Part shown: in pieces, positions 1 to 64,000 of the stretch | How the letters are laid out: each line of letters opens with the position of its first letter | How positions within the stretch are numbered: the stretch's first letter is position 1 | DNA from: Escherichia phage UPEC06 | Sequence record: MW250786 | Length of the DNA: 64,000 nucleotides | Reading direction: 5' to 3' (one strand) | Position numbers and translations under genes: made by a program | The notes under the pieces: generated by a model | What the model saw: the letters and a program-made list of their open reading frames with translations, nothing else | Told to the model about the DNA's origin: nothing | Database searches by the model: none

Positions 1-150
1 ATACTGATCGTGGTAAGTATCGTCATAACCAAACGAATCATCAACCAGATCATTAAACTGCAACCAACCTAAGTATTCATGCTTACTTGCAAAACCACGC
101 TGGAACCATTTAGTTTGCTCAACCGGAACTGTCAATTTAGCTTTACCCAT
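1..150 (-). CDS. hypothetical protein, partial (N-terminal part only; gene continues beyond window start)
   Basis: Reverse-strand ATG at 150 opens a frame (MGKAKLTVPVEQ...) that runs off the window edge; not in the ORF track because under 60 aa. Confidence 0.3.
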   Translation of the reverse strand, partial: MGKAKLTVPVEQTKWFQRGFASKHEYLGWLQFNDLVDDSFGYDDTYHDQY

Positions 151-164
151 AATATTTCTCCTTA

Positions 165-638
165 TTATTTAATCAGTGCCTCAGAAAACTCAGGAAGATC
201 CATAACGATTGTTTCGGAACGATCTTCTTTTCGTGTGTATTTACGGGTATTCACTTTTTCAACAACCGGAATATCAAAATCCAAAGAATTAACAAAAGCC
301 GTCGCTTTAGAACTACTAACATCTAGGATATCCATCTTTTCGTAGATATCTACAAGTGGGAATTCTGATTTGTCACGTAGACGTCCAGAAAACACTGTTG
401 TTTCACGACAAAGGTACGGCTTATCGATACAACGTACATTCACTCGGTTAATTCGGTCAATCTGGCAAGGTTTGTACTCACCTGTCTCTTCATTCAGGAT
501 GGAGACTTGGAAACCGATCAGGTGAAGAACTTTACGAAGAGTCTTGTCATCCTTCGGGTCGAAGTTCATGATTTTTGCACATTCCAAAATGAAATCCAGA
601 GTTACTGCACCGTATTTAACTTCTTTCTTAAAACCCAT
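165..638 (-). CDS. hypothetical protein
   Basis: ORF track 165..659; the second in-frame ATG (MGFKK) is preceded by GAGGAG at SD spacing, so start placed at 638. Confidence 0.45.
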   Translation of the reverse strand: MGFKKEVKYGAVTLDFILECAKIMNFDPKDDKTLRKVLHLIGFQVSILNEETGEYKPCQIDRINRVNVRCIDKPYLCRETTVFSGRLRDKSEFPLVDIYEKMDILDVSSSKATAFVNSLDFDIPVVEKVNTRKYTRKEDRSETIVMDLPEFSEALIK

Positions 639-660
639 TTTAATCTCCTCGTACAACATT

Positions 661-684
661 TTAAAAAGAGGGGCAATATGCCCC
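661..684 (-). terminator. putative rho-independent terminator (minus strand)
   Basis: GGGGCA-ATA-TGCCCC hairpin followed on the minus strand by a T-run, directly downstream of the 727..1758 gene. Confidence 0.4.
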
Positions 685-726
685 AGCGCCGATAATAATA
701 TAAAATTAACTAACCAATGTCAACAC

Positions 727-1758
727 TTATTTTGCAACATGACCAGGAATTAACTGGCGATGTTGAACAAACCCTTTCAGGTTTCCACTCCAGAAGTTAC
801 CGTCACGATCTACGTGAGTAATACCTTCCTGCCAGGTACTGAATTGAGTTGGGTGGTTAATTGACCACAAGACTTCACCATACTCATTGGTGTGGTGGTA
901 CTCTTGTTCAATCTCCTTCGCCTGATGCTCGAATGGAGAAGCGTGGACCTTTTTACCGGATACAAGTTTGGCATAAATATCCAAAGCTTTATCTTTTGTA
1001 TTGTTAAGACGACGATAACTTACCTGCCCACAACAAGAGGAAGAGATAGACAAAGCCTCTTCTTCAGATAGCATAATGTGATTTCCATCTTCATCCTGTA
1101 CACAATACCCTGCGAAAATATGTCCATCACCCAAAGGTCCAGAATCGAAGCAATGATCTACGTAAGGCGTATGCCACACCCCAGGCTGCAACAATTCTGG
1201 AGTAGAAGCTTTATAAGCTTCGTGCATTTTCTTAGCCAATACTTCGATCGTTGGGTCTGCATCTGCATCAACACGTAACCAGAAGAAGTTTTCAAATTCT
1301 GTTGCTGTAACGATAGTCTTCATCATCTGGAACGGCTCGATCAATCGGTTAGCAATCTGCTTATGGAACCCCGCTGCCTCGAAACGTTCTGCCCACTCGC
1401 AGGCATTTTCCGCAGCCTTGGCCCAAGCTTCTCGTCCGGTACAGTACAGTTCATGACACACGCCACTTGTATCTTCCACCCAATCATACCATACTTTACC
1501 ATCATGTTCTGTTCCTTTATCCTGCATACCAGGTTGGTTAGCACCAAATCGAACAGGCATTGCCATATTTTCACGGATCAGTTTAACCATTGTCTTGATC
1601 GGCACTGCACGAGAAGACATTGCATTTCGGCTAAACAGTCGGTGCGTCATAAGTTCTGAATGAATGAATCGAGGATAGGTCAATTCAAACGTGGTGATAC
1701 GAGCTTTACTACGGTAGCCAACAGAATCTGCAATAATACGGGCTTCAATCATGGACAT
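727..1758 (-). CDS. putative flavin-dependent thymidylate synthase (ThyX-like), divergent
   Basis: THRLFSRNAMSSRA resembles the ThyX RHRx7-8S signature; protein is longer than typical ThyX; next to nucleotide-metabolism genes. Confidence 0.4.
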   Translation of the reverse strand: MSMIEARIIADSVGYRSKARITTFELTYPRFIHSELMTHRLFSRNAMSSRAVPIKTMVKLIRENMAMPVRFGANQPGMQDKGTEHDGKVWYDWVEDTSGVCHELYCTGREAWAKAAENACEWAERFEAAGFHKQIANRLIEPFQMMKTIVTATEFENFFWLRVDADADPTIEVLAKKMHEAYKASTPELLQPGVWHTPYVDHCFDSGPLGDGHIFAGYCVQDEDGNHIMLSEEEALSISSSCCGQVSYRRLNNTKDKALDIYAKLVSGKKVHASPFEHQAKEIEQEYHHTNEYGEVLWSINHPTQFSTWQEGITHVDRDGNFWSGNLKGFVQHRQLIPGHVAK

Positions 1759-1774
1759 TCAAATCTCCTCTCTA

Positions 1775-1981
1775 TTAATTTAAATCTTCAACAAATTGTG
1801 GCAAGTAATCTTCAATTGGGCTAATCAAATCATTTTCTCTTACAATTTCCAAGTTAGCAAGTCTTTTCTTTGCCAAGTAAGAAATAAATTCCTTAGTATC
1901 TACCCTGTGTCCTTCTAGTGCCAACTTACCGTCAATATAAACACCTTCCCAATCTTCACCTTCGAAAAATACTATTTTCAT
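1775..1981 (-). CDS. hypothetical protein
   Basis: ORF in the leftward gene array; start/stop overlap with neighbour. Confidence 0.35.
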   Translation of the reverse strand: MKIVFFEGEDWEGVYIDGKLALEGHRVDTKEFISYLAKKRLANLEIVRENDLISPIEDYLPQFVEDLN

Positions 1982-2163
1982 TTTATTTTCCTGATTTTGT
2001 AATCAACACGAACATCATACATAACGTGAAGATACATGTCAAACATTTCTTTGCACATATCGCTTTTTACTTTGAAGGAAGCCAAAAGGCTTCCATTTTC
2101 TTTAGAAAGGATCTCTACATAATCCCCTTCCCTAACTACCCACCTTCCTTTACCACATCTCAA
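1978..2163 (-). CDS. hypothetical protein
   Basis: Small ORF tightly packed between neighbours. Confidence 0.3.
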   Translation of the reverse strand: MRCGKGRWVVREGDYVEILSKENGSLLASFKVKSDMCKEMFDMYLHVMYDVRVDYKIRKIK

Positions 2164-2765
2164 GATTCTCTCTCCAAAATAAATTCAGCAATCGATGCCC
2201 AATCGCTAGTTACCAAGTCGTAACATCCGATCTCTTCTTCATCTTGACTGAAGGGCGTATCATACTTGATTTTTACTACCTTGTCACTAAATTGATTCAA
2301 AAATTTATTACGATCATCAATGATGTAATCACCCGAAACTCCAGCCTTGTACTTTGTAGCATAAAAACCACACCCGTCTGTTCCATTTTCAAGGTCCAGG
2401 TTAGGGAAGTGTCGCTTCAAGAAACGAACCTTACTGCTAAAATGACCTTTCTTGCAATAAGAAACAAACCGAATAGGGAATCCTGCGGCATGTAACTTGT
2501 TGATTGCATCTACCGCTCCCGCAATAGGGAACATCTTATCATACAAGAAAGGATCTTCCCAATAATCATAAGGAGGGATAGCCTTCTTACAGCGATCAGG
2601 GAAGTACCGAGAAAGATTGTAATCAAAATACCCATTCTCGCTAATGTCCTTGTCCATAAGGTCAGAATCAGCCTCCATATTATAGATGCTTTCCATCCAG
2701 TGCAACCAAGGCCATCCAGAATCAACGATAGTTAAGTCAACATCCACAATGATCGCTTTTTTCAT
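2160..2765 (-). CDS. HAD-superfamily 5'(3')-deoxyribonucleotidase-like phosphatase
   Basis: N-terminal IIVDVDLTIVDS (DxDxT/V HAD motif I) and C-terminal YIIDDR motif. Confidence 0.55.
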   Translation of the reverse strand: MKKAIIVDVDLTIVDSGWPWLHWMESIYNMEADSDLMDKDISENGYFDYNLSRYFPDRCKKAIPPYDYWEDPFLYDKMFPIAGAVDAINKLHAAGFPIRFVSYCKKGHFSSKVRFLKRHFPNLDLENGTDGCGFYATKYKAGVSGDYIIDDRNKFLNQFSDKVVKIKYDTPFSQDEEEIGCYDLVTSDWASIAEFILERES

Positions 2766-3404
2766 TTACTCTTTCCCCTCTGAGAGTTTGATAATTAATT
2801 TTGCAGTTTCAGTTAGCTTACCATTAACGTTTTCAACGTCGAAATCTCTAGGTCGTGCACTTTCAGGAAAATTCTCAGAGTAAATATAATTACGAGAATC
2901 GCCTTCAAAAGTTAATTTATTACCAGTTCGTGGATCGGTACGGTGAAGACGGATCAATGTGTAATCTCCATTTACCGCCTTCACTACCGGAACGCTTTCA
3001 TGAACAAATCCACCATCAGAGCTAATAAACGTACAGGTATAACCATTCATTTCCATACTTTTCGCAATATCTTTGACACGCTTGGCAAGAGCAACACCAA
3101 AGTATTCTTCTCCGAAGAGAGGCTTCGCAACATTCTCAGAGATATGGATCAGCCAGTTACGTGGAGACACTTGTTTACCTGCAACATTGAAATATGGTTG
3201 AGGCACTTCTTTATAATCACGGTGGTAAAGTGCATCCCACAGTTCACGATTAATACCTGCAATACGAATAGCTAGATCGATAAGGGAACCTTTAAACTCA
3301 ACATGAATACCTACGTTATTATCTACCGTAACTAACTCTGCAATCTCTTTAGCAAGAGCATCTTTACCAGAAAAAGCAGGACCATTCAAATTGATAAATT
3401 TCAT
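2766..3404 (-). CDS. deoxynucleoside monophosphate kinase (P-loop)
   Basis: N-terminal MKFINLNGPAFSGKD P-loop resembling the T4 gp1 dNMP kinase N-terminus. Confidence 0.55.
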   Translation of the reverse strand: MKFINLNGPAFSGKDALAKEIAELVTVDNNVGIHVEFKGSLIDLAIRIAGINRELWDALYHRDYKEVPQPYFNVAGKQVSPRNWLIHISENVAKPLFGEEYFGVALAKRVKDIAKSMEMNGYTCTFISSDGGFVHESVPVVKAVNGDYTLIRLHRTDPRTGNKLTFEGDSRNYIYSENFPESARPRDFDVENVNGKLTETAKLIIKLSEGKE

Positions 3405-3425
3405 ATTAATCTCCTCTCAGTTTCA

Positions 3426-3451
3426 CAATAAAAAACCGCCCCGAAGGGCGG
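3426..3451 (-). terminator. rho-independent terminator (minus strand)
   Basis: CCGCCC-CGAA-GGGCGG hairpin followed on the minus strand by TTTTTATT, downstream of 3463..4557. Confidence 0.55.
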
Positions 3452-3462
3452 TTAAATCAAAA

Positions 3463-4557
3463 TTACAGAATGTTTGCCAGCGTTTTCTTCATCGCTGCCT
3501 TCTCGCGAACATTCTGACGATCTCGTGCACAAGAACCACATTCCTGGCAACGATAAACCTTGAACTTAGACAAGAACGTTACTGCTTTTTTACCTTCTTC
3601 AACAACCAGGTCGTCACTACCACAACGAACACAACGCATAGTTGATTGATCTTTGTGGAACAATGCAACGTTTGGATGTTTACGCATGAAAGGTCGTACA
3701 GTCAGGTACAGTTCTTCCAGCGTTGGGATATCACCAATGTTATATTCTTCCATCTCATCAAATGCTGTCGGATCACCTTCAACACAACGTCGCCACAGAC
3801 TGAAACCTTCATGCGACAGCTTACGACTATCAAGTTCAAAATAGTTACATGCTGCTTCAAGTGCATTTGAAGGAAGAGAGAAAGCTTCTTTCAGCGCAGC
3901 CAATGTATCGATCGTAATGTAAGGACTTGGTGGTTGCATACCGTAGTATGCGAAACGCTGGTTTGCCCAACCACGGTCAAAGCGAGCATTATGTGCGATG
4001 AAGATATCACATTCATCCAGAACTTTCCACAGGTCTTCGATCAACTTACGATCTGACTGGTGATCTCGTGCAAACTCTTCTGGATAATCCGTCAGCTTAC
4101 GGCTGAAGATCGACGGGTTGTGCAACCACTTACCAGCAAATGTCAGCATGTACGGTTCCATAATTACCTGCTTCGGTGCAATGAACTGTTTAAATCGTCC
4201 AAACGAATATGCAACAGAAGGAGATGTTTCAACGTCACCAAGGAAAACTTTAGCACCTGGGTTCTGCTCTTTGATCTTTTCAATAAAATCTTTTTCAATC
4301 TTAGCAACAGGTTCACCACTCGACTCTTTCTGCTGCATATATTCTGCATAGTTTTCGTAATCTTCATACGCCGGAGTCATTTCAAGGAGTTCTTTAACAC
4401 TTGAAACATCATTCTTTTCAATTTCACGACGGATCATATTACGAACCGTGGATTCCTGAGACTCTTTACCCAATTGGCGAGCTACTTCGCGCTGAGACAT
4501 ACCGTGTTTCATCAGTTGCAGAACTTGTTCAACAGTAAAAGTTACTTTATTAGTCAC
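3463..4557 (-). CDS. DEDDh (DnaQ-like) 3'-5' exonuclease domain protein with N-terminal HTH and C-terminal zinc ribbon
   Basis: HTH-like segment (SQREVARQLG), DVETS (exo I-like), FIAHNARFD (exo III HxxxxD), C-terminal CVRCG...CQECGSC. Confidence 0.5.
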   Translation of the reverse strand: MTNKVTFTVEQVLQLMKHGMSQREVARQLGKESQESTVRNMIRREIEKNDVSSVKELLEMTPAYEDYENYAEYMQQKESSGEPVAKIEKDFIEKIKEQNPGAKVFLGDVETSPSVAYSFGRFKQFIAPKQVIMEPYMLTFAGKWLHNPSIFSRKLTDYPEEFARDHQSDRKLIEDLWKVLDECDIFIAHNARFDRGWANQRFAYYGMQPPSPYITIDTLAALKEAFSLPSNALEAACNYFELDSRKLSHEGFSLWRRCVEGDPTAFDEMEEYNIGDIPTLEELYLTVRPFMRKHPNVALFHKDQSTMRCVRCGSDDLVVEEGKKAVTFLSKFKVYRCQECGSCARDRQNVREKAAMKKTLANIL

Positions 4558-4567
4558 TAAAAACTCC

Positions 4568-4813
4568 TTATTTAAAAAATTCGATTACATCGGCAACAGC
4601 AAAGTCACGGATATCTTGTTTATCTACATCATACGCTTTCATAAACCACTGTTCGCCACGATGATACGGCGATTCACCATACCACATTACTGGCGTACCA
4701 GTTACAGTACGATAACCACACTCACCTTTCCAATTGCGGTAATAAAACCGCAAGGTTGGTAAACCGTATGTGTTATGGTCAACTTCTTGACTCATACAAA
4801 TAACCCTCCTCAA
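4568..4813 (-). CDS. hypothetical protein
   Basis: ORF track; overlaps the upstream gene end by about 35 nt. Confidence 0.3.
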   Translation of the reverse strand: MRRVICMSQEVDHNTYGLPTLRFYYRNWKGECGYRTVTGTPVMWYGESPYHRGEQWFMKAYDVDKQDIRDFAVADVIEFFK

Positions 4814-5357
4814 GTTTATCGATAAACGCTTTCACATAAAGAGTTATCATCTCTCCTTTATCCAAACCCTCATCGATAACTACATTGTACCTCAATAAAG
4901 CGTTCATTGCAATTGTTTCTTTCTTTAATCTCTTCAAATATTTTTTCAGGTCAGCAACAATCTCACCATGAAACTTTCTTGAAGAGTAATCCCTTTCGAG
5001 ATAGTCAGCCATTCTACGTAGAACTTCACTCATTGTCAAGTCTGTTTTATCTTCCATGTGTTTAGACCAAAGTTTTTGTACACCGCCTTCGAAAAGGTTC
5101 AGGGTGCTTCCAATAACACCCCTAACCTTTCCATCAAAGTGATCATGGTCTAAACAAGGCTTCTCCATAACTTCACCCAGTATAGCACAAACTCCCTGTT
5201 GGTCAAGCAATATTTCATCACGATATTTTGCTATTTCCTTCGACCCACTCACCCAAAGATCCTTATTCAATTTAACACGGATAGGTGTAGTTGCCTTATC
5301 CTTCGCTGTGAATAGTGGCCTCTTTGACCGCCGCTTCCTCACTCTCGGTACTCGCAT
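4779..5357 (-). CDS. endonuclease VII-like (T4 gp49-like) junction-resolving nuclease
   Basis: CAILG...PCLDHDHFDGKVRGVIG matches the endo VII Cys / DHDH / GKVRG core; true start may be internal. Confidence 0.5.
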   Translation of the reverse strand: MRVPRVRKRRSKRPLFTAKDKATTPIRVKLNKDLWVSGSKEIAKYRDEILLDQQGVCAILGEVMEKPCLDHDHFDGKVRGVIGSTLNLFEGGVQKLWSKHMEDKTDLTMSEVLRRMADYLERDYSSRKFHGEIVADLKKYLKRLKKETIAMNALLRYNVVIDEGLDKGEMITLYVKAFIDKLEEGYLYESRS

Positions 5358-5964
5358 GTACTCCCTCCAAGGCCAAAGCCATTAAGAACTCACCGTGTGT
5401 AGGTGCAACAGGGTTTTCAAAATACTCTTCCATTCCGAAGCGATAAAGTGACATTGGAAAGTTTATATTACTAAACAGACTGTTGTCAACATTATTTTTA
5501 AACTCTAATGGAACGTTCGAATCAAAATCCTTAAAGAATTCAGATCGACTTGAGTTTATAAAAACCCTTAAAGCATTATCAAAAATCGGATTACCTTTTT
5601 GCTTCGTCAAATAAAGTAATTCTTTCAGTGAAGCTTTATCAGAAACAGATTTGAAAGAATACCCACTGATGATGATCTCGTCAAAACACATACCTCTGAC
5701 TTTTTGCCAAAAAGACCACTGTGCAGAACTGATCGTCTGAATGTGCATGTTCAGCTTAGATCGTTCATTAAACAGGTTTATATCGTAACCACTACGATCT
5801 TTCTGATAAGAACCAAACCCCAAGCTATTTGCAGTGTGCTTCAGTTTAGCAATGAAATCCCCCCTTTCGAGGGTATTCCAACAGATCACTAATTTCTTAC
5901 TCTGGTAAAACTCTTCAGATTCATAGCGTTCAATAACCGTTTCGTTCAAGGTAGCATCTCCCAA
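5296..5964 (-). CDS. hypothetical protein
   Basis: ORF track; no recognisable motif. Confidence 0.3.
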   Translation of the reverse strand: MGDATLNETVIERYESEEFYQSKKLVICWNTLERGDFIAKLKHTANSLGFGSYQKDRSGYDINLFNERSKLNMHIQTISSAQWSFWQKVRGMCFDEIIISGYSFKSVSDKASLKELLYLTKQKGNPIFDNALRVFINSSRSEFFKDFDSNVPLEFKNNVDNSLFSNINFPMSLYRFGMEEYFENPVAPTHGEFLMALALEGVHASTESEEAAVKEATIHSEG

Positions 5965-6508
5965 TTAAGTAGGCATCTGCAAGATCTGTAGACCCGCCGT
6001 TCTTACCTGTCTTTGAATATCCAGCTAAAAACCCAGGTTCCATCAACTCGCAAACCTTCATCATTTGATCTTTATCCATTTTAATTTTTTCCATCTTCGT
6101 ACCTTTTGCATTCATCACTTCTTGTTCTTCACCAGGTAACTTACCTCGTGCCCAAGATTTAACGGATGTTGGTGCAATTGTGTGTATGTTGTCCATACTA
6201 TACCCATCTCGAAGCAGTGTCAACTGAATACAGAAAAATAATCCTGCAAGATCCCTTGTCGCATTACCAGCAGAGCCGAAACTCAAAGACTCTAATACGA
6301 TCTTCTCAACCTTAAAAGATTCACAAATATCTGCAATGTGTCTAGAGATGTATGCCATCTGCTCGACAGGGTTGTCAAATCGAATCTGCCAGTCCTTGGC
6401 ATTTGCAGATCCGGTGGTTTTTAATACCTCTTTAAAGATCGGTTCATTACCGTCAAAAACTACACATGCACAAGAAGCCATACTCTGATCGATGGATAAA
6501 ATTTTCAC
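5930..6508 (-). CDS. putative RuvC/YqgF-like nuclease (tentative)
   Basis: N-terminal ILSIDQSMASCACVVF resembles the RuvC ILGIDPGS..GYGV first strand with catalytic Asp. Confidence 0.3.
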   Translation of the reverse strand: MKILSIDQSMASCACVVFDGNEPIFKEVLKTTGSANAKDWQIRFDNPVEQMAYISRHIADICESFKVEKIVLESLSFGSAGNATRDLAGLFFCIQLTLLRDGYSMDNIHTIAPTSVKSWARGKLPGEEQEVMNAKGTKMEKIKMDKDQMMKVCELMEPGFLAGYSKTGKNGGSTDLADAYLIGRCYLERNGY

Positions 6509-6816
6509 GCTGATTCCCCTTCTTCGGTATTATCAAGATAATGATACTGGTCGATTAAGAACACATAGTTCTTTACTTCTCCGTCCATGTAAACCATAAA
6601 AGTTACATATTTCTCATCATAGAACGGATCACCAACAACATAGATCTGGCAGATAGAATCAACACGTTTGTCAAACCACTGGATTCGCCAAGGCTCCTCA
6701 AGCATAGTCCAAGGTTCTTCAATCTTGTAGACCTGGCGCTTTGCGCCAGGAACTAGTGCTGCACGAATTTCGTCAGCGATCATAACATCATCAAAACTCT
6801 CAGAAAAACCCGACAT
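6505..6816 (-). CDS. hypothetical protein
   Basis: ORF track; translationally coupled to neighbours. Confidence 0.35.
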   Translation of the reverse strand: MSGFSESFDDVMIADEIRAALVPGAKRQVYKIEEPWTMLEEPWRIQWFDKRVDSICQIYVVGDPFYDEKYVTFMVYMDGEVKNYVFLIDQYHYLDNTEEGESA

Positions 6817-7925
6817 TAAATACCTACCCGTTTTAAAGTTGAGGCTAATGTTGTCTTATCATTTTCTGTACGTTTCATATAAACGCATTGGAAAATAACA
6901 GATGCCCATTGACCAGCAGAAAACTTACGAAGATTACCCAAATGATCCGTATATTCAACACCTTCGGGGAACCAACTCTTATATTGTTCAATAATAGCCA
7001 ACCACATACTCTTCTCGTCTGCACAAGGGGAGATGACCTGGAAAGCCGATGTTTCACCAAAGCGAAGACCCTCGAAGGTTTGATATGGTTTAACGTTATC
7101 CGCTGCATCACCGAATAGCATTTGGTAACCGAAGAATTTCTTACCCCAACCTTTTACCTTACCAGACTCCATCCAGATCTCACCCATAGAATCATCGATC
7201 AACCAAAGTTCAGGATGTTTCCATGTACGCTCTGTTGAGTCACGCATTGTGTTAAACAACAAAGAAGGAACCTGAACCTGATCCTTATCGAATGATGCCA
7301 CAATATGACTAAACTTTCCAGTCTTCCGATAATTTAAATATCCTTTATATCCAAGGATCGATAAATAATCATCTGCCTCAATACCATCCACAATGATCGC
7401 ACCATACTTCTGCTGAACATATCGACGAGTCTCCCCAAGCAACAGAGGACGTAAAGTATCTTCACGGTTACCCTTATAGATCTCAGGGGTCGGGAGTGCA
7501 AGACGGAAGTTACCACCCCCACCTAAAACACCAAGCCCGTTTGCTGATCCTACGTGTTCAAGAATAGCATTGATCTTAATCTTCAATAAGTGAAGACAGT
7601 TCTCCACTGGTTCTGGAGTTTGCTTTTCAATGATCTCGAAATCATCACGTGTCCACGGAGTAAATTCTTTTCCGCGAGCAACCGCTTTTGCTTCCATATT
7701 AATGTTTTGGTCTTTTAACCATCCACCAACAACATTCTTTTGGCGACCCCAAAACTCTGTTTTATTCTTAAACTCTTTCTCTCGGCCTGTTTCTTTGTGT
7801 CGAGCGATGATCGTTCGTTTTTCTGCACCAGCCGCAGCAACATAGCAAGTTTGATCGAGATCAAGTGCAACAACCACGTTGTCTTCGACAATACCTGACC
7901 AATCTTCAATTACCGGATAACCCAT
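6816..7925 (-). CDS. putative 5'-3' exonuclease / flap endonuclease (RNase H-like, FEN family)
   Basis: VVALDLDQTCYVAAAG and GAIIVDGIEADDYLSILG resemble FEN/T4 RNase H motifs (IDxS...; ExADD). Confidence 0.45.
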   Translation of the reverse strand: MGYPVIEDWSGIVEDNVVVALDLDQTCYVAAAGAEKRTIIARHKETGREKEFKNKTEFWGRQKNVVGGWLKDQNINMEAKAVARGKEFTPWTRDDFEIIEKQTPEPVENCLHLLKIKINAILEHVGSANGLGVLGGGGNFRLALPTPEIYKGNREDTLRPLLLGETRRYVQQKYGAIIVDGIEADDYLSILGYKGYLNYRKTGKFSHIVASFDKDQVQVPSLLFNTMRDSTERTWKHPELWLIDDSMGEIWMESGKVKGWGKKFFGYQMLFGDAADNVKPYQTFEGLRFGETSAFQVISPCADEKSMWLAIIEQYKSWFPEGVEYTDHLGNLRKFSAGQWASVIFQCVYMKRTENDKTTLASTLKRVGI

Positions 7926-7938
7926 AGACCTCTCCTTA

Positions 7939-8442
7939 TTAAAATGCTTCGCCGTAATCTTCGTCTTCTTTAACTTCTTTTACTGGTCGCTTAAATTTGA
8001 AATCTTTACCCATGTATTCATACAGGTAATCGATATTCAAAGACCATTCTTGCTTACTTCTTTGTCGCCATAATGCCGCAGCTTGCATAATGTATTCTTC
8101 GGCAGCTTTCTTGTCAACACCGTTAACTTTCATAAAGTGTTTAACTGCACGAGTCATGTTACCAGTCGCTTGAGCACGACCGATATGTTTTACTTCGTGG
8201 CAAGGAGGGCATAAAGCAATCACGCCTCGTAACACAACTTCACCATTAACAAAGTCCCAGATTTCGTGAGCTTCTACAGGATGCTTACGCCCATTCCCAC
8301 CTTTGCCCCCACAAACCTCGCAAGTGTAGTTAGCTTCTTGATAGCACTTTCGACGAACTTTGTCCCAACCAGCTTGGGTAAGGTAAGATCGGAGGTTATT
8401 GTCCCAAGCTGTGCTTGGAATTAATTCGATAGTCAATTTCAT
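7939..8442 (-). CDS. HNH-family endonuclease-like protein
   Basis: CEVCGG...HPVEAHEIWDF...CPPCHEVKH: CxxC / H..H / CxxCH arrangement. Confidence 0.4.
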   Translation of the reverse strand: MKLTIELIPSTAWDNNLRSYLTQAGWDKVRRKCYQEANYTCEVCGGKGGNGRKHPVEAHEIWDFVNGEVVLRGVIALCPPCHEVKHIGRAQATGNMTRAVKHFMKVNGVDKKAAEEYIMQAAALWRQRSKQEWSLNIDYLYEYMGKDFKFKRPVKEVKEDEDYGEAF

Positions 8443-9087
8443 TTAATATGCCTCACATTTACCAATCATATTCATAGCTTCAGAAACATCGATAATCATA
8501 TCCGTTGCTTCGTCCCAAGCTTTCCCCAAAAGATTCTCTCCATACCAGAAACTTTCATCATCTACCATAGGGTGATTCTCATCCATACCGATCCCCCATA
8601 TACGATCTCTCGGGGAGGCTTCTACAAACTTCAAACCCTTTTTACGGTAACCCACCGCCAGTTCACGAAGATTACCATTGTCGCACATACGACTATACAC
8701 TAAACGAGTGACAATATTAAATTTATTTTCATCCCAAACCGCCTGATCAAAATTCTTTACCTTACGACCTAGCGTTTTAGCACCTTGCGGCGTTACGGCC
8801 TTGATGATCCTTTCCGCTGAATCTTTGTCACCGAAAAGCATAGCCTTTTCATACATCATGTAATGCTCACCAGTGTGGAAATAAATCCCCTTCATCTTCT
8901 GGTCGAAGTTTGAAAACGGAGAGATCTCCTGGTAATGATTACTAAAAACATCACGATAAGAATAAAAGAACACATGTTTATCAGTGACTCGCATAAAAAC
9001 TCCTATAGATCCAATGCAGATATTGAAATTAAGAATAGCACTACCGAAAGTAATCCATCCGGCGTACTGAAAAATCCAATCCAGCAC
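8443..9087 (-). CDS. NADAR (YbiA-like) domain protein
   Basis: FSNF...GEHYMMYEKAMLF...EASPRDRIWGIG aligns by eye with E. coli YbiA/NADAR signatures; first ~30 codons hydrophobic, start may be internal. Confidence 0.7.
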   Translation of the reverse strand: MLDWIFQYAGWITFGSAILNFNICIGSIGVFMRVTDKHVFFYSYRDVFSNHYQEISPFSNFDQKMKGIYFHTGEHYMMYEKAMLFGDKDSAERIIKAVTPQGAKTLGRKVKNFDQAVWDENKFNIVTRLVYSRMCDNGNLRELAVGYRKKGLKFVEASPRDRIWGIGMDENHPMVDDESFWYGENLLGKAWDEATDMIIDVSEAMNMIGKCEAY

Positions 9088-9130
9088 GCTCTTGTGAACA
9101 GGTAGAATGCCAGTATTAAAACGATAACCC

Positions 9131-9367
9131 CTAAGAATGTTTCGATTTTTCTAACTCCCGAGCCATGATCTTAGTAATGTCAGCAAACGCCACGTAAGCA
9201 TGTTTGTAACAACCAACGTCAACCTTAAGGGATTTGATCTCTTCTTCCAGTACATTTATTGTATGGAGTGTTTGACGAATAAGATCAACATCCTTAGTTG
9301 TTATATTGGGTGAAGCTGTCATTAACTTAAGCCTTTCTTTAATCGTTTCGATATCTTGATTATACAT
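9131..9367 (-). CDS. hypothetical protein
   Basis: ORF track; predicted coiled-coil character. Confidence 0.35.
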   Translation of the reverse strand: MYNQDIETIKERLKLMTASPNITTKDVDLIRQTLHTINVLEEEIKSLKVDVGCYKHAYVAFADITKIMARELEKSKHS

Positions 9368-9692
9368 TCACAATCTCCAGTAAAGATCCAGGAATTGAAA
9401 CAGAACAGTTTTCTGCCATTGGGAATTTAGCAATCCAATCTGAAAGGCTGCAATAGGCAGACCAATCAAAGTCTTCGTCGAAAACGACAATATTATTAAA
9501 TTCCACACCATCAAGATTAACAATCTTTTTAATAATCAGGTCTTCGATCTGACTTGCCTTAAAAAGACCACAGATTTTGGATGGCAAGTTAAGTCCCCAC
9601 CGTTCACGAAATTCAGAATCTTCAAACTTGAAGAAACCAACTGCCTTTGCCAAGTCTGCTGCACGGACCTCTAAAATAACCGATTTACTCAT
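9360..9692 (-). CDS. hypothetical protein
   Basis: ORF track. Confidence 0.35.
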   Translation of the reverse strand: MSKSVILEVRAADLAKAVGFFKFEDSEFRERWGLNLPSKICGLFKASQIEDLIIKKIVNLDGVEFNNIVVFDEDFDWSAYCSLSDWIAKFPMAENCSVSIPGSLLEIVNV

Positions 9693-9941
9693 TTAATTTC
9701 CTCCTCGATCTGTGTAGTGCTGTATAATCTCATTTAAACATTTGCCTGTCAACGAAAATTTCTTAGCTACATAGCACTCAGCAATGTGTTCTTTCAAATC
9801 TTTAGAGTCTGTGTAGCCCATTTCAACAATGAAGTGACGGATCTTCGTCTTGTCCTTATCATTTAAAGAATTGAAATAATCACTTTTAGAATCAATTATT
9901 CTCATTTTCAAGTTTCCTGATCTGATAGTAAAGAGAGTCAA
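9693..9941 (-). CDS. hypothetical protein
   Basis: ORF track. Confidence 0.35.
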   Translation of the reverse strand: MTLFTIRSGNLKMRIIDSKSDYFNSLNDKDKTKIRHFIVEMGYTDSKDLKEHIAECYVAKKFSLTGKCLNEIIQHYTDRGGN

Positions 9942-10164
9942 TGATCTCTTCGTTGGCCTTAATGTACATATCCCGTAAGAAAGGTTTCAACCCATCACGC
10001 AAAATATTTCCATCACAAGCATCGTTCAGGTATGGATGGCCTAGAGCCTCCCAGGCAGGTTGATTGGTATAAGTGCCCCAGCCTTGATTCATCATCTGGT
10101 TAAGGTGCTCGATTTGTTTTATCTTAAGCTGCAAAGCTTCAATAGTAATCTGTTTAATATCCAT
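9892..10164 (-). CDS. hypothetical protein
   Basis: ORF track; overlaps neighbour, start uncertain. Confidence 0.3.
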   Translation of the reverse strand: MDIKQITIEALQLKIKQIEHLNQMMNQGWGTYTNQPAWEALGHPYLNDACDGNILRDGLKPFLRDMYIKANEEIIDSLYYQIRKLENENN

Positions 10165-10625
10165 CAGTAAAGGTCCTCAGAGTAAAGTTCTTTTTCATTA
10201 CCACCACGTTCAATACGTACTTGTCCAGCGTAAGTTGCAATAATCATTGCTTCTTCACGTGTCCAATAATTGCTATATTGGTCAATAAACCCTTGGTCAT
10301 CATCACAAACTTGTTGAGTAACTAATTGAGGTTTAACTACATCTAAAACTTCTGCCATATCTTTAGAATAATGACGAGCACCTGGAATAATAAGAGTTCG
10401 TCCATCTTTTAATTTAAAACGGTTGGCTGCGCAGACAATTCGTCGTTGATACTTTTGGTTTTCATCCCAATACAGAGTCTGCCAACAGATTTCAGGAACT
10501 TCATCTAAAACATTTTGTTCTGTATATTCACCACCGTAAGAAGCTAATTTAGCAGCCAGACTTTCCGGAGTCTCACGCGACAAAGCTTTATCTAACAGAG
10601 CTAAACGTTCTTTAAAAGTTTTCAA
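10164..10625 (-). CDS. hypothetical protein
   Basis: ORF track. Confidence 0.35.
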
Positions 10626-10629
10626 TTGA

Positions 10630-10818
10630 TCACCCCTTTGTAGTAGAATCTTGCTTGGTCATTTCACGAAGAATAAGTGCTCCAATATTTTCAAGAAGTG
10701 TTACAAGAGAGTCAACCTCAGGTAACTTAATACTCTTGGCTTCTTTACTCATCCCATCACGAACTCCCGAAATTTGCATAAACACGGCAATCATTTCTTT
10801 TGTAAGTTTAATATTCAT
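10630..10818 (-). CDS. hypothetical protein
   Basis: ORF track. Confidence 0.3.
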
Positions 10819-10885
10819 TTTATCTCCTGTTGTTGGTTGATATGGGTATTATACAGAACTGGAGGCAGGTGTCAAGAGATATATA

Positions 10886-10910
10886 AAGAAAACCGCCCCG
10901 AAGGGCGGTT
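10886..10910 (-). terminator. rho-independent terminator (minus strand)
   Basis: Same AAAACCGCCCCGAAGGGCGGTT hairpin as at 3431-3451, followed on the minus strand by TTTTCTTT. Confidence 0.5.
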
Positions 10911-10919
10911 TAAAAATTT

Positions 10920-11162
10920 TTACCAATTTGCGTAACCATCTTGTTCATCGGTATCACGATCTATGATTCGTGGCTTTGGAGTTAGATCCATATGAGCAAG
11001 AGGCGTACCTTCTGGAATATCATTCAGTGAATATTCAACATTTACCAGTTGACCTGTAAGCTCATCCATCTTTTGGGAGATATACGCTGCAACTGATCGA
11101 CCCTCCAGAGTAGCCAGGTATTTCAGTTTTTCGTAAGTTGCGTCGTTAAAATTAATATTCAT
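10920..11162 (-). CDS. putative ribbon-helix-helix (CopG/Arc-like) DNA-binding protein
   Basis: ATYEKLKYLATLEGRSVAAYISQ resembles an RHH strand-helix-helix motif. Confidence 0.35.
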   Translation of the reverse strand: MNINFNDATYEKLKYLATLEGRSVAAYISQKMDELTGQLVNVEYSLNDIPEGTPLAHMDLTPKPRIIDRDTDEQDGYANW

Positions 11163-11224
11163 ATTTGTATCTCCTTTTTGTATTTTTCATTACAAGGACC
11201 ACACTAACGTGGCCCGATCGTTAC

Positions 11225-11446
11225 TTAAGCTACCAGTTCTAAATCTTCAGCTTCTGCGTAGAAACCATCGACGATAACACCGTCCTGACGTGTGAATGCA
11301 ACAATAACATCTCCCCAATCTTCATCGACGAATTCAACAACGCCAATATCTCCAAATCGAACACCAGACAAACTGTAGCGGTCTTCATAATTACCTAACG
11401 GACTGAACTTAACTGTCTGACCTGGATTAACTTCTTTGATATTCAC
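11225..11446 (-). CDS. hypothetical protein
   Basis: ORF track. Confidence 0.35.
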   Translation of the reverse strand: MNIKEVNPGQTVKFSPLGNYEDRYSLSGVRFGDIGVVEFVDEDWGDVIVAFTRQDGVIVDGFYAEAEDLELVA

Positions 11447-11486
11447 AGAATTTCTCCTTATACAACTTTAAGATATTAACTTTATA

Positions 11487-11798
11487 TTATTCTTCATCAA
11501 CTTCACGACCCATCAAGATATCAAGTTCGTTCAGTTGTTCAATCTGGCTTTCAAGCGCTGCACGTTTCTTCTCTGCTGCATCTTGCTTATCGTATTCACC
11601 GTTGATCAGGGTACGTAGGAATTTAGGGTCGATGTTCAGGTCTTCTTTAGTGATCGCCAGGATGCTTTTCAGATCTTCAGCAGCATCTTTCTGACGACGA
11701 ACAGCTTCAACACCTTCCTGAACAATGTTAGCCAGACGCTTACGAACTTCCAGGTCAGAAGGCAGGGTATTGATCAGTTCGATTTTAGATTTAGCCAT
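11487..11798 (-). CDS. hypothetical protein
   Basis: ORF track; charged, helical character. Confidence 0.35.
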   Translation of the reverse strand: MAKSKIELINTLPSDLEVRKRLANIVQEGVEAVRRQKDAAEDLKSILAITKEDLNIDPKFLRTLINGEYDKQDAAEKKRAALESQIEQLNELDILMGREVDEE

Positions 11799-11883
11799 TT
11801 GTATTTCTCCTCTTTAGTGTTTAAATAGTAAGTTAACTTCTTTGCTTCGATGGGGTAAATAATACCCCATTCAATATCTTCTG

Positions 11884-12231
11884 TCAAGCAGGATTTTTAA
11901 GTTCTTTAAAAACAACCTGGAAGACTGGAATTTCATCACTGATCTCTGACACAAGTAGAGCTACAGTTTCACAAGGTAAAGTACATGTTGCAAACGTCTC
12001 ATAGCCTGTATGGATCTTCAAGGTTAAATTACCTTTCAGTCCAATTTGGAACTGACGTACAAAAGAACTTAATGCACTAACATAAATCTCATGATATCCA
12101 TTTGGACGACGAACATATTTTTTACCACTTGCAAGACCCTGGATAACAAGACCATCAAAAGAGATTTTAGTCTGAGCACCATCATACAGTGGCAACGCAG
12201 TTTTTTCAACATCTTTTTCTTGATTCATCAT
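11884..12231 (-). CDS. hypothetical protein
   Basis: ORF track. Confidence 0.35.
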   Translation of the reverse strand: MMNQEKDVEKTALPLYDGAQTKISFDGLVIQGLASGKKYVRRPNGYHEIYVSALSSFVRQFQIGLKGNLTLKIHTGYETFATCTLPCETVALLVSEISDEIPVFQVVFKELKNPA

Positions 12232-12237
12232 TTCTCC

Positions 12238-12414
12238 TTATCGTACAAACATTTTACCCTGGTCACAATAACCGTTTTTAATTCCTCGTGGAGCAGACAA
12301 ACATTTTACTGCAATCTCTCCACACTTGCAAGGAGCATTTTCACGTTCTGCAATCTTTCGGTTCTGATCGAAAACTTCACCACATTTTTCACATTTGTAA
12401 GAATACAACGGCAT
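12238..12414 (-). CDS. small zinc-ribbon protein (FmdB-like)
   Basis: Hand-translated 58-aa ORF missing from the track: MPLYSYKCEKCGEVF...APCKCGE, like the FmdB MPIYEYxCxxCG motif; abuts neighbours. Confidence 0.4.
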   Translation of the reverse strand: MPLYSYKCEKCGEVFDQNRKIAERENAPCKCGEIAVKCLSAPRGIKNGYCDQGKMFVR

Positions 12415-12417
12415 TAA

Positions 12418-13194
12418 TTACATACCCTCCAGGTTTGCTTCAAAATAAGTGATTGGCTTCATGATCTTGCCATTCTTATCTTTAAATACTACACGATCCA
12501 TACCATCACCACCTTTTACGATGCTTCCCTTTACACCTTGATAACGGTTACGGTTACGCAGTTCAATCTGTTCAGCTTCCAAACGCAACATGGCATCAAG
12601 ATCAAAATCAGCTTCTGCAAAAAAGTAATACGTCTTGTAGAAACATTCCGTAAATTCTTTCACGGTTGGGATCTTGGAATCATTTGAATCCAAAACCTCA
12701 TTTAAAGCACGACGAGCATTAAAGTTGGAGTTCTGCATGATTGCAACAACCGCCATAACGATCCCGTTTGTATTGTCACTCTCGATAAATTGATCAAGAG
12801 TTCGATAAAGCGAAGTCAGATTATACGTACCCATATTGTCAGCAGGACAGATGTTTTCAGAACCACCTTTTAGGAAGTTGTAATATGATCCAACTACAAA
12901 CAAGTCGCAAAGTGCATCTATGATTTCCTTACGATTCTTTTTAGTTAAACCAAGATCATAAAGTTCATTGTACTCTTCCATAACAAGAGTTTTTTGGAAT
13001 TTTGAAATATCTTCAGAGAAGTCATGAAAACCACGAGCAACAAAATTCCAATTTTTTACTCGCTCTGCTGCTTCCCGAAAGAAGCTATTGCCCTTAACAT
13101 CAATCATCTCGGAAATAAAGGTTTTCTGATCAGCACTCAATTCATTGTATTTCAATTTAATCTCCTTTCGTTTAACTTGGGGGCCATTATACAT
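12418..13194 (-). CDS. hypothetical protein (weak MazG-like NTP pyrophosphatase resemblance)
   Basis: EEYNELYD...CDLFVVG loosely resembles MazG EExxEL / GDxLF motifs; speculative. Confidence 0.25.
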   Translation of the reverse strand: MYNGPQVKRKEIKLKYNELSADQKTFISEMIDVKGNSFFREAAERVKNWNFVARGFHDFSEDISKFQKTLVMEEYNELYDLGLTKKNRKEIIDALCDLFVVGSYYNFLKGGSENICPADNMGTYNLTSLYRTLDQFIESDNTNGIVMAVVAIMQNSNFNARRALNEVLDSNDSKIPTVKEFTECFYKTYYFFAEADFDLDAMLRLEAEQIELRNRNRYQGVKGSIVKGGDGMDRVVFKDKNGKIMKPITYFEANLEGM

Positions 13195-13209
13195 GACCCC
13201 TTATCATTG

Positions 13210-13671
13210 TCAACAGTCTTTATAAGTTTCTAGTGCAACTTTACGGGCTTCATCCTTTTCAATCTCAAACTTAGATCGTTTGTCCTTTCTTGAAGCCTTG
13301 TTACGTCGCTTAACGATTCGACGACAGGTGTGGTAAAGTCGTGTACCTTCATAATCATTCATCCAGAACAGATCGCCATTCACGAAGAGAGTATCGGAGA
13401 TAATACCACAAGCCTTTTCAATGTAAGTAACCTTACCTGTGACCGTATCGACAATTGTATAGTCAACATACCAAAGACTATCGTTATCCTCGCACGGGTC
13501 TTGTTGGCCTTCAGGAACAAAAACTCCAGAATGTATCTCAAATCGAGGAGATCCTTTACGGATCAGCTTCAAGATTTTACCTGCTGGCTTACGAGTTAGC
13601 AGTACCGGAACACCTAAGACTACTGAAAGGTAAAGTGTAATCCCTACAAACCCAATAATTAAAGCTTCCAC
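13210..13671 (-). CDS. hypothetical membrane-anchored protein
   Basis: N-terminal hydrophobic helix (LIIGFVGITLYLSVVLGVPVLL) then basic region. Confidence 0.35.
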   Translation of the reverse strand: MEALIIGFVGITLYLSVVLGVPVLLTRKPAGKILKLIRKGSPRFEIHSGVFVPEGQQDPCEDNDSLWYVDYTIVDTVTGKVTYIEKACGIISDTLFVNGDLFWMNDYEGTRLYHTCRRIVKRRNKASRKDKRSKFEIEKDEARKVALETYKDC

Positions 13672-13673
13672 TA

Positions 13674-15041
13674 TTAAACCTCCTCTGCAATTTTACGAAG
13701 AAGATCCAGAAGAGAATTCGATGCCTCGATCACTTCTTCTAGACTGTTGGCTACACTCTTATCAAAACGAAGCTCAACAAACTTATAATTTAAACGTGGC
13801 AGAAATAGGGATTTCAGATCTTTATTTTCTGCGTCAGTAATGTCATTAGCTTTGATCGTAATAATCTGACCAATAAAATACTCACTTGGTTTTTTACGAA
13901 GTGCATCAGTAAGTCCAGAGCCAGCACCAACCTCAAGAAGTCCATCACGAGTACGGCAGATCAGAGATCCAATAAGCCCAGGTTTCTTTTTGTGAGGCGT
14001 TGTCGCCACAACTTCAAGATCAACATCGAACTCATTTTTAAGTTTGATCCCTTTCTTAGTTTTGTTATCTCCCCAAGGCATATTCGCTTCTTTAAGAACC
14101 GTACCCTCTTTCTTCTGCAAACGCATTTCGATAAAGTGGTCAATAGCCTCTTTAAGACTGCCAATCTGACGACCACGGATCATCTGGAAATGAGAAGACT
14201 CATCAACATAGTTGACAATATTTTCAACCTGCTTACGACGATCTTTATATTTTTTCTTGGATTTACGTGCGATATACTCGTCCATAGAAACAACATCCCA
14301 AACAACCAAACGTACCAGATTAGGATCAATGTTTTCAGGATCTTGGTTAAGATATCCGTTACCGATCTCTCGTGGTTGAACCCCGTGCGGGTATGACAGG
14401 TCAATAACTAAACCTTCCCCGTGCATAACAAAAGGACCATCAGAATTGGCTTTTTCTTTCAGGTTTTGCTCAAGTGAAGGAATACACCGGAAATTAAGCT
14501 CTTTCCCTGATCGTGAACGATAAATGATCTGCTCAGGCCAAACCATAATGTCTGCATAAAGTCCGTCCATCTTCTCGTCGGAGAAAGCACCCTCGTAGTT
14601 GAAATTACGAAGGAGATCCTCTTTGAAAAGGGTGTAGCTTTGGTAAGGAGGCTCTGTAATCAGATCCTTCCAAACCTTGTTGGTCAGGGTTGTCTGGATA
14701 CCACACTCAAGATCGCGGTTAATGATCTTCAGCAGTGTTTCTGGTTCTTCGCACAGTTGAACAGCATTCGTGAGAACATCACGGGCTTCATGCCCAGTAT
14801 ACATACGACTTGCAACATCGTTGACGATAAGATCAATACTCTCTTGCAGATTACGGCTTCCTTGGTGGAAAGTTGCAGGATCAACCTTAAAACTGCGAAC
14901 AAAAAAGTTTAACTCTTTGCTATATGCTACCCGAAATACTTCACGCAGGCCATCATTGTCCGCATGGCTACGTAAGATCGCTTCTTTTTCTTTTGTTGAT
15001 CCGGTTGCTGCAAGTTGTTCGATAATCTTAGTTACGCTCAT
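13674..15041 (-). CDS. ATP-dependent DNA ligase (T4 gp30-like)
   Basis: N-terminus closely parallels T4 DNA ligase (ILNEIASIGSTKQKQAIL); RDLECG...NKVW block; KMDG adenylation motif; C-terminal AGSGL block. Confidence 0.8.
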   Translation of the reverse strand: MSVTKIIEQLAATGSTKEKEAILRSHADNDGLREVFRVAYSKELNFFVRSFKVDPATFHQGSRNLQESIDLIVNDVASRMYTGHEARDVLTNAVQLCEEPETLLKIINRDLECGIQTTLTNKVWKDLITEPPYQSYTLFKEDLLRNFNYEGAFSDEKMDGLYADIMVWPEQIIYRSRSGKELNFRCIPSLEQNLKEKANSDGPFVMHGEGLVIDLSYPHGVQPREIGNGYLNQDPENIDPNLVRLVVWDVVSMDEYIARKSKKKYKDRRKQVENIVNYVDESSHFQMIRGRQIGSLKEAIDHFIEMRLQKKEGTVLKEANMPWGDNKTKKGIKLKNEFDVDLEVVATTPHKKKPGLIGSLICRTRDGLLEVGAGSGLTDALRKKPSEYFIGQIITIKANDITDAENKDLKSLFLPRLNYKFVELRFDKSVANSLEEVIEASNSLLDLLRKIAEEV

Positions 15042-15050
15042 AGTTTCTCC

Positions 15051-15386
15051 TTAGTTTGCTTTGATTTCTAATGTGTATTTTGCCAGACCAAAACCAATCT
15101 TGTCAAGATCTTCTAGGGATTTTTTAACCTCTTCAAAGACCTCTTTAGTTACATTATTTCCACTAACAATATACCGTATCTCAGGACTCCCATCCCCCAC
15201 AACTTCGAAATCATAGTCCTTAAAAAATACGATCACTCCGGCTGCACCATTCTCGTCACTACCGGATAGCATGATTCCCTCTTCATTAGCAACTTGAAAA
15301 ATTCGATCTTTGAAATCATATACCTTACCAACAACAAACTTAAGAGAGTTAAATTTAGTCTTGTAGCCTTTGAATCGGTATTTCAT
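15051..15386 (-). CDS. hypothetical protein
   Basis: ORF track. Confidence 0.35.
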   Translation of the reverse strand: MKYRFKGYKTKFNSLKFVVGKVYDFKDRIFQVANEEGIMLSGSDENGAAGVIVFFKDYDFEVVGDGSPEIRYIVSGNNVTKEVFEEVKKSLEDLDKIGFGLAKYTLEIKAN

Positions 15387-15604
15387 TTAGTCTCCTTTAG
15401 TTTTCCACAAAGAGCACCTTCAACATAGTCAGGGTTCTCTTTAAAGAACTGATCATTCTTTTTTATGATGACACCAATATTTCGACGGAGAAATGCGAAA
15501 GCTTTGATCCCACGATACCAAGCGTCAAAGCTGGACTTCTTCAGTTCTCCACCTGTATAGACATTGGTGAAATAAAACGGATGAGTCTTCTTACTTATCC
15601 TCAT
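15383..15604 (-). CDS. hypothetical protein
   Basis: ORF track. Confidence 0.3.
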   Translation of the reverse strand: MRISKKTHPFYFTNVYTGGELKKSSFDAWYRGIKAFAFLRRNIGVIIKKNDQFFKENPDYVEGALCGKLKETK

Positions 15605-15613
15605 TGTTCCCCC

Positions 15614-15967
15614 CTAAACAGAGAAAAGAACCTCTTCTTTCTCCACATGAAATTCAAAATCGTCCACAAGATTAGATTCCCAGTCCTTACTTTCATGGTA
15701 ACTACACGTCCAACGGTAAACACCAGGACCAGAATCTGAATCTGGGGGAAGACCAATATACTCCGCTTCAGGACCCTCGTCAAGCAATGCAGGGTGAATA
15801 TTTGGTGCTTTAAGGACGGTTACCCGTCCACTGTAATCGACAGCCACGATCCAAACACTACCGTTAGGAGATTCGAAAACTTCCTCTTCTGGATCTTCTT
15901 TGATAAGAGTTTTGTTTGGCTTTTTCAAGCAGGTTGCTAATCCAGAATCAATCCACTGGTTTGACAT
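15614..15967 (-). CDS. hypothetical protein
   Basis: ORF track 15614..16105 trimmed to the internal Met (MSNQWIDSGL) because the upstream part overlaps the 15987..16358 gene. Confidence 0.3.
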   Translation of the reverse strand: MSNQWIDSGLATCLKKPNKTLIKEDPEEEVFESPNGSVWIVAVDYSGRVTVLKAPNIHPALLDEGPEAEYIGLPPDSDSGPGVYRWTCSYHESKDWESNLVDDFEFHVEKEEVLFSV

Positions 15968-15986
15968 TCCGTTACTAAGCCATTTT

Positions 15987-16358
15987 TCAGACAGACTTTT
16001 TCTTTTTTGTGACACGTTTCTTCTCCTTTTCCACTTTTGGTGGTGCTTTCTTTTTAGGTTTGGTCCAAGCCTTTTTAGGCTCATCTGGCTTCTCATACAG
16101 CCCAAGCACGACTCTTTCTATCGCACTCATAGGAACGATTGTCATCTTCCGTCTCTTAGCGTCAGGAAGCTGTAACTCCCAAATACCCAACCAATAAGAG
16201 AGATCATCAATGCGATCCTGTACCCAAGGGTCCGGCTTCGGAATAGTTAGTAGTCTACTCAACTCTTCATTGCATGTCAACAAACATTCTTCAAGTTTTT
16301 CAACTGGCGTATTAAAAACAAAGGCCGTCTTGTCAAAAGGCTTCTTCTCTGTCGTCAT
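15987..16358 (-). CDS. hypothetical protein with lysine-rich C-terminal tail
   Basis: C-terminus KKAWTKPKKKAPPKVEKEKKRVTKKKKSV. Confidence 0.35.
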   Translation of the reverse strand: MTTEKKPFDKTAFVFNTPVEKLEECLLTCNEELSRLLTIPKPDPWVQDRIDDLSYWLGIWELQLPDAKRRKMTIVPMSAIERVVLGLYEKPDEPKKAWTKPKKKAPPKVEKEKKRVTKKKKSV

Positions 16359-16362
16359 AGCG

Positions 16363-16557
16363 TCACTCTTCAGTATCGTAGGTGTTATTCTTGATTGCTT
16401 CCAGTAATACGTCCAAAGGTACAGTGAAAGACTCTACAGTGTCCATACCACCAACCTTATAGCCGTGAACAATCTCACCACCTTCGCGATTACACACCAG
16501 AAGAGAATATCCACCAGCAATGTTTTCACTGATCTCGATATCAACAACTTTCATCAT
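16363..16557 (-). CDS. hypothetical protein
   Basis: ORF track. Confidence 0.3.
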   Translation of the reverse strand: MMKVVDIEISENIAGGYSLLVCNREGGEIVHGYKVGGMDTVESFTVPLDVLLEAIKNNTYDTEE

Positions 16558-16981
16558 CAGTCTCCTTTTTGTCCTCTACCCAACCATAAGCCTTCATACA
16601 CCCCTGGTAATTAGGCCACCTTTTATTTACAACGTTCTCAAGCCACTCAAGATCTGTGCTTACATGGATGTATTCGCTGTACAGTTCATCAAGAGTGTCA
16701 ATAAGATCAGGACGCTCTTTCAAATACTCTCGAACGTCCCCGATCCTTTTTCCAAGTTCACAATTTTCACATTTACACACTGCTAGATACCTCCTCCAGA
16801 ACGCGTAATCTTTCTGCCAATACCCAAGTCCCACCTTGAGACTCAGGTCTTTGAAAATTAACAATGCCTTGAACTTCAACCTTGAACCACTTACGGATCT
16901 CTCCCGATTTAAGGTTTGTCTTGAGATGAGGTGCTTCAGGTTTAAGTGTACAATGCCAACCTGGTCGTACCGAAAATCCAC
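16541..16981 (-). CDS. hypothetical protein (start uncertain)
   Basis: ORF track; 5' part overlaps 16773..17111 in another frame. Confidence 0.25.
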   Translation of the reverse strand: MDFRYDQVGIVHLNLKHLISRQTLNRERSVSGSRLKFKALLIFKDLSLKVGLGYWQKDYAFWRRYLAVCKCENCELGKRIGDVREYLKERPDLIDTLDELYSEYIHVSTDLEWLENVVNKRWPNYQGCMKAYGWVEDKKETDDESC

Positions 16982-17111
16982 GAGTGGGGTGATTTTCAGC
17001 TTCCATCCACTTATTCTTTTCTACGACTAAAGATCTATTGATAAATAGGGGACCTATTGTACCGTCTTTCCTGACTCTAAACAACTTGTACGCCACAATA
17101 GACTTTTTCAT
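16773..17111 (-). CDS. hypothetical protein
   Basis: ORF track; begins MKKS. Confidence 0.3.
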   Translation of the reverse strand: MKKSIVAYKLFRVRKDGTIGPLFINRSLVVEKNKWMEAENHPTRGFSVRPGWHCTLKPEAPHLKTNLKSGEIRKWFKVEVQGIVNFQRPESQGGTWVLAERLRVLEEVSSSV

Positions 17112-17407
17112 CCCATATGCTCCAAAACAAGAAGGTGCTTATAACGATGATTATGTGAATAGACCAATAGAGCCATATCCATCCAAGCAACCTCGTCAGC
17201 GTCACCAATCACAGAGAGGCATAAGTTGTCACAGTTCTGTCTTACTTTCGCCACAGTGAGTTCTACACCCCTTCCTTCGAGGATTTCTTCGAGGTATTTA
17301 AACTGGTCATTCAGTTCTGTACACCACAAGTAGAACCGAGGCTTTTCCTGTGCACGAAAGATATTTTCCAACTGTTCACTTAATTCATCACTAAAGATCA
17401 ATTTCAT
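17108..17407 (-). CDS. hypothetical protein
   Basis: ORF track. Confidence 0.35.
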   Translation of the reverse strand: MKLIFSDELSEQLENIFRAQEKPRFYLWCTELNDQFKYLEEILEGRGVELTVAKVRQNCDNLCLSVIGDADEVAWMDMALLVYSHNHRYKHLLVLEHMG

Positions 17408-17546
17408 GATTTATTTTTCCTCTCTCCGATACCTTTGTTGAGATACTTAACCAAACTAATACCAAATGCTATCAGCATCATAAACCACACTGTTCCAAAC
17501 TCAACAATGTTCAACCCAAAAGCTACAACATCGTTACACTCTTTCA

Positions 17547-17828
17547 TCAGATCATCTCCAAAGTTATTAGTACATTATCCAAATCTTCAGCCACAAGCTG
17601 TAAGTCAGGCTTCATACTATCTTCCACACGATGATAAATCAAGCCTTTTTCCACATACTGATTCATTACTCCGTAATAGTTCCCCAAAATGGTGTACCAG
17701 TCACATTCGTAAACAGTCACAACACATACTTTCAGTCCAGCTTTTGCTGAATGCCAAGCTTCTCTCATAGCTTGAAGATGACTTAATTCATTTTCTGATA
17801 ACTTTTTACATTTATTATTCAAAATCAT
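17547..17828 (-). CDS. hypothetical protein (first gene of the leftward array)
   Basis: ORF track; lies at the edge of the divergent intergenic region. Confidence 0.35.
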   Translation of the reverse strand: MILNNKCKKLSENELSHLQAMREAWHSAKAGLKVCVVTVYECDWYTILGNYYGVMNQYVEKGLIYHRVEDSMKPDLQLVAEDLDNVLITLEMI

Positions 17829-17926
17829 TATAAAGATAACCTGTTGTTTGTTAAAGTAGAGTCACTATACCTATGTAAAAACTCCATGTCAAGACTTTAA
17901 ATTTAAAAAATTTAGTATAAAATCTA

Positions 17927-17993
17927 TAAAAGATCCTTTAAGATCTGTAGATCTATAGATCATATATATAAAAAGATCTTATAAAAGATCTTG
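17927..17993. repeat. cluster of GATC-containing short repeats (AAAGATCTT / AGATCT)
   Basis: Six GATC cores in about 65 bp, including two AAAGATCTT and two AGATCT palindromes. Confidence 0.6.
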
Positions 17994-18015
17994 TTTTTAT
18001 TGTTTTTAATAATAA

Positions 18016-18066
18016 TTATGAATGAAATGAATAATTATTATATAATTTATGAATGAAATGAATAAA
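18016..18066. repeat. 19-bp direct repeat TTATGAATGAAATGAATAA x2 in AT-rich DNA
   Basis: Copies at 18016-18034 and 18048-18066; ATAAAGGGTTTG is also repeated at about 18074 and 18141. Confidence 0.6.
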
Positions 18067-18149
18067 TTATAATGATAAAGGGTTTGGCGAGAGGCTTCGA
18101 GCCAGGGAAATCTAATATAGTATTGTATGCCTAAACGGGCATAAAGGGT

Positions 18150-18177
18150 TTGACATGTTGGGATAGTCATGTAAGAT
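18150..18177 (+). promoter_or_regulatory. sigma70-like promoter candidate for the rightward small-ORF operon
   Basis: TTGACA, 16-nt spacer, TAAGAT; followed by AAGAGGAGGG and the ATG at 18206. Confidence 0.4.
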
Positions 18178-18205
18178 AGCGAAGGTAAGATTAAGAGGAG
18201 GGTCT

Positions 18206-18592
18206 ATGTTTGAGATAAACACCTCTGTTGGGAAGAAGACTTTTGAAGACGATGCGTTCGCCATGCTTCCTCTTCGTTGGGTTACTGAAATGTCCGGCGA
18301 GGATTTAAAGAGGATGATACTTTTGAGGTGGAGATTTTCATTCTTTGCGGAGTTTGCTTCTCGACAGGGCGAATCAGTGGAAACGTGTTTCTATGAATCA
18401 CAGGTGGCATTGTGTGAGTTGTTTCAAATGTCACCGACCAGTCAAGCCAAGGTAAGTGCATTCCTTAAGAAGATGGAGACTGGCGGTTACATCAGGATTT
18501 ACAGAGATAAGGTGATAATCAACGGAAAGTCGAAACCACGTCATTACATTGTGGTTAACGACCCAATACTTAAAGAGAAGTACGGATATTGA
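18206..18592 (+). CDS. hypothetical protein, possible winged-helix DNA-binding protein
   Basis: Strong SD; QVALCELFQMSPTSQAKVSAFLKKMETGGYI looks HTH-like. Confidence 0.35.
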   Translation: MFEINTSVGKKTFEDDAFAMLPLRWVTEMSGEDLKRMILLRWRFSFFAEFASRQGESVETCFYESQVALCELFQMSPTSQAKVSAFLKKMETGGYIRIYRDKVIINGKSKPRHYIVVNDPILKEKYGY

Positions 18593-26611: not shown

Positions 26612-27705
26612 TGATTAAGACCCTTATAGAGAAAGGTCGCCAGATTAAATCTCGCGGAATTGCTCTAACTCACCGAGATCAAGGCTACAGTGCGAACAAT
26701 CGACACGTAAGCCTCCTCACTAAATCTGACATTGACCCAAGCAAACTGACGGTTGATGTTATCAAAGCTCTTGAGCAAGTTCAAGTAACTATCAGTATGG
26801 AAGAGTTCTTACGTCGCTTCTTCCACATGTATTACGATGATGCAGAGTTACTTACTAAGCTGATGGGCTTCACAACTACCTTTGAAGACGAATACGCGGA
26901 TAAAGACCCTGAAGACTTGGATTCTTATACTGCTGATTACGTTAAACGTCATCAAGAATATCTCGATGAAAAACTCGAAACTATCTCCATTATCAAAAAA
27001 GCAAAAGAAGGTGAAGATCTTTCCCTGATCGAACGCTTTGAGTTAATTAAGACTCGTAAGCAATTCGAAGACGGTTGTAAAGAATTAGCTTTGGATTTTG
27101 GTGATGAATCTGAATTACGCAAACCAGAAACTGGTGAAGTAGTTAAATCAGCTACTAAGCCTGAACCTGTAAGCTCCGCTGGAGCGACCACAACCATCAA
27201 GGAGACTCCTGTGGAAAAAGAAGTAGATGTAACCAAGTCCCAACAATTCATTGATCTGATGAAAGCTAATGAAGCGTTGATGGCTCAGGTTGAAGGTATG
27301 AAAGAAACCTTCACCGCTGCTCAAGAAATCGTTAAAGCTCAGGCTGTTGCAAAACGTGAAGTTGCCTTGAACAAAGCTGCAAGTTTTGGTTTTGTTGCTG
27401 ATGACCAACGTGAAGCTGTTGCTGACCTGATCGAAGACCCAGCTAAAGCATCTGTTGTTGCTGTGCTGGAAAAAGCTGCTGCTGCTCTTAAAGAGAAAGA
27501 CGAAGCTCTCGTCGCTAAAGATGCAGAAATCGAAGAGATCAAAAAATCCTTCGCTGACGGCAAAGAAGTAGGTGCTGATGGTCAACTGACTGAAGTTGCT
27601 AAAGGCTCTGAAGACGCTCAGGCTCGTTTGAACCGAGTAATCGCAGAACGTGCAGCAGAGATCGCTAAGGCTGCTAACGGCAATGCTGAATTTATTAACG
27701 CCTAA
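26611..27705 (+). CDS. putative scaffolding protein
   Basis: Ala/Glu/Lys-rich helical C-terminal half; directly upstream of decoration and capsid genes. Confidence 0.45.
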   Translation: MIKTLIEKGRQIKSRGIALTHRDQGYSANNRHVSLLTKSDIDPSKLTVDVIKALEQVQVTISMEEFLRRFFHMYYDDAELLTKLMGFTTTFEDEYADKDPEDLDSYTADYVKRHQEYLDEKLETISIIKKAKEGEDLSLIERFELIKTRKQFEDGCKELALDFGDESELRKPETGEVVKSATKPEPVSSAGATTTIKETPVEKEVDVTKSQQFIDLMKANEALMAQVEGMKETFTAAQEIVKAQAVAKREVALNKAASFGFVADDQREAVADLIEDPAKASVVAVLEKAAAALKEKDEALVAKDAEIEEIKKSFADGKEVGADGQLTEVAKGSEDAQARLNRVIAERAAEIAKAANGNAEFINA

Positions 27706-27725
27706 TTATTGAGGAAACGAATAGA

Positions 27726-28157
27726 ATGGCTAAAGCACATGTTGTAACTCTCGAAGGTAACTACTCTGATATCGTACTGGGCCGTGTTGTTGCATTTGGT
27801 GACACTGGTTGGAACTTTGAAGAAGTAGAAATGGATTATACTGCTGATCTGGTCGCAGGTCTGCTGGTTAAAGCTGATGGTACTCCGGCTGCTGTTGCAG
27901 ACGCTGCTGACGTTTACGGTGTTCTGGTTGACCGTAAAGTTCTGCCTGGTGTTACCAAGCATGACGGCGCTACCCCGATGGCTGGTGAGAAGCTTCCTAT
28001 GACTATCGCTGTTCGTGGTCTGACCCTGAACGCAACCAAACTGGTCTACGCTGACGGTACTGCAATTGACGATGCTGGTCGCCTGGCTCTGTCTAAAGCT
28101 GGTAACCAAGTAACTGATCGTGTAGTAGCTACCGAATTCCTCGGCGCTGTCCTGTAA
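27726..28157 (+). CDS. putative head decoration protein
   Basis: 143-aa Ala/Gly/Val-rich protein immediately upstream of the major capsid gene, strong SD. Confidence 0.4.
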   Translation: MAKAHVVTLEGNYSDIVLGRVVAFGDTGWNFEEVEMDYTADLVAGLLVKADGTPAAVADAADVYGVLVDRKVLPGVTKHDGATPMAGEKLPMTIAVRGLTLNATKLVYADGTAIDDAGRLALSKAGNQVTDRVVATEFLGAVL

Positions 28158-28180
28158 CTTTTTCGAAGGAGAATATTTAA

Positions 28181-29176
28181 ATGCAAAATGGTGATTTTCA
28201 AATCCTGGATTACACTGGCCTGATCTCTACTCTGCCGCGTGTTGATACCCTGCTTCAAAGCATGAACCTGTTCACTGAGAACTTTGGTCGTACTACTATC
28301 GCTAAAATCGAACGTCGTGATGACGGTGCTGGTCAGATCAATGCTGTACAGCGTGGTAGCGTTCGTCAGCACCTGGGTAATGATCGTAAAAAGATCGTCA
28401 ACCTGAATATCCCGTTCTTCCCTCTGGACCGTTCTATCGACCGTGCAGACATTCAGAACTTCCGTGAATTCGGTACTGACAACGCTCCGGCAACTGTTGA
28501 AGCTGAAGTGGCTCGTCACCTTGCTAGAATTCGTCGCAGTCATGCAGTTCTGAAGTCTAAAGCAATGTACGCTGCTCTGAAAGGTACTTCCTGGTCGCCA
28601 AATGATCCGGTTTGTGATTACGACTACTACGATGTTTGGGGTGTAACCCAGCAGACTGCTGACGTTGACTTCACCGCTCTGGCTATTGACCCGATTGAAG
28701 TGCTGGAAGCTGAAGCTCGTGCACACATCATCGATTACGCTGGTGACCAAGGTGACAACTACGAGATCGTCGTTATGGCATCCCGTCAGTGGTTCTCTGC
28801 TCTGATCGCTCACCCGCAGGTAACTGGTGCATATTCTCAGTACCCTTCTACTCAGGAAGTCCTGCGTCGTCGTCTGGGCGGTAATGCCAACAACCGTATC
28901 TTCGAACACAAGAACATCCTGTTCATCGAAGACATTTCCGGTAACATCCCTGCTGGTGAAGCATACATCTTCCCTCGTGGTATCGATCGTATGTTCGAAA
29001 TCTATTACGCGCCGAGCGACACTCTGGAAGGTGCTAACCAAGTAGCTCAGGAACTGTATGTATTCTTCAAAGAATCTCAGTACCTGCGTGAAGCGAAGAT
29101 CGAATCTGAAACTTCCTTCCTGACTGTTAACAACCGTCCTGAACTGGTAGTTAAGTCTGTTGGTAAGTTTGAATAA
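28181..29176 (+). CDS. major capsid protein (lambda gpE-like family suggested)
   Basis: 331 aa, strong SD, follows scaffold/decoration genes, followed by a strong terminator. Confidence 0.55.
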   Translation: MQNGDFQILDYTGLISTLPRVDTLLQSMNLFTENFGRTTIAKIERRDDGAGQINAVQRGSVRQHLGNDRKKIVNLNIPFFPLDRSIDRADIQNFREFGTDNAPATVEAEVARHLARIRRSHAVLKSKAMYAALKGTSWSPNDPVCDYDYYDVWGVTQQTADVDFTALAIDPIEVLEAEARAHIIDYAGDQGDNYEIVVMASRQWFSALIAHPQVTGAYSQYPSTQEVLRRRLGGNANNRIFEHKNILFIEDISGNIPAGEAYIFPRGIDRMFEIYYAPSDTLEGANQVAQELYVFFKESQYLREAKIESETSFLTVNNRPELVVKSVGKFE

Positions 29177-29192
29177 TCTTAATAACTGATTA

Positions 29193-29220
29193 AAGGTCAC
29201 CTTCGGGTGGCCTTTTTTAT
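29193..29220 (+). terminator. rho-independent terminator after the major capsid gene
   Basis: AGGTCACC-TTCG-GGTGGCCT hairpin followed by TTTTTTAT. Confidence 0.6.
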
Positions 29221-29300
29221 TATGCCTGTACAATTTAGGCAAAATAGTGTACCATTATAAGATAGGCTATTAATCTAATCAATGACGAAGGAGTAATTTA

Positions 29301-29894
29301 ATGTCTAAGCAAACTCACTTGGAAATTTTTAAAAGTGAATATCACATGCTCAAGTTCTTCGGTGAATATCTAGAAAAGCTTGATGTAAACACCTCTGCAC
29401 GTTTAGGTGCATTCCTTTACAGCTACGACGGAAAACTAGTCCTTGCCCGTGGCCTTTATGATTTTCTAACTCAAATGGAAAAGATGACCGCTCTCGGTAT
29501 CGACACCCTTGCTTCTGTGCAAAAAGGTACAAGTTTCCTAGTATTCTTTAAAGAGAAGCCTAAAGATCCTTTAAAATTCCGTTTGGATGTTAAGAAAATT
29601 GAGGCTGTCAAAGAAGCCATTGTTACTGATACTCCAACTAAGGTAATGGAAGAGTCTGTACTTGTCAACACTAAAGTTGAAGAAGTTAAAGAAGTTGAAG
29701 TAAAGGAAGAATTAACTGCTCGTACTGAAGAAGAAAAATCTCAGATCTTAGCCAAGGCTGAAGAACTGCGTGACGACAGCAAAAAGTCTGCATCTAAGGC
29801 GGCATTGGAAGCTTTCGCTGTGGAATACGGCATTTCACTGAGCAAAGGTAAAACCTTTGATGGGATGCTTGAAGATTTAGCTGCTGCACTTTAA
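29301..29894 (+). CDS. hypothetical protein (first gene of the collagen-like fibre module)
   Basis: Strong SD; C-terminal half charged and helical (EEVKEVEVKEELTARTEEEKSQ). Confidence 0.4.
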   Translation: MSKQTHLEIFKSEYHMLKFFGEYLEKLDVNTSARLGAFLYSYDGKLVLARGLYDFLTQMEKMTALGIDTLASVQKGTSFLVFFKEKPKDPLKFRLDVKKIEAVKEAIVTDTPTKVMEESVLVNTKVEEVKEVEVKEELTARTEEEKSQILAKAEELRDDSKKSASKAALEAFAVEYGISLSKGKTFDGMLEDLAAAL

Positions 29895-29946
29895 TCTCAC
29901 CTCATGCCCCTGTTCAGGGGCTTAAATCCCTAGGAGAATTTTATAA

Positions 29947-32900
29947 ATGGCTGAATATAATGATAAGGTCGTGGAAGCATTCGTTACTGCTCCTGATCCT
30001 GTCGTAACTACCACTGGTGGTGGAGTTATTTTTAACGGTATTGAAACGGAAGATACTGTATCTACCCTGTTAGTTGGTAATGGTACTGCCTCTTCCCCTC
30101 TGCAAGCTCAAGTTAAGCTATCTCGCCGTGCAGGTAACGCCCTGACTCTGGTTCAGACTGATAACGAGGAAGGCTTGTTTGCTTCCGCTGGAGATGCTAA
30201 AGTATCTACCTCTCAGGCGAACGTTGCAAAATACGTCACTGCGGAAGAAGCTGCTGCTCAAGGTGATGCCAGTTTGGAAGGTGTTCTGGTTGAGCCAGTT
30301 CATGCTACCACTACCGCTGTTGGTGACGCACTGGAAATTACCGCAGATCCTCTGGTTGCTAAAAACTCCCGTATATCCCTGAAAGTTTCCACCTCTTCAA
30401 CTAACGCTTTGTCTGTAGACCCTGATGGTTTGGCAGTTAAAGTTTCCCCCGCTATCGACAACAGCTTGCAAGTTCGTGAAGGTGCACTGTATGTAGCTCC
30501 AGTTGGTGCTGACATTTCTCAAGATGCAGGTAACAAACTGGAACAACGTTCAGATGGTCTGTTTGTAGAAACCATCAAAGGTGACAAAGGCGATCAGGGT
30601 GAACAAGGACCAGCAGGTCCACAAGGCCCAGCCGGAGAAACTGGACCTGCTGGCCCGCAGGGTGAAAAAGGGGATAAAGGGGATACTGGAGAAGTCGGTC
30701 CTGCTGGCGCAACTGGACCTATCGGTCTGACTGGCGCAACTGGCCCTCGTGGTGTAGAAGGTCCTCGTGGCCCTGCTGGTATTGGTATCAACATCCTCGA
30801 CACCTTGGCATCTGAAGATCAATTGCCTTCTGTTGTTGATCTTGCGAATGGTGATACATACGTAATCGGACAGAGTTTCTTTACCGTTATCACTGAAGGT
30901 GGTATCAAACAATGGAGAAACGTAGGTAACTTCGCTGGACCTGAAGGTCTTTCTGCATTTGAAGTTGCTGAAACCGCAGGCTTTGTTGGAACAGTCGATG
31001 ACTGGTTGGCTACCCTTCGTGGTGCTGACGGTATAGGTCTGCAACTCCTTGGTTCTTTCCAGCGTATCGAAGATCTTCCTCAAGAAGAGAACAAACCTGG
31101 TGATGCCTACATCATTCAAGAAAAGATGTATGTTTGGACTGGTGATACAGATGGCTGGCAACCTGTAGGACAGATCGGTCCTGAAGGTCGTTCTGCTTAT
31201 CAGGTCTGGCTGGCTAACGGGAACGTAGGTTCTCAGCGTGAATTCCTTGAATCACTGAAAGGTGAGAAAGGTGATACTGGCGATCAGGGTCCTCAGGGTA
31301 TCCCAGGTGCAGATGGTAAAAATGCTAACGCCATTAATATCTTAGGTTCCGTTGCAGATCAGGCGAGTTTGCCAGAAGGTGCAGATGCAGGTGATGCTTA
31401 CCTGATCGGTACTAACGTATTCGTTTCTGATGGTGCTGGCAACTGGCAAGACTTGGGATCTTTCCAAGGTCCGCAAGGTCCTACTGGTGCTAAAGGCGAC
31501 AAGGGTGACAAAGGGGACAAAGGGGACAAAGGCGATAAAGGTGATGACAACTATGCCATCGCAGTTGCTAACGGTTTCCAAGGATCAGTAAATGAATACC
31601 TTGCATCTATCAAGGGTGAGAAAGGTGACGTTGGTGCAACTGGCCCTCGTGGATTGGCTGGTCCACAAGGTGAACAAGGTCCTGTTGGTGCGGGTCTGAA
31701 TATCCTTGGCTCAGTAGCTTCCGAAGATCAATTACCTCAGACTGGTATTAGTGAAGGTGACGCTTATCTGATTGAAGCTGATCTTTATATCTTCACTGGC
31801 GGTCAGTGGACTAACGTTGGTAACATCAAAGGTCCTCAGGGTGATATTGGTCCTGTAGGTCCACAAGGTCCTATCGGCTTGACTGGTGCACAGGGACCGC
31901 AGGGTGCAACAGGAGCACAAGGCCCTGCTGGCCCACAAGGTGAGACGGGTCCACAAGGTGGTATCGGTCCACAGGGAGAAACTGGAGAGAAAGGCGATAA
32001 GGGCGATAAAGGCGACAAGGGTGATATCGGAACGGGTATCGTAGCTCGTGGCGTTGTTGCAACCCAAAGTGCACTTCCTTCCGGCGCAGCACCTGGTGAT
32101 TTCTACGTTGTAGAAGATGAAGGTAACGGTTACGCTTGGGACGGTACAGCTTGGGTTTTAACTGGATTAGCTCGTGGACCTCAAGGTCTTAAAGGCGATA
32201 CCGGAGAAACCGGAGCCAAAGGTGATAAGGGCGATAAAGGTGATGCAGGCGATGCACTTAAGCTGAGAGGCTTGGTTGCAACTTCCGCTGAACTGCCTTC
32301 CACTGCTGAACTTGGTGACTTCTATGTCGCTGAAGACACCGGAATTGGTTACGCTTGGGATGGTGTTGCTTTCGTTTCTGCCGGAACCGTTAGAGGACCG
32401 CAAGGTGAAGTAGGGCCGCAGGGTGAAGTTGGTCCTCAAGGACCTCAAGGCGAGAAGGGAGATGCTGGCGAGCAAGGTCCTCAAGGATTGGTCGGTGAAA
32501 CAGGTGCAAAAGGTGATAAAGGAGATAAGGGTGACGTTGGCTCTGGTCTGATTCCGAGAGGAACTTTACCATCTCAAGCAGATCTTCCTCAAACTGGTGA
32601 AGTTGGTGACTTCTACGTAGCTAACGATACTGGTATTGGCTATGCTTTTGATGGAACTGCATTCGTAGAAGCTGGAGTTGCCCGTGGTCCACAGGGTGAA
32701 CAAGGACCCCAGGGTGAACAGGGACCACAAGGACTTAAAGGTGATACTGGTGAAACAGGTGCTCAGGGACCTCAAGGTGTTCAAGGTGAGAAAGGTGATA
32801 CCGGAGAACGTGGAGAGGTAGGTCCGCAAGGTGATCAGGGTCCGCAAGGTGAGCAAGGTCCTCAGGGTGATATCGGACCAGGTGTAGAGATCATTGGACG

Positions 32901-33747
32901 ATTTGATACCTCTGATGAATTACCTTCCACGGGTACTTTGGGTCAAGGTTACCTTATCCAAGGCGACTTCTGGGGTTGGACTGGTGCAGCATACGAGAAC
33001 TTGGGTCGTATTCAAGGTCCGGTTGGACCAGTAGGTCCTACGGGTGACCAAGGACCACAAGGCCCTGTCGGTAACAAAGGCGATAAAGGCGACCAAGGGA
33101 CCCTTTGGGTAGTTTTTGCTCGTGCACCAATGGTGAGCGATGGTCGTGTTAACGATCTGTACCTCAACTCTTCCACTCTGGAATATTACCGTAAAACTTC
33201 CGCAACGAACTGGGCACTGCTCGGATTCTTAGGTGGTGGTAACGTGTATGACGCACCAGGGGACGGAAAGCTGTATGTCCGTACTGATGGTGGTTGGGTT
33301 GAATTACCTACCGCAGAAGTTCTGGAAGCACCTCGTGATGGTAACCAATACGTCCGTAAAGACGGCGCTTGGACAACTGTTACAGTTCCTGTAACGGAAG
33401 CACCACTTGAAGGTGGATTCTACGTCCGTGAAAATGGTGCGTGGGTTAAACTGGATCAGTACGATTTACGTGTTGTTGCTTCAACTGGTGCAATTGATGC
33501 AAGCTCTGGTAATGCTTGGACTTTAGATGGTACAACCAACAAGTCCTTGACTATCACCGGATTGCCAGCAGGAAGGGCTAAAACCATAGTTTTACGATTC
33601 ACTGGTAACGGTGGTCAGATTAACTGGGATAGCCAGATCGCTTGGTCTAACGGAACAGCACCGACCCTCGGAGCTACCCGCACTATCCTGACCCTGTTCT
33701 GGGATGGTGAATTCCTGACTGGTACTCAGGCAATGACTGTAGGTTAA
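29947..33747 (+). CDS. collagen-like repeat fibre protein (side-tail-fibre-like)
   Basis: 1266 aa; long Gly-X-Y runs alternating with eight ~50-aa modules; C-terminal YVRxDGxW repeats x3 typical of phage tail-fibre repeats. Confidence 0.7.
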   Translation: MAEYNDKVVEAFVTAPDPVVTTTGGGVIFNGIETEDTVSTLLVGNGTASSPLQAQVKLSRRAGNALTLVQTDNEEGLFASAGDAKVSTSQANVAKYVTAEEAAAQGDASLEGVLVEPVHATTTAVGDALEITADPLVAKNSRISLKVSTSSTNALSVDPDGLAVKVSPAIDNSLQVREGALYVAPVGADISQDAGNKLEQRSDGLFVETIKGDKGDQGEQGPAGPQGPAGETGPAGPQGEKGDKGDTGEVGPAGATGPIGLTGATGPRGVEGPRGPAGIGINILDTLASEDQLPSVVDLANGDTYVIGQSFFTVITEGGIKQWRNVGNFAGPEGLSAFEVAETAGFVGTVDDWLATLRGADGIGLQLLGSFQRIEDLPQEENKPGDAYIIQEKMYVWTGDTDGWQPVGQIGPEGRSAYQVWLANGNVGSQREFLESLKGEKGDTGDQGPQGIPGADGKNANAINILGSVADQASLPEGADAGDAYLIGTNVFVSDGAGNWQDLGSFQGPQGPTGAKGDKGDKGDKGDKGDKGDDNYAIAVANGFQGSVNEYLASIKGEKGDVGATGPRGLAGPQGEQGPVGAGLNILGSVASEDQLPQTGISEGDAYLIEADLYIFTGGQWTNVGNIKGPQGDIGPVGPQGPIGLTGAQGPQGATGAQGPAGPQGETGPQGGIGPQGETGEKGDKGDKGDKGDIGTGIVARGVVATQSALPSGAAPGDFYVVEDEGNGYAWDGTAWVLTGLARGPQGLKGDTGETGAKGDKGDKGDAGDALKLRGLVATSAELPSTAELGDFYVAEDTGIGYAWDGVAFVSAGTVRGPQGEVGPQGEVGPQGPQGEKGDAGEQGPQGLVGETGAKGDKGDKGDVGSGLIPRGTLPSQADLPQTGEVGDFYVANDTGIGYAFDGTAFVEAGVARGPQGEQGPQGEQGPQGLKGDTGETGAQGPQGVQGEKGDTGERGEVGPQGDQGPQGEQGPQGDIGPGVEIIGRFDTSDELPSTGTLGQGYLIQGDFWGWTGAAYENLGRIQGPVGPVGPTGDQGPQGPVGNKGDKGDQGTLWVVFARAPMVSDGRVNDLYLNSSTLEYYRKTSATNWALLGFLGGGNVYDAPGDGKLYVRTDGGWVELPTAEVLEAPRDGNQYVRKDGAWTTVTVPVTEAPLEGGFYVRENGAWVKLDQYDLRVVASTGAIDASSGNAWTLDGTTNKSLTITGLPAGRAKTIVLRFTGNGGQINWDSQIAWSNGTAPTLGATRTILTLFWDGEFLTGTQAMTVG
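31495..31545 (+). repeat. tandem 9-bp coding repeat (GDK)n inside the collagen-like gene
   Basis: ggcgacaag/ggtgacaaa/ggggacaaa units encode [17 protein letters not shown]; similar runs near 31981-32020, 32215-32250 and 32515-32535. Confidence 0.6.
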
Positions 33748-33754
33748 TTTTTAA

Positions 33755-33779
33755 ATGGGGGCTTCGGCCCCCTCTTTTC
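33755..33779 (+). terminator. stem-loop / weak terminator after the collagen-like fibre gene
   Basis: GGGGGC-TTCG-GCCCCC hairpin followed by TCTTTTCAG. Confidence 0.4.
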
Positions 33780-33793
33780 AGAAAGGAGTTAAT

Positions 33794-34429
33794 ATGGTAA
33801 TCGATAAGATTTATGGCTGGACACCTATGATCCGTATGTCTGACATGCGATATCCGGTATACCTGGCCGACTATCGTGCTGAGTATCCCAACGTATCTAT
33901 CGGCAGTTTTGTTTATGCTGTTGGTATGGCTGAGGTTGGATATCATGCGGTTTATGACGTAACTATGCCGCAAGGTGATGTTGTTACTGAAGGATCGCCG
34001 GAATTACGTGAAGATGGATTCTGGTACAGAACTTGGAATGTTAGAGACTTCACCGAACAAGAGATCGCTGATAACCTTGCTCGTGAAAAAGAGCAGCGTA
34101 TCAATGAGGCTCGGATGACTCTTGATAATGAGAGATCCGAAGGGGTTGTTGTAGCCAGCAAACGATATCAGTCAGACGCTCAAGCTTTTGCTTATTATAG
34201 TTCCATCTCTGCTGTTGCTAAAGACTCACCTGAAGAAGTTTTTCACTTAGTTACTTCTGATAATCAGGTAGAAGAATTCCTCGGTGATGAAGTTATTGCC
34301 CATATAAAAGAAATTCAAAAAGTTAACGCAAAAGTTTATGACGAGTTTGCGAAAATTGTAAAATCTATCCGTGAAGCAAGTTCTTCTGAAGAAATCCCTC
34401 AAGTACCTCCCTCTTTTCAAAATCTTTAA
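33794..34429 (+). CDS. hypothetical protein, possible fibre assembly/chaperone protein
   Basis: Start at ATG after AAAGGAG (track start 33755 lies in the hairpin); sits between two fibre genes. Confidence 0.3.
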   Translation: MVIDKIYGWTPMIRMSDMRYPVYLADYRAEYPNVSIGSFVYAVGMAEVGYHAVYDVTMPQGDVVTEGSPELREDGFWYRTWNVRDFTEQEIADNLAREKEQRINEARMTLDNERSEGVVVASKRYQSDAQAFAYYSSISAVAKDSPEEVFHLVTSDNQVEEFLGDEVIAHIKEIQKVNAKVYDEFAKIVKSIREASSSEEIPQVPPSFQNL

Positions 34430-34459
34430 TAGTAAATAAACTTACTTAAGGAGCATTGC

Positions 34460-36058
34460 ATGAGTAAAAGTATTAGAGGAATGGCAGGTCATAATAACGG
34501 TGTTTTTTACGGAAATGCCCTTTATGACTTAGAAAGAAAGGTTAAAATGGATTTTAAAGATATCATGGAAAAAGGTGATTCCAGCCAAACACCTGGTCCA
34601 GAAGGTCCACAAGGACCAAAAGGGGATACTGGCCCTGCCGGACCTGTAGGTCCTGTAGGTCCGCAAGGACCACAGGGTGAGATCGGGCCTCAGGGTCCTA
34701 CTGGCCCTCAAGGACCTGTCGGAGCTACTGGTCCTACCGGACCTGAGGGTAGTGAAGGACCACAAGGCCCTCAAGGAGAGCAAGGTATAGCTGGTCCAGT
34801 AGGACCAAAAGGGGATACTGGTGAACAAGGTCCTCAGGGAGAGCAAGGACCCGCTGGTCTAAAAGGCGATACTGGGGATATTGGCCCTGCTGGACAAGAA
34901 GGGCCAATAGGTCCGACTGGCCCAACTGGCCCTGCCGGACCAAAGGGGGATGTTGGTCCTCAAGGACCTAAAGGCGAAACTGGTGAGCAGGGACCTATTG
35001 GACCACAAGGCCCACAAGGGGATGTTGGTCCTGTAGGTCCAGCAGGGCTTACTTTCCGAGGTTTTTATGATCCTTTAGTTGAATACTCTCAGAACGATAC
35101 TGTATCTTACAACGGATCTACTTATTTTTCCTTAAGAACAAGTATAGGCGCTAGTCCAGACACATCACTTGAAGATTGGTCTTTATTGGCAGCAGAGGGA
35201 GCAAGAGGCCCACAAGGCCCAACTGGCCCTCAGGGACCTAAAGGCGACCAGGGTGAGATTGGTCCTGCCGGAGCTACCGGTCCTGAAGGTCCGACTGGCC
35301 CAACTGGCCCGACTGGACCCGCTGGACCGAAAGGGGATAAAGGAGATAAAGGAGAGGTTGGACCTCAAGGACCTAAAGGCGACCAAGGGGTTATGGGAGA
35401 ACAAGGACCGCAGGGTATCGCTGGAACTACTGGACCTGCTGGTCCACAAGGACCTAAAGGCGACAAAGGAGATGTTGGCCCTCAAGGTCCCGCTGGTCCA
35501 CAAGGTTTGGATGGTATCCAAGGCCCAGCGGGTCCCCAGGGGATTAGAGGAATACAAGGACCTAAAGGCGACACTGGTGAGCAGGGAGAGAAAGGGGATA
35601 AGGGTGACAAGGGTGAGAAAGGTGATGCAGGAATATCAAGAACATTCCTTAAGGTTAAAACATCATCTGTTGGCACCAATCACGCGATCAAAATGCCAGC
35701 ACCTCTTGATAACCTATCTATAGGCATAAGGCTTGATTCAGCGGTACGTTTTAGTATTAGGGGTTGGATTGATACAGATACGACAGCCAGAAATGTTAGG
35801 GGGGATATTGAAGGCTTCAATAACTCTGAAAATTACTTCAATACAACGGTAAGACAATTGATATCTTCATCAACTGCAACTGGCACAACCCTTGTAGCCG
35901 ATATCAGCGAATTCCAAAGAATTAGGCCATATACATTTAGCTTCTTTGAAACAACAACAGAGACAATGTGGAGAGTAACTATAACTCTCTTCACGTCAGG
36001 GTATGTAGTAACTGACAATCAATGGCTATGTATAGAAGCTGTTAGACTTGATGCGTAA
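34460..36058 (+). CDS. collagen-like repeat fibre protein 2
   Basis: 532 aa; two long Gly-X-Y blocks separated by a short non-collagen segment; non-collagen C-terminal domain. Confidence 0.65.
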
Positions 36059-36111
36059 AATAACTGACGAAGGGACTCGCCTACTGATTTGTTCTTTCCT
36101 TTAATAATAGC

Positions 36112-36140
36112 AAAGCCACCTTCGGGTGGCTTTCTTTTTA
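36112..36140 (+). terminator. rho-independent terminator closing the collagen-like module
   Basis: AGCCACC-TTCG-GGTGGCT hairpin followed by TTCTTTTTAT. Confidence 0.6.
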
Positions 36141-36160
36141 TACAAATGACTTTCTCTTTT

Positions 36161-36184
36161 AATTGTGGTAAGATGATACAATAC
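36161..36184 (+). promoter_or_regulatory. candidate promoter motif (AATTGTGGTAAGAT...TACAAT)
   Basis: ATTGTGGTAA(A/G)AT also occurs at 36745-36766 upstream of the next gene. Confidence 0.3.
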
Positions 36185-36197
36185 TCTGGAGGAAACT

Positions 36198-36716
36198 ATG
36201 CATACTGATGAAGAAGTAATTCAACTGGTAAGAACATTTTTAGGTGGCCTTACTGAAGAAGAGATGCCTGACAGCATCATTTTATTTTTCTACAACAAAT
36301 GGAAGGTCTGCTATGATTTGGAAAACAGACCAGACCAATTCTCAATAATCCTTTACAATACTGTTTTAGATTGTGTTCGTTGGCTCTTGGTACAGAACGT
36401 ATCAAGTGGAGCTTCTGGAATACGTGAACGGTTTGAAAAGGTTGGTGATGAAACTATCTCTGTTAAATATGGAGATAATTCCGGCAACTGGCAGGACTTC
36501 CTCGATTACTTACTTGAGCACCCAGAATACATTGATCCTTGCTTAAAAGAGAACTCTGGCCTAGGGCTGGTAATAATAGGTGGTGTTCGTAAAAATGAAG
36601 TTAATCGCGTCCGTCGTAACCCAAATTCATACAATGGGTTTATGGAGAAGGGCATTTATCCGGCACCAGGGACCAGATCAGGAGTAAGGAAGCGAAATCC
36701 GTGGATGGTCAACTAA
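36198..36716 (+). CDS. putative head-tail connector/neck protein
   Basis: By position between head and tail genes; SD GGAGG. Confidence 0.3.
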   Translation: MHTDEEVIQLVRTFLGGLTEEEMPDSIILFFYNKWKVCYDLENRPDQFSIILYNTVLDCVRWLLVQNVSSGASGIRERFEKVGDETISVKYGDNSGNWQDFLDYLLEHPEYIDPCLKENSGLGLVIIGGVRKNEVNRVRRNPNSYNGFMEKGIYPAPGTRSGVRKRNPWMVN

Positions 36717-36779
36717 AGCTTTGAGTTTGTTGCTTTTGCTCATCTATTGTGGTAAAATAACTTTCATGGAGAAATAACC

Positions 36780-37241
36780 GTGAAGAAAACATCAACAGTT
36801 GATTTTTCTGTCATGGATCACTATTTCGACCAACTCTCTGAATTGGAAACAAAAGAGATTGAGGTGGGCTTCTTTGATGAGGCTCACTATTCTGGTCTAA
36901 ATATGGCGACTCTTGCAGCAATTCACGAATTAGGATGGAACAATCTTCCTGAACGTAACTTCATGCTTTCTACTTCGATTCATTATCGCGGTGGACTCAT
37001 CAAGAACCTCAAACGGCTTAATGATGATTTGCTGAAAGGTAAGTCATATAGCCCTGCACTCAAGAAAATCGGTAAGGACTACGCTGACAGCATTCGTTTT
37101 ACAATTGATCAAGGTACGTTCTCCAATAACCGAGTATCCACTGCATGGGCGAGCTATAAAGGATTCAGTGATGCAATGATCCATTACGGCGATCTTTCAG
37201 ATGCAGCGAAGTTTAAGATTGTTCCTCTTACGAAAGACTAA
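36780..37241 (+). CDS. putative head completion/neck protein
   Basis: GTG start with GGAGA SD; position. Confidence 0.3.
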   Translation: MKKTSTVDFSVMDHYFDQLSELETKEIEVGFFDEAHYSGLNMATLAAIHELGWNNLPERNFMLSTSIHYRGGLIKNLKRLNDDLLKGKSYSPALKKIGKDYADSIRFTIDQGTFSNNRVSTAWASYKGFSDAMIHYGDLSDAAKFKIVPLTKD

Positions 37242-37250
37242 GGAGGCATA

Positions 37251-37691
37251 ATGTCTCGTGGCTATTTATTGTTAAGTCGTCGCAACCAGCTTATCCCTCG
37301 TATCGAGGTTGAAGGTCGCAGACGTTCTTATAAAAAGGTTGATTTGGATGACCCATTCGACAACGGTGGTCTGGAAATTGAATACACACCATTCACGGCT
37401 GTTGAGTGTGTCATTCAACCAATCCGAGGCAAAGCGCTTCGTGATCAAAACAACCAACTGACTACAGCAGGTGAGGAAGATTACGACTCCTATACTGTGT
37501 ATTCAGAAACTGTATTGTATCGTGCACAAGAAGGAACGGATAAACTTTCTGATCAATTGTGGCTTCCCAATTCTGTTGGTGAGAACAGTTGGTTTACAGT
37601 AATGAAAGCTGACCGTTATCCAAGTGCAGGCAACATGAGATATCGTTACTATCTGATCGCTGTACCTGTTGGAACAGAGGGTGGATTATAA
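37251..37691 (+). CDS. putative neck/tail completion protein
   Basis: SD AGGAGG; position. Confidence 0.3.
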   Translation: MSRGYLLLSRRNQLIPRIEVEGRRRSYKKVDLDDPFDNGGLEIEYTPFTAVECVIQPIRGKALRDQNNQLTTAGEEDYDSYTVYSETVLYRAQEGTDKLSDQLWLPNSVGENSWFTVMKADRYPSAGNMRYRYYLIAVPVGTEGGL

Positions 37692-38350
37692 TGGATCAAT
37701 TGCCTAATGAGTTTACAAACTCCGACGAGATTATGGGCAATCTCACAAGGGTTATCGGTCGTCTCTTGAAAGACGTAACCACTTACAAGGTGGTTGAAGC
37801 TGGTGAAACAATCCCTAAAGTTGAGGGACCATTCATCCTCGTAGACCTATCAGATTTAAGCCCTCTCGATTGGGAAACAAATCAGATTGTTGAGAATGGT
37901 ATCACCCACACTGTTCACAACTACACTGCAACATACACACTCACCGCATATCGTGGAAAACCTCACTGGGCATTGACTCGTTTTCATCAGGCATTGAGCC
38001 TTGCATGGATAAGAGATAAATACTTCCCTGTCGGATCACCTTATGCTTACTCGTCCACTTCTTCTATTGCAAGATTAAGAATTCCCCTTAATGAGCAATA
38101 TTACGAAAACAGGGCAAGGGTACTGATTACCTTTAACGTTACATTCGTTGAAAGTGACTTCGGTCAGTTTGAAAATATCGAAAGCATCATTATCGACACT
38201 AGTGTTTCAGATCCCTCTGGAAACAAGATCGAAAATGAAGCCCTTATCGATATCAACGTCAAACCAGGTGGTGATGGTCCTAGTATCCCGCCAGAACCGG
38301 ATATTCCTTTCACTTACATCGATACTATCGTTACTGTAAACGAGAAGTAA
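37691..38350 (+). CDS. putative tail completion/tail terminator protein
   Basis: Overlapping stop/start with previous gene; immediately upstream of the sheath gene. Confidence 0.3.
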   Translation: MDQLPNEFTNSDEIMGNLTRVIGRLLKDVTTYKVVEAGETIPKVEGPFILVDLSDLSPLDWETNQIVENGITHTVHNYTATYTLTAYRGKPHWALTRFHQALSLAWIRDKYFPVGSPYAYSSTSSIARLRIPLNEQYYENRARVLITFNVTFVESDFGQFENIESIIIDTSVSDPSGNKIENEALIDINVKPGGDGPSIPPEPDIPFTYIDTIVTVNEK

Positions 38351-38461
38351 ATCCGGTTATTGATAGGCCCACGCTTATCAGTGACAAATGAGGGGCTTCG
38401 GCCCCTAATCAATTGGCACTTCCGGTGCTAGTCAATAATCGTCTAGAAGCAGAGGATAAAC

Positions 38462-39877
38462 ATGGCTTATGAAGATAAGGTAGTTGACGTCGAGGTAACT
38501 CTTGGCACTCAACCTATTGATACCGTAGGGTTTGAAACCCCAATGTTCTTAGCAGTACACAACAACTTCCCTGAACGTCTCCGTCTGTACGGGTCTTTGG
38601 AAAGTCTGGTTGGTGATGGATTTGCAGTTGGTTCCGCAGCGCATCAGTTTGCATCCAATGCATTTGGCGGTTCTTTTGCTCCGCAACTGGTGGCTATTGG
38701 TCGTATGTCTATGTCGGGTTCTCGAATCGACTTTACTGGCACTACCAATACCGAACGTGTTGTTGTAAATATTACCATCAATAAGGTTGTTAAAGCAATC
38801 ACCATTTTGGTTAACGTTGGAAACACCCCTGGTCAGATCGCAACCGCTCTGGCAGAAGGCATTAACAACGATGCGGATTTGGCTGGTCGCGTTACTGCAA
38901 CTGTTGAAGGTGGTGTCGTCGTTGTTGTACAATCCGCAGAAATTATCAGCGTAGGAAAAGGCGAAGGTAATTACAAGATTGTAAACACCTCTGTTGAAAC
39001 TGTTGCAACTGTTCTTCCGCAGGTACTTGCTGAAAACCACAACTGGTACTTCCTGTCTCACGAACAACGTTCTGATGCAGATATCGTTGCAGCGGCTGAA
39101 TTTGCACAAGCCAATTATAAACTGCACGTATATAATTCCAGTGACAGCGATGCTCTGGCAGCAGCTAACCAAAGCGCTTCCGTGTTTGATACACTGAAAG
39201 CTCTGGGTTACAACTCTCTGGGTACTTACGACAAAGAAGCGGATGTAGAATTCACCGAAGGTTCTGTTATCGGTGCAATGGCTGCCAACGATCCTTCTTA
39301 CGGTGACTCTATTCACCTGAAGACAATGCCTGGCATGAAGCCTTCTACCATCTCCGAAACTCAGCGTAGCAACGCTTGGGGACGTAACGCAAACATCTAT
39401 CGTGCAATGTACGGCACTAACAGCTACATCGAAGGTCGTACCTCCAGCGGTCAGTATGTTGACGTTATTCGTTTCTCCCATTGGCTGAAATTTCGCATGG
39501 AAGAATCTGTATTCGGATACATGAAGCGTCGTTCTGATCAAGGCCAGTCCATGAAGATGAGTGATGAAGATCTTCCGGTTCTGCGTTCTATCCTGTTCAA
39601 TAATCCAATCAACATCGGTATTCGTAACGGTGGTATTCTGACTGGTTATGATACAGTGAACCGTGTGAGCTACGATCCAATCATTACTATTCCTCGTCGT
39701 GCTGAAATTCCAAGCAACGACTTGGCTAACCGTATCCTGCGTGATGTTAAAGTTGAAGTAGTTTACAACAACTCCCTGCACTACGTTAAAATTCGCGCTG
39801 CTGTTGTTCTGGATCGTCCTCAAACTACGACCCAAAGCACTCAGACTTCTTTCACTACTTCTTCTGTAGGGGTGTAA
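38462..39877 (+). CDS. putative tail sheath protein
   Basis: 471 aa, followed by a 160-aa tube-sized gene, a chaperone-sized gene and the tape measure gene. Confidence 0.5.
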   Translation: MAYEDKVVDVEVTLGTQPIDTVGFETPMFLAVHNNFPERLRLYGSLESLVGDGFAVGSAAHQFASNAFGGSFAPQLVAIGRMSMSGSRIDFTGTTNTERVVVNITINKVVKAITILVNVGNTPGQIATALAEGINNDADLAGRVTATVEGGVVVVVQSAEIISVGKGEGNYKIVNTSVETVATVLPQVLAENHNWYFLSHEQRSDADIVAAAEFAQANYKLHVYNSSDSDALAAANQSASVFDTLKALGYNSLGTYDKEADVEFTEGSVIGAMAANDPSYGDSIHLKTMPGMKPSTISETQRSNAWGRNANIYRAMYGTNSYIEGRTSSGQYVDVIRFSHWLKFRMEESVFGYMKRRSDQGQSMKMSDEDLPVLRSILFNNPINIGIRNGGILTGYDTVNRVSYDPIITIPRRAEIPSNDLANRILRDVKVEVVYNNSLHYVKIRAAVVLDRPQTTTQSTQTSFTTSSVGV

Positions 39878-39880
39878 TAG

Positions 39881-40363
39881 ATGGCACTGAATCCTAAGTT
39901 AATTAGTCTCCAGGCGTATGACCCAGCCAAAGTCCTGATCTTTATCGGTGGTCAACGTGTTTCTGGATTCGCCGCTGATACGAAAGTCGTTGTTTCTCGT
40001 AACAATGATAACATTACTCCGCTGTCGGGTGTAGATGGTGAAGTGAGTTCTGCTATCGTCCGTGATAACTCCGGCGTAGTGACCATCTCTTTGCAGAATA
40101 CCTCTGTATGGAACGGTTATCTCTCTCAATGGCAGTTGCAAGCCCGTCTTACCGGACTTGTTTACTTCCCGATTCAGATTGAAGGTTCTCAGGGTCTATC
40201 TCTGAACACCTTCGGATGGATTCAACGTCAACCAGACCTGACCTACGGTTCTGAAGTAGGCCAGATGGACTGGGAAATTGGCGTAGTCGATGCACAGTTG
40301 AGCGCTGATCAGATTCAAGGCGTTGCTGCTGGTATCGGTGGAATCCTCGGACTGGATCAATAA
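39881..40363 (+). CDS. putative tail tube protein
   Basis: 160 aa immediately after the sheath gene. Confidence 0.5.
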   Translation: MALNPKLISLQAYDPAKVLIFIGGQRVSGFAADTKVVVSRNNDNITPLSGVDGEVSSAIVRDNSGVVTISLQNTSVWNGYLSQWQLQARLTGLVYFPIQIEGSQGLSLNTFGWIQRQPDLTYGSEVGQMDWEIGVVDAQLSADQIQGVAAGIGGILGLDQ

Positions 40364-40442
40364 TTACGTGAGCCTCAAGGATGAGGCCCTTCTTACGCTA
40401 CGGACATATTTATATTAACAAAGTGGACACAGGAGTGTAAAC

Positions 40443-40913
40443 GTGCAAGGTTTTAAATTTAAAAAGACTACAGAGATCACTCTCTGCGGCGGTAAGCGAT
40501 TCACGATTTATCATTGGTCGCCTACTCAAGTTATCCGTAATATGCCTAAAATTGGCAAGCTGGTAGCTGTTCCTTTGGGTACAATGGCAGGCTCTGCTAT
40601 TTCCGGTGGACAAGATTTTCAAGATGCTGTCCCAACCGCAATTCTTTATATTCTGGATCGTATCGATGAAGGTGGTCTGGAAATTATCAACCTTTTACTG
40701 GAAGGCGTTGAAGTAGACAACATGGGCGGCCCGATTGATATCGATGAAGTGTTTGATGGTCACGTAGAAGATTTGTTCAAGTTACTTGCTGAAATCATAC
40801 AGGTGAACTACGGCTGTTTTTTCGGCAAGAGCGGTTTCGGGACAATCGAAAATCTCCTTCAGAAGTTCGGTCTGGTTCGCAAGGTGGACCAACTGGATCA
40901 GACGGAAGCCTGA
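40443..40913 (+). CDS. putative tail assembly chaperone
   Basis: 156-aa acidic protein between tube and tape measure genes. Confidence 0.4.
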   Translation: MQGFKFKKTTEITLCGGKRFTIYHWSPTQVIRNMPKIGKLVAVPLGTMAGSAISGGQDFQDAVPTAILYILDRIDEGGLEIINLLLEGVEVDNMGGPIDIDEVFDGHVEDLFKLLAEIIQVNYGCFFGKSGFGTIENLLQKFGLVRKVDQLDQTEA

Positions 40914-40927
40914 GGCCGCTGAGTACG

Positions 40928-41179
40928 GTGGAAAGGGCCTTGGAGTATTGTAGGAAAAACTCCAGTCTGAAATGGTATGACTATCTTTATTTCCGTGTCA
41001 TGGAGAAATTCAAGGGAGTTAATGAACTTTCTATTGAAAGTGGGGACATGGAAGACCTTCTTAAGAAAAATGAATATATAGATATTCAAGAATATTTGGA
41101 AGGTGTTCAAGAGAAAGAGAAGGAATACGAACGCCAGCGAATGGAACAACAAGAGGCCCAGTTAAAACGGAGAAAGTAA
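40928..41179 (+). CDS. hypothetical protein (possible second tail chaperone ORF)
   Basis: 83-aa charged coiled-coil ORF between chaperone and tape measure genes. Confidence 0.3.
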   Translation: MERALEYCRKNSSLKWYDYLYFRVMEKFKGVNELSIESGDMEDLLKKNEYIDIQEYLEGVQEKEKEYERQRMEQQEAQLKRRK

Positions 41180-41236
41180 ATAAATAGGGCTGGAGTCGAA
41201 AGACTCTGGCCTTTATTTTTATTATGAGGAGTCGAA

Positions 41237-43660
41237 ATGGCTGTTGAAGTAATTGCAACAACAAAGAACCGAGTCATATTTGAAACTGACAAAGGTTCCT
41301 ATCGAAAAGCTCGTGAGGAGATCCGAAAACTCTCCAACGAATGGAAAAAGGCTTCAACAGAGGCTACCGCTGCCGGAAAGAATTCTCCTGCTGAGGCTTA
41401 TAAACAATCCGCTCGTGAAATGAGACTAGTCAGTAAACGTCTGGAAGAAACTCGGAAGCGTGAGGAGAAGAAGGCCACTGATTATCGTATTGCTCTGGCA
41501 AAGAAAGAAGCCAAGGCAAAAGAGGCAATTCAGAAGGTTTCTGCTGCAAGAATACGACAACAGGTTAAAAGCCTGACGGCTGCATCCCCTGGTTCTGCTG
41601 AGATGAGAAAGTTCTATCAGGAACAGGAGAAAGCTGCCCGTGCTGCTGCAAGATCTGCAAACCGTACAGCGACACCTTTACCGCCTTTCAACATCCAACG
41701 TGTGGAAGCTGCAAATCAATTATTATCTCGCGGTAACAGAGAGCCAGGGTCAGGTATTGTTGGAGATCCTAATAGCCGATTCAACCCTGATTTAATTGCT
41801 GCACAAAACAGAGCGATGCAACGTAGTTCTCGTATCAAAGAGAGAATGGAGAAGCAACAAACTCAAGAACAGGAACGTGAACGTGTCCGCGCTGCTCGTG
41901 CTGCTGCCCGTATTGATGATGTTACAGCACAACAGCGTATTCGTCTATCTTCTCGTTATGGTCGTGGTTATGCAGGTGCTTTGGGTCGTGACTCGGAAGG
42001 TCGTGGGATTGAAGATCTTAATAGACAATTCCGTGCAGGAACGTTATCATCTGGTCAGTATCGTCAAAGCATACAGGCGCTAGAAAGACAATTCCGTGCT
42101 GCACAGTCAAGTGCTGGATCTTTCTCTTCCACACTTAAAGATGTTCGTTCCAGCCTGGTAAGTGCTACTGCCGCATACGGAGTTTTCTCAGCAGGTGCAT
42201 CAATAACTCGTCAAGGTCAATTCTTTGAAGGAATCAACGCAACTTCTCTATTGATCTCTGATTCGGCAGAAGAAGCTGGTCAGCGTGTTAAGTTTGTTCG
42301 TGACGAAGCATACCGTTTAGGTTTGGATCTGAAAACTGCATCGCAGGGATTTACCCAGTTAGCGATCTCTGCTGATGGTGTTATTAGTAAATCTCAAACA
42401 GACGAATTATTTAGTGCATTTTCTGAATATTCCACCGCACTTCAGGTCGATCCCGTAAGATATCAGCGTGGCATTACAGCAATTCAACAGATCCTTGGTA
42501 AAGGTCAAGTAATGGCTGAAGAACTTAAAGGCCAGTTGGCTGAAGCAATTCCAGGTTCCTTGCAGGTATTCTTGAAAGCAACTCAGGAAGCTTTTGGTGA
42601 CACCTCTATCGACATTGCAAAATTGCTCAAGCTGATGGAAGACGGTGAATTGAAAGCCTCCAAGATCATACCTTTGGTTGGTAAATACTATGCAGAGGCT
42701 GCTAATAAAGGTGGTGCACTGGATAAAGCTTTGGAAAGTAACCGTGTTGCTTATCAGCGTTTAACCCAGACTTTTGCAGAGTTCCAAAACAAAATATTCC
42801 AAGGTGGCTTTGGAGAACAACTTACAAGAGTGTTCAATAACTTAGCTACGATCCTGTCAAGTAATGGTAATGTTGCCAGCACCATTGGTAGATTCTTCGG
42901 TAACGTAATTGAAGGGTTTACAGACATGGTTCTTGAAATTCACGATAACTTGGTCCTTCTCGACCGTGTTGTGACTTACTATTTCAAGAAGATTGGTGTT
43001 GAAGGTGAAACTCTTCGACAGGTGTTCGACTGGGGTTCTTATCTCCTCGGGATTGGATTATTCCTTGGTGGATTGACTAAAGTGTTCAACATCCTTGCTA
43101 AGATTGCAGGACTTAAAGGTGCACTTAAGGAAATTCGTGGTACACTCGGTGGTGATTTGGCTACAGGTGGAAAAACGAGCACAGGTGCAAGCACAACTGC
43201 TTCTGGCGGGGCAGGTACACCAGGTCAAACCAGCGTAGCGGGTAGATTCAGTCAGCTTGGTAAGCTTGGCAAACTCTTCGGCCTTGGTACTCTTTACTCA
43301 GCAGGGTCAGAGATCAATGACCGCTTTATTCAAAGTGGAGAGAGCCGATTGGCTGGAGCAGGGCTTGACGCAACAGCTTTCCAGCAGCAATATGGTGTAA
43401 CTCCACAACCTGTCGGGTTAACGGATGTGTTCATGGAGTTGTTTGGTGGCTCTCGTGACATAACTGTAGATCCTAACACTATCTCGACTCCATCTGGTAT
43501 TCGCCCTAGCGGATTTCCTCTGGAAACTCCAGCAGCACCACCTGAAGGTAAGATCACCGTTGAGATCAAGAGTGGAGAGATTCGTCAATATATCCGTGCA
43601 ATTGTGGATGAAGAGAACGGATTCAATATCAACCTGCTCACTCAGGGTGGTAACCAATAA
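41237..43660 (+). CDS. tail tape measure protein
   Basis: 807 aa, Ala/Arg/Gln-rich N-terminal region, Gly-rich segment near C-terminus, canonical position. Confidence 0.7.
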   Translation: MAVEVIATTKNRVIFETDKGSYRKAREEIRKLSNEWKKASTEATAAGKNSPAEAYKQSAREMRLVSKRLEETRKREEKKATDYRIALAKKEAKAKEAIQKVSAARIRQQVKSLTAASPGSAEMRKFYQEQEKAARAAARSANRTATPLPPFNIQRVEAANQLLSRGNREPGSGIVGDPNSRFNPDLIAAQNRAMQRSSRIKERMEKQQTQEQERERVRAARAAARIDDVTAQQRIRLSSRYGRGYAGALGRDSEGRGIEDLNRQFRAGTLSSGQYRQSIQALERQFRAAQSSAGSFSSTLKDVRSSLVSATAAYGVFSAGASITRQGQFFEGINATSLLISDSAEEAGQRVKFVRDEAYRLGLDLKTASQGFTQLAISADGVISKSQTDELFSAFSEYSTALQVDPVRYQRGITAIQQILGKGQVMAEELKGQLAEAIPGSLQVFLKATQEAFGDTSIDIAKLLKLMEDGELKASKIIPLVGKYYAEAANKGGALDKALESNRVAYQRLTQTFAEFQNKIFQGGFGEQLTRVFNNLATILSSNGNVASTIGRFFGNVIEGFTDMVLEIHDNLVLLDRVVTYYFKKIGVEGETLRQVFDWGSYLLGIGLFLGGLTKVFNILAKIAGLKGALKEIRGTLGGDLATGGKTSTGASTTASGGAGTPGQTSVAGRFSQLGKLGKLFGLGTLYSAGSEINDRFIQSGESRLAGAGLDATAFQQQYGVTPQPVGLTDVFMELFGGSRDITVDPNTISTPSGIRPSGFPLETPAAPPEGKITVEIKSGEIRQYIRAIVDEENGFNINLLTQGGNQ

Positions 43661-43663
43661 TTA

Positions 43664-43690
43664 CAGGGGGCTTCGGCCCCCTTTTTTATT
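43664..43690 (+). terminator. rho-independent terminator after the tape measure gene
   Basis: GGGGGC-TTCG-GCCCCC followed by TTTTTTATT. Confidence 0.6.
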
Positions 43691-43728
43691 GTCCTTATTC
43701 GTGTTAAAATACTGAAAGGAGGAAACTT

Positions 43729-44607
43729 ATGGCTACTGATTTAAAACCTAGCACTTACAAAATGGGTACGTACTCACCTGAGCAGATTGCAGCTATCGAC
43801 AAGGCGTATCAGCAAGGTCAAGCTGAAGAGGCTCGTCAAAAACAGACGGCACAGAATACCAAGTTGCGTGAAGATGTTCAATACACACTCTTTGCTTCTG
43901 GTATCAATACAGGTAGAGCGCCCCTTCTTTACGACAAGAACCAAACAGACGATATTGCTATCCTGTTTGACGTTGTTACTACCCACACTTACACAAAGGA
44001 TTATAACAAGACGAGCTATGCTGTAGAGTCAAAAGCTAAAGCATCCGATCATGTTGTAACTCAAGATGGTAAATTTAGTTTTTCGGCAGTCATTACTGAC
44101 TCTCCTTTAATTATAAATGAGAGAAACTATATTGACTTCGATACAGATAAAAATAACCCGTTACAATCCAAGCGTCCAGCAAAAGCTGTAGAGATCCTTA
44201 AGCAAATTGGTGATGGTCATCAACTTGTTACCTTAGTAACAGAAGATGATATCCTGACGAACTATGTAATCACAAACTTCTCTGTTACTCGTGACAATGG
44301 TCAGGGGGGTAGCATTGCTGTTAGTTTGACCCTTGAAGAGTTCCGTTTCCGTGACATTTCTAAAACAGTTCTGGCAAGAACTACTGCCGATCCTAAGAAA
44401 GCTAAGAATGTAAACTCAGGTACTAAACAGACCGCAGAGAATGGTTCTGTTAGCGATAATGCCCAAGGTAAACGTAAAACACCGTACCTTGGAAAAAATG
44501 CTGCTGCAAAAGAGAGAATTGAAAACGCCCTTACTGGCACGACAGATTTCTCAGGGGAGGCAGGCAAGAAATATGAATTCGACCCAGCATCTTTGAAGAG
44601 GCAATAA
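43729..44607 (+). CDS. putative tail/baseplate protein
   Basis: First gene after the tape measure; SD AAAGGAGG. Confidence 0.35.
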   Translation: MATDLKPSTYKMGTYSPEQIAAIDKAYQQGQAEEARQKQTAQNTKLREDVQYTLFASGINTGRAPLLYDKNQTDDIAILFDVVTTHTYTKDYNKTSYAVESKAKASDHVVTQDGKFSFSAVITDSPLIINERNYIDFDTDKNNPLQSKRPAKAVEILKQIGDGHQLVTLVTEDDILTNYVITNFSVTRDNGQGGSIAVSLTLEEFRFRDISKTVLARTTADPKKAKNVNSGTKQTAENGSVSDNAQGKRKTPYLGKNAAAKERIENALTGTTDFSGEAGKKYEFDPASLKRQ

Positions 44608-44975
44608 TGATTGATCTTAATAAGAAATATGTAAGGACATTCGACTTTGAATTGTCTGGATATCCTGACGAAACTTTCCGTGTTGTTTTGGATTCCGTTA
44701 CCTACGAACTGCGATTCGTTTGGAACGAGAGAGATGAATCTTGGTTTTTCTCCTTAGGGGATATCGGTGTTCCACCAACGATAACAACCAAGCTTACTTG
44801 CTACGCGGATATTATAGGGCCTTATCGCTACCTTGATAATGTGCCGGAAGGAAACTTGTACTTATTCCCACTAAGAGACATTGCTACTCGCGTGGGTCGT
44901 TATAACGTTGGCCCTCTCTCTGGTGTTCAAATGATTTATGCATCAAGAGAGGAAGATGTGGAGGCGATCAATTAA
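44607..44975 (+). CDS. putative baseplate protein
   Basis: Translationally coupled small gene in the baseplate block. Confidence 0.3.
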   Translation: MIDLNKKYVRTFDFELSGYPDETFRVVLDSVTYELRFVWNERDESWFFSLGDIGVPPTITTKLTCYADIIGPYRYLDNVPEGNLYLFPLRDIATRVGRYNVGPLSGVQMIYASREEDVEAIN

Positions 44976-45931
44976 TGAAAGCATTGGAAAGGACATATAC
45001 TTTAGTTATCGGAAGGCCTGTTTATATTGGTGAAAAGCCAGTCAACATTGAGCGCTACGCCACTAACAGTAACCAAGGTGAAGCATATGAGATCAAGGAT
45101 CTTCATATTACCTTTCAGTTAAAGAAAGACAACTCAAAGGAACCTAACAAGGGATACGTAAGTGTATTTAACCTTTCCGATGACGTTGTTAACTACCTCA
45201 GTATAAACCAAAGGGAATCTCTCGCTGTCCTTTTAAAAGCGGGATACAATGGTGACGAAAAACTTATCTTTTCTGGAACAATCGAGTTCGTGGAGGATAC
45301 TTTCTCAGAGGAAACACGAGAGACTAAGTTTATTTTTGGTGATGGAACCCTGAACTTGACTACCGCCACAACATCCCGATCTTACCGAAAGGGAACACCT
45401 GTGAATCAGGTTCTTAATGATCTTATCTCTGATCTTAAGCTACCCAAAGGTCGTGTTGTTCCTTTTGGTGCTGACACATTACAGAGTTCTATGGCATTTA
45501 CTGGGAATGCGGCACAGAACTTAGAAAACCTTGCAAAAAATACCGGATCTACCTTTTCGATACAGGATGGTGCTGTCTATTGGACAAAAGAAGGTTCTCG
45601 GTTTGCAAATGTTATGTTTGAGATCTCTGAAGAAGGCGGGATGGTTGGCACACCAACATTAAAGCAACCAAACATCTCGAAGAAGAAAAAGAAGAAAGAT
45701 ACAAAAGATACTTCAAATAAGAAGGAGAAGAATATAAAGGAGGACGTTGGTTTAACAGTAACCACACTCCTTAATGGTGCAATCCTTCCTGAGTCTACAG
45801 TATATCTGAACACCCGTTACATTAAGGGTTTTTACAAAGTCATTGAGTTGACGCACAGAGGTGGTTACGAAACAGGCGACTGGGTAACCGAATTAGGTCT
45901 TGCAGAAACACGAGGGGAGTTGATAAGATAA
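44975..45931 (+). CDS. putative baseplate hub/tail protein with poly-lysine insertion
   Basis: Position; internal KKKKKKDTKDTSNKKEKNIKED segment. Confidence 0.35.
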   Translation: MKALERTYTLVIGRPVYIGEKPVNIERYATNSNQGEAYEIKDLHITFQLKKDNSKEPNKGYVSVFNLSDDVVNYLSINQRESLAVLLKAGYNGDEKLIFSGTIEFVEDTFSEETRETKFIFGDGTLNLTTATTSRSYRKGTPVNQVLNDLISDLKLPKGRVVPFGADTLQSSMAFTGNAAQNLENLAKNTGSTFSIQDGAVYWTKEGSRFANVMFEISEEGGMVGTPTLKQPNISKKKKKKDTKDTSNKKEKNIKEDVGLTVTTLLNGAILPESTVYLNTRYIKGFYKVIELTHRGGYETGDWVTELGLAETRGELIR

Positions 45932-45934
45932 CTT

Positions 45935-46627
45935 ATGGCTTACGTAGATCGTTATGATGCAGCACTGTCTGTCTTTGTCGGAAGATATCTGCGAAACAAC
46001 GTGCATACTAACATCCGAGGAACAGTGGTTGGCGTTAATTACGCCATTCCATCTGTTGATGTTAAACCTATGGCACAAACTGAATTTGAGAACGGAACAG
46101 TAGAAGCTTATCCGGTTATTTACGATGTTCCGATTAACTTCCCTTCCGGTGCGGGTGGAAAGGCAAGATTATCTATGCCTATAAAAGTCGGAGATCTGGT
46201 AGGTGTTGCTTTCTCTGAAAGAAACGAAGGTGACTTCAAGGATGTGAATACCCATCAACTATTCCCTGGTTGGGCTGTGACACAGATATTTACCGAAGGT
46301 AATGGAAAGGTTGCTCATCCAGATAACGTTGTTCTTGAGAATGACAAAGGCGTTATGACATTGATGCCTGATGGGACGATGACGTTTCAGAATCCCGCTG
46401 CCAATCTAAAGATTGAGCAAAGTGGCAAGATGACATTTTCTAATGGCCCTGCAAACATAGAAGTAATGGAATCTGGAATGGTAAGGGTGAATGGTTGCAC
46501 CATAACAACCTCCGGTAACGTGATCACAGCTTCCGGTGTTGATCTGGAAGATTTTTATGCCGACTACCTCAACCATAGACATAGTGGCGTTGAAAGAGGT
46601 GGTGATATAAGCGGGGTTAAAGTATAA
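45935..46627 (+). CDS. putative baseplate spike protein (gpV / Mu gp45-like)
   Basis: 230 aa, upstream of W/J-like genes. Confidence 0.4.
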   Translation: MAYVDRYDAALSVFVGRYLRNNVHTNIRGTVVGVNYAIPSVDVKPMAQTEFENGTVEAYPVIYDVPINFPSGAGGKARLSMPIKVGDLVGVAFSERNEGDFKDVNTHQLFPGWAVTQIFTEGNGKVAHPDNVVLENDKGVMTLMPDGTMTFQNPAANLKIEQSGKMTFSNGPANIEVMESGMVRVNGCTITTSGNVITASGVDLEDFYADYLNHRHSGVERGGDISGVKV

Positions 46628-47151
46628 TGGCTACAGTATTTAAAGACTTCCTTTTAGATCCCTCAACAGGGGATCTTGATTTCTCGACTAGGACTTTGCA
46701 GGTTGTTACCTCTAACCAGATGAGTTTACGTCAAAGGCTTTATCTTCGCTTCGGGATCTGGCAGGGTACTTGGTATTTCGATGAAACAATAGGCTTCCCT
46801 TACGGAATGTTTATTGCTAAGAAACTATCAAAAACTGTACTGGATAATAGGATAAAGCAAGAAGTTCGTCAAGAACCGGATGTGATAGCGATAAAAGATT
46901 TCAATTCTTCTGTGGAGATTTACAGCCGTAGTTATAAATGCTTCTTTACGGTTGTAACGTCAGAGGGTGAAGAGATTAACTTCGCATTCTTAGGTGATGA
47001 TACTTATGAGTATCCAACACCGCCGGAAGGTAACGTTGAACTGTGTGGTGACGAAGGTTCTTTAATTGAGTTCAAGAACAAACTTTACTACCTGATTAAC
47101 TTTAGATTACCGAAATATGGTGACTCTACTTGGGTCAACACTTGGAAATAA
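46627..47151 (+). CDS. putative baseplate wedge protein (gpW / gp25-like)
   Basis: 174 aa, coupled between spike-like and J-like genes. Confidence 0.4.
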   Translation: MATVFKDFLLDPSTGDLDFSTRTLQVVTSNQMSLRQRLYLRFGIWQGTWYFDETIGFPYGMFIAKKLSKTVLDNRIKQEVRQEPDVIAIKDFNSSVEIYSRSYKCFFTVVTSEGEEINFAFLGDDTYEYPTPPEGNVELCGDEGSLIEFKNKLYYLINFRLPKYGDSTWVNTWK

Positions 47152-47154
47152 CCT

Positions 47155-47185
47155 CAAGGGAGCCTCGTGCTCCCTTTTCTTTTAA
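47155..47185 (+). terminator. stem-loop / terminator
   Basis: AAGGGAGC-ctcgt-GCTCCCTT followed by TTCTTTTAAT. Confidence 0.45.
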
Positions 47186-47242
47186 TTCTCTGGATATTAT
47201 GATAAAATACGCTTATCGTCTAATTTTGGAGCAGGAGGAACA

Positions 47243-48727
47243 ATGGCGTCCAATTACGGTCTAACGGGTAGTGGATTTAACCTCCCGCCGATGGAAGACT
47301 TGATTCAGGAAACGAAGAAAACTTTCAAGAATGAATTTGGTGAAGATTTCAATACCGAAAGTAACTCAGTTGCTGACAAACTCATTTCTATCTTTAACGA
47401 ACGTGAATATCAACTCTGGTTGTTGATGGGTTCTGTTTATTACGCACAGACAATGCAAGGTGCAGAAGGTATTTACCTTGACGACCTTTTATCTAAGCGT
47501 GGTATTTATCGTAACGGGAAGACTCGAAGCACAGGTCAGGTTCAGTTGACCATTGATTCCACTATCCCTTACAACATGATTTACTCTGCCTCTGCATACA
47601 CCATCGACAACGATTATCGTCTATCTAACGATGTTCAGGTTGCAGGAAACATTTTTGCTCAGGTCATCCGTGGTTCGGATCTTTCTGTCGGAAGTTACCG
47701 ATTACAGATCCAGAACATCAATGATCAATCGATCAAGACCATGACATATCAATTGACAGCCACCACTGGTGCGCCTGTTATCGCATTCTTCTCTGCAATT
47801 AAAGATTTCATTGTGGAGAACACTATCCTGTCCAACCGTGATAAAATCATTATTGATTCCGTAGCCAACTCTATCCACATTGGGTATGATAGTAACAAGA
47901 ACCTTATCGGCTTGTCAAGCAGAATCGATTTCCGTACTCAACCATTGGCAGGTACTAGAACTATCACAATGGATGTTAGAGCTACGGAGCCTGGTTTAAC
48001 ATCTCGTGATGCTTTCAGTGTTCGTGGAATAAGTCCGGTTCCGGCGGGTTTCCTTGACTTGACGAACCTGATTGCATTCACCCCAGGGTCAGACGTAGAA
48101 TCAGATAATGAATACCGTCTCCGTGCAATTGATGCAGTTAACACAGGAAAGGCCACTCGTGCAGCGATCCTTTCTGCACTGCTGAACAAAGTTGAGGGTA
48201 TAGAAAAGGTAAGGATCTTTGCAAACAATACCGACAAGACTAACTCTGTTGGTGTACCTCCTTACTCCTTCATGCCTGTTGTTTACGGTGGTAACACTGC
48301 TGAAATCAGTCAGGTACTTTACGACACTATCGCGGGTTCCAACAATACGTCAGGGAGTACTTTCTACAATATCACCACTGAAGATGACCAAGTAGAAACA
48401 ATCTGGCACACGAAGGCCCAAGCTCGTAACCTGAGTATGAGAATCAGCTATCGTGGAAGACCTCTTTCTGTTGTCGAAGAAACAACTATCTCAAATAGCT
48501 TGATTACTGCGATAAATGGGACTATTATAGCCGGAACTCTGTACAACGTTCAGTTGGTAGGTACAGTTATCAGTTCAACGGCATCATCTCGTTTCACTCA
48601 AGTTTTTGTTGAGATTAAGAACGTAGAAGAACCTGAGTCTTCCTATGTTGGAACAGATGTATCTGCCGATGTTACTGAAGTATTCGCCCTGTCCGCAGAG
48701 AATATTGAATTCCGTCAGATAGTTTAA
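47243..48727 (+). CDS. putative baseplate J-like protein (gp6/gpJ family)
   Basis: 494 aa; position after W-like and before I-like and fibre genes. Confidence 0.45.
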   Translation: MASNYGLTGSGFNLPPMEDLIQETKKTFKNEFGEDFNTESNSVADKLISIFNEREYQLWLLMGSVYYAQTMQGAEGIYLDDLLSKRGIYRNGKTRSTGQVQLTIDSTIPYNMIYSASAYTIDNDYRLSNDVQVAGNIFAQVIRGSDLSVGSYRLQIQNINDQSIKTMTYQLTATTGAPVIAFFSAIKDFIVENTILSNRDKIIIDSVANSIHIGYDSNKNLIGLSSRIDFRTQPLAGTRTITMDVRATEPGLTSRDAFSVRGISPVPAGFLDLTNLIAFTPGSDVESDNEYRLRAIDAVNTGKATRAAILSALLNKVEGIEKVRIFANNTDKTNSVGVPPYSFMPVVYGGNTAEISQVLYDTIAGSNNTSGSTFYNITTEDDQVETIWHTKAQARNLSMRISYRGRPLSVVEETTISNSLITAINGTIIAGTLYNVQLVGTVISSTASSRFTQVFVEIKNVEEPESSYVGTDVSADVTEVFALSAENIEFRQIV

Positions 48728-48736
48728 GGAGAAAGA

Positions 48737-49378
48737 ATGGCAGAGGTTACAGAAAAGAAGGATGTTAACCACATCCATCCTCTGCCTGATTTCGTCAAAG
48801 GGGGTATTGATTATTTACCCCCTGAGGTCTTTGAGAATAAAGATAACATCCAAAAGGTCCTTGAGATCTTCTTGAAACGTCTTGAACTCATCGATCAGAA
48901 AGCTGTTGAACTGGCAGAGATGAGAACAATCATCAATGCAGAGGGCGACACTCTCGACGAGATAGGCAGACAAAATGGTATCTTCCGTAACGGATTGAAT
49001 GACCCTGAGTACAGGGCTGTTATTATAATCCTTACAGGTATCGGATCTAAAAGCGGAACAAGGTCTGAAATAATATCCACACTGAAGCAATTATTCGGCG
49101 AAGAGGGTGTGACTACCTACAAGGGTAGAAACTATCGTATGGATATCAACATCTTCAACACCTGTGTGGAAGTTGAGCTTATTCTTGACCAAATACTTGA
49201 TATGCTCCCTCTGGTGACTCACTTGCGAGTTGTGGAGAATCAGGGATACCCGTTTGGATTTGAGGGTGACGAACAAGCATTTGGGTGGGCATCCGTCTAC
49301 GACACTGATCGTACTGGCGCGGGTGGACTTGCAACTTTAGTTTATGTATCTGACGACGAAGACCCTTGGGGCTTTTAA
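48737..49378 (+). CDS. putative baseplate/tail fibre attachment protein (gpI-like)
   Basis: 213 aa between J-like and tail fibre genes. Confidence 0.3.
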   Translation: MAEVTEKKDVNHIHPLPDFVKGGIDYLPPEVFENKDNIQKVLEIFLKRLELIDQKAVELAEMRTIINAEGDTLDEIGRQNGIFRNGLNDPEYRAVIIILTGIGSKSGTRSEIISTLKQLFGEEGVTTYKGRNYRMDINIFNTCVEVELILDQILDMLPLVTHLRVVENQGYPFGFEGDEQAFGWASVYDTDRTGAGGLATLVYVSDDEDPWGF

Positions 49379-49390
49379 TGGGAGAATTTA

Positions 49391-51025
49391 ATGGCTAGAC
49401 CAACAACACCGATTGTTGTCTTTGCGGCACAAGATGTTAACCTTCCTGGCACTGGAAGACCTAACAAATCAAAACCGATTGATGACCTTTTAGCGAAGGG
49501 CTATGACAAAGGACAAAAACCAGCGGCAGAGGAATTCAACTATATTCTTCACCAATCTGGTGCTTGGCTTAACTGGATCGTAGAAGAGAAGTTCCCTGAA
49601 GTTGAAGAAGAATATAAGCGACTGATTCAGGAACTCGAAACACGAGTAAACAATCAACTGGAAGTTATTCGTGAAGATGTTGCAAACGTAAGACAATCAG
49701 TTGCAACCTTGAGAACTTATGTAGAGCAAACTGTTGCAGACATTCGTCGTGAGATCACTGCGGTTGATCAGCGTGTTACTCGTTTGTCTCAAGACTTGGA
49801 TAATGCTGTTTCCAGATTAAACGCCCGTATTGATGAGCTTGAACCTCGTTTAGTTCCGATCGGTGCAATTCTTACTTGGGCAGGCCAAACACCTCCGGCG
49901 GGATTCTTGGAATGTAATGGACAGGTATACAGTACATCTCAAAACCCGAAACTTTATCAAGTCCTTGGTAGGAACGTAGTACCTGATTATCGTGGATTGT
50001 TCCTTCGTGGCTGGGCGCACGGATCTGGCGCTTACGATCCTGACTCTGGTCGTGCTTTGGGTTCTATTCAAGGTGATGCGATTCGAAACATTACTGGCGC
50101 GATGGGTTACGAAAGTATTCGTACTGACCACGGATATCGTGAGAGTGGTGCACTTTATACGCAATATAACTCAAACTCAGGTCCTGATCACGATCGTAAA
50201 AACCCAGCGGGTGATGTTCGATTTGATGCAAGCCGTGTTGTTCCGACTGCACCAGAAAACAGACCTAAGAACGTCGCAGTGATGTATATTATCAAGACTG
50301 ATCAGGCACAAGGTACGGGAAGTCTGTCACCAACTGCACTTGTTACTACGCCGGACACTATTACAAACCGCGTAGGGTTTACTCAAGGGATTTCTGCTCA
50401 GGTTCTCCCTGCAAACTTGGCAAGTCAATACCCTGTGACGTGGACTTCTCAGAACGGTAATGTTGCAACAGTGGATAGTGCAGGTAACGTAAGATTAACT
50501 GGTCCAGGTGAAACTAACATTATCGCCTCTATCTCTACTGGTATCTCTGCCCAAGTTAAAATAGTTTCATATACACCACTGACAGCAATCAGTATCGGTA
50601 GCATACCTAGTGTAGAGGTTAATGATTCCGAGGTTATTCCTGTTAATAGAACACCTGCTAACTCTAACGAGCCTCTCGTGTATTCTACCAGTAATGCTAA
50701 CGTCGCTGTTGTAACTCAAAGCGGTTACGTATCTGGTGTTTCTCCAGGTACAGCGGTAATAACAGTTCGTGGGTCTATCACAGGCATCCAAGCCACAAGA
50801 CAGGTCACTGTAATTCCTGCAACGATTGTTCAGACCATAGAGGATGTTCGTTTAGGTCTTGAGCAACAGACGACAATGAATGGCGATGATTATACAAATC
50901 CTGTGCGTGCTCCGGCGGGTTGTGTTATTACTGGCGTTGTATCAGCAGGTCTTGGGTTAAATCAAGGTTATTATAAACCGATCCAGAAGCGTATATCTGG
51001 CGTATGGGTAACGGTGGAGGGTTAA
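49391..51025 (+). CDS. tail fibre protein with tail-collar domain and Ig-like repeats
   Basis: PIGAILTWAGQTPPAGFLECNGQVYSTSQNPKLYQVLG...YRGLFLRGW matches the phage tail-collar motif; C-terminal half has repeated Ig-like segments. Confidence 0.6.
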   Translation: MARPTTPIVVFAAQDVNLPGTGRPNKSKPIDDLLAKGYDKGQKPAAEEFNYILHQSGAWLNWIVEEKFPEVEEEYKRLIQELETRVNNQLEVIREDVANVRQSVATLRTYVEQTVADIRREITAVDQRVTRLSQDLDNAVSRLNARIDELEPRLVPIGAILTWAGQTPPAGFLECNGQVYSTSQNPKLYQVLGRNVVPDYRGLFLRGWAHGSGAYDPDSGRALGSIQGDAIRNITGAMGYESIRTDHGYRESGALYTQYNSNSGPDHDRKNPAGDVRFDASRVVPTAPENRPKNVAVMYIIKTDQAQGTGSLSPTALVTTPDTITNRVGFTQGISAQVLPANLASQYPVTWTSQNGNVATVDSAGNVRLTGPGETNIIASISTGISAQVKIVSYTPLTAISIGSIPSVEVNDSEVIPVNRTPANSNEPLVYSTSNANVAVVTQSGYVSGVSPGTAVITVRGSITGIQATRQVTVIPATIVQTIEDVRLGLEQQTTMNGDDYTNPVRAPAGCVITGVVSAGLGLNQGYYKPIQKRISGVWVTVEG

Positions 51026-51027
51026 TT

Positions 51028-51540
51028 ATGAGAATGAATAACTTCAAGCTTTATACACCGGAAGTTAAATCTTTCGGAGAAGGAGTTCAGTATTTTCAGG
51101 ATGATAAGGGTCGTGATTTCTACGACTCTCGTGCACTATTCAAAAAGAAATATGTTGTTTTCTTTGATGAGCATAATATTGTCCGTGGCTGGGCAAAGAG
51201 TGAAGAAGTTACCCGTCTTCACCCAGGTGGTTTATCTGTTGTGGATCTTAATACCCTCCCTAAAGATTTTTCTTTGCAAGGTGGTGTTTGGTCATTCAAC
51301 GGAAAACAGGTAGTTAAGGCAGACTATGATCCTGCTTTTAGCACCGCTGCAAGAAAGGCTGGCATTCTGCAAGTGATCGGTTCTGTTATCGTTCCGCTTC
51401 AGGATGCTGTTGAATTGGGAGATGCTACAGATGATGAGCTTGAGAAGTATAACGATCTTCGTAAGATGAGAGTTAAAGTCATGCGTATCCCTGATAGCAC
51501 CTCCCCTGGTGATATCGACTGGTCAGAGTTCACCTTTTAA
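51028..51540 (+). CDS. putative tail fibre assembly protein
   Basis: Directly downstream of and overlapping the tail fibre gene end; SD GGAGGG. Confidence 0.35.
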   Translation: MRMNNFKLYTPEVKSFGEGVQYFQDDKGRDFYDSRALFKKKYVVFFDEHNIVRGWAKSEEVTRLHPGGLSVVDLNTLPKDFSLQGGVWSFNGKQVVKADYDPAFSTAARKAGILQVIGSVIVPLQDAVELGDATDDELEKYNDLRKMRVKVMRIPDSTSPGDIDWSEFTF

Positions 51541-51579
51541 CCTTAGATGAGTCGGGCTTCGGCCCGACTATGGAGACTT

Positions 51580-51912
51580 ATGATTGTTGATATAATGGCA
51601 GTTCTTAAAGCACTTTGGGGTCTTTTAACATTTATTTTGCTGGGTGCACTAAAGATCTTTTACACCGACTTTAAAAAATTAGAGTCACGTCAAAGCGAGC
51701 TTGAAAAAGATGTTCTTCGTTTGAAGGAATCTGCGGTTACTAAGGATAGTATCGATGCCATTCTTGACCGTAAGATAAAACATATCACTGATACGATCCA
51801 GGATATTAGGACCGATATCACAGATATGCGAAAGGAAGCAAAAGAAGAAAACCACGCTCTACAGAAGGATATTCGAGAATTACTAAACAAAATTATTGAG
51901 AACCGCAAATGA
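51580..51912 (+). CDS. membrane protein with coiled-coil (holin-like or other membrane function)
   Basis: N-terminal TM helix (MIVDIMAVLKALWGLLTFILLGAL) then charged coiled-coil; start at internal ATG after the 51550-51569 hairpin. Confidence 0.35.
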   Translation: MIVDIMAVLKALWGLLTFILLGALKIFYTDFKKLESRQSELEKDVLRLKESAVTKDSIDAILDRKIKHITDTIQDIRTDITDMRKEAKEENHALQKDIRELLNKIIENRK

Positions 51913-52367
51913 TTACAGCCATAATATATGGCATTTGTTTCGTAATCCTTGCTACTCGAAAAGAGAGTGGAACAAAGATAATGGCTGGGCTTTGCCTAGC
52001 CTATCTCGTATTGGAGAACCTGATCCTTTGGTTCTTCTCTACGCAACAATATTTCGACATCACTCTTTATTTTAATGTTCTCTGGACATTGGATTCGATA
52101 CTGCTTTTCACTATGGGTTGTACAGTGAAAGGATTACGACAAAAACTTATCGTATGCCTAAGTATTCCGTTCATGCTTATTCAAGTGTTTGCAATCCAAT
52201 ATCCAGAATTGTTCCCCTTATGGGTTTACGAATTCGCTCTTAGAGACGCTCACAAATATTTCATAGAAACCTTTGTGTTCGTTTATTCTTGGAAGGATAA
52301 TACCGTACCGGAATGGATAAGGACAGCAGTGGTGATATTTCTGGTGCTCATTGCCCATATGGTATGA
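51909..52367 (+). CDS. polytopic membrane protein (about 4 TM helices)
   Basis: Four hydrophobic segments; overlapping start/stop with neighbours. Confidence 0.4.
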   Translation: MITAIIYGICFVILATRKESGTKIMAGLCLAYLVLENLILWFFSTQQYFDITLYFNVLWTLDSILLFTMGCTVKGLRQKLIVCLSIPFMLIQVFAIQYPELFPLWVYEFALRDAHKYFIETFVFVYSWKDNTVPEWIRTAVVIFLVLIAHMV

Positions 52368-52389
52368 ACATTGATAATGAAGGTGATCT

Positions 52390-52650
52390 ATGTTAAAATT
52401 TCTCAAAGACCTCGTTACCTCTGCGGTGGAACCAGATAAAGCTTCCCATACAAAGTTTTGGTCTAACGTAGGTATGGCTGCTATGACTGCCGTCTTTCTA
52501 TGGTATGGATTCAACAATACATTGCCTGAATGGTATGTGTGGCTTTATGCTCCTACGGTAGTGGCTCCACACCTTTTGAGTGATCTCATTAACCTCCGCT
52601 GGGGATTATCTTTGAAAAAAGATAAAGGCCCTTCTGACGAAAACAAGTAA
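52390..52650 (+). CDS. small membrane protein (holin-like topology)
   Basis: Two hydrophobic segments and a charged C-terminus (KKDKGPSDENK). Confidence 0.35.
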   Translation: MLKFLKDLVTSAVEPDKASHTKFWSNVGMAAMTAVFLWYGFNNTLPEWYVWLYAPTVVAPHLLSDLINLRWGLSLKKDKGPSDENK

Positions 52651-52662
52651 GAGGAGAAAACT

Positions 52663-55600
52663 GTGTCGTCTAATACTGATATATTGGCACTGGTAAGTAC
52701 CGAAGCAGATCTTGCTGTTGACCAGATCATTGAAGACTCTCGAAGACTTCATTTGATCGTCAACGGAACTGCAACAGAACAAGCTGTTACAGAAGATGGT
52801 AGCTTAATCCCTAGTGTACGTAAAGCGATAATTGATAACTTTTATTTTAAAACTCCACCGTTACCGTGGAGAAATGGAAGTTCAGTTATTGAATTCAATC
52901 AGTTATATGCATTTACCGATGTAAATGGCAACGTAACTTGGTGGTATGCCCCAGGTGCAACTACCAGCACTCCTGTCGTTATGCGAGACAGTCCAATCAA
53001 CGACGGTAAGTTCAGACCTTTCTTCGATAAAGGTAACATTCAAGAAACTTACGCCCCTATCCTTTCCCCTGTTTTTCGTGGAAACCCTACTGTACCTCTT
53101 GCTGCTGAAGGTGATAACTCATTTACTATCGCGAACACAGCTTGGGTTAGTCGAGAAATAGAAAAAGTACGTGGTGAGGTTCTTGAAGAGTCCAGAGGTG
53201 AATTCCAAAACATTATCGTTGCAGATGATGCGAGTCTGAAAGATCTCTATGTAAGTGGAGAAACCATCTTCACTGGCGACAGGATCGCTGCTCTTGATGC
53301 CGAGTTATCTTTAAAAAGATTACGAATGACAGGGACAGACGCAGAAATCGCATTTGAACAAAATGGCGTTCCACCCCAGGCAGGGTTAACAAAAAGAACA
53401 AATATCAAGCCTTTCCAAGTCACCACTGGTGTTGTTGATACCGATAATATAACTGCGAGAGAGATCAAGGTTGGAAATACCTCTGTTTCCACGAATTCTC
53501 TTGATGTTGATGGATTCATGCAAGGTGACTATCTTCACTTAGAGGGTAATGCCAATAACGCAGAAGACCGCCCACAACTGATCGTTGACGGTATTGCGGA
53601 AATAAATACTCTTCGTGTGACGAACACCATTGAAGGATTGAAGGCTGACGTTGAAGGTCTGGATATTAATCCTAACAGCATTGTGGTTGAAAGAACTGCG
53701 GAGATTAAGGGAAATACAACCCTTGGTGCAGATCTTGCCGTTACTGGCAATACGGTATTGAAAAATGTAAGAATCGAAGGTACTCTCACGGGTGCTGGAA
53801 TCGGTGTTGACGGGAAAGACATTTCCCCTCGTAATGTGAGTGCAACATCCGTTACTGTGGCAGAGAGCTTAAACATTACTGGACCTACTACGGCTTCCGG
53901 CGACGTTACGGTAAACAACCTGACGGTTAATGGAACACTCAGGGCCGATATCGACTTTGGAACTGCTGCTGTTGAATTCCAAGATCTGACTGTGACTAAC
54001 AAGGCAACGATCAAGGATCTTGAAATCACCGGAAACCTGACGGGAGTTACAGTCTCTGTTGATGGTGAAGCAATCTCCCCTTCTTCGGTGACAACCACAG
54101 GAAACATCGATGTTGGTAACAACATGCGTGTTCGTGGTGATATTACTCTGGACGGTGAGTTAAGTATCCCAAGCTTAGATACTGGGGACATAACGGCTGC
54201 TGCAATTGATGGTGCGAGCCTCTCAGTTAGTGGCGACATTACCGCAGGAACAACTTCGACCACAACGGTTAACAATCTTGTAGTCACAGGAACCACTACA
54301 GGAATCACTGTAACGGGCAATGTTGACGGACAAGACATTCTCCCATCCTCTGTAGAAACAACGTCTGTAGTGGCCTCTGAGAGAGTTACAACGGCAAACC
54401 TGACATCTACAGGTGACACTCAGGTAAATAACCTGACAATTACTGGAACTGTAACAGGATTCGATGTAGATCTTACCGGAAAGGACATTCAGGTTAATAC
54501 CTTGACGGTTACTCGCGGGTCAACTTTTGACGAGGTTACTGCTAATAACATAACCAACAATCAAAAGATTACCACAGTAGACCTTCAGGTTACTGGAAAC
54601 CTGACGAATGCAGACGGTGAACAATTCTTTGCAAACGTCACTGGTCAAGATATACTTCCTAATAGTGTGCAGTCTGCAACGTCTGTGAGAACTAAAACGC
54701 TACGTGTCGAAGAGACTAGCCTATTGGAAGGTGCTGTTACCTTAAATGATGGTTTGACTATCACTGGTGGTAATATCACATCTGTTCAAGGTCAAGCAAG
54801 CTTCAATGACGTACAGGTATTTGGATCTCTTCTGGACGCGAATGGTAATGCCTTAGGGACAGCGGAAAGCATAAACGGTAAAGATATCTCTCCTCGTAGC
54901 GTTACTGCTCAAGTTGAGATTCAGACTACTGCAATTGTTGCTACAGGTCAAGCTGAAGTTGGTTCTTTGATTTCAACTGGACAAGTAATGGCAGGAAGCT
55001 TAGAGGTTTCAGGGATAGGTAATATTGGTCAGGTTATTACCGACGACGTTCGTGCTGGAAAGGTAACTTCTGGTAACACCGTTATTACTCGTACTGTTGG
55101 ATCTAGCGATCCTGCTCTTGAAGTTCGTGGACCAGGTGAGATTCAGGGTGACCTTAATGTAACCGGAACTGTAACTGGTAACATTGACCTTAGCTCTCAA
55201 GACGTTAACGTTGCTTCAATGACCTCAACGGGAACAGTAAATGCCCTTTCCATTGAGTCTCGTACATCGGTAACTGGATTGTCTGGTACATTCGGTGAAG
55301 ATTATGAAGGTGCACCTACCTATGGTATAACTTCTCTTTCCGGCGCAAACATCAACAAGAACCTTCGAGTTGGTGGAAACCTGACTGTTGTTGGTAACAT
55401 CTCTGGCAATATCGACTTATCTGGAAAGGCGATCGAGCCTGCATCTTTGTCTACCACGACAGCTACGTTAACGACGGCGAACATAACAGACCTGACTGTA
55501 ACTGGTCAGTTTAATATCCCGACTGTACCGTTAAATGTTCAATCCCTTAGTTCTGAAAACGCTATTTCCGCAAGCAAGTTCAGCACCACACCAAAAGAAG

Positions 55601-55896
55601 TAAGCACCACCTCTTCTTCTTACATCCCAGACGGCTCAACGAGCATATATAACGTAAACGTTATAAATGATGTTGAAGTGAAAGCGCCGATTGGCCTGTT
55701 GAGTTCAGGAAAAGGTGAGTCGGTATTCCTCTTCTTTGAACAGGATGGTACTGGTGGACATGCGGTAACATTCGGATCGGAGTTTGTTGTGCATGGTACT
55801 GAAACCATCAAAACAGATGCAAACACTGTATCGGTAGTTAACATGGTTTATCGTGGCAAAGGCCCATTGATTGACGTATTCATCACTCGTCGCTAA
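52663..55896 (+). CDS. large tail fibre / tail spike protein
   Basis: 1077 aa, Thr/Val/Gly/Asn-rich with quasi-repeats (VTGN.TG...DISP.SV); downstream of baseplate genes. Confidence 0.55.
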   Translation: MSSNTDILALVSTEADLAVDQIIEDSRRLHLIVNGTATEQAVTEDGSLIPSVRKAIIDNFYFKTPPLPWRNGSSVIEFNQLYAFTDVNGNVTWWYAPGATTSTPVVMRDSPINDGKFRPFFDKGNIQETYAPILSPVFRGNPTVPLAAEGDNSFTIANTAWVSREIEKVRGEVLEESRGEFQNIIVADDASLKDLYVSGETIFTGDRIAALDAELSLKRLRMTGTDAEIAFEQNGVPPQAGLTKRTNIKPFQVTTGVVDTDNITAREIKVGNTSVSTNSLDVDGFMQGDYLHLEGNANNAEDRPQLIVDGIAEINTLRVTNTIEGLKADVEGLDINPNSIVVERTAEIKGNTTLGADLAVTGNTVLKNVRIEGTLTGAGIGVDGKDISPRNVSATSVTVAESLNITGPTTASGDVTVNNLTVNGTLRADIDFGTAAVEFQDLTVTNKATIKDLEITGNLTGVTVSVDGEAISPSSVTTTGNIDVGNNMRVRGDITLDGELSIPSLDTGDITAAAIDGASLSVSGDITAGTTSTTTVNNLVVTGTTTGITVTGNVDGQDILPSSVETTSVVASERVTTANLTSTGDTQVNNLTITGTVTGFDVDLTGKDIQVNTLTVTRGSTFDEVTANNITNNQKITTVDLQVTGNLTNADGEQFFANVTGQDILPNSVQSATSVRTKTLRVEETSLLEGAVTLNDGLTITGGNITSVQGQASFNDVQVFGSLLDANGNALGTAESINGKDISPRSVTAQVEIQTTAIVATGQAEVGSLISTGQVMAGSLEVSGIGNIGQVITDDVRAGKVTSGNTVITRTVGSSDPALEVRGPGEIQGDLNVTGTVTGNIDLSSQDVNVASMTSTGTVNALSIESRTSVTGLSGTFGEDYEGAPTYGITSLSGANINKNLRVGGNLTVVGNISGNIDLSGKAIEPASLSTTTATLTTANITDLTVTGQFNIPTVPLNVQSLSSENAISASKFSTTPKEVSTTSSSYIPDGSTSIYNVNVINDVEVKAPIGLLSSGKGESVFLFFEQDGTGGHAVTFGSEFVVHGTETIKTDANTVSVVNMVYRGKGPLIDVFITRR

Positions 55897-55898
55897 TA

Positions 55899-55925
55899 GA
55901 GGCCCTTCGGGGCCTTTTCTTTTTA
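55899..55925 (+). terminator. rho-independent terminator
   Basis: GAGGCCC-TTCG-GGGCCTT followed by TTCTTTTT. Confidence 0.55.
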
Positions 55926-55935
55926 GGAGGACAAC

Positions 55936-57171
55936 ATGATCCCTTTTCCAATTATTAATTTCGGTGGCAGTGTTCCACTACCTGTAGGCGTTACAATCAA
56001 GTATGCAGTAAGTACCAGCACCGGAAATATTTTTATTCTGCTTACCAATGGGCATCTATATGTAACTGGATCTAATTATCTAAACGGACTTGGTAAAACA
56101 GGGACCACAAATAATGCAACTTCGGGATGGTCACTTACTAACACAGGTGTTGAAGAAGTTTATGAGGCAGGAACAGAAAGTACACTGTACGGCGGTGTGT
56201 GGGTTAAGAAAAATAATAACCACTATGAATATATCTCTGCTGTAATCTTCCCCACTGTTGACACAACTCTCCAAAACAGTTGGAACGTCTTGCCTGAATC
56301 TGCATACATTGTCGATGGCGTAAATATCTTATCTTCCGCAATACAAATAGCCAGATCATACGCGATCCAGCCCGACGGCACTGTTTACAGACTTCTTCCA
56401 GAGGGACCTCAAGTAGCTTGGCCTGAGAAAACAAAATACCTGTATTTTGCAAACTATAATGCTATTCGTGTCGAGGTTGACGGAACTTTAAAATACCGAG
56501 GCGACAATGGTATAGATCAAGTGGCAGGCACTTCTGCCGGAACAACATTATCAACTTGGACAACCATCGGGGATTCTTCTGTAAGGTATATTAGGGCAAA
56601 ATGTGCTCGTGGTCAAGTGGCTAACACGAGTGGCGGTTCAGGTGCTCAATCTATTGTACTTGTTGTTGCACAGAGGGAAGATGGGTCATGGGATGCAGTT
56701 GGATCGGCAGCAAGAGCAGGGATAAACTCAACCAACGTCCTCGGTCCTAATTTAGCACCTATGACAAGCATTCCTGCTGGAGTTGAAGTTTACCTAACTA
56801 ACCAGATCAGTTATACAAACGCAAGTGTGAGCACTAGGGCAGCACTGCAAGTATTCATCTCTGACAGGGTTAATGGAGTTTATCAATCGACAGGTGGACA
56901 AGGTGGATACACATACTCCTTATTTAGAGATCTTCCTATAACCACCAACGCAACATCTTTTGAAAGCATACATCAAGATATTATAGATGATGGCGGCATT
57001 CTCCATATGACTGGCTCATTGGCTGACACTTTCAAAGTGATTGTTAGTGGTAATGGTAATCTTTACTGGACAGGGAGAGGTTACACAGGGGCTATGTACC
57101 CTGCTGACTTTACGGCCTCTAATACGATAGCTCAGAAGTTTAACTTGGAAGGTATAGTTATTCCAGCATAA
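55936..57171 (+). CDS. putative tail fibre / receptor-binding protein
   Basis: 411-aa Gly/Thr/Ser/Asn-rich protein, last gene of the rightward late block. Confidence 0.35.
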   Translation: MIPFPIINFGGSVPLPVGVTIKYAVSTSTGNIFILLTNGHLYVTGSNYLNGLGKTGTTNNATSGWSLTNTGVEEVYEAGTESTLYGGVWVKKNNNHYEYISAVIFPTVDTTLQNSWNVLPESAYIVDGVNILSSAIQIARSYAIQPDGTVYRLLPEGPQVAWPEKTKYLYFANYNAIRVEVDGTLKYRGDNGIDQVAGTSAGTTLSTWTTIGDSSVRYIRAKCARGQVANTSGGSGAQSIVLVVAQREDGSWDAVGSAARAGINSTNVLGPNLAPMTSIPAGVEVYLTNQISYTNASVSTRAALQVFISDRVNGVYQSTGGQGGYTYSLFRDLPITTNATSFESIHQDIIDDGGILHMTGSLADTFKVIVSGNGNLYWTGRGYTGAMYPADFTASNTIAQKFNLEGIVIPA

Positions 57172-57206
57172 AGAAAAGGCGCTCAAATGAGCGCCTTTAT
57201 TTTTAT
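57172..57206. terminator. bidirectional rho-independent terminator between convergent genes
   Basis: AAAGGCGCTC-AAAT-GAGCGCCTTT hairpin flanked by an A-run upstream and ATTTTTAT downstream. Confidence 0.65.
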
Positions 57207-57219
57207 CTAAATTTTACGA

Positions 57220-58395
57220 TCAAAACGGAATATCGTCGTCAAAATCCATATCATCTACAGACATATTCACATGGCCTTCGATATCAGGTGTAGGTGAATC
57301 TTCTGCTGACGGAGTTAACTGCGGTTCCGGCTCAGATTTCTTTTCTTCTTGCTTAGGGGTTGAAGCCCCGTTACGGATCTTATCTTCCAACTGACAGATA
57401 AATCGGAAATTCTCTTCTGTTTTAGCAATAAACGTTTCAATGTTATTACTTCCCCAACGGGCAGAAAGAATACCACACTGGCCTAAACGAGCACCAAAAG
57501 AATAATCATCCATAGATTTAAACTCTTCGCGAAGTTTTGCTTTAATGGAGTCCATCGCTGCAAGAACTTGCTCTACAACAATACCCTGATTTACGATCGT
57601 TTCATTCGGGAACATCGCATCTGTGATAGACAGTGCATTACCTAAACGAATAGGCAGATCGTCTTTACCTTTACCTGAACGTGATCCTGTTCCAGTACTT
57701 GCACCTTTTGGACCGTAAGCTTTAAAGCCTGTAACCGTACCATCATCTGAACGAACACCTGCAATACGACCACCTTCTGTAATCTGACCCGTCTGTTCAT
57801 CAGTGAGGTTTACAGTAACTTCTGTGCCGTCTTCCAGCTTAACAACTACCTTATTGCCTTCGATAGATGTGATATCACCATAAATCTTCTTAGCTGCACC
57901 ACCAGACGGCTTTTGCTGCTGTTGGGAACCATTTGATTGCTGCTGTTGCTGACGAGGCTCACGAGCACCGGATGCGTCAGTAATCTTGATACGTGCTTTC
58001 TTACCTTCCGTAGAAGAACCCTGACTACCATCTTGTTTGGTGTAGGTCTTGATAACAACAGGTAAGCGAATTTTCATACCTTCTTTAAGATCAGTGTAAC
58101 CACCTTCAGGATTTTTAATCTGGAACTGATTCTCATACTTCAGGTTTTTAACTTCACCTTCACCAAAAGAAATCCAAGCCTGGTCTTCACCTTCTTTCAG
58201 AAGAACTGCATAGCGGTGGGTATTGTTAATGCTTTTTTGCTGACCTGTATTCTTATCTTTAAAGGTGGTAACGCGTGGACTACCATCTTCATTAATACGT
58301 TTAATGAGGATACGTTCAATCGTACCTGCTGCAATGTTTACTGTGGTATCGGAAACAGCATCGTATACAGCATTGATAACTTTAACTTCAGACAT
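57220..58395 (-). CDS. ssb: single-stranded DNA-binding protein (SSB-like)
   Basis: C-terminus DDMDFDDDIPF matches the canonical SSB acidic tail; Gly/Gln-rich linker; 391 aa is longer than bacterial SSB. Confidence 0.6.
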   Translation of the reverse strand: MSEVKVINAVYDAVSDTTVNIAAGTIERILIKRINEDGSPRVTTFKDKNTGQQKSINNTHRYAVLLKEGEDQAWISFGEGEVKNLKYENQFQIKNPEGGYTDLKEGMKIRLPVVIKTYTKQDGSQGSSTEGKKARIKITDASGAREPRQQQQQSNGSQQQQKPSGGAAKKIYGDITSIEGNKVVVKLEDGTEVTVNLTDEQTGQITEGGRIAGVRSDDGTVTGFKAYGPKGASTGTGSRSGKGKDDLPIRLGNALSITDAMFPNETIVNQGIVVEQVLAAMDSIKAKLREEFKSMDDYSFGARLGQCGILSARWGSNNIETFIAKTEENFRFICQLEDKIRNGASTPKQEEKKSEPEPQLTPSAEDSPTPDIEGHVNMSVDDMDFDDDIPF

Positions 58396-58478
58396 TTAAA
58401 TCTCCTTTAACTATTGAACACACCACTTAAGGCCGAGAAACTATATTACAACTAACTTATTTGAATTGCAAACAACTT

Positions 58479-58859
58479 TTAGAGATAAACTCGCTTAACT
58501 TTTTCATGAACATTATCAAACAAAGTGTTGATCATCTGCAAGTCTTTAATAAGTTCTTCCGTAAATTGTTCTTCTTTGTGAGCAAACACACGAGAACGGT
58601 CAATGTTTACGGGATCTGCACTTTGGTCACCAGACAGGTCGAAAATGTCGATACCAATACGAGCACGACCTTTTTCAATCTTATTCTCATCATCAATACC
58701 ATAAACACTCATGATTTGCATTTCACGATCTTCTTCTTTGTTTGTATAGATGATCGTGGTATTCAGATTCTTAATGCCATCATAAATGTGGATATTACGT
58801 GTAGCTGAGATAGGAATCCAATCACCAACCAGATAATCTTTACCGTCGAAAATACTCAT
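58479..58859 (-). CDS. hypothetical protein
   Basis: ORF track. Confidence 0.35.
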   Translation of the reverse strand: MSIFDGKDYLVGDWIPISATRNIHIYDGIKNLNTTIIYTNKEEDREMQIMSVYGIDDENKIEKGRARIGIDIFDLSGDQSADPVNIDRSRVFAHKEEQFTEELIKDLQMINTLFDNVHEKVKRVYL

Positions 58860-58913
58860 CTTCTTTCCTCTGTTGTTTAAGTGGGGCCATTATGCCCCAA
58901 GTAGTACTTTCTG

Positions 58914-59501
58914 TCAAGGACGTTTTGGTGGACTAACGACACCTTTTTTAGATAAAGGTAATTCGTCTGCATCTTTTCCACGAAGAGATTCTAGCCACTC
59001 ATCTAAAGACAGGGGTACTTTACCATCACCTTTGGACCACACAGACAAGCAATACAGATCGTATGCAGATGGACCTCGATCACCTTTGTCACCATTCGGC
59101 CCTTTTAAGCTCTCCAACCAATCCTTTTCGTTCAGTGGGATAGCACCTGGATCTTCTTGATGAAGAACTCTTAGGTATGTTTCATAAGCAGACTCTCCAC
59201 GAGGACCCATTTGACCCTTCTCACCTTGTGGCCCTTTTGCATAATCTGCGTACTTAGATTCCAGATATGCAGACTTCACACCTTCAGGGGCAACGGAAAC
59301 CTTATACAATGACCAAGCTAACAGAGCTATCCAACAAGCAAACAGTGCAAGCGGATAAGGGATCATTGAAGTAAAGAATGACAGAGCTAAAATTACAACC
59401 TTGTTCTTGTGATTACGACGGAAAGCGATGATCACAGGGGCTAACCAGATAGCAAAGATAACCCACGCAGATAAGATAAACAACCAACTAATGTATTCCA
59501 T
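58914..59501 (-). CDS. membrane protein with collagen-like GXY / SAY...WLESLKG motifs
   Basis: Three N-terminal hydrophobic segments, then two copies of GP.GE.G...SAY...WLESL(K/R)G, the motif family seen in the 29947 fibre protein. Confidence 0.45.
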   Translation of the reverse strand: MEYISWLFILSAWVIFAIWLAPVIIAFRRNHKNKVVILALSFFTSMIPYPLALFACWIALLAWSLYKVSVAPEGVKSAYLESKYADYAKGPQGEKGQMGPRGESAYETYLRVLHQEDPGAIPLNEKDWLESLKGPNGDKGDRGPSAYDLYCLSVWSKGDGKVPLSLDEWLESLRGKDADELPLSKKGVVSPPKRP

Positions 59502-59689
59502 TAAGCCTCCTCGGTATCGTCTTTAAAGTAATCTAACATCCAACTTTCTACAGGGGTTGCATAGTAACCCGTTCGACCTTTCTTTTGAAACTCCATGATA
59601 ATTTCATTTGCAATACCTTTTGTGATTGCGATCCCGATCAGTGCACCACCAGGTCCCATTACTGCATGTGAACTAAGATCATTACTCAT
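59501..59689 (-). CDS. hypothetical protein
   Basis: ORF track; overlapping start/stop. Confidence 0.3.
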   Translation of the reverse strand: MSNDLSSHAVMGPGGALIGIAITKGIANEIIMEFQKKGRTGYYATPVESWMLDYFKDDTEEA

Positions 59690-59981
59690 TTTTAACCCCC
59701 TTCATTTTATCTCTTAAACTTTGAGCATCCCACGTATAACCTGAGGAGATACCTTTTTCACGTTCACTATCTTTGAACTTGCAAATTACAGATTTTGCTT
59801 CACCATCAACAACAACCGCATAACTGTTGTAATAATTGTGTTGCTTCTTGCAAAATTCGTGTAACTCCTTAACCTCTATTGGCATCAGAGAAGGTAGATT
59901 TTTGTATCGCTTTGTCTGATCATCTTCACCATCTCCGCAACCAACAAGAAGAAGTATACATAAAATGATTAACCTTTTCAA
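59682..59981 (-). CDS. putative lipoprotein
   Basis: Signal peptide with lipobox LVGC; TTG start with GGGGGT SD-like sequence. Confidence 0.4.
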   Translation of the reverse strand: MKRLIILCILLLVGCGDGEDDQTKRYKNLPSLMPIEVKELHEFCKKQHNYYNSYAVVVDGEAKSVICKFKDSEREKGISSGYTWDAQSLRDKMKGVKNE

Positions 59982-60129
59982 TAGCTACCCCCAAAATATT
60001 TTGTAATCTCTACTGCAAATATTGTCCCAAGTATAAACCATGTGGCACTTAGTACGTTGAAGGGTAAAAACCTTGATCCTGTAAGAGAAACCATAATGAA
60101 AAACGTTACAAAAATCTCTGGAGAAATCA

Positions 60130-60531
60130 TCATTGTTTGATAGTCCCCTTGGCGATCATCTCGTCAAGTTCATCTTCCGCACGACACATAATCTGATAGA
60201 TAGTCTCTGGATTGTTTAAGAATTCTGTGTACTTTTTGATACGACAAACTAAACGTGCACGAACTTTACGCTCACGGGCCACATGATTAAAGTAATGTCC
60301 CTTTTGTCTGTAGATCCAAGCATAATATACAGTTTTTGCTCTATTGCGATCACAACCTAAACGTTCAGCCAACAGAGTGTAAGGGTCATTATTAGTGGGA
60401 CCAAACAAAAATATTTCTGCAAAACTTTCCTTCATGATACGAGATTCTTCATCCGTGATTCGCGGACATTCTTCAGAACCGTAGCGTGGGGTTTTAGTGG
60501 CATTTGGCTTCTTAGGGTATACTTTACGCAT
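60130..60531 (-). CDS. hypothetical protein (basic; possibly nucleic-acid binding)
   Basis: Basic composition with several Cys (CPRI, CDRN, CRIK, CRAE). Confidence 0.3.
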   Translation of the reverse strand: MRKVYPKKPNATKTPRYGSEECPRITDEESRIMKESFAEIFLFGPTNNDPYTLLAERLGCDRNRAKTVYYAWIYRQKGHYFNHVARERKVRARLVCRIKKYTEFLNNPETIYQIMCRAEDELDEMIAKGTIKQ

Positions 60532-60598
60532 TTCATCACTCCTCTAATTAAAACTCTTACTCCCGATGTGAGGAGCCTTTCGGCCCCTCTCTTAAATA

Positions 60599-61207
60599 TC
60601 AATCACAACTACTTGAAGAACTACTGCTGCTACTGTCAGAAGAATAACTATCATATGATGATGAGCTATCATACGAACTTGATCGACTTGAAGAACAGTA
60701 AGAACTTGAACTACTTGTACGATCTTCACTGGAGGACATTACAGCAGCATACGTTGCCACACCACCTAAAGCTGCCACCTGAGGATCAACCTGGCTAGTT
60801 CCATATCCATTTGGAGAGTCGCTCATCTTACGTGGTGCTGCCCGACGTGCCTGATCAATATACTGTCGCTTTGCCTTCGGCGGTAATTTCTTACCTTGAG
60901 CATAGGACGGTAATTCAACGCCCTTCAGTTGTTCATTCAAAGGTTTCGGCGGTGTAGCCTGTGATTTTGGTCGTTCAACAGAGATATCAACAACCTTCAT
61001 CGTCTTATCCTTGATGTTTACCCCAACCAGTACTTCATTTTCTTTTAATGGCTTTTCAAGATCGCGTGTTTCAACTGGACCAAATTTAACGCTTGCAGTT
61101 TCCTGACGTTGTTCGGCCTGCTTTGCAATATATTTGTCGATCGCCGCAGTTTCTACTTCCAGCGGAATAAACAGTGATTTTACCCAAGCAACAAACTTCT
61201 TGATCAT
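60599..61207 (-). CDS. hypothetical protein with serine-rich low-complexity C-terminus
   Basis: C-terminal SSSEDRTSSSSSYCSSSRSSSYDSSSSYDSYSSDSSSSSSSSSCD. Confidence 0.4.
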   Translation of the reverse strand: MIKKFVAWVKSLFIPLEVETAAIDKYIAKQAEQRQETASVKFGPVETRDLEKPLKENEVLVGVNIKDKTMKVVDISVERPKSQATPPKPLNEQLKGVELPSYAQGKKLPPKAKRQYIDQARRAAPRKMSDSPNGYGTSQVDPQVAALGGVATYAAVMSSSEDRTSSSSSYCSSSRSSSYDSSSSYDSYSSDSSSSSSSSSCD

Positions 61208-61428
61208 ACTCTTTCTCCTTTTTCATCAATAACAATCAGTGGCTCAATAACTAAAAGACGTTGCTTCATAAGACTTTTTATAGTCTCATCAATGTCAGAC
61301 AGAAGAATATCTTTTTGACCTTCTATCCAATTGAGTGCTGCCTTTTCTGAAACAAATGCAATACCTTCTTGACCAATATCCCATTCACAGAATACTTTAT
61401 ACACCATCATCCTCTCCCTTGTCAACAT
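61204..61428 (-). CDS. hypothetical protein
   Basis: ORF track. Confidence 0.3.
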   Translation of the reverse strand: MLTRERMMVYKVFCEWDIGQEGIAFVSEKAALNWIEGQKDILLSDIDETIKSLMKQRLLVIEPLIVIDEKGERV

Positions 61429-61714
61429 TATTCGGATTCAGTTTCTTTTCTGCGGTCTTCAAAATAATATCCAGCTTTTCAATTTCCTTATGTAAAGGCT
61501 CAGATAATAACTTCTCACCAAAAAGCCAGAATTTCTTCATGCCTTTCTTAACGCACTTCCCCATAAAGCCCGCGAGGTCTTCTAGTCGCCAAGCGATAAA
61601 ACTAAATATTGCAGCTAAAAGGTGAATCACGGCCAGCAGTAAACGATGTGGGTTTAGTACAGCAAGGCACAGGATCATAAAGATTATTTTAGTAAATCCC
61701 CAAATAATTTTCAT
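61397..61714 (-). CDS. hypothetical membrane protein
   Basis: Two N-terminal hydrophobic segments. Confidence 0.3.
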   Translation of the reverse strand: MKIIWGFTKIIFMILCLAVLNPHRLLLAVIHLLAAIFSFIAWRLEDLAGFMGKCVKKGMKKFWLFGEKLLSEPLHKEIEKLDIILKTAEKKLNPNNVDKGEDDGV

Positions 61715-62097
61715 TCGTAATTAATCTCCACTTTAACAATTTCACCAGTTTTATCATTGAATACTTCAATGTCATAGTATTCAACAATGCCTTCATCATC
61801 AAAAGAACTTTTTTGTTTGCAAGGTGATACCCAAAAACCGTGGATTACTGCCTCCTCAAGTCCGTCGGTATGTGATACAACACTCAATGTCGGGTAAGGA
61901 ACCATAATAGGTTTTACCTCACCACAACCACACGTACAGCAAAATACTTCATCTTCTTCCAGTTGGTACAATCGCTTTTCTGGAACAAAGGTCAGATGCG
62001 CCAAAGGATATTTAGAGACGATAGCATTAATATAAGGTTTTCCTGCCAAGCTGTCAATAAATTCATTAAACTCTTTTCTATTTTTTGATAAACTCAT
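61711..62097 (-). CDS. hypothetical Cys-rich protein
   Basis: CCTCGCGE cysteine cluster. Confidence 0.3.
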   Translation of the reverse strand: MSLSKNRKEFNEFIDSLAGKPYINAIVSKYPLAHLTFVPEKRLYQLEEDEVFCCTCGCGEVKPIMVPYPTLSVVSHTDGLEEAVIHGFWVSPCKQKSSFDDEGIVEYYDIEVFNDKTGEIVKVEINYE

Positions 62098-62330
62098 CGA
62101 GTACCTCCAAAAATATTTAAAGCTTTAGAATAATCAATGTGACCTGGAACAGTGTGAGCCTCTTGTACAAGACATTCCCGACAAATACGTGACACAACTG
62201 TTGTCTTGATCTCTTCTGTATCGCAGAAGCGAGACAATACTTTTGTAACTTGATTGCATTGAGTAATGACAAAATCATGTTTACAACTTGGTTTGTTTTC
62301 TTCAGTTTCTTTCTTTTTAAAAGGCCACAT
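62094..62330 (-). CDS. hypothetical Cys-rich protein (possible zinc finger)
   Basis: CKHD...C...C...CREC pattern. Confidence 0.3.
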   Translation of the reverse strand: MWPFKKKETEENKPSCKHDFVITQCNQVTKVLSRFCDTEEIKTTVVSRICRECLVQEAHTVPGHIDYSKALNIFGGTR

Positions 62331-62338
62331 GATGACTC

Positions 62339-62521
62339 CTATTCTTCAACTATTTCATATTCATCTTTCAAGAGCATAAATTGATAGTCCTTGCCCTTAT
62401 TCGCAATAATAGTACCAGACGCGCTTTCTTTTGTCACGAAAAGAATTGAATCTTTTTGGACACCGTAATACTTAAGTTGCTCAAGCAGTTTGGTCTTCGA
62501 TTCTAAGATTTTGACTTTCAT
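62339..62521 (-). CDS. hypothetical protein
   Basis: ORF track. Confidence 0.3.
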   Translation of the reverse strand: MKVKILESKTKLLEQLKYYGVQKDSILFVTKESASGTIIANKGKDYQFMLLKDEYEIVEE

Positions 62522-62778
62522 TAGATATCAATTACTACGATTTCAAGCATTGAATTTTCAACAGCTTCCTTAAGCTCATCGTATACAATAATAGACCAAT
62601 CATTATTAAGATTACCTTTGATCAGTTTAGCCACCTGTTCTAACGAAGTCACAAAAGGTGTGTCACATTCATTATTGGAAAGACTTAACTTTGTGTGCAT
62701 AAAGCCATCATCATCGGCAGTTTGCCAAAATGAAACAAATTCACCACTGACTTTATGTTTTGCTGAGTAAAATTTCAT
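62521..62778 (-). CDS. hypothetical protein
   Basis: ORF track. Confidence 0.3.
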   Translation of the reverse strand: MKFYSAKHKVSGEFVSFWQTADDDGFMHTKLSLSNNECDTPFVTSLEQVAKLIKGNLNNDWSIIVYDELKEAVENSMLEIVVIDI

Positions 62779-62949
62779 TTAATTGACCTCTTTCTTTCCG
62801 AGATACTCTTTAAGGATTTCGAAAAGTTCTTCAGCTTGGATTTTGTCCATAATAACAGAATCTTCGGCATGGTAGATTTCGATAGTGTCGTCAAAGATTG
62901 CAACTTGTTTTTTGTCAAACTCTTCAGTTTCTTTTAAGAATTTTTTCAT
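62779..62949 (-). CDS. hypothetical small acidic protein
   Basis: Hand-translated 56-aa ORF (MKKFLKETEEFDKK...) filling the gap between neighbours; under the track length cutoff. Confidence 0.3.
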   Translation of the reverse strand: MKKFLKETEEFDKKQVAIFDDTIEIYHAEDSVIMDKIQAEELFEILKEYLGKKEVN

Positions 62950-62970
62950 TTATTTATTCCCCTTAGTAGT

Positions 62971-63237
62971 TTATAACTTTTCTTTACCTAAAGTAAGATT
63001 GATCTCGAAAGCTTTTGTTGTAGCTTTGTCGTCTTCGTTGAAGAAATTAAATTGGACATAGCTCTCAGTCGAACTAACAGCCATACCTACAGAGACAGTT
63101 CCTTCTGGTACGAGATGCTTATATTCTTCTTTTAACACAACGTCGTAAAAATACATCGTCCCACAATCAATTTCATCCCACCCATCAAAAGATTCGATGA
63201 AAGCTTTTTCAATACCAACTAAAGTCTTTTCTGACAT
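62971..63237 (-). CDS. hypothetical protein
   Basis: ORF track. Confidence 0.3.
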   Translation of the reverse strand: MSEKTLVGIEKAFIESFDGWDEIDCGTMYFYDVVLKEEYKHLVPEGTVSVGMAVSSTESYVQFNFFNEDDKATTKAFEINLTLGKEKL

Positions 63238-63260
63238 TATATTTTCCTCTTCGTTTCAAG

Positions 63261-63533
63261 TTAGATATAGTCTACACCAGCTTGTTCCAACAAGTCAAGC
63301 CTTAATTTAAGTTCTTTTTCACGATAGTCGGAAACAAGTTTATCCTTTTTCTTTTCTTCTTCTTCGAACTGGTCGAGTGGAAGAATACGAATAATGTGTT
63401 CTGCCTTCATGTAGGATGTTGATCCGATAAGCTGAACATTACCATTTGGCAGCAGTCGGCCTTTGATCACCCGATAACGAGGAAACAGATCATATTTGAC
63501 GATTGCTGTAACTGCCATATTACTCATGTGCAT
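63261..63533 (-). CDS. hypothetical protein
   Basis: ORF track. Confidence 0.3.
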   Translation of the reverse strand: MHMSNMAVTAIVKYDLFPRYRVIKGRLLPNGNVQLIGSTSYMKAEHIIRILPLDQFEEEEKKKDKLVSDYREKELKLRLDLLEQAGVDYI

Positions 63534-63897
63534 TCTCCATGTCAGAAATTCGATCTTCTACCCAACCACGACGGTAAATGTTGAGGTAAGATTTACCTTT
63601 TGAACCATGATGGGCATATTCGTCAAAATCAAAATCGAAAGGTGTCTCGGTGTTAAGACCTGCGTCAAAGAATTGATTCTTCATTTCGAATTGCACTTTC
63701 ATGTCTGGATCATTTTTACCCAGGAATGAGGACAAATTAAAACAAAGGCCAGCGCCTCGGTAAAAAGCACCATCTTTTGGTGCACCAATGTCTAACCATT
63801 TCTTATATTCCTTGTAGAAATTCAGAAGTTGCGGACTGCTTTTCATTTTGTTCTCCTCATTTGTTTTGATAGGACTACTATAACATAGTCCTATCAA
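63520..63897 (-). CDS. hypothetical protein
   Basis: ORF track; first gene of the leftward block at the right end of the window. Confidence 0.3.
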   Translation of the reverse strand: MIGLCYSSPIKTNEENKMKSSPQLLNFYKEYKKWLDIGAPKDGAFYRGAGLCFNLSSFLGKNDPDMKVQFEMKNQFFDAGLNTETPFDFDFDEYAHHGSKGKSYLNIYRRGWVEDRISDMENAHE

Positions 63898-64000
63898 CTT
63901 GTATACTATTTAATTAAAGATTTTATGAATGCTTGGTAGGACCCTTCTTTACATACCCATCTGGATAATAAAAATCATCTTATACTCCAAATGTGGATTT

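Follow-up and report, generated by a model that had tools for sequence, protein, structure and literature searches.

A conserved slot between the capsid and neck genes of Escherichia phage UPEC06 carries collagen-like fiber genes, one of them a candidate for a head fiber

In phage T4, the fibritin gene wac adjoins the neck genes, just upstream of them. SPP1 gp12 is tiny, at about 6.6 kDa, with ~8 triplets and no known distal domain. It is a collagen-like trimeric auxiliary capsid protein that occupies quasi-sixfold positions at the centers of capsid hexamers, and a review proposes a role for it in adhesion. The head of the flagellotropic myovirus 7-7-1 bears flexible capsid fibers of 88-114 nm, one per pentamer, that wrap flagella. 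In Shigella phage B2, gp45 homotrimers sit on the quasi-sixfold axes. The locus described here has orthologs in Escherichia phage W70 (W70_129-W70_132) and Pectobacterium phage phiTE (Certrevirus; phiTE_214-217), in the same order and with the same flanking hairpins; phiTE differs in encoding a 164-aa globular protein where our phage encodes a 532-aa collagen fiber. From the W70 and phiTE loci, phiTE_217 alone has been localized in the literature, tentatively, as the putative hexamer-center "Pagoda," a density assigned from mass spectrometry (MS) abundance only.

The DNA analyzed here (the window) is a 64,000-nucleotide stretch of Escherichia phage UPEC06 (record MW250786), a Septuagintavirus (Vequintavirinae) whose DNA is ~90% identical to that of W70, A73, and LTH01; the window combines LTH01-like with A73-like segments in a mosaic. 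As the initial annotation reported, the major capsid gene is separated from the neck genes by four ORFs. They encode 197, 1266, 211, and 532 aa; the third, first given as 212 aa, has 212 codons with its stop:

28181-29176: major capsid protein gene (Pfam Phage_cap_E, 7.7e-38)
29192-29221, plus strand: intrinsic-terminator-like hairpin and T-run directly 3' of the major capsid gene
29226-29268, plus strand: conserved intergenic stretch with promoter-like motif TTATAAGATA (29255-29264), a putative promoter
29301-29894, plus strand: 197-aa gene (gene 1)
29947-33747, plus strand: 1266-aa gene (gene 2)
29947-30579, plus strand: N-terminal non-collagen region of the 1266-aa fiber (aa 1-211), which has short shaft-like repeats and is presumably the end nearest the virion
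30580-33105, plus strand: shaft of the 1266-aa fiber, ten Gly-X-Y segments with ~45-aa globular "knot" repeats between them
33223-33459, plus strand: three tandem foldon-like beta-hairpin motifs (aa ~1093-1171; Pfam Fibritin_C, 1.8e-10)
33460-33747, plus strand: distal ~95-aa all-beta domain of the 1266-aa fiber
33757-33772, plus strand: internal GC-rich hairpin GGGGGC-UUCG-GCCCCC, then TCTTTTC, right after the 1266-aa gene
33794-34429, plus strand: 211-aa gene (gene 3; phrog_4998), DUF4376-type fold related to phage tail(-fiber) assembly chaperones
34460-36058, plus strand: 532-aa gene (gene 4)
34460-34594, plus strand: N-terminal anchor of the 532-aa protein (aa 1-45), homologous to the N termini of small "fourth-slot" head-fiber or decoration proteins of related genera
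34595-35638, plus strand: stalk of the 532-aa protein, 51 Gly-X-Y triplets, a 48-aa CBM5/12-like knot (aa 199-246), and 49 triplets
35639-36058, plus strand: distal all-beta domain of the 532-aa protein (aa 394-532), presumed adhesin
36112-36141, no strand assigned (the minus strand scores too): terminator-like hairpin and T-run
36147-36174, plus strand: promoter-like site, putatively for the neck and tail genes (TGACTT, 16 nt, extended -10 TGGTAAGAT)
From 36198: neck genes (PHROG Neck1)

A 224-aa ORF from 33755 was rejected as gene 3, since its start falls inside the hairpin and homologs begin at MVID. The two collagen-like proteins match Pfam Collagen (4.6e-44 and 1.9e-47), with 129 Gly-X-Y triplets in the 1266-aa protein and 100 in the 532-aa protein. 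Database records label the fiber genes of the block tail fiber or side tail fiber throughout. The separate fiber set first noted at 49.4-57.2 kb is real, as ORF 49391-51025 matches the phiTE short tail fiber (PDB 9CUY, 3e-202) and ORF 52663-55896 the phiTE long tail fiber (1e-233). Virion proteomics, which the initial annotation had proposed as a check, is available for W70: published MS detected the products of genes 2 to 4 and not that of gene 1 (counts of 2032 for W70_131, 114 for W70_130, and 728 for W70_129; W70_132 absent), and CB7_10/11 are likewise virion proteins. That the block encodes virion fibers distinct from the baseplate set is supported.

With moderate confidence, we read the whole as an ancestral accessory slot that holds one core gene and three fiber-related genes, the 532-aa protein being a head fiber. 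The four-gene order is common to Septuagintavirus, Certrevirus, and Seunavirus, three genera with a capsid protein identity of only 55-90%, and the initial view that the block was inserted does not hold. The bracketing hairpins also occur in rV5-like and Mydovirus genomes without the big fiber, and flank the slot even where the core gene is its sole content; they do not mark a special module. Comparison with related genomes, also suggested at the outset, found slot content present, absent, or swapped. We conclude that the block is a slot of long standing in Vequintavirinae, bracketed by hairpins and placed behind the capsid gene, with cargo that varies. Gene 1, at first counted in the module, belongs to the core of the subfamily, in which it comes after the capsid gene throughout, and lies outside the variable fiber cargo. 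Its product (phrog_3259) has homologs in Certrevirus, Seunavirus, and Mydovirus, has a C-terminal 50 aa common to rV5-like phages, and weakly matches the PHROG "inhibitor of prohead protease"; it would be a conserved, non-virion, head-associated protein and no part of the fiber set.

Strong hairpins with T-runs were found at both flanks, as originally described, at 29192-29215 (10-bp stem, UUCG loop, T-run; -15.6 kcal/mol, z -3.2) and 36112-36133 (9-bp stem, UUCG loop; -16.0 kcal/mol, z -4.6). The first position has a hairpin in every genus examined and an annotated terminator in the phiTE record; the second is kept in all genera, with terminator annotation in phiTE and PVP-SE1. The idea of a transcriptionally delimited slot is supported, with these hairpins as predicted terminators. 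The term "terminator-bounded" is apt in that the hairpins are real, but another lies inside the block, and because hairpins of equal strength are spread over the whole late region (22109, 22844, 41186, 43665, 47156, 55898, and 57175), such bounds are not special to it. A terminator scan of 26-40 kb gave 22 terminator-like sites, versus 11.8 +/- 3.2 in shuffles. The internal hairpin, conserved in Certrevirus and Seunavirus, lies 21 nt upstream of the ribosome-binding region of the 211-aa gene and, without space for a promoter, is probably an attenuator. The promoter-like stretch after the capsid gene is nearly identical in Septuagintavirus and Certrevirus, between which the W70 paper gives a nucleotide similarity of at most 30%. 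The motif TKNTAANATA has 15 hits versus 6.5 expected, and the promoter-like arrangement before the neck genes recurs in LTH01, A7_1, DU_PP_IV, and phiTE. A terminator followed by a promoter-like motif is general punctuation of the late region and no property of this block; the autonomous transcription initially proposed is not supported.

For the 532-aa protein, the most likely identity is a head fiber with a collagen stalk, standing on the capsid and not on the tail, because its anchor is homologous to fourth-slot proteins and its stalk and tip match Rogunavirus gp21, encoded beside the capsid gene. Its N-terminal ~40 aa align with the fourth-slot proteins (hhalign probability 89%, E 2.3e-6), its gene occupies the same genomic slot as the anchor family, and P0006 gives an in-register tblastn match. 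Profile scores were 7.4-18.2 bits and were reached by few or none of 3000 shuffles, with 0/3000 for the window and A7_1 proteins. The anchor homology of the 532-aa protein is weak: pairwise BLAST gave no significant match, a Certrevirus-only profile gave the 532-aa protein -1 bit, and in an anchor scan over all window ORFs it ranked 7th (E 7.3). The N terminus of phiTE_217 is common to 98-115-aa anchor-plus-collagen proteins, PVP-SE1 gp67, and KpS8 gp069. In the Mydovirus KpS8, the anchor protein is present without the big fiber and without the 211-aa protein; therefore, the anchor's partner must be a core component. The fiber motif of the Mydovirus and Seunavirus fourth-slot proteins matches capsid fibers of solved structure, as the fiber part of KpS8 gp069 matches B2 gp45 (6.5e-12), those of crAss001 (gp21/gp29; 5.9e-7), and phi29 gp8.5 (1.4e-5). 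The 532-aa protein has the anchor but carries collagen in place of this helix-turn-helix fiber motif, for which a search across the window found no match. The PVP-SE1 and KpS8 fourth-slot proteins are termed "head fiber" proteins.

The stalk architecture, collagen-knot-collagen, is common to P0023 and to gp21-type proteins of Rogunavirus (Drexlerviridae; Rogue1 gp21, JK06, C119, phiKP26), which are likewise encoded next to the capsid gene; these differ in having a DUF1737-like domain pair at the N terminus instead of the Vequintavirinae anchor, and in belonging to a siphovirus virion. The distal domain is 61-71% identical to collagen proteins of Rogue1, C119, phiKP26, JK06, and phiJLA23, and the nearest stalk and tip homologs sit between a cement/decoration gene and the capsid gene of T1-like siphoviruses. 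Several of the gp21-type records are mislabeled DNA polymerase. Among close relatives the distal domain is hypervariable and mosaic, with at least four variants, the window's version being seen in no relative: against each of the four Septuagintavirus relatives compared, it is 31-48% identical in nucleotides, versus 95-100% in the flanks, and only 2 homolog clusters were found among 1.84 billion representatives.

As a capsid fiber, the 532-aa protein would be a trimer whose anchor docks on a core feature of the capsid. The likeliest site is the hexamer center, where B2 gp45 has been shown to sit and phiTE_217 is inferred to sit. The 532-aa protein would hold out a triple-helical stalk of an estimated ~86 nm with a rapidly exchanged tip, which could give weak, multivalent, reversible adhesion to the host surface before the baseplate fibers engage. 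Flagella or glycans are possible targets; Certrevirus relatives are flagellotropic, and the W70 paper only suggests flagellotropism for Septuagintavirus. By analogy, SPP1 gp12 would be the closest functional precedent, likened by function and not sequence; the 532-aa protein differs from it in its 100 triplets, its knot, and its variable tip. The 7-7-1 capsid fibers would be a parallel in form.

The 1266-aa protein, to which the initial suggestion of head or whisker fibers also extended, is less easily placed: head-fiber status is well supported for the 532-aa gene, whereas the larger fiber may sit at the head, neck, or baseplate. It is an abundant virion fiber, presumably a trimer ~150 nm long. 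From its N-terminal shaft it would run through the knot-separated collagen segments (an estimated ~111 nm of triple helix) to the foldon-like hairpins, which in the PDB match foldon chains of T4 fibritin as well as foldon fusion constructs and are the presumed trimerization and registration nucleus, ordering the triple helix from the C-terminal side. The N-terminal region is conserved at the same locus in Certrevirus, Seunavirus, Serratia phages, and ABPH49. The distal domain is kept across phages of different hosts and is present in jumbo-phage "tail fiber" proteins; its structure model was unusable (pLDDT 43.6). The 211-aa protein, a minor virion component that co-occurs with this fiber, would be its assembly chaperone or adaptor, of which a small amount stays in the virion.

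Both collagen-like proteins could instead be ordinary tail or baseplate fibers (the "bundle of thin flexible tail fibers") encoded away from the baseplate cluster, with the 532-aa N terminus binding the tail or the larger fiber, a reading we consider unlikely. The database labels agree with it, as do electron microscopy descriptions of W70 and CB7, which give tail fiber bundles and smooth heads. The phiTE cryo-EM paper lists a third, unmodeled baseplate-network fiber "previously annotated in the genome," apparently phiTE_215, the 1266-aa homolog; RefSeq tail fiber labels in phiTE are only on phiTE_215, 236, and 241. The 1266-aa N terminus weakly matches residues 92-215 of the baseplate-anchored 7-7-1 long tail fiber gp015 (PDB 9rkv_M, E 7e-4), and a chaperone-like gene follows the fiber gene, as in tail-fiber loci. 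W70_129 counts resemble those of the 18-copy short tail fiber and do not obviously fit a capsid protein in 360 copies, although collagen regions yield few usable peptides. Against these points, the other members of the 532-aa anchor family are head-fiber or capsid decoration proteins and extend to Mydovirus, which lacks the big fiber, and the stalk and tip homologs lie within siphovirus head modules. Other proteins already fill the short and long tail fiber attachment sites on the phiTE wedge, and a search for N-terminal similarity to either fiber found none.

A fibritin-like role for the 1266-aa protein, as a neck whisker attached at the head-tail junction, with its foldon-bearing end contacting or chaperoning the long tail fibers as T4 Wac does, seems improbable. 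Its tandem foldon motifs and a gene just upstream of the neck genes recall fibritin, neck whiskers are reported for the related phage Sf14, and the phiTE paper hypothesizes that the long tail fiber bends toward the capsid and touches the third fiber. However, the phiTE connector reconstruction consists of portal, adaptor, head-completion, and terminator rings only, with no collar or whiskers; the shaft is collagen and not coiled coil; the three foldons are followed by a further domain and are not C-terminal; and fibritin matches are confined to the foldon, with no similarity to its N-terminal neck-binding region.

A recently acquired, autonomously transcribed mobile cassette is very improbable and largely refuted by the comparative data, for despite the flanking terminators, the promoter-like motif 3' of the upstream hairpin, the recombinational exchange of gene 4 and part of gene 3, and a gene 4 stalk and tip shared with unrelated siphoviruses, neither an integrase nor repeats nor any other sign of mobility was seen, gene 1 is subfamily-wide, and both the gene order across three divergent genera and the hairpins around the core gene alone point the other way. 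Gene 4 cargo alone behaves as a swappable cassette.

The genes between the major capsid gene and the neck genes of Escherichia phage UPEC06 are already known and are annotated as tail fibres. What appears to be new is evidence, from sequence comparison, that the fourth gene belongs to a head-fibre or decoration family with a common anchor, and that its stalk and tip have been exchanged with siphoviruses. The arrangement described in the initial annotation, two collagen-like fibre genes with companions between capsid and neck genes, was confirmed by the ORF list and by Pfam Collagen matches.

Features of the block and its borders (positions in the window)
28181-29176: major capsid protein gene (Pfam Phage_cap_E, 7.7e-38)
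29192-29215: hairpin, UUCG loop and T-run (-15.6 kcal/mol, z -3.2)
29301-29894: 197-aa ORF
29947-33747: 1266-aa ORF
33757-33772: third hairpin, within the block
33794-34429: 211-aa ORF
34460-36058: 532-aa ORF
36112-36133: hairpin, UUCG loop and T-run (-16.0 kcal/mol, z -4.6)
From 36198: neck, sheath, and tube genes (PHROG Neck1, minor head protein)

The 1266-aa and 532-aa proteins contain 129 and 100 Gly-X-Y triplets (Pfam Collagen, PF01391, 4.6e-44 and 1.9e-47), with Pro prevailing at X and Gln, Lys, and Thr at Y. Their sizes, and that of the 197-aa protein, had been given correctly; the third gene, previously put at 212 aa, likely encodes 211 aa, because an alternative start at 33755 (224 aa) falls within a hairpin and homologues begin with MVID. 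Both flanking hairpin/T-run sites are real, but the third, internal hairpin had been missed. As intergenic GC-rich hairpins followed by a U-run, the hairpins of the block are predicted terminators. Minus-strand ORFs rich in Pro, Gly, and Ser lie opposite the collagen repeats (30594-30803, 31836-32018, and 35482-35679); the simplest explanation is that GGN-CCN codon periodicity creates them and that they are not genes.

The interpretation of this block as an accessory fibre module was partly right: the observation holds, while the idea of an insertion does not. Homologues of the 197-aa protein come straight after the capsid gene across the Vequintavirinae, and hairpins 3' of the capsid gene and 5' of the neck genes occur in all lineages examined, including EmilHeitz and KpS8. 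The hairpin 3' of the big fibre gene is likewise conserved, and the phiTE and PVP-SE1 records label the flanking hairpins as terminators. On this conserved synteny and the hairpins, a recent mobile insertion was rejected. Going by gene order, the capsid-to-neck region is a conserved slot with varying cargo: slot, core gene, and hairpins persist across lineages, and the proposed comparison with related phages found cargo that differs by lineage, with none in EmilHeitz and a single small protein in KpS8.

Contents of the capsid-to-neck slot by lineage
rV5-like (EmilHeitz): no cargo after the core gene, whose homologue is 281 aa
Mydovirus (KpS8): 99-aa "head fiber protein"
Seunavirus (PVP-SE1): 918-aa fibre, 214-aa protein, 84-aa "head fiber protein"
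Certrevirus (phiTE, DU_PP_IV): ~1000-1100-aa collagen fibre, ~215-aa protein, 164-aa protein
Septuagintavirus (window): four genes of 197, 1266, 211, and 532 aa

The closest relatives of the block are in Escherichia phages A73, W70, A7_1, A5-4, and LTH01 of the genus Septuagintavirus (Vequintavirinae), with 90-91% identity over 71-91% of the block by megablast, and no record in the phage collection searched spans the whole block at >91% identity. By these comparisons the block is a mosaic of relatives' segments: 28.2-31.0 kb is LTH01-like (99-100%), 31.2-33.6 kb is A73-like (up to 100%), and 34.2-36.0 kb is unlike every relative compared, the distal domain of the 532-aa protein reaching 31-48% nucleotide identity at most. 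Capsid proteins agree at 100% identity with LTH01 and at ~90% with Certrevirus phage DU_PP_IV. A recombination breakpoint at ~31000-31200, inside the 1266-aa gene, marks the change of best relative from LTH01 to A73/A7_1, and a patch at 31780-32380 in the repetitive collagen/knot shaft shows 79-87% identity to all relatives. The 211-aa allele has already been deposited, as a BFVD entry (UniProt A0A8T8L7D4) is 100% identical to it. A cluster of five tRNA genes lies at 20318-22060, just upstream of the terminase/late region, and serves Met, Tyr, Pro, Gly, and Gln; the corresponding place in LTH01 holds those for Tyr, Pro, Gly, and Gln.

Published mass spectrometry places most products of the slot in virions. 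In W70, the counterpart of the 1266-aa protein (W70_131, phrog_3904, 129 kDa) tops the virion table with 2032 spectra, against 1596 for the capsid protein; the table also lists counterparts of the 532-aa (W70_129, phrog_5073, 53 kDa, 728 spectra) and 211-aa proteins (W70_130, phrog_4998, 24 kDa, 114 spectra), although these counts are too saturated and collagen-biased to tell 18 from 360 copies. By spectral count, both collagen-like proteins rank among the most abundant in W70 virions, yet their routine annotation is as tail fibres. The virion proteins of Certrevirus CB7 likewise include its collagen protein CB7_10 and the neighbours of CB7_10. The 197-aa homologue is missing from the W70 table. 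Its C-terminal ~50 aa (aa 144-197), the only part in common with rV5-like phages, weakly match the PHROG "minor head protein inhibitor of protease". Since it went undetected in W70 virions, the protein may act in head assembly.

The claim that a separate fibre set lies elsewhere holds. ORFs 49391-51025 and 52663-55896 match the modelled short and long tail fibres of phiTE (phiTE_236 and phiTE_241; PDB 9CUY), which attach to wedge proteins in the phiTE structure. The block is not within this baseplate/tail-fibre cluster but 13 kb upstream of it, and the 532-aa protein has no match to the N-terminal domain of fibres modelled on the baseplate wedge.

Indirect evidence for a capsid location starts from the N-terminal ~45 aa of the 532-aa protein. 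Its gene is the last in the slot, directly before the hairpin preceding the neck genes, as in the family of its counterparts elsewhere (fourth-slot proteins). A database search with one of these, phiTE_217, returned 98-115-aa proteins, including the fourth-slot protein of Salmonella phage SSBI34, that have the first ~33 residues in common (76-81% identity) before a short collagen; the N-termini of PVP-SE1 gp67 and KpS8 gp069 are related to the same module. The 532-aa protein appears to carry this conserved ~35-aa N-terminal module: Septuagintavirus N-termini align to it ungapped (hhalign probability 89%, E 2.3e-6). Against a profile built from genera other than Septuagintavirus, with 3000 shuffles per score, the window protein scored 7.4 bits (0/3000), A7_1 18.2 bits (0/3000), A73 5.6 bits (1/3000), and LTH01 4.4 bits (16/3000). 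Against a PVP-SE1/KpS8/P0003 profile, the window protein scored 9.3 bits (0/3000), A7_1 11.9 bits (0/3000), and LTH01 1.7 bits (102 shuffles). Support comes solely from hhalign and these N-terminus-restricted profile tests. The window protein was not significant against a Certrevirus-only anchor profile, pairwise BLAST with phiTE_217 was not significant, and Smith-Waterman on the two N-termini gave p of only ~0.02-0.05. When the anchor HMM was run against all 1040 window ORFs, the 532-aa ORF ranked 7th (E 7.3, not significant), and a PHROG scan with the 45-aa anchor alone had no matches. The case for membership in the Vequintavirinae fourth-slot anchor family is therefore good but not conclusive.

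What the anchor would bind is suggested by its relatives. phiTE_217 was tentatively placed in the "Pagoda," an unmodelled density at the hexamer centres of the phiTE capsid, from its very high abundance in mass spectrometry. In KpS8 gp069, the fibre part gives matches to capsid fibres of known structure: phi29 gp8.5 (1.4e-5), crAss001 head fibres (5.9e-7), and B2 gp45 (6.5e-12), which forms a homotrimer at the quasi-sixfold axes of the capsid. As KpS8 lacks both the big fibre and the 211-aa protein but still has the anchor protein, the partner of the anchor must be a core virion component. The helix-turn-helix fibre motif (GGVK, FN.LL..LK.AG) of KpS8 gp069 and PVP-SE1 gp67 was not found in the window, so we do not file the 532-aa protein in the phi29 gp8.5/B2 gp45 fold family. 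Functionally, the nearest precedent is SPP1 gp12, which a cited review describes as a collagen-like trimer at hexamer centres. Against a head fibre stand the tentative placing of phiTE_217, descriptions of smooth heads and thin tail-fibre bundles in electron micrographs, and W70_129 spectral counts without the surplus to be expected if every hexamer centre were filled, although collagen peptides are detected poorly.

Beyond its anchor, the 532-aa protein consists of 51 triplets, a 48-aa CBM5/12-like knot, 49 triplets, and a 139-aa beta domain. All five Septuagintavirus versions follow this plan, with at least four different distal domains. Across the two collagen-like proteins, a Pfam scan returned only Collagen, Fibritin_C, and a sub-threshold CBM_5_12, and a PDB sequence search with the 532-aa distal domain gave nothing useful. 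In a search of 1.84 billion representative proteins, close homologues of this tip were limited to collagen proteins of T1-like siphoviruses, whose genes lie between those for cement/decoration and the major capsid protein in a metagenomic contig and in Rogue1 (gp21), with further copies of the gp21-type protein in C119, phiKP26, JK06, and phiJLA23. These proteins share the collagen-knot-collagen stalk, whereas their N-terminus is DUF1737-like. We read this as a stalk-plus-tip cassette that would be common to several lineages, each with its own capsid anchor. Literature searches on Drexlerviridae collagen proteins and on 9D82/9D93 found nothing relevant. A chimera model of both distal domains together, from shallow alignments, had a pLDDT of 43.6, and with models this poor an adhesin fold of the tips was not demonstrable. 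Assignment to the EHEC prophage side-tail-fibre family EPclA-D was rejected, as PfN (PF08400), Pf2 (PF03406), and PfC (PF06820) do not surround the collagen. For collagen-repeat proteins in the head module of T1-like phages (Rogue1 gp21, at 4413-5858 of the Rogue1 stretch, and those in the records of C119, phiKP26, JK06, phiJLA23, and Sf12), several GenBank/RefSeq records give the name "DNA polymerase I", and phrog_22681 ("DNA polymerase") matches their DUF1737-like N-terminus plus collagen; the label looks like a propagated annotation error.

The 1266-aa fibre is a different matter. Short shaft-like repeats mark its 211-aa N-terminal region; ten collagen segments parted by ~45-aa knots come next, then three tandem foldon-like hairpins and a ~95-aa distal domain. 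The collagen part alone would span ~111 nm. Certrevirus and Seunavirus conserve both ends, and the distal region is also present in jumbo-phage "tail fibre" proteins. A large protein search with the distal domain had no matches. The foldon-like motifs (Pfam Fibritin_C, 1.8e-10; PDB matches to the fibritin foldon) lie C-terminal to collagen, a natural version of a layout that protein engineers make artificially. They are candidate trimerisation or registration motifs; in the 532-aa protein the only candidate of this kind beside the collagen is the distal beta domain. T4 fibritin (Wac) has the foldon in common, but here there are three copies, none terminal, and the shaft is collagen plus knots in place of a segmented coiled coil. 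Membership in the T4 fibritin family was rejected, since there were no fibritin matches outside the foldon and no match to an N-terminal neck-binding domain.

The N-terminus of the 1266-aa protein matched no phiTE chain in the PDB, and its sole PDB match was weak (residues 92-215 of the phage 7-7-1 long tail fibre, E 7e-4). The phiTE connector has no collar or whiskers. For the 1266-aa protein alone, these comparisons slightly favour attachment at the baseplate over head or neck. The "third fibre" of phiTE is probably phiTE_215, the homologue of the 1266-aa protein, which we infer from RefSeq product names, as only phiTE_215, 236, and 241 are labelled tail fibres. An alternative candidate for this unmodelled fibre is phiTE_242. 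Its window homologue is a 411-aa ORF (55936-57171) directly 3' of the long-tail-fibre gene, with a hairpin before it and no PDB sequence match; the W70 homologue, W70_106, is a virion protein visible by SDS-PAGE. The 211-aa gene co-occurs with the big fibre across lineages. Three of 18 family members match PF14301 (DUF4376, 2.5e-14), the window protein itself having no match. It had no useful PDB sequence match and no close PDB fold; its model (pLDDT 92.5) matched DUF4376 proteins (TM 0.89, E 3.6e-17) and "tail assembly chaperone" proteins in a viral structure library. Together with low virion abundance, co-occurrence and predicted fold fit a fibre assembly chaperone or adaptor.

One possible scenario joins these strands, and taken as a whole we consider it somewhat doubtful. 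Septuagintavirus heads would bear a corona, sparse to dense, of ~90-nm fibres with collagen stalks, whose trimers would dock on hexamer centres via a 40-aa anchor common across the Vequintavirinae. The stalk-plus-tip cassette would have been traded horizontally between myoviruses and T1-like siphoviruses, with only the capsid anchor swapped. Joining the corona would be a foldon-nucleated fibre ~150 nm long, which may itself sit on the head or at vertices; together the two would make a long-range net that captures, for instance, flagella before the baseplate fibres act. By analogy, a capture role is plausible, because the Certrevirus relatives are flagellotropic and phage 7-7-1 captures flagella by head fibres. 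If the scenario is true, the phiTE Pagoda and head fibres of other flagellotropic phages would form one modular class. Should the 532-aa protein prove to be a capsid-anchored fibre with an exchangeable tip, host-range and engineering work on these phages, which are phage-therapy and biocontrol candidates, must weigh a second, head-borne adhesin layer; the Pagoda density would gain a testable family context, and the short anchor would offer a ready handle to display cargo on T=13 capsids.

The proposal that the block is autonomously transcribed stands in part. Promoter-like sequences downstream of both flanking hairpins are conserved: that at 29226-29268 is nearly identical in Certrevirus, and one after 36133 consists of TGACTT, 16 nt, and TGGTAAGAT. 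The block is probably its own transcription unit with an internal attenuator, as predicted from these signals. This is not special to it, since the entire late region has the same hairpin-plus-promoter-like organisation, with similar hairpins at 22109, 22844, 41186, 43665, 47156, 55898, and 57175. The related motif TKNTAANATA, a candidate late promoter, occurs 15 times versus 6.5 expected, a modest enrichment reached by 1 of 100 shuffles. The late-region hairpin/T-run sites fall at the same gene boundaries as annotated phiTE terminators, and the hairpin at 57175-57198 is bidirectional, where transcription converges. The minus strand of the leftward small-ORF region at 6000-20000 has many promoters that agree fully or almost fully with the sigma-70 consensus (TTGACA, 16-17 nt, TATAAT; for example, 13213-13186, 10875-10848, and 17892-17864), in line with a class of early promoters known from Certrevirus CB7.

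What the first reader, a model, noticed from the sequence alone, without database searches (positions are those of the whole stretch)
29947..33747. Highly regular mosaic: eight ~50-aa globular modules alternating with collagen triplet runs, then YVRxDGxW repeats
The protein alternates Gly-X-Y runs ([23 protein letters not shown]...) with eight copies of a module of the form (I/L)..(L/R)G.....(D/E)LP..G...GD.Y.I......W...G, for example INILGSVADQASLPEGADAGDAYLIGTNVFVSDGAGNWQDLG and LKLRGLVATSAELPSTAELGDFYVAEDTGIGYAWDGVAFVSAG. The C-terminus has three YVR(K/E)(D/N)G.W repeats. The last three modules are nearly identical, suggesting recent duplication.
Basis: seen in the sequence. Interest (0 to 1): 0.65.

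Follow-up and report, generated by a model that had tools for sequence, protein, structure and literature searches.

The report
Beaded collagen-like phage fibre protein
This gene encodes a very long, thin virion fibre of an rV5-related E. coli phage, in which nine collagen-type triple-helix segments are strung between eight copies of a small, widespread but uncatalogued β-domain that most likely holds the three chains together and in register.

Summary
ORF 29947-33747 (+, 1266 aa) has nine Gly-X-Y runs (129 triplets), eight ~45-aa modules and three YVRxDGxW motifs. Each module scores 47-69 bits against a profile built from other proteins; 200 shuffles reach at most 4 bits. One claim fails: modules M5-M7 are only 50-63% identical (57-64% DNA) and have positional orthologues in Cronobacter phage CR3, so the duplication is old.

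The window is a Vequintavirinae phage. The protein is 96% identical to the annotated "tail fiber protein" of Escherichia phage A7_1, and its CB7 orthologue was found in virions by mass spectrometry. The YVR motifs are foldon-type hairpins (Pfam Fibritin_C, above cut-off).

Best reading: a segmented trimeric fibre with in-line trimerization nodes. A pseudo-trimer model was inconclusive, and the attachment site on the virion is unresolved. This is a new variant of a known kind, of moderate interest.

The parts
29947..33747 (+). Whole ORF, 1266 aa: collagen-like virion fibre protein
   Evidence: ORF. PHROG 3904 'tail fiber protein' E=0. 96% aa identity to A7_1 'tail fiber protein'. The CB7_10 orthologue was detected in virions by MS (PMC7344957).
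29947..30579 (+). N-terminal region, aa 1-211: presumed virion-proximal part with NxLxxxxDGLxV shaft-like repeats
   Evidence: aa 4-127 match residues 92-215 of phage 7-7-1 long tail fibre gp015 (9rkv_M, E 7e-4). Weak avian adenovirus fibre hit (E 0.012, below cut-off). Most divergent part against A7_1 (10%), yet 99.5% identical to LTH01.
30580..30786 (+). Collagen run 1 (23 triplets, aa 212-280)
30787..30933 (+). Module M1 (aa 281-329)
   Evidence: 46.9 bits against the non-self profile; alignment
30952..31023 (+). Helix-like motif 1, SAFEVAETAGFVGTVDDWLATLRG (aa 336-359)
   Evidence: The same motif occurs in 37 of 150 related representatives.
31033..31176 (+). Module M2 (aa 363-410)
   Evidence: 64.9 bits
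31192..31263 (+). Helix-like motif 2, SAYQVWLANGNVGSQREFLESLKG (aa 416-439)
31261..31323 (+). Collagen run 2 (7 triplets, aa 439-459)
31330..31467 (+). Module M3 (aa 462-507)
   Evidence: 64.6 bits
31468..31548 (+). Collagen run 3 (9 triplets, aa 508-534; KGD repeats)
   Evidence: 9-nt tandem repeat AAAGGCGAC x5.6
31549..31614 (+). Helix-like motif 3, looser variant NYAIAVANGFQGSVNEYLASIK (aa 535-556)
   Evidence: similarity to motifs 1 and 2 judged by eye (the pattern did not match it)
31615..31695 (+). Collagen run 4 (9 triplets, aa 557-583)
31696..31830 (+). Module M4 (aa 584-628), the copy that was modelled
   Evidence: 69.1 bits. AlphaFold2 pLDDT 89, four beta strands.
31831..32037 (+). 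Collagen run 5 (23 triplets, aa 629-697)
32038..32175 (+). Module M5 (aa 698-743)
   Evidence: 53.9 bits
32176..32256 (+). Collagen run 6 (9 triplets, aa 744-770)
32257..32394 (+). Module M6 (aa 771-816). CR3 has two modules of the M5-M7 type where the window has three.
   Evidence: 57.8 bits
32395..32547 (+). Collagen run 7 (17 triplets, aa 817-867)
32548..32685 (+). Module M7 (aa 868-913)
   Evidence: 57.0 bits
32686..32883 (+). Collagen run 8 (22 triplets, aa 914-979)
32884..33015 (+). Module M8 (aa 980-1023)
   Evidence: 54.7 bits; 77% identical to the last CR3 module
33016..33105 (+). Collagen run 9 (10 triplets, aa 1024-1053)
33244..33456 (+). Three tandem foldon-type hairpin motifs (aa 1100-1170): VYDAPGDGKLYVRTDGGWVELP, VLEAPRDGNQYVRKDGAWTTVT, VTEAPLEGGFYVRENGAWVKLD
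   Evidence: Pfam Fibritin_C: 49.4 bits against a cut-off of 21, with 3 stretches. PDB foldon chains 1rfo, 4ncv and foldon fusions matched. Motifs located.
33457..33744 (+). C-terminal domain (aa 1171-1266): presumed distal tip, fold unknown
   Evidence: No Pfam or PDB sequence match. PHROG 19200 'virion structural protein' covers aa 973-1265. Only 1 of 213 C-terminal residues differs from A7_1.
29301..29894 (+). Conserved upstream neighbour, 197 aa (phrog_3259, function unknown). Its presumed CB7 counterpart (CB7_9, assigned by gene order only) is absent from the virion MS list. Possible assembly factor (inference).
   Evidence: synteny
33755..34429 (+). Conserved downstream neighbour, 224 aa (phrog_4998). 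Its presumed CB7 counterpart (CB7_11, 24.5 kDa, assigned by gene order and size) is a virion protein.
34460..36058 (+). Second collagen-like fibre protein, 532 aa: two long Gly-X-Y regions separated by a CBM_5_12-like insert. It lacks the module.
   Evidence: Collagen E 1.9e-47; CBM_5_12 E 0.0061, below cut-off; no module

Best explanation
The gene encodes a homotrimeric, collagen-like structural fibre of a Vequintavirinae (Certrevirus-like) myophage.

Shown. The protein is a close homologue of deposited 'tail fiber' proteins, and its CB7 orthologue is a virion component. It contains 129 Gly-X-Y triplets in nine runs, about 111 nm of triple helix at 0.286 nm per residue, without hydroxyproline chemistry (X = Pro/Asp/Glu, Y = Gln/Lys/Thr). 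Eight copies of one ~45-aa beta-domain abut the runs without linkers. Three foldon-type hairpins and a ~96-aa terminal domain close the chain.

Inferred. The three chains are brought together by the C-terminal foldon-type hairpins. Each small beta-module then forms a three-fold in-line knot that re-establishes chain association and register for the adjoining collagen segment. Each segment of 7-23 triplets would therefore be clamped at both ends and could fold and stay folded independently. Animal collagens use a trimerization domain to nucleate zipper folding in the same way. The result would be a beaded fibre roughly 150 nm long, with nodes that may also act as joints. The N-terminal 211 aa would attach it to the virion and the C-terminal domain would be the distal, probably host-contacting, tip.

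Where the fibre is anchored (baseplate, neck or head) is not resolved.
For: Identity and virion status: PHROG tail fibre E=0; 96% aa identity to the A7_1 tail fibre protein; CB7_10: 39 unique peptides in purified virions.

Collagen.

Foldon. Foldon-like motifs recur near the C-terminus in 39-41 of about 150 module-bearing proteins.

Module linked to collagen: 149 of the top 150 module proteins have Gly-X-Y runs. Of 507 module copies, 381 have collagen directly upstream and 402 directly downstream. The junctions in this protein are invariant, G-x-G|hydrophobic ... |G-P-x-G, with no linker.

The role of trimerization domains in nucleating in-register collagen folding is established (PMC5126661; PMC7852327).

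The conserved columns (L-P, G-D-x-Y, W-x-G, W, G) are the same in phages of unrelated hosts, which fits a structural role.
Against: The trimer was not demonstrated. A linked pseudo-trimer AlphaFold2 run kept each module folded (pLDDT 70-86) but gave no confident packing or collagen (pTM 0.33).

The module-to-foldon resemblance is not significant (hhalign probability 3%).

Two modules (M1, M2) are followed by 'GPEG' and then the helix-like motif, not by a collagen run, so the nodes are not exclusively collagen clamps.

Gene position (between the major capsid and head-completion genes) does not fit a classical baseplate tail fibre.
Confidence: 0.5

Rival explanations
1. The modules are adhesion knobs. 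In this reading they are small lectin-like domains (24 per trimer) that bind host surface glycans weakly and multivalently along the fibre, while collagen serves only as a spacer and trimerization comes from the foldon motifs and the collagen itself.
For: The module has conserved aromatic and Asp residues (GD-Y, W-G, W), as carbohydrate sites often do. Non-core positions differ strongly between the eight copies (22-63% identity). Binding-type inserts do occur in such fibres: the neighbouring 532-aa collagen protein has a CBM_5_12-like insert (E 0.0061).
Confidence: 0.2
2. The modules are mainly mechanical joints. In this reading they interrupt the stiff triple helix to give a flexible, possibly foldable, fibre and have no nucleating role.
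For: The alternation is regular, with segments of variable length (7-23 triplets). Cassette number and run length vary between orthologues: CR3 has 7 modules and runs of c15/c13 against c23/c17/c22. This fits a role in tuning length and flexibility.
Against: A flexible joint does not need a conserved, confidently folded 45-aa domain, since short Gly-X-Y interruptions would suffice. This reading is compatible with, not exclusive of, the node model.
Confidence: 0.15
3. On location: the fibre is not a baseplate tail fibre. It would be a neck (whisker or collar) fibre or a head fibre, analogous in role to T4 fibritin or to the capsid fibres of phage 7-7-1.
For: The gene lies directly after the decoration and major-capsid genes and before the head-completion (PF05521) and neck-terminator (PF23961) genes. 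It is far from the baseplate and fibre cluster at 47-57 kb, and this synteny is conserved in A7_1 and CR3. It has foldon motifs as in fibritin; from my own knowledge, the fibritin gene (wac) lies next to the T4 neck genes. In a PhiKZ-like contig the homologue sits next to head-tail joining genes.
Against: All database annotations say tail fibre, though these are only inferred from the collagen content. The N-terminal region matches the shaft-proximal part of a baseplate long tail fibre (9rkv_M, E 7e-4). In the PhiKZ-like contig the flanking genes are DUF7941, proposed baseplate-associated fibres. No imaging data exist.
Confidence: 0.4

Closest known systems
Collagen-like phage and prophage tail-fibre proteins (EPclA-D of EHEC prophages; Ghosh et al. 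2012, PMC3368898)
   Same: Both are phage-encoded trimeric Gly-X-Y proteins without hydroxyproline. Both are flanked by non-collagenous trimerization domains, and EPclB has two collagen domains separated by one non-collagen repeat.
   Different: The EPcl proteins use PfN, PCoil, Pf2 (PF03406) and PfC domains, none of which is detected here. This protein has eight in-line copies of a different, uncatalogued beta-module, nine collagen segments and foldon-type motifs.
T4 fibritin (Wac) C-terminal foldon, Pfam PF07921
   Same: The motif (A/S)P.DG..YVR.DG.W is shared and scores above the Pfam gathering cut-off. It is an established trimerization nucleus at the C-terminal end of a phage fibre, and the gene lies next to neck genes.
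   Different: There are three tandem copies here instead of one. They are followed by a further 96-aa domain and so are not terminal. The shaft is collagen, not an alpha-helical coiled coil.
Multiplexin (collagen XV/XVIII) NC1 trimerization domain (PDB 3n3f, 3hsh, 9bnb)
   Different: There is no detectable sequence relationship, and Foldseek is not significant. Multiplexins have one copy per chain at the C-terminal end, whereas here eight copies sit in-line with collagen on both sides. Common ancestry is not supported; this is at most a structural analogue.
Geobacillus virus E2 ORF18 tailspike-like protein (PDB 7chu)
Orthologues in Certrevirus/Vequintavirinae (A7_1 UZZ63916, LTH01 WWT49288, CR3_008, CB7_10)
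   Same: They share the gene, the synteny and the module order. The architecture c23-M-M-c7-M-c9-c9-M-c23-M-c9-M-c17-M-c22-M-c10 is identical in A7_1 and LTH01.
   Different: The window copy is a recombinant patchwork of LTH01-like and A7_1-like segments plus one divergent segment. CR3 lacks one module-collagen cassette.

Membership tests
Collagen triple-helix repeat proteins (PF01391) | Long uninterrupted (Gly-X-Y)n runs | tested here: met
   Nine runs totalling 129 triplets; Pfam E 4.6e-44, 148 bits against a cut-off of 27.2
Collagen triple-helix repeat proteins (PF01391) | Actual formation of a trimeric triple helix | not testable with these tools
   The pseudo-trimer AlphaFold2 run gave low confidence for the Gly-X-Y flanks. 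CD, SEC-MALS or protease-resistance assays are needed.
Fibritin foldon (PF07921 Fibritin_C) | Sequence match to the foldon hairpin above the curated cut-off | tested here: met
   49.4 bits against a cut-off of 21, with 3 stretches; PDB foldon chains matched
Fibritin foldon (PF07921 Fibritin_C) | Fibritin architecture: alpha-helical coiled-coil shaft with the foldon as the extreme C-terminus | tested here: not met
   The shaft is collagen plus modules, and 96 residues follow the last hairpin. This protein has foldon-type motifs but is not a fibritin.
Multiplexin collagen trimerization domain | Shared fold | tested here: inconclusive
Multiplexin collagen trimerization domain | Sequence homology | tested here: not met
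   Profile searches against PDB sequences did not retrieve 3n3f, 3hsh or 9bnb
Multiplexin collagen trimerization domain | Forms a tight homotrimer that nucleates the adjacent helix | tested here: inconclusive
EPclB-type Col-Pf2-Col prophage fibres (PF03406, PF08400, PF06820) | Presence of Pf2, PfN or PfC domains | tested here: not met
   No such Pfam hits at E<=0.1 or E<=1 on sub-regions
DUF2793 (JBD30 gp54-type receptor-binding protein N-terminus) | Sequence or fold match | tested here: inconclusive
Phage tail fibre (functional class) | Component of the mature virion | not tested
   Taken from the literature for the orthologue CB7_10 (MS: 39 peptides, 46% coverage). Not tested for this phage.
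Phage tail fibre (functional class) | Attachment to the baseplate and receptor binding | not testable with these tools
   The only evidence is a weak N-terminal match to the 7-7-1 long tail fibre (E 7e-4). Gene position points elsewhere.

The most novel reading that the evidence does not exclude
The ~45-aa module is an unrecognised class of collagen trimerization and registration domain. It would be a viral counterpart, by convergence or very remote homology, of the multiplexin NC1 domain. Phages would use it repeatedly in-line to build fibres over 100 nm long from hydroxyproline-free triple helix, made of short, independently nucleated segments. It would then be one of the commonest uncatalogued domains of phage fibres (thousands of protein clusters) and a ready-made, tiny in-line trimerization unit for protein engineering.
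Probability: 0.3. Interest if true: 0.65.

Novelty: new variant of a known kind. Interest (0 to 1): 0.45.

Why it matters
Collagen-like phage fibres are common but structurally almost unstudied, and how a bacterium-made, hydroxyproline-free triple helix more than 100 nm long folds in register is not explained. The evidence points to a widespread, uncatalogued 45-aa beta-domain that segments the helix and probably re-nucleates it at every node.

If that holds, it would do three things. It would define a new domain family for annotating thousands of 'hypothetical' or 'collagen repeat' phage proteins. It would add a viral class to the few known collagen trimerization folds. It would also offer a compact in-line trimerization module alongside foldon and the collagen XV/XVIII domains already used in biotechnology.

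For phage biology, the gene is a recombination hot-spot located between head and neck genes. This raises the possibility that rV5-related phages carry a long neck or head fibre that negative-stain EM has missed.

Tried and rejected
(1) Word-indexed homologue search with the 8-module profile returned nothing because the query is too short. The exhaustive representative search was used instead.

(2) Pfam at E<=1 on 115 diverse module copies gave no consistent family, and NCBIfam gave only collagen adhesin models below cut-off. The module is therefore not PF03406, DUF2793, GYF_2 or CBM_5_12.

(3) The idea that the module is an elaborated foldon was tested. hhalign aligns DLYIFTGGQWTNV with [13 protein letters not shown] at only 3% probability, so it is rejected as demonstrable homology.

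(4) The borderline PDB sequence hits PhiKZ gp184 (inner-capsid protein) and JBD30 8rk3_a were followed through the papers. Their contexts are unrelated, and they are kept only as motif resemblances.

(5) A linked pseudo-trimer AlphaFold2 run (3 x [4 triplets-M4-4 triplets] with (GGGGS)8 linkers and a 40-row concatenated MSA) was inconclusive.

(6) Cluster names for 10 diverse representatives gave nothing beyond 'hypothetical protein'.

(7) The idea that the phage tRNA-Pro/Gly/Gln cluster serves the collagen genes was tested. Codon usage in the collagen genes is not shifted towards GGA/CCA/CAA relative to other structural genes, so it is not supported beyond raw amino-acid demand.

(8) The recent-duplication idea is rejected.

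(9) The primary multiplexin structure papers (PMC3048824, PMC3048825) are not held. The text search for '7CHU' returned only false matches.

(10) The C-terminal domain has no PDB sequence relative; the best is FeLV RBD at E 0.076, judged to be chance.


Full report

Yes. The window has one ORF at 29947..33747 on the + strand, 1266 aa. A mechanical scan finds nine uninterrupted Gly-X-Y runs of 23, 7, 9, 9, 23, 9, 17, 22 and 10 triplets, 129 in all. Pfam Collagen matches at E 4.6e-44.

Between the runs lie eight segments of 44-50 aa that align to one pattern, L.ILG.VA....LP......GD.Y.I......W.G..W...G, with invariant L-P, G, Y, G and G columns. To avoid circularity I built a profile only from modules of other proteins. 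The eight copies score 46.9-69.1 bits, whereas the best score in 200 shuffles of the protein is 4.0 bits. Three YVRxDGxW motifs lie at aa 1110, 1135 and 1159.

- The alternation is not strict. M1 and M2 are separated by a 24-aa helix-like motif (SAFEVAETAGFVGTVDDWLATLRG). A second copy follows M2, and a looser variant, recognised by eye, splits the two 9-triplet runs.
- The 'nearly identical last three modules' do not exist. The similar trio is M5-M7, at 50-63% protein and 57-64% DNA identity. No long DNA repeat covers them; only imperfect 9/18-nt repeats occur inside the collagen runs. Each module of the distant orthologue in Cronobacter phage CR3 is most similar to its positional counterpart here (50-77%). 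The modules therefore diversified before these phage genera split. Only one M5-M7-type cassette has been gained or lost since.

**2. Source and context**

The gene is 92.7% identical in DNA and 96% in protein to the annotated 'tail fiber protein' of Escherichia phages A7_1, A73 and W70 (Vequintavirinae). It is 89.8% identical in DNA to that of LTH01.

The window is a phage structural block. In order it encodes terminase, portal, a 205-aa and a 364-aa protein, a decoration protein (phrog_2680), a lambda-E-type major capsid protein (PF03864), a 197-aa protein, this gene, a 224-aa protein and a second 532-aa collagen-like protein. After two small ORFs come the head-completion protein (PF05521), the neck terminator (PF23961), the putative sheath and tube genes (assigned by position and size), a large 807-aa ORF, and the further structural ORFs up to ~57 kb, presumed baseplate and conventional fibre genes. 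The same order is found in A7_1 and in Certrevirus CR3.

In Pectobacterium phage CB7 the orthologue CB7_10 (112 kDa) was identified in purified virions with 39 unique peptides. The protein after it in gene order (CB7_11, presumed counterpart of the 224-aa ORF) was also found, while the one before it (CB7_9) was not listed (PMC7344957). That paper's 'tail fibre' label rests only on the collagen domain.

**3. Anatomy of the protein**

- **aa 1-211.** These contain NxLxxxxDGLxV-type repeats. aa 4-127 match residues 92-215 of the baseplate long tail fibre gp015 of Agrobacterium phage 7-7-1 (9rkv_M, E 7e-4). In that fibre, residues 1-120 anchor it and 177-453 form a beta-helix. There is a sub-threshold hit to the avian adenovirus fibre (E 0.012).
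- **aa 212-1053.** This is the collagen-module array. The junctions are strikingly uniform. Each module starts with a hydrophobic residue right after G-x-G (G-D-A before M6), and each is followed immediately by G-P-x-G (A-G-P-E-G after M1).
- **Triplet composition.** X is Pro 34%, Asp 26% and Glu 18%. Y is Gln 31%, Lys 21% and Thr 15%. From established knowledge of bacterial collagens, this is the charge- and Pro/Gln/Thr-stabilised type that needs no hydroxyproline.
- **Length.** At 0.286 nm per residue the helix alone is about 111 nm. With eight nodes and both termini, the fibre should be roughly 150 nm long (inference).
- **aa 1100-1170.** Three tandem hairpin motifs match the T4 fibritin foldon ([27 protein letters not shown]). 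Pfam Fibritin_C scores 49.4 bits against a cut-off of 21, with three stretches, and PDB foldon chains are retrieved.
- **aa 1171-1266.** This domain has no Pfam or PDB sequence relative.

**4. What is the module?**

It is not in the curated libraries. None of 115 diverse copies matches a Pfam family consistently at E<=1. NCBIfam gives only collagen adhesin models below cut-off. PHROGs capture it only inside whole-protein 'tail fiber' families.

Profile searches of all PDB sequences give nothing significant. The best hits are PhiKZ gp184 (E 0.016) and the JBD30 chain 8rk3_a, labelled 'DUF2793 domain-containing protein' (E 0.095). Both share only an LP..G..GD.Y stretch.

It is nevertheless very common. 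An exhaustive HMMER scan of 1.84 billion cluster representatives finds 3,638 proteins at E<=1e-3 and 583 at E<=1e-10, with up to 15 copies per protein. Of the best 150, 149 contain Gly-X-Y runs, and in most of them the module alternates with those runs, as in c18-M-c15-M-c6-M.... Of 507 full-length copies, 381 have collagen directly upstream and 402 directly downstream.

Carriers include Certrevirus, Seunavirus and phAPEC8-like phages, and jumbo phages of Erwinia, Ralstonia, Pseudomonas and Proteus. By fold they also include crAss-like, Lactobacillus, Agrobacterium and Rhodococcus phages and, weakly (E 6e-3), a giant-virus collagen-like protein. BFVD gave 33 hits at E<=1e-3, all 'collagen repeat', 'tail fiber' or unnamed viral proteins. 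Source names for ten diverse representatives are absent or 'hypothetical protein'.

I found no paper describing the module. The closest precedent is the Col-Pf2-Col architecture of EHEC prophage protein EPclB, which uses a different repeat, PF03406.

**5. Fold**

AlphaFold2 was run on M4 plus short flanks with a 115-sequence alignment. It gives a confident model (mean pLDDT 89, core 96-97): four beta strands with a short helical turn before the L-P motif.

Foldseek finds no PDB hit at E<=1e-3, and 9bnb appears only at E 1.5 with TM about 0.5. The fold therefore has no close solved relative, and the multiplexin resemblance is suggestive but not established.

**6. Mechanism**

[quoted passage not shown] Four structural classes plus coiled coils are known (PMC5126661). 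The ~50-residue multiplexin domain 'is critical to initiate in-register triple helix assembly' (PMC7852327) and was selected for its ability to trimerize at picomolar concentrations (PMC8420576).

The module is tightly and almost exclusively linked to Gly-X-Y runs. Its junctions have no linkers. The same core residues are conserved in phages of unrelated hosts. Its nearest folds are weak matches to trimerization domains. On this basis my best explanation is that each module forms a three-fold in-line node that re-establishes association and register for the adjoining segment. The C-terminal foldon-type hairpins would act as the primary nucleus. Each 7-23-triplet segment would then be clamped at both ends.

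This step is inferred. A direct test with a linked pseudo-trimer kept every module folded (pLDDT 70-86) but gave no confident packing (pTM 0.33). A proposed kinship between the module's last hairpin and the foldon is not significant (hhalign 3%).

The rivals are glycan-binding knobs and purely mechanical joints. The adhesion reading is weakened by the absence of lectin or CBM matches and by host-independent conservation. The joint reading is compatible with the node model.

**7. Where does the fibre sit?**

This is unresolved. Points favouring a baseplate fibre:

- The database annotations say tail fibre, although they are derivative.
- The N-terminal region matches the 7-7-1 long tail fibre.
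- DUF7941 neighbours flank the homologue in a PhiKZ-like contig. The Goslar preprint proposes DUF7941 proteins as baseplate-associated fibres.

Points favouring a neck or head fibre:

- The conserved gene position lies between the capsid and head-completion/neck genes, about 14 kb upstream of the baseplate and fibre cluster.
- The protein has the fibritin-type foldon.
- Head-tail joining genes lie next to the PhiKZ-like homologue.

I put neck or head attachment at about 0.4.

**8. Variation**

The window, A7_1 and LTH01 share exactly the same architecture. In 200-nt windows, however, the window gene is a patchwork.

| Region (aa) | Identity to LTH01 (nt) | Identity to A7_1 (nt) | Note |
|---|---|---|---|
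| 1-400 | 99-100% | 82-93% | LTH01-like |
| 401-600 | 84-91% | 98.5-100% | A7_1-like |
| 601-800 (Col5-M5-Col6-M6) | 79-91% | 79-90% | A7_1 and LTH01 are 98.5-100% identical to each other here |
| 801-1266 | 78-95% | 95-100% | A7_1-like |

CR3 lacks one module-collagen cassette and has shorter runs. So the fibre evolves by homologous exchange of segments and by gain or loss of cassettes and triplets, not by recent tandem duplication.

**9. Verdict**

The gene is an ordinary member of a very large family of phage fibres that is already sequenced. The repeated module, however, is a widespread, uncatalogued domain. Its predicted fold and its context point to a collagen trimerization and registration role that appears to be undescribed. 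I rate it a new variant of a known kind, with interest 0.45.

Noticed in passing
window 29947-33747 compared with L001 (A7_1) and L004 (LTH01): Intragenic mosaic. aa 1-400 are 99-100% (nt) identical to LTH01, and aa 401-600 and 801-1266 are 95-100% identical to A7_1. aa 601-800 differ from both (79-91%), while those two are 98.5-100% identical to each other there. The domain architecture is identical in all three. This points to frequent homologous exchange inside the fibre gene.
   Followed up: partly
window 20318-22060: tRNA cluster just upstream of the structural genes: Met(cat), Tyr(gta), Pro(tgg), Gly(tcc), Gln(ttg). Gly, Pro and Gln are the residues enriched in the two collagen-like genes (19-22% Gly against 8% elsewhere). 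Their codon choice is not shifted towards GGA/CCA/CAA relative to other structural genes.
   Followed up: partly
window 34460-36058 (+): Second collagen-like fibre protein (532 aa). It has two long Gly-X-Y regions split by a ~50-aa insert with a sub-threshold CBM_5_12 match (E 0.0061) and a ~125-aa C-terminal domain. It lacks the module. This slot differs in CR3, which has genes of 103 and 456 aa, so the locus is variable.
   Followed up: partly
window 30952-31023, 31192-31263, 31549-31614: A second short motif, S(A)(Y/F)xVAxxxGFxGxxx(E/D)(W/F)LxSL(K/R)G, has two clear copies here and a third, looser one recognised by eye. It is present in 37 of 150 related representatives (99 copies). It has no Pfam hit. 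It is probably a small helical trimer element, but its structure was not examined.
   Followed up: partly
window 29947-30579 (aa 1-211): The N-terminal region contains NxLxxxxDGLxV repeats and the widespread fibre motif G.GT.S.PL.A.VKL....GN.L....DGL. That motif is shared with phage 7-7-1 gp015. There is a weak avian adenovirus fibre match (E 0.012). This is the most divergent part against A7_1 (10%).
   Followed up: partly
window 30550-31161 (-), 31732-32067 (-), 32167-32484 (-), 32566-32856 (-), 34529-34846 (-), 35183-35557 (-): Long antisense ORFs (96-203 aa) lie inside both collagen genes. They are most likely by-products of the Gly-X-Y codon periodicity (few stop codons on the opposite strand) and not genes.
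   Followed up: no
window ~18000 and ~57000: GC skew and coding strand flip at about 18 kb and about 57 kb. The structural block from ~18 to 57 kb is on the + strand, flanked by minus-strand gene blocks. The two collagen genes are the most GC-rich part of the window (0.47-0.50 against about 0.41-0.45).
   Followed up: no
L003 10001-14071 (metagenomic PhiKZ-like contig carrying P0001): The richest module protein found (15 modules, 15 collagen runs, 1356 aa) sits between two DUF7941 genes. It is next to head-tail joining (PF24214/PF24215) and phiKZ_IP genes, and carries a faint PF26696 PTL_trimer hit. The Goslar preprint proposes DUF7941 proteins as a baseplate-associated 'fiber cloud'.
   Followed up: partly
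window 31492-31544, 31990-32026, 32218-32253, 32494-32534: The (Lys-Gly-Asp)n stretches are encoded by 9-nt repeats that are only 78-89% matched because synonymous codons alternate (AAA/AAG, GGC/GGT/GGG, GAC/GAT). This would reduce replication slippage, although this was not tested.
   Followed up: no

Follow-up and report, generated by a model that had tools for sequence, protein, structure and literature searches.

A collagen-like fibre with an exchanged tip, encoded among the head genes of an rV5-related phage: a probable head-borne adhesin

The reading frame at 34460-36058 on the plus strand of the window (the whole stretch of DNA analysed, 64,000 nucleotides) is a genuine ORF which encodes 532 aa; BFVD contains a 532-aa entry with 100% identity to its product, whereas looking up the exact protein sequence in the collection searched gave no match. 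The window belongs to a Vequintavirinae-like (rV5-related) myophage, and the gene is the orthologue of gene 143 of phage A73. The parts of the protein and the neighbouring features are collected in Table 1. Two Gly-X-Y runs had been placed at about residues 20-195 and 225-390; both exist, but their bounds are aa 46-198 and 247-393. Likewise, the short non-collagen insert between them is present and the string first quoted for it was correct, but that string took in flanking triplets, and the strict insert is FRGFYDPL...SLLAAE. The non-collagen C-terminus, given as about 140 aa, is of the expected size, and its reported unlikeness to that of the first fibre was borne out by BLASTP (E value 0.51).

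Table 1. Coordinates of the gene parts and of neighbouring features in the window
Feature	Position	Strand	Remarks
First collagen-like fibre gene	29947..33747	+	1266 aa, foldon-like repeats; orthologue of virion protein CB7_10
Terminator-like hairpin GGGGGC-TTCG-GCCCCC with T-rich tail	33757..33782	+	Parts first fibre gene from two-gene unit
Upstream co-transcribed gene	33794..34429	+	211 aa; ATG 33794; RBS AAAGGAG; phrog_4998; 40% identical to CB7_11
Ribosome-binding site AAGGAG	34448..34453	+	Read from sequence; ATG six bases downstream
N-terminal non-collagen segment	34460..34594	+	aa 1-45; presumed virion-attachment module
Collagen segment 1	34595..35053	+	aa 46-198; 51 unbroken Gly-X-Y triplets
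Insert domain	35054..35197	+	aa 199-246 (48 aa); small CBM5/12-like beta domain
Collagen segment 2	35198..35638	+	aa 247-393; 49 Gly-X-Y triplets; holds the recombination joint
C-terminal beta-sandwich tip and stop codon	35639..36058	+	aa 394-532 (139 aa); presumed ligand-binding head
Exchanged cassette, stretch without A73-like nucleotide identity	35489..36096	+	Local blastn; 35609-36061 inside it is Rogunavirus-like
Intrinsic-terminator-like hairpin AAAGCCACC-TTCG-GGTGGCTTT with T-tract	36112..36143	+	Ends transcription unit

The gene has that of the major capsid protein (28181) on one side and those for head completion and Neck1 (36198 and 36780) on the other, and belongs to a two-gene unit flanked by terminators. 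The other member of the unit encodes a conserved virion structural protein; the start listed for its ORF, at 33755 (224 aa), falls within the upstream terminator hairpin. Its orthologue CB7_11 and the first-fibre orthologue CB7_10 have both been found in CB7 virions by mass spectrometry (PMC7344957). No homology was found between this upstream 224/211-aa protein and the Hoc-like proteins encoded after the T4-like homologues described below. The 1266-aa first fibre contains foldon-like hairpins (Fibritin_C, E value 1.8e-10). The baseplate wedge is encoded at 47243, approximately 13 kb downstream of the 34460-36058 gene, and after the baseplate comes a separate, canonical tail-fibre module (49391-57171) with its own assembly chaperone (Tfa gene at 51004). 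No tail-fibre assembly chaperone gene adjoins the 34460-36058 gene.

The collagen character of the 532-aa protein is evident. The Pfam Collagen family (PF01391) matches with 159.3 bits (E value 1.9e-47; cut-off 27.2 bits), and the longest unbroken run of Gly-X-Y is 51 triplets, as against a maximum of 9 among 2000 residue shuffles, so that the Gly-X-Y content is far beyond chance. Pro occupies the X position in 56 of the 100 triplets of the two segments (65% in segment 1), while the Y position is mainly Gln, Lys, Thr or Ala, with Gln, Thr, Val and Ala enriched in segment 1. This composition, Pro-rich at X and polar or charged at Y, fits a stable triple helix without hydroxyproline. If triple-helical, segment 1 would extend for about 44 nm and segment 2 for about 42 nm, and the predicted length of the fibre is roughly 90 nm. 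The BclA and Scl-type bacterial collagens have a similar layout, with a Pro-rich Gly-X-Y stalk that lacks hydroxyproline between an N-terminal anchor and a C-terminal globular domain; the match to BclA (1wck) falls in the collagen region of the phage protein.

The initial annotation had proposed either two fibre types or a heteromeric fibre, i.e., one built together with the 1266-aa protein encoded at 29947. The two collagen-like genes do share a strand and a structural module, and lie no more than 4.5 kb apart. Against a heterotrimer or other heteromer, however, the triplet runs are out of register (51+49 versus 23/3/7/9/9/23/9/17/22/10), the N- and C-termini of the two proteins are unrelated, the genes lie in separate terminator-bounded units, and T4-like and T1-like phages have homologues of the 532-aa protein with no homologue of the first fibre. 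On these four grounds a heteromeric fibre is very unlikely, and the proposal of two fibre types is sustained.

The N-terminal 45 residues have 96% identity with the A73 gene 143 product (A73_143) and 35-63% identity with the N-termini of syntenic proteins in A7_1, CR3 (43%), CR8, PBES02, Pectobacterium phages, SSBI34 and LTH01; the homologues of this segment are confined to syntenic proteins of related phages. The genomic position and the order collagen, insert, collagen, tip are the same in A73 gene 143, its W70 orthologue and gp011 of Cronobacter phage CR3. The segment has no Pfam match, a result with which tail attachment is also compatible, and the Pfam search detected neither DUF1737 nor Phage_head_fibr nor any other recognised capsid-binding domain in the protein. 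A likeness of aa 1-45 to the T4-like homologues was seen by eye in the alignment; as it is not significant (HMM E values 0.66-6.9), an N-terminal motif common to the Vequintavirinae and the T4-like members was not used as evidence.

The insert domain resembles carbohydrate-binding modules of the CBM5/12 type. Pfam CBM_5_12 (PF02839) matches it with 17.0 bits (E value 0.006), and eight homologues with 14.7-23.2 bits, all of these below the cut-off of 26.2. A profile of the insert family matches Cis13/All3316 (PDB: 7b5h; E value 2e-5), the chitin-binding domain of chitinase A1 (PDB: 1ed7; E value 0.004) and the CBMs of several chitinases (E values 0.014-0.05). The AF2 model of the insert is a small beta domain of four short strands (pLDDT 82.7), and a Tyr and a Trp residue are invariant in the family. 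Placed between two collagen segments, it would form a knob or hinge in the middle of the fibre. The domain is present in 63 phage records. Streptomyces phage phiScoe56 and Geobacillus virus E3 also carry it in genuine tail-module proteins, and it recurs in Cis13, which occupies the fibre position in a contractile injection system.

For the tip, a jelly roll of the C1q/TNF (BclA) type was expected from a layout of collagen followed by approximately 135 aa, and was rejected on the outcome of fold searches. An enzyme in the tip was likewise rejected, since Pfam, PDB-sequence and fold searches detected no homology to any enzyme. A word-indexed homologue search with the tip returned one fragment only, and an exhaustive search gave two genuine clusters plus a spurious match to a repeat protein (P0003); the tip family is therefore rare at the sequence level.

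The gene is a mosaic, a feature which, like its setting among head genes, had not been remarked on in the initial annotation. Local blastn gives 86% nucleotide identity to A73 over 33700-35488, 73.5-74.4% identity to the Rogunavirus siphophages Rogue1 and C119 over 35609-36061, and 81% identity to A73 again over 36097-36300. At the protein level the tip shares 69-74% identity with five Rogunavirus proteins, and the alignment to Rogue1 gp21 extends from aa 143 to the end (53% identity), insert domain included. The last ~190 aa differ from those of A73, whose tip is akin to the tips of JS10 and AugustePiccard. A tip unlike that of A73 and matching that of Rogunavirus is a variable, exchangeable distal domain, and it was swapped in from the equivalent protein of T1-like (Rogunavirus) siphophages, with the joint within the collagen-coding repeats. 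This clean exchange of a cassette between a myophage and siphophages is a tidy example of collagen repeats serving as recombination linkers. The tip search results did not include the Rogunavirus members with a 93-98% identical N-terminus (e.g. Sf12 and Sd1).

The Rogunavirus homologues are Rogue1 gp21, C119 gp03, and proteins of phiKP26, Jk06 (where it is named 'DNA polymerase I') and phiJLA23. They have a homologous insert, second collagen segment and tip, and their gene adjoins that of the major capsid protein. They differ in having an N-terminus of ~108 aa in place of 45, made up of two tandem DUF1737 repeats, in their shorter collagen segments (33+29 triplets), and in belonging to the siphovirus virion of another family. 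Rogue1 gp21 has been identified by mass spectrometry in CsCl-purified virions, from a 52.7-kDa SDS-PAGE band with 59.5% coverage, beside the major head and major tail proteins (PMC3496638). With this virion homologue, and with full-length homology to phage collagen-like proteins, the 532-aa protein fits the description of a second, distinct collagen-like virion fibre that it was first given; because Rogue1 gp21 is a virion protein and the tip is devoid of enzyme homology, nothing found speaks for a non-structural product.

The contexts of the homologous genes are informative about where such a fibre might be borne. In Rogue1 and C119 the gene lies between those of a Phage_cement protein and the major head protein, and in AugustePiccard between a 'head outer capsid protein' gene and the MCP gene. 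The homologues of JS10, CGG4-1 and Aeromonas phage 65 are encoded immediately 5' of Hoc-like genes, in the gp24-hoc-inh region, the last of them overlapping hoc-2. In AV124 the gene is 3' of the MCP gene and an Inh-like gene, and after it comes an ORF of 98 aa with the Pfam domain of the phi29 head fibre. Embedding among head genes thus holds in the window and in seven homologue contexts, and in the enterobacterial lineages examined no homologue was found in a tail-fibre module. In AugustePiccard, a search for an N-terminal anchor common to the 'head outer capsid' esterase and the collagen protein found none.

At the N-terminus of the T1-like homologues stands DUF1737, which in Bas01 scores 26.7 bits and exceeds the gathering score. 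According to a preprinted cryo-EM study of phage phi24B, a podovirus in which DUF1737 is present in single copy, this domain forms a hexamer that binds capsid hexons at their central pore (bioRxiv 10.64898/2026.04.10.717836). A trimer with two DUF1737 per chain would supply six such domains in the T1-like homologues, and six anchors per trimer on a six-fold hexon pore would reconcile the three-fold symmetry of the fibre with the six-fold symmetry of the capsomer. In phi24B the protein concerned is gp84 (NanS-p esterase), which likewise joins a lineage-specific N-terminal DUF1737 capsid anchor to a distal, glycan-directed module. It differs in being a proteolytically processed esterase with no collagen shaft, and the 532-aa protein differs from it and from its own T1-like homologues in having no DUF1737.

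From these features we infer that the protein is probably a homotrimeric, virion-borne accessory adhesin fibre, located on the head and not on the baseplate, with an exchangeable tip and an affinity for glycans. Placement on the head and not on the tail is suggested by the gene neighbourhood, and position is circumstantial evidence. The capsid surface would be the most likely attachment site in this phage, with the head-tail neck as second choice. The adhesin character is suggested by the CBM5/12-like insert together with the modelled, non-enzymatic beta-sandwich tip, which varies between close relatives. Against the head speak the Pfam search, which detected no capsid-binding domain in the protein itself, the occurrence of the same insert domain in genuine tail-module proteins and in Cis13, and the label 'tail fiber' in PHROGs and GenBank.

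The last two points would favour a conventional side (lateral) tail fibre, a primary receptor-binding protein borne by baseplate or tail, whose gene happens to lie outside the main fibre cluster. The best PHROG families carry the tail fiber label (phrog_5073, E value 5.5e-145), for A73_143 the annotation reads 'side tail fiber protein Stf', and the insert domain is found in tail-module proteins of phages of Gram-positive hosts as well as in Cis13. In addition, tail fibres often contain collagen repeats (PMC7344957; PMC4621102), swapping of a C-terminal cassette is typical of receptor-binding proteins, and several sets of lateral fibres are known in the Vequintavirinae (PMC8594841). The 'tail fiber' labels are automatic, however, and within the same family the label 'DNA polymerase I' is also found. 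Moreover, the gene is terminator-bounded among capsid and head-completion genes, far upstream of the baseplate, and the Tfa gene stands beside other fibres. The T4-like homologues are at the hoc locus, outside the conserved tail-fibre clusters, and the T1-like homologues have a capsid-binding N-terminus and are encoded between cement and capsid genes, while the lateral tail-fibre locus of the Drexlerviridae lies elsewhere, between the recombination and primase/helicase genes (PMC8594841). We consequently consider a lateral tail fibre unlikely.

The downstream neighbours of the gene raise a further alternative, a neck or collar whisker functionally similar to T4 fibritin and docked via the head-completion or neck proteins, perhaps along with the first fibre. 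Such a whisker would agree with the position of the gene directly 5' of those for head completion and Neck1, with the foldon-like hairpins of the neighbouring 1266-aa fibre, and with an N-terminus of 45 aa, short enough to dock onto a ring of neck proteins. On the other hand, the T1-like homologues possess a hexon-binding anchor and are encoded upstream of the capsid gene, away from the neck genes; T4-like phages encode fibritin elsewhere and have their homologues of the 532-aa protein at hoc; and by Pfam the protein has no sequence similarity to fibritin. A whisker is accordingly judged rather improbable.

Precedents exist for the favoured reading, a head-borne adhesin. T4 Hoc, phi29 gp8.5 and T5 pb10 are non-essential head appendages with weak adhesion (PMC7602432). 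The role proposed here is the same, and the T4-like homologues are encoded beside Hoc-like genes, but there is no relation in sequence or fold, these appendages being Ig-like or coiled-coil and not collagen. SPP1 gp12 is a collagen-like trimer and a dispensable decoration at the centre of capsid hexamers (PMC7602432); when the literature was searched for collagen-like head fibres of known location in these phage groups, no other protein was retrieved. It serves here as a precedent for a collagen-like capsid binder, the attachment site of the 532-aa protein being a prediction. SPP1 gp12 is very small, about 64 aa, and is not known to carry an adhesin insert or tip domain; its gene is the immediate upstream neighbour of that for the SPP1 major capsid protein.

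In the proposed mechanism, each chain would run from the lineage-specific N-terminal attachment segment (aa 1-45) through a first shaft, the CBM5/12-like domain and a second shaft to the 139-aa tip, and the domain between the shafts would be present in three copies as a knob or hinge. The fibre may bind weakly and reversibly to surface glycans of the host or of its environment, and this could raise the encounter rate ahead of engagement by the true tail fibres. The tip cassette was gained by recombination in the collagen-coding repeats, from the T1-like (Rogunavirus) equivalent.

More tentatively, the protein could be one member of a hitherto unrecognised class that cuts across phage families, that of long collagen-like head fibres (about 50-90 nm) of enterobacterial phages, namely rV5-related and T4-like myophages and T1-like siphophages. 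In the design proposed for this class, an anchor particular to each lineage holds the fibre to the capsid, the collagen shaft bears a CBM5/12-like knob, and the beta-sandwich adhesin at the tip is freely exchangeable. If such a class exists, tips would move between phage families by recombination in collagen repeats, and capsids, beyond tails alone, would bear adhesins that target host range or habitat. If the fibres are head-borne, the family-wide 'tail fibre' annotations in coliphages, including phages considered for therapy and for E. coli O157 control, would be misleading, and host-range predictions which treat these fibres as receptor-binding proteins would be wrong. A long, collagen-based adhesin would then join the short list of head appendages (Hoc, pb10, phi29 gp8.5 and SPP1 gp12), and the modularity of anchor, shaft and tip could serve for the display of binding domains on capsids. 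Wherever it is attached, the 34460-36058 protein is an addition to the already known collagen-like fibres of phages.

The target, a collagen-like fibre gene, was confirmed as an open reading frame (Table), and the collagen signal of its product is beyond chance, since the Pfam Collagen profile matches with an E value of 1.9e-47 and the longest Gly-X-Y run has 51 triplets, against at most 9 in any of 2000 shuffles. Proline occupies the X position in 56 of 100 triplets, and a rise of 0.286 nm per residue would give the collagen segments lengths of ~44 and ~42 nm. The initial annotation had the layout approximately right, although its Gly-X-Y boundaries (20-195 and 225-390) were off by 20-25 residues in two places; it gave the insert sequence and the C-terminal length correctly, and sequence comparison bore out its claim that the 1266-aa collagen-like protein at 29947 (the first fibre) ends in a different, unrelated domain.

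Features of the target, its neighbourhood in MW250786 and two homologues (aa, target residues; otherwise nucleotides)
Feature	Position	Details
Terminase	22937	PHROG/Pfam
Portal	24440	PHROG/Pfam
Protease	25994	PHROG/Pfam
Head decoration protein	27726	PHROG/Pfam
Major capsid protein	28181	PHROG/Pfam
Terminator-like hairpin	29192-29215	3' of capsid gene
Inh-like protein	29301	PHROG/Pfam
First collagen fibre	29947-33747	PHROG/Pfam
Terminator-like hairpin	33757-33772	GC-rich; 3' of first fibre gene
211-aa structural protein	33794-34429	PHROG/Pfam
Target	34460-36058	+ strand; 532 aa; PHROG/Pfam
Ribosome-binding site	6 bases 5' of target ATG	AAGGAG; + strand; sequence
N-terminus, non-collagen	aa 1-45	45 aa; sequence
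Collagen segment 1	aa 46-198	51 Gly-X-Y triplets
Insert	aa 199-246	48 aa; splits the Gly-X-Y runs
Collagen segment 2	aa 247-393	49 Gly-X-Y triplets
C-terminal domain (tip)	aa 394-532	139 aa
Best match A73	33700-35488	86% nucleotide identity
Collagen-coding, matches neither A73 nor Rogue1/C119	35489-35608	
Best match Rogue1/C119	35609-36061	73.5-74.4% nucleotide identity
Best match A73	36097-36300	81% nucleotide identity
Terminator-like hairpin	36112-36133	3' of target
Head-completion, Neck1 and related genes	36198-37691	PHROG/Pfam
Tail sheath	38462	PHROG/Pfam
Probable tail tube	39881	position only
Probable tape measure, 807 aa	41237	position and size only
Baseplate wedge	47243	PHROG/Pfam
Tail-fibre module with own assembly chaperone	49391-57171	PHROG/Pfam
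Collagen-like homologue, Rogue1	L002:4978-6423	
Collagen-like homologue, Rogunavirus record	L003:1246-2691	

The target falls in phrog_5073, a known family whose annotation is automatic, and BFVD/UniProt already contains a 100% identical protein. The nearest sequenced relatives of the window are the Escherichia phages A73 and W70 (Vequintavirinae), which carry the orthologue as gene 143 under the name 'side tail fiber protein'. The A73 orthologue differs from the target in having a tip of another type. The target tip shares 69-74% protein identity with five proteins of Rogunavirus (T1-like, Drexlerviridae) at their C-termini, and residues 143-532, spanning the insert domain and the second collagen segment, are 53% identical to Rogue1 gp21. 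Only two genuine clusters bearing this tip emerged when 1.8 billion representative proteins were searched exhaustively. Judged by the succession of A73-like and Rogue1/C119-like nucleotide matches and by the tip identities, the target is chimeric, combining a Vequintavirinae front with a Rogunavirus-type tip, and the joint lies within the collagen repeats. The Rogunavirus homologues are labelled 'DNA polymerase I' in Jk06, C119, phiKP26, phiJLA23, Sf12 and others, and the collagen region is also matched by phrog_22681, a family labelled 'DNA polymerase'. The erroneous label has been propagated from record to record.

Homologues share the domain order anchor, collagen, insert, collagen and tip. 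The insert, kept in 63 phage records, is modelled as a small beta domain (pLDDT 82.7); Pfam CBM_5_12 scores narrowly miss the threshold, both for the target and for each of eight homologues tested, and the insert family profile matches Cis13, part of a cyanobacterial contractile injection system (E value 2e-5), and chitin-binding domains (E value 0.004-0.05). The tip is confidently modelled as a 10-strand beta-sandwich (pLDDT 81.6, pTM 0.78), a fold that recurs, at 10-17% identity, in the collagen-protein tips of JS10, Aeromonas phage 65.2 and BECP10. A C1q/TNF-like head was considered initially and rejected, and no enzyme signature was found in the tip.

Of three SDS-PAGE bands analysed from CsCl-purified Rogue1 virions, two were the major head protein and the major tail protein, and MALDI mass spectrometry assigned the other to gp21 (59.5% coverage; PMC3496638). 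In Pectobacterium phage CB7, mass spectrometry identified as virion proteins CB7_10, orthologous to the first fibre, and CB7_11, which is 40% identical to its orthologue, the 211-aa upstream protein. Given these homologues, neither absence from virions nor an enzyme-like C-terminal domain, both of which had been named as counting against a fibre, is indicated.

The gene context of the family points to the head. The collagen gene is flanked by a Phage_cement protein and the major head protein in Rogue1 and C119 (Rogue1 gp20, L002:4417-4884, upstream of gp21; E value 2.8e-23), by a 'head outer capsid protein' and the MCP in AugustePiccard (Bas01), and by the MCP and head-completion genes in CR3 and in the window. 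In the T4-like phages JS10, CGG4-1 and Aeromonas phage 65 it lies in the gp24-hoc-inh region directly before Hoc-like genes, overlapping hoc-2 in phage 65. In the Mydovirus AV124 it is 3' of the MCP and an Inh-like gene and is directly followed by a 98-aa ORF (L009:5757-6053) matching Pfam Phage_head_fibr (phi29 gp8.5) in the C-terminal part of the profile at 43 bits, which exceeds the gathering score. Moreover, T1-like homologues start with two tandem DUF1737 repeats (26.7 bits in Bas01, above threshold). The DUF1737 of phi24B binds the capsid, where it forms a hexamer over the central pore of hexons (2026 cryo-EM preprint, bioRxiv 10.64898/2026.04.10.717836), and a T1-like collagen trimer with two per chain would present exactly six. 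Hexon binding by a collagen-like protein has a precedent in SPP1 gp12 (PMC7602432), and the Drexlerviridae lateral tail-fibre locus lies elsewhere in the genome (PMC8594841). Taken together, these observations make a head location likely for the family. The literature searched gave no localisation experiment on any member.

For the target itself, we moderately favour a head-borne fibre, attached to the capsid more probably than to the neck. That it is a conventional tail fibre seems unlikely to us. As reservations about the head reading, the target lacks DUF1737, its 45-aa N-terminus being common only to syntenic proteins of related phages, and the insert domain is also present in true tail-module proteins of Gram-positive phages. 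An apparent motif resemblance of this N-terminus to T4-like homologues was not significant. The proposed function is that of a non-essential adhesin fibre. It presumably trimerises, and the CBM5/12-like knob and variable beta-sandwich tip may make weak polysaccharide contacts, a role analogous to that of Hoc, pb10 and the phi29 head fibres (PMC7602432). Its accessory status is suggested by sporadic distribution, the Drexlerviridae anchor occurring in only 24 phage records and rV5 itself giving no matches in homologue searches. The head-gene context across three phage families, the fusion of a tandem DUF1737 anchor to collagen in T1-like phages, and tip exchange across phage families are apparently undescribed; as yet unproven, this picture is testable and moderately interesting. 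The AugustePiccard 'putative head outer capsid protein' just 5' of the collagen gene (bas01_0009, L006:2005-3294) is a GDSL/SGNH esterase, which recalls the capsid-bound esterase of phi24B and may be another glycan-directed head appendage; it has no N-terminus in common with the collagen protein.

Of the two arrangements first proposed for the window's collagen-like proteins, two fibre types is supported and a heteromeric fibre is implausible. The helical segments of the target and the 1266-aa protein cannot be put in register for a mixed triple helix, their termini are unrelated, their genes lie in different transcription units, and target homologues stand alone in other phage families. The first fibre matches Fibritin_C (foldon; E value 1.8e-10); three tandem foldon-like hairpins are visible by eye at residues ~1075-1140 (DAPGDGKLYVRTDGGWVEL, EAPRDGNQYVRKDGAWTTV and EAPLEGGFYVRENGAWVKL), and about eight short 'GD.Y......W...G' knobs occur among its ten collagen segments.

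The hairpins at 33757-33772 and 36112-36133 delimit the 211-aa gene and the target as a two-gene unit. The mechanically listed ATG at 33755 of a 224-aa ORF sits at the former; the true start is likely ATG 33794 (RBS AAAGGAG), which yields the 211-aa length annotated in A73. Homologues of the 211-aa protein occur in 110 phage records, including jumbo phages of Erwinia (Ea35-70 group), Pseudomonas (EL) and Ralstonia (RSL2), a range extending far past that of the collagen fibre. Within 36134-36197, between the target terminator and the next gene, TGATACAAT resembles an extended -10 promoter, for which a consensus promoter scan gave no call; this candidate might re-initiate transcription ahead of the head-completion genes. 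The module 3' of the baseplate wedge gene, separate from the target, is of canonical tail-fibre type and encodes two fibres, one of 544 aa (Ig-domain or collar type) and one of 1077 aa, together with a tail-fibre assembly protein of 178 aa and a protein of 411 aa. The GC skew switches sign at ~18 kb and ~57 kb (blocks 1-18000, 18000-56000 and 58000-64000), coinciding with minus- and plus-strand ORF blocks, i.e., divergent and convergent transcription blocks.

What the first reader, a model, noticed from the sequence alone, without database searches (positions are those of the whole stretch)
36161..36766. Shared upstream motif ATTGTGGTAA(A/G)AT before two consecutive neck genes
AATTGTGGTAAGATGATACAAT (36161-36184) and CTATTGTGGTAAAATAACTTTC (36745-36766) both lie 15-35 nt upstream of gene starts, just after the terminator that closes the collagen module. 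They may be phage-specific promoter or activator-binding sites rather than sigma70 promoters.
Basis: seen in the sequence. Interest (0 to 1): 0.35.

Follow-up and report, generated by a model that had tools for sequence, protein, structure and literature searches.

The report
Extended -10 late promoters of an rV5-like phage
The shared motif is real, but it is the core (TG-n-TAAAAT) of two ordinary host-type (sigma-70, "extended -10") promoters in front of phage neck genes, the same late-gene motif already described by sequence analysis in the related phage rV5 in 2013.

Summary
ATTGTGGTAA(G/A)AT occurs exactly twice in the window (36162-36174 and 36746-36758), against 0.02 expected. Both copies are intergenic, on the + strand, 23 and 21 nt before start codons.

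The window is a Vequintavirinae (rV5-like) E. coli myophage, closest to Septuagintavirus A73/W70/LTH01.

Each site reads as a two-block sigma-70 promoter:
- Site 1: ATGACT, 17 nt, TG-G-TAAGAT.
- Site 2: TTGCTT, 17 nt, TG-G-TAAAAT-A.

Across eleven phages and contigs from several genera, the only invariant blocks upstream of the Neck1 gene are TTG.TTTTG and TGTGGTAAAATA. At site 1 only ATGAC and TG.TAA.AT are invariant, so the full 13-mer identity is peculiar to this phage.

In 26 such sites from four genera, T-T-G sits exactly 17 nt upstream of the -10 hexamer (23, 26 and 19 of 26). The structural module holds at least six of these sites and no TTGACA-type promoter. TTGACA-type promoters fill the early and middle regions instead.

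Kropinski et al. 2013 reported this motif (TggTAaAAtA) as putative rV5 late promoters. Site 2 is the positional equivalent of their P056.

A distinct late-gene promoter class is. No transcription-start data were found. The finding is ordinary and of low interest.

The parts
36112..36141 (+). Intrinsic terminator closing the collagen-repeat tail-fibre gene (hairpin 36112-36133, then a T-tract)
   Evidence: -15.7 kcal/mol, z -5.15. Conserved in A73, LTH01, CR3, phiTE and F1M1E.
36146..36151 (+). Site 1 -35-like hexamer ATGACT (4 of 6 to TTGACA), 17 nt before the -10 hexamer
   Evidence: ATGAC is invariant in 7 phages (alignment A2). KB57 has ATGACA.
36166..36174 (+). Site 1 extended -10 element: TG (36166-36167), G, TAAGAT (36169-36174). 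Predicted start near A36181.
   Evidence: TG.TAA.AT is invariant, while the flanking TTGTGG is not (A73 has TTATGG, LTH01 has TTGTGA).
36174..36182 (+). Second, overlapping extended -10-like element TGATACAAT. It is specific to this phage and probably not used, because the leader would be too short.
   Evidence: Not conserved in A73 or LTH01.
36188..36200 (+). Shine-Dalgarno GGAGGA (36188-36193) and the ATG of the 172-aa gene (phrog_2663, unknown function; equivalent of rV5 gp057)
36730..36738 (+). Site 2 -35-like block TTGCTTTTG (hexamer TTGCTT 36730-36735), 17 nt before the -10 hexamer
   Evidence: TTG.TTTTG is invariant in 11 phages and contigs (alignment A1). It reads TTGATT in KB57, SSBI34 and L018.
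36748..36759 (+). Site 2 extended -10 block TGTGGTAAAATA: TG 36750-36751, -10 hexamer TAAAAT 36753-36758, A at -6. Predicted start at C36765 or A36766.
   Evidence: All 12 positions are invariant in 11 phages and contigs. Positional equivalent of rV5 P056.
36768..36782 (+). Shine-Dalgarno GGAG (36768-36771) and the GTG of the 153-aa Neck1/tail-completion gene (phrog_222)
22890..22898 (+). Same promoter class: TGGTAATAT, 38 nt before the large terminase gene and just after a terminator
   Evidence: KB57 has TGGTAAAAT at the same place.
25994..26022 (+). Same class: TTGCAA, 17 nt, TGTTAAAAT(A), between the portal gene and the methyltransferase-like gene
   Evidence: TTGCAA, 17 nt, TGnTAAAATA is conserved in CR3, KB57 and rV5.
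43702..43710 (+). Same class: TGTTAAAAT(A) right after the terminator that follows the tape-measure gene. There is no -35, only the T-tract.
   Evidence: Equivalents in CR3, KB57 and rV5 (P048 region).
47200..47208 (+). Same class: TGATAAAAT(A) before the baseplate-wedge (J-like) gene
   Evidence: Equivalent of rV5 P036 (TTGACT, 17 nt, TGGTAAAAT).

Best explanation
Both sites are promoters of the sigma-70 'extended -10' type, read by the host RNA polymerase holoenzyme. Sigma region 2 reads TAAGAT or TAAAAT, sigma region 3.0 reads the TG one base upstream, and sigma region 4 makes a partial contact with a half -35 element (ATGACT, TTGCTT) 17 nt upstream. Site 1 restarts transcription after the terminator that ends the tail-fibre gene. 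Site 2 is an internal booster in front of the neck, sheath and tube genes. Transcripts should start about 7-8 nt after the -10 hexamer (near 36181 and 36765/36766), giving 14-17-nt leaders that carry the ribosome-binding site. Together with at least four more sites in the window, they form the morphogenesis-module ('late') promoter class of Vequintavirinae, with consensus TTGnnn, 14 nt, T-R-TG-n-TAAAAT-A. This is the motif TggTAaAAtA published for rV5. Shown here: the sequence anatomy, the conservation and the distribution. Inferred: recognition by sigma-70, the start sites and late timing. The timing mechanism is unknown. My guess (about one in three) is that a phage factor weakens -35-dependent TTGACA promoters, as T4 AsiA or P23-45 gp39 do, which would favour this class.
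For: Geometry: both sites have TG at -15/-14, a TAnnnT hexamer and a 17-nt spacer to a -35-like hexamer.

Phylogenetic footprint: upstream of Neck1 in 11 phages and contigs (Neck1 43-68% identical across wider hits), only TTG.TTTTG and TGTGGTAAAATA are invariant. At site 1 only ATGAC and TG.TAA.AT are invariant.

Twenty-six sites from the window, CR3, KB57 and rV5, anchored only on TGnTAnnAT, show T 23/26, T 26/26 and G 19/26 at -35 to -33 with exactly 17-nt spacing. They also show T at -17 (17/26), a purine at -16 (24/26) and an enrichment of A at +1.

Class separation: the + strand structural module has no perfect TTGACA promoter. The early and middle regions have many. In A73, 37 TTGACA-type sites all lie outside the structural module's coding strand.

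The motif is enriched in structural-module intergenic regions.

rV5 Table S4C lists the same motif at equivalent positions, and the authors found no T4 gp33, gp45 or gp55 homologues.

No sigma factor or RNA polymerase is annotated in rV5.

The identical 12-mer occurs with a TTGACT -35 at 17-18 nt in unrelated viral contigs.

There is no RNA structure and no Rfam family at the sites.
Against: No transcription start-site or expression data for any Vequintavirinae phage were found, so promoter activity and late timing are inferred only. The -10 region is more constrained than sigma-70 alone needs: TAAAAT in 20 of the 26 sites, and A at -6 in 21/26 against 9/37 in TTGACA-type sites. This could mean an additional or modified recognition factor. 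Three of the six window sites have only a terminator T-tract where the -35 should be. The simple consensus scan did not call either site, because each matches only 8 of 12 hexamer positions. Orthologous sites are not independent, so the counts over 26 sites overstate the sample (about 10 independent positions).
Confidence: 0.78

Rival explanations
1. Phage-specific late promoters read through a phage-encoded sigma-like or sigma-replacing factor, in the manner of T4 gp55 on TATAAATA. This is the comparison the rV5 authors drew and the reading the first-stage reader preferred.
For: TAAAATA is nearly invariant and A at -6 is class-specific. The motif is restricted to the morphogenesis module. It shares AAATA with the T4 late motif. 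A T4 DsbA-family protein is conserved in the lineage.
Against: TG at -15/-14 and TTG at -35 with a 17-nt spacer are conserved. gp55-type recognition does not use these. Positions -13 to -6 match TATAAATA at only 5 of 8 (site 2) and 3 of 8 (site 1). No gp55, gp33 or gp45 homologues are known and no sigma factor is annotated in rV5. The polymerase is T7-like, with no sliding clamp annotated.
Confidence: 0.08
2. The conserved block is mainly a binding site for a phage DNA-binding protein, either an activator or an operator. One candidate is the DsbA-family protein. The site would overlap a weak promoter.
For: Conservation at site 2 extends beyond the minimal sigma-70 contacts (TTTTG after the -35 hexamer, G at -13, A at -6). 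T4 DsbA binds A/T-rich sites overlapping late promoters (PMC2988020). A phrog_639 protein is core to the lineage and is expressed from a TTGACA promoter.
Against: Conservation falls into two blocks with sigma-70 spacing. There is no dyad or direct-repeat symmetry typical of a regulator site. Other members of the class share only TGnTAAAATA and a variable TTG hexamer. T4 DsbA has low affinity, is non-essential and showed no effect in vitro. The window protein does not reach the Pfam DsbA model.
Confidence: 0.1
3. An RNA-level signal in read-through transcripts, such as a processing site or a translational operator just upstream of the ribosome-binding site.
For: The motif lies 21-23 nt before start codons and would be present on any read-through mRNA, notably at site 2, which has no terminator before it.
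Against: The site 2 intergenic RNA has no significant structure (z -0.30). No Rfam family matches. The invariant TTG block 17 nt upstream fits a DNA promoter, not a compact RNA motif. Sites directly after terminators would seldom be transcribed from upstream.
Confidence: 0.03
4. Chance resemblance between two AT-rich intergenic stretches, with no function.
For: The 9-mer alone is not significant. With 2 mismatches allowed the 13-mer is not enriched either.
Against: The exact 13-mer occurs twice against 0.02 expected. The motif is conserved across genera amid diverged flanks. It recurs at equivalent positions in four genera.
Confidence: 0.01

Closest known systems
Putative late promoters of phage rV5, MEME motif TggTAaAAtA (Kropinski et al. 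2013, Virol J 10:76, Table S4C)
   Same: Same subfamily (Vequintavirinae), same motif and same location upstream of morphogenesis genes. Site 2 is the positional equivalent of rV5 P056 (TTTGTGGTAAAATACA, between gp057 and gp056). The window sites at 43702 and 47200 correspond to P048 and P036.
   Different: Site 1 has no rV5 counterpart: there the terminator abuts gp057. The rV5 authors likened the motif to the T4 late promoter. The conserved TTG at 17 nt and the TG shown here place it in the sigma-70 extended -10 class instead. Neither has been tested experimentally.
E. coli sigma-70 extended -10 promoters (TGnTATAAT; TRTG -16 region). Named from established knowledge and as summarised in PMC3950348.
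   Same: TG at -15/-14, T and a purine preferred at -17 and -16, a TAnnnT hexamer, and a weak or absent -35.
   Different: The -10 hexamer is almost fixed as TAAAAT and is followed by A. A half -35 (TTG) is usually kept. Use is confined to one phage gene module.
Thermus phage P23-45 middle/late extended -10 promoters with gp39, and T4 AsiA (Tagami et al. 2014, PMC3950348)
   Same: Two promoter classes within one phage that has no RNA polymerase of its own: -10/-35 for early genes and extended -10 for later genes. Extended -10 promoters escape factors that displace sigma region 4.
   Different: No gp39- or AsiA-like protein was identified here (tblastn with a recalled AsiA sequence found nothing). 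Most sites keep a TTG -35 contact. The switch itself is only a hypothesis.
T4 late promoters TATAAATA (gp55, gp33, gp45; PMC2988020)
   Same: A short A/T-rich -10-region motif in front of morphogenesis genes. The two share AAATA. A DsbA-family gene is present in both phage groups.
   Different: Only 5 of 8 and 3 of 8 matches. TG and -35 contacts are conserved here. No gp55, gp33 or gp45 homologues are known.
T4 middle promoters (MotA box at -30 plus a -10 element, with AsiA)
   Same: Site 2 contains TGCTTTT, which resembles the MotA-box core TGCTT(t/c)A.
   Different: The box would end 15 nt from the -10 hexamer rather than 11-13 nt. It reads TGATT in KB57, SSBI34 and L018. No MotA or AsiA is known in this lineage. 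The 17-nt geometry fits a sigma-70 -35 element.

Membership tests
sigma-70 extended -10 promoter | TG dinucleotide at -15/-14, one base upstream of the -10 hexamer | tested here: met
   TG at 36166-36167 and 36750-36751. Invariant in alignments A1 and A2.
sigma-70 extended -10 promoter | -10 hexamer of form TAnnnT close to TATAAT | tested here: met
   TAAGAT (4 of 6) and TAAAAT (5 of 6). T at -12, A at -11 and T at -7 are invariant in 26 sites.
sigma-70 extended -10 promoter | -35 element weak or dispensable; if present, 17 +/- 1 nt upstream | tested here: met
   ATGACT and TTGCTT at 17 nt. TTG at -35 to -33 in 16 of 26 sites, ATG in 3, and a T-tract only in 7.
sigma-70 extended -10 promoter | Initiation by the sigma-70 holoenzyme about 7 nt downstream of the -10 hexamer | not testable with these tools
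   There is only indirect support: A is enriched 7-8 nt after the hexamer. No start-site data were found.
rV5-type putative late promoter (TggTAaAAtA) | Match to the published motif | tested here: met
   Site 2 is TGGTAAAATA (10 of 10). Site 1 is TGGTAAGATG (8 of 10). Compared with Table S4C.
rV5-type putative late promoter (TggTAaAAtA) | Located upstream of morphogenesis genes in a Vequintavirinae genome | tested here: met
   The window is about 91% identical to Septuagintavirus A73, W70 and LTH01. The downstream genes are Neck1, head completion, neck terminator and sheath.
rV5-type putative late promoter (TggTAaAAtA) | Positional equivalence with a listed rV5 site | tested here: met
   Site 2 corresponds to P056, between the gp057 and gp056 homologues. 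Site 1 has no rV5 equivalent.
rV5-type putative late promoter (TggTAaAAtA) | Late timing of transcription | not testable with these tools
   No expression data are available for rV5 or its relatives.
T4 late promoter (gp55-dependent) | TATAAATA at -13 to -6 | tested here: not met
   GTAAAATA (5 of 8) and GTAAGATG (3 of 8), read directly.
T4 late promoter (gp55-dependent) | gp55, gp33 and sliding-clamp gp45 encoded by the phage | tested here: not met
   The rV5 authors found no homologues. None is annotated in the rV5 RefSeq record. This was not searched independently with profiles.
T4 middle promoter (MotA/AsiA) | MotA box (a/t)(a/t)(a/t)TGCTT(t/c)A ending 11-13 nt from the -10 hexamer | tested here: not met
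   TGCTTTT ends 15 nt from the -10 hexamer. It reads TGATT in three lineages. Site 1 has no such box.
T4 middle promoter (MotA/AsiA) | AsiA and MotA encoded by the phage | tested here: inconclusive
Sensitivity is low, and MotA was not tested.

The most novel reading that the evidence does not exclude
Vequintavirinae may time their morphogenesis genes with a promoter-class switch that has not yet been characterised. An unidentified phage protein would weaken the TTGACA-class early and middle promoters, leaving the TGnTAAAATA extended -10 class active. Candidates are a sigma-region-4 or beta-flap remodeller like T4 AsiA or P23-45 gp39, or the conserved 103-aa DsbA-family DNA-binding protein at 11487-11798 acting on the TAAAATA core. 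This would be such a switch for a large group of therapeutic E. coli, Klebsiella and Salmonella phages.
Probability: 0.25. Interest if true: 0.5.

Novelty: new member of a known kind. Interest (0 to 1): 0.2.

Why it matters
It matters only modestly. The result gives usable promoter annotations for an rV5-like phage: where the morphogenesis operons start, and which start codons in relatives are mis-called. It also refines a 2013 bioinformatic motif from "T4-late-like" to "sigma-70 extended -10 with a half -35". Finally, it shows that two cleanly separated promoter classes are conserved across several genera of a phage subfamily widely used in therapy and biocontrol. That makes the unanswered question of how these phages, which lack their own polymerase or sigma factor, delay late genes easy to test. 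The motif itself is neither new nor surprising.

Tried and rejected
- RNA element: the site 2 intergenic RNA has no significant structure (z -0.30), the site 1 leader is unstructured, and Rfam finds only tRNAs in the window.
- T4 late promoter: only 5 of 8 and 3 of 8 matches, and no gp55, gp33 or gp45.
- MotA box at site 2: the distance to the -10 hexamer is wrong, and it reads TGATT in three lineages.
- AsiA: tblastn with a recalled sequence found nothing. This is a weak test.
- Srd-like anti-sigma: rV5 gp011 hits the PHROGs 'decoy of host sigma70' and 'Srd', but no homologue was found in the window or A73, so it cannot be the general switch.
- gp33-like neighbour of the DsbA-family gene: the 73-aa downstream protein (11225-11446) is phrog_7871, of unknown function. 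It looks beta-rich and acidic, and it is separated by 40 nt rather than translationally coupled. Not pursued.
- PDB sequence search with the DsbA-family protein gave only designed helical proteins.
- Literature searches for transcriptome or start-site data on Vequintavirinae, rV5 or PVP-SE1 found only the rV5 genome paper.
- The built-in sigma-70 scan did not call either site, because each matches 8 of 12 hexamer positions and the scan requires 9.
- The long - strand ORF 28046-29242 picked by my greedy gene caller is an antisense artefact over the capsid gene.

Full report
**Observation**

The two strings are present. ATTGTGGTAAGAT lies at 36162-36174 and ATTGTGGTAAAAT at 36746-36758, both on the + strand. 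On its own it is not significant: 0.81 matches are expected and 15 of 100 shuffles give two or more. The shared 13-mer is significant, with 2 matches against 0.02 expected and none of 100 shuffles giving two.

Both copies are intergenic and end 23 nt and 21 nt before the start codons of consecutive genes (ATG 36198, GTG 36780), with Shine-Dalgarno sequences in between. Only site 1 follows the terminator, which is a strong hairpin at 36112-36133 (-15.7 kcal/mol, z -5.15) followed by a T-tract.

**Origin and gene context**

The window is a Vequintavirinae (rV5-like) E. coli myophage. It is about 91% identical to Septuagintavirus phages A73, W70, LTH01, A5-4 and A7_1.

- The upstream gene (34460-36058) is a collagen-repeat tail fibre (Pfam Collagen, E 2e-47).
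- The gene after site 1 (36198-36716) is a conserved protein of unknown function (phrog_2663), the counterpart of rV5 gp057.
- The gene after site 2 (36780-37241) is the Neck1/tail-completion protein (phrog_222).
- Head-completion, neck-terminator and sheath genes follow.

**Anatomy**

Each site reads as a complete two-block promoter of the sigma-70 extended -10 kind.

| | -35-like hexamer | spacer | TG | -10 hexamer |
|---|---|---|---|---|
| Site 1 | ATGACT (36146-36151) | 17 nt | 36166-36167 | TAAGAT (36169-36174) |
| Site 2 | TTGCTT (36730-36735) | 17 nt | 36750-36751 | TAAAAT (36753-36758), then A |

The built-in consensus scan missed both, because each matches only 8 of 12 hexamer positions and the scan does not credit the TG.

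**Conservation**

I collected the equivalent intergenic regions from A73, LTH01, Enterobacter phage F1M1E, Cronobacter CR3, Salmonella SSBI34, Pectobacterium phiTE, Klebsiella KB57, rV5 and IMG/VR contigs.

Upstream of Neck1, in eleven sequences, the only invariant columns are TTG.TTTTG and TGTGGTAAAATA. The spacer, the leader and the end of the upstream gene all vary (alignment A1). A pattern scan of IMG/VR found 16 further loci with the same synteny (gp057-like gene, this block, Neck1), where Neck1 is 43-68% identical.

At site 1, in seven phages, only ATGAC and TG.TAA.AT are invariant (alignment A2). The bases that make the two window sites look identical are not conserved: A73 has TTATGGTAAAAT, LTH01 has TTGTGATAATAT, and CR3 and KB57 have TATGATAA-AT. 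The functional core is therefore TGnTAAnAT plus a -35-like hexamer. The 13-mer identity is a peculiarity of this phage. rV5 has no site 1.

**A promoter class**

The structural module (+ strand, about 22.9-57.2 kb) contains at least six such sites 18-38 nt before start codons, four of them immediately after terminators:

- 22890, before the large terminase gene
- 26014 (TTGCAA, 17 nt, TGTTAAAATA)
- 36166 and 36750, the two sites of the finding
- 43702, after the tape-measure gene
- 47200, before the baseplate wedge gene

An unbiased k-mer count on the 12 intergenic regions of the module recovers three signals: the terminator T-tract, the Shine-Dalgarno sequence and GGTAAAAT. GGTAAAAT appears in 7 of 12 regions, while the best k-mer in 40 shuffles reached 5 (27 shuffles), 4 (12) or 6 (1).

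Equivalent sites exist in CR3, KB57 and rV5. I aligned 26 sites from the four phages, anchored only on TGnTAnnAT. Positions -35, -34 and -33 are T 23/26, T 26/26 and G 19/26 at exactly 17-nt spacing. T is at -17 in 17/26, a purine at -16 in 24/26, the hexamer is TAAAAT, A is at -6 in 21/26, and A is enriched 7-8 nt after the hexamer, where transcription should start. These sites are partly orthologous, about ten independent positions, so the counts overstate the sample. Retention amid diverged flanks is still informative.

Perfect TTGACA promoters are abundant in the early and middle regions of the window and of A73. They are absent from the coding strand of the structural module. Their -10 hexamers are diverse, only 5 of 37 in A73 carry TG, and only 9 of 37 have A at -6.

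**What it is**

TG at -15/-14, a TAnnnT hexamer and TTG 17 nt upstream are the contact points of sigma-70 regions 3.0, 2.4 and 4.2 (established knowledge; the extended -10 class is summarised in PMC3950348). Four further observations fit this reading:

- No sigma factor, anti-sigma factor or RNA polymerase is annotated anywhere in the rV5 RefSeq record.
- The CB7 paper likewise reports no phage polymerase.
- The identical 12-mer TGTGGTAAAATA is found with a TTGACT -35 at 17-18 nt in unrelated viral contig families. It is therefore a generic strong extended -10 element, not a lineage-specific signal.
- RNA-level readings are unsupported: the region has no significant fold and no Rfam family.

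I conclude, at about 0.78, that both sites are host-polymerase extended -10 promoters. Site 1 restarts transcription after the fibre-gene terminator. Site 2 boosts the neck, sheath and tube genes.

**Comparison with what is known**

Kropinski et al. (2013) ran MEME on the upstream regions of rV5 late genes. They found eight copies of TggTAaAAtA, compared it with the T4 late promoter TATAAATA, and noted that rV5 has no gp33, gp45 or gp55. Their Table S4C includes P056 (TTTGTGGTAAAATACA), between gp057 and gp056. That is the exact positional equivalent of site 2. Their P048 and P036 correspond to the window sites at 43702 and 47200. The finding is thus a rediscovery of a published but untested motif in a new relative.

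My analysis shifts the interpretation. The T4-late resemblance is weak (5 of 8 and 3 of 8 matches). The conserved TG and the 17-nt TTG argue for sigma-70. A MotA-box reading of TTGCTTTTG fails on spacing and on the TGATT variants.

**How timing might work (inferred, not shown)**

One precedent is the arrangement of strong -35-dependent promoters for early and middle genes with -35-poor extended -10 promoters for morphogenesis genes. In Thermus phage P23-45, gp39 displaces sigma region 4 and spares extended -10 promoters. T4 AsiA likewise spares extended -10 promoters (PMC3950348).

I found no AsiA-like protein, though the test was weak. The Srd-like rV5 gp011 has no homologue in the window or A73.

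One lead emerged. The 103-aa protein at 11487-11798 (- strand) belongs to phrog_639 (E 1.7e-19). This is the PHROG into which T4 DsbA falls. The protein is conserved in 229 phage records covering the Vequintavirinae genera and is preceded by a TTGACA promoter. T4 DsbA binds A/T-rich sites overlapping late promoters, but weakly. It is non-essential and showed no effect in the in vitro late system (PMC2988020). The window protein does not reach the Pfam model. This remains a hypothesis.

**Verdict**

The finding is a new member of a known kind and of low interest. No start-site data exist for this subfamily in the searched literature, so a simple 5'-end mapping experiment would settle the matter.

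Noticed in passing
window 11487-11798 (- strand): A 103-aa protein in phrog_639 'transcriptional regulator' (E 1.7e-19), the PHROG that also holds T4 DsbA. It is conserved in 229 phage records across the Vequintavirinae genera and is preceded by a TTGACA, 17 nt, TATTAT promoter. It does not reach the Pfam Phage_DsbA model. It is a possible accessory of late transcription.
   Followed up: partly
window 36174-36182: A second extended -10-like element (TGATACAAT) overlaps the end of site 1. It is absent from A73 and LTH01. A start from it would fall inside the Shine-Dalgarno sequence.
   Followed up: partly
window 40412-40441 (- strand): A promoter-like site on the antisense strand (TTTACA, 18 nt, TG-T-TAATAT) in the gap between the tube gene and the tail-assembly-chaperone gene, pointing back into the tube and sheath genes. 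It is conserved in A73 (17411).
   Followed up: no
window 36112 and 35900-36061: Megablast homology to LTH01, A5-4 and A7_1 begins exactly at the terminator hairpin (36112), so the terminator and promoter mark a mosaic boundary of the tail-fibre module. The last 150-160 nt of the collagen-repeat fibre gene are 75-79% identical to tail-fibre genes of Rogue1, Jk06 and C119-type siphophages.
   Followed up: no
L001 9103 (A73 record 13159); L006 (SSBI34): The annotated ATG of A73_142 lies inside the -10 region of site 1 (tATGgtaaaat) and is probably a mis-called start. In SSBI34 the gp057-like gene is not annotated at all. GenBank records of CR9 and PBES 02 label a gene in this neck region (the match spans the gp057-like and Neck1 genes) 'putative RNA polymerase', which looks like a mis-annotation.
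   Followed up: partly
window 29177-29300: After the capsid-gene terminator there is a block, CTGTACAATTTAGGCAAAATAGTGTACCATTATAAGATAGGC, that is nearly identical in CR3. It carries TAAGAT without a properly placed TG and a TGTACA/TGTACC repeat. It is a conserved element of a different, unexplained type upstream of the 197-aa gene.
   Followed up: no
window 20220-22060: A tRNA cluster on the + strand between the early region and the terminase gene. ARAGORN finds Met, Tyr, Pro, Gly and Gln. Rfam adds a weak fifth match at 20220-20298 and misses Tyr.
   Followed up: partly
window 28046-29242 (- strand): A 398-aa open reading frame antisense to the decoration and major capsid genes (27726-28157 and 28181-29176, + strand). 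It is almost certainly not a gene, but it misleads length-based ORF pickers.
   Followed up: yes
window 36766-36777: The predicted site 2 transcript would begin at or next to an AUG (AUGGAGAAAUAA), a three-codon mini-ORF overlapping the Shine-Dalgarno sequence and out of frame with the Neck1 GTG. The ATG is conserved in CR3-type phages but not in KB57 or rV5.
   Followed up: no
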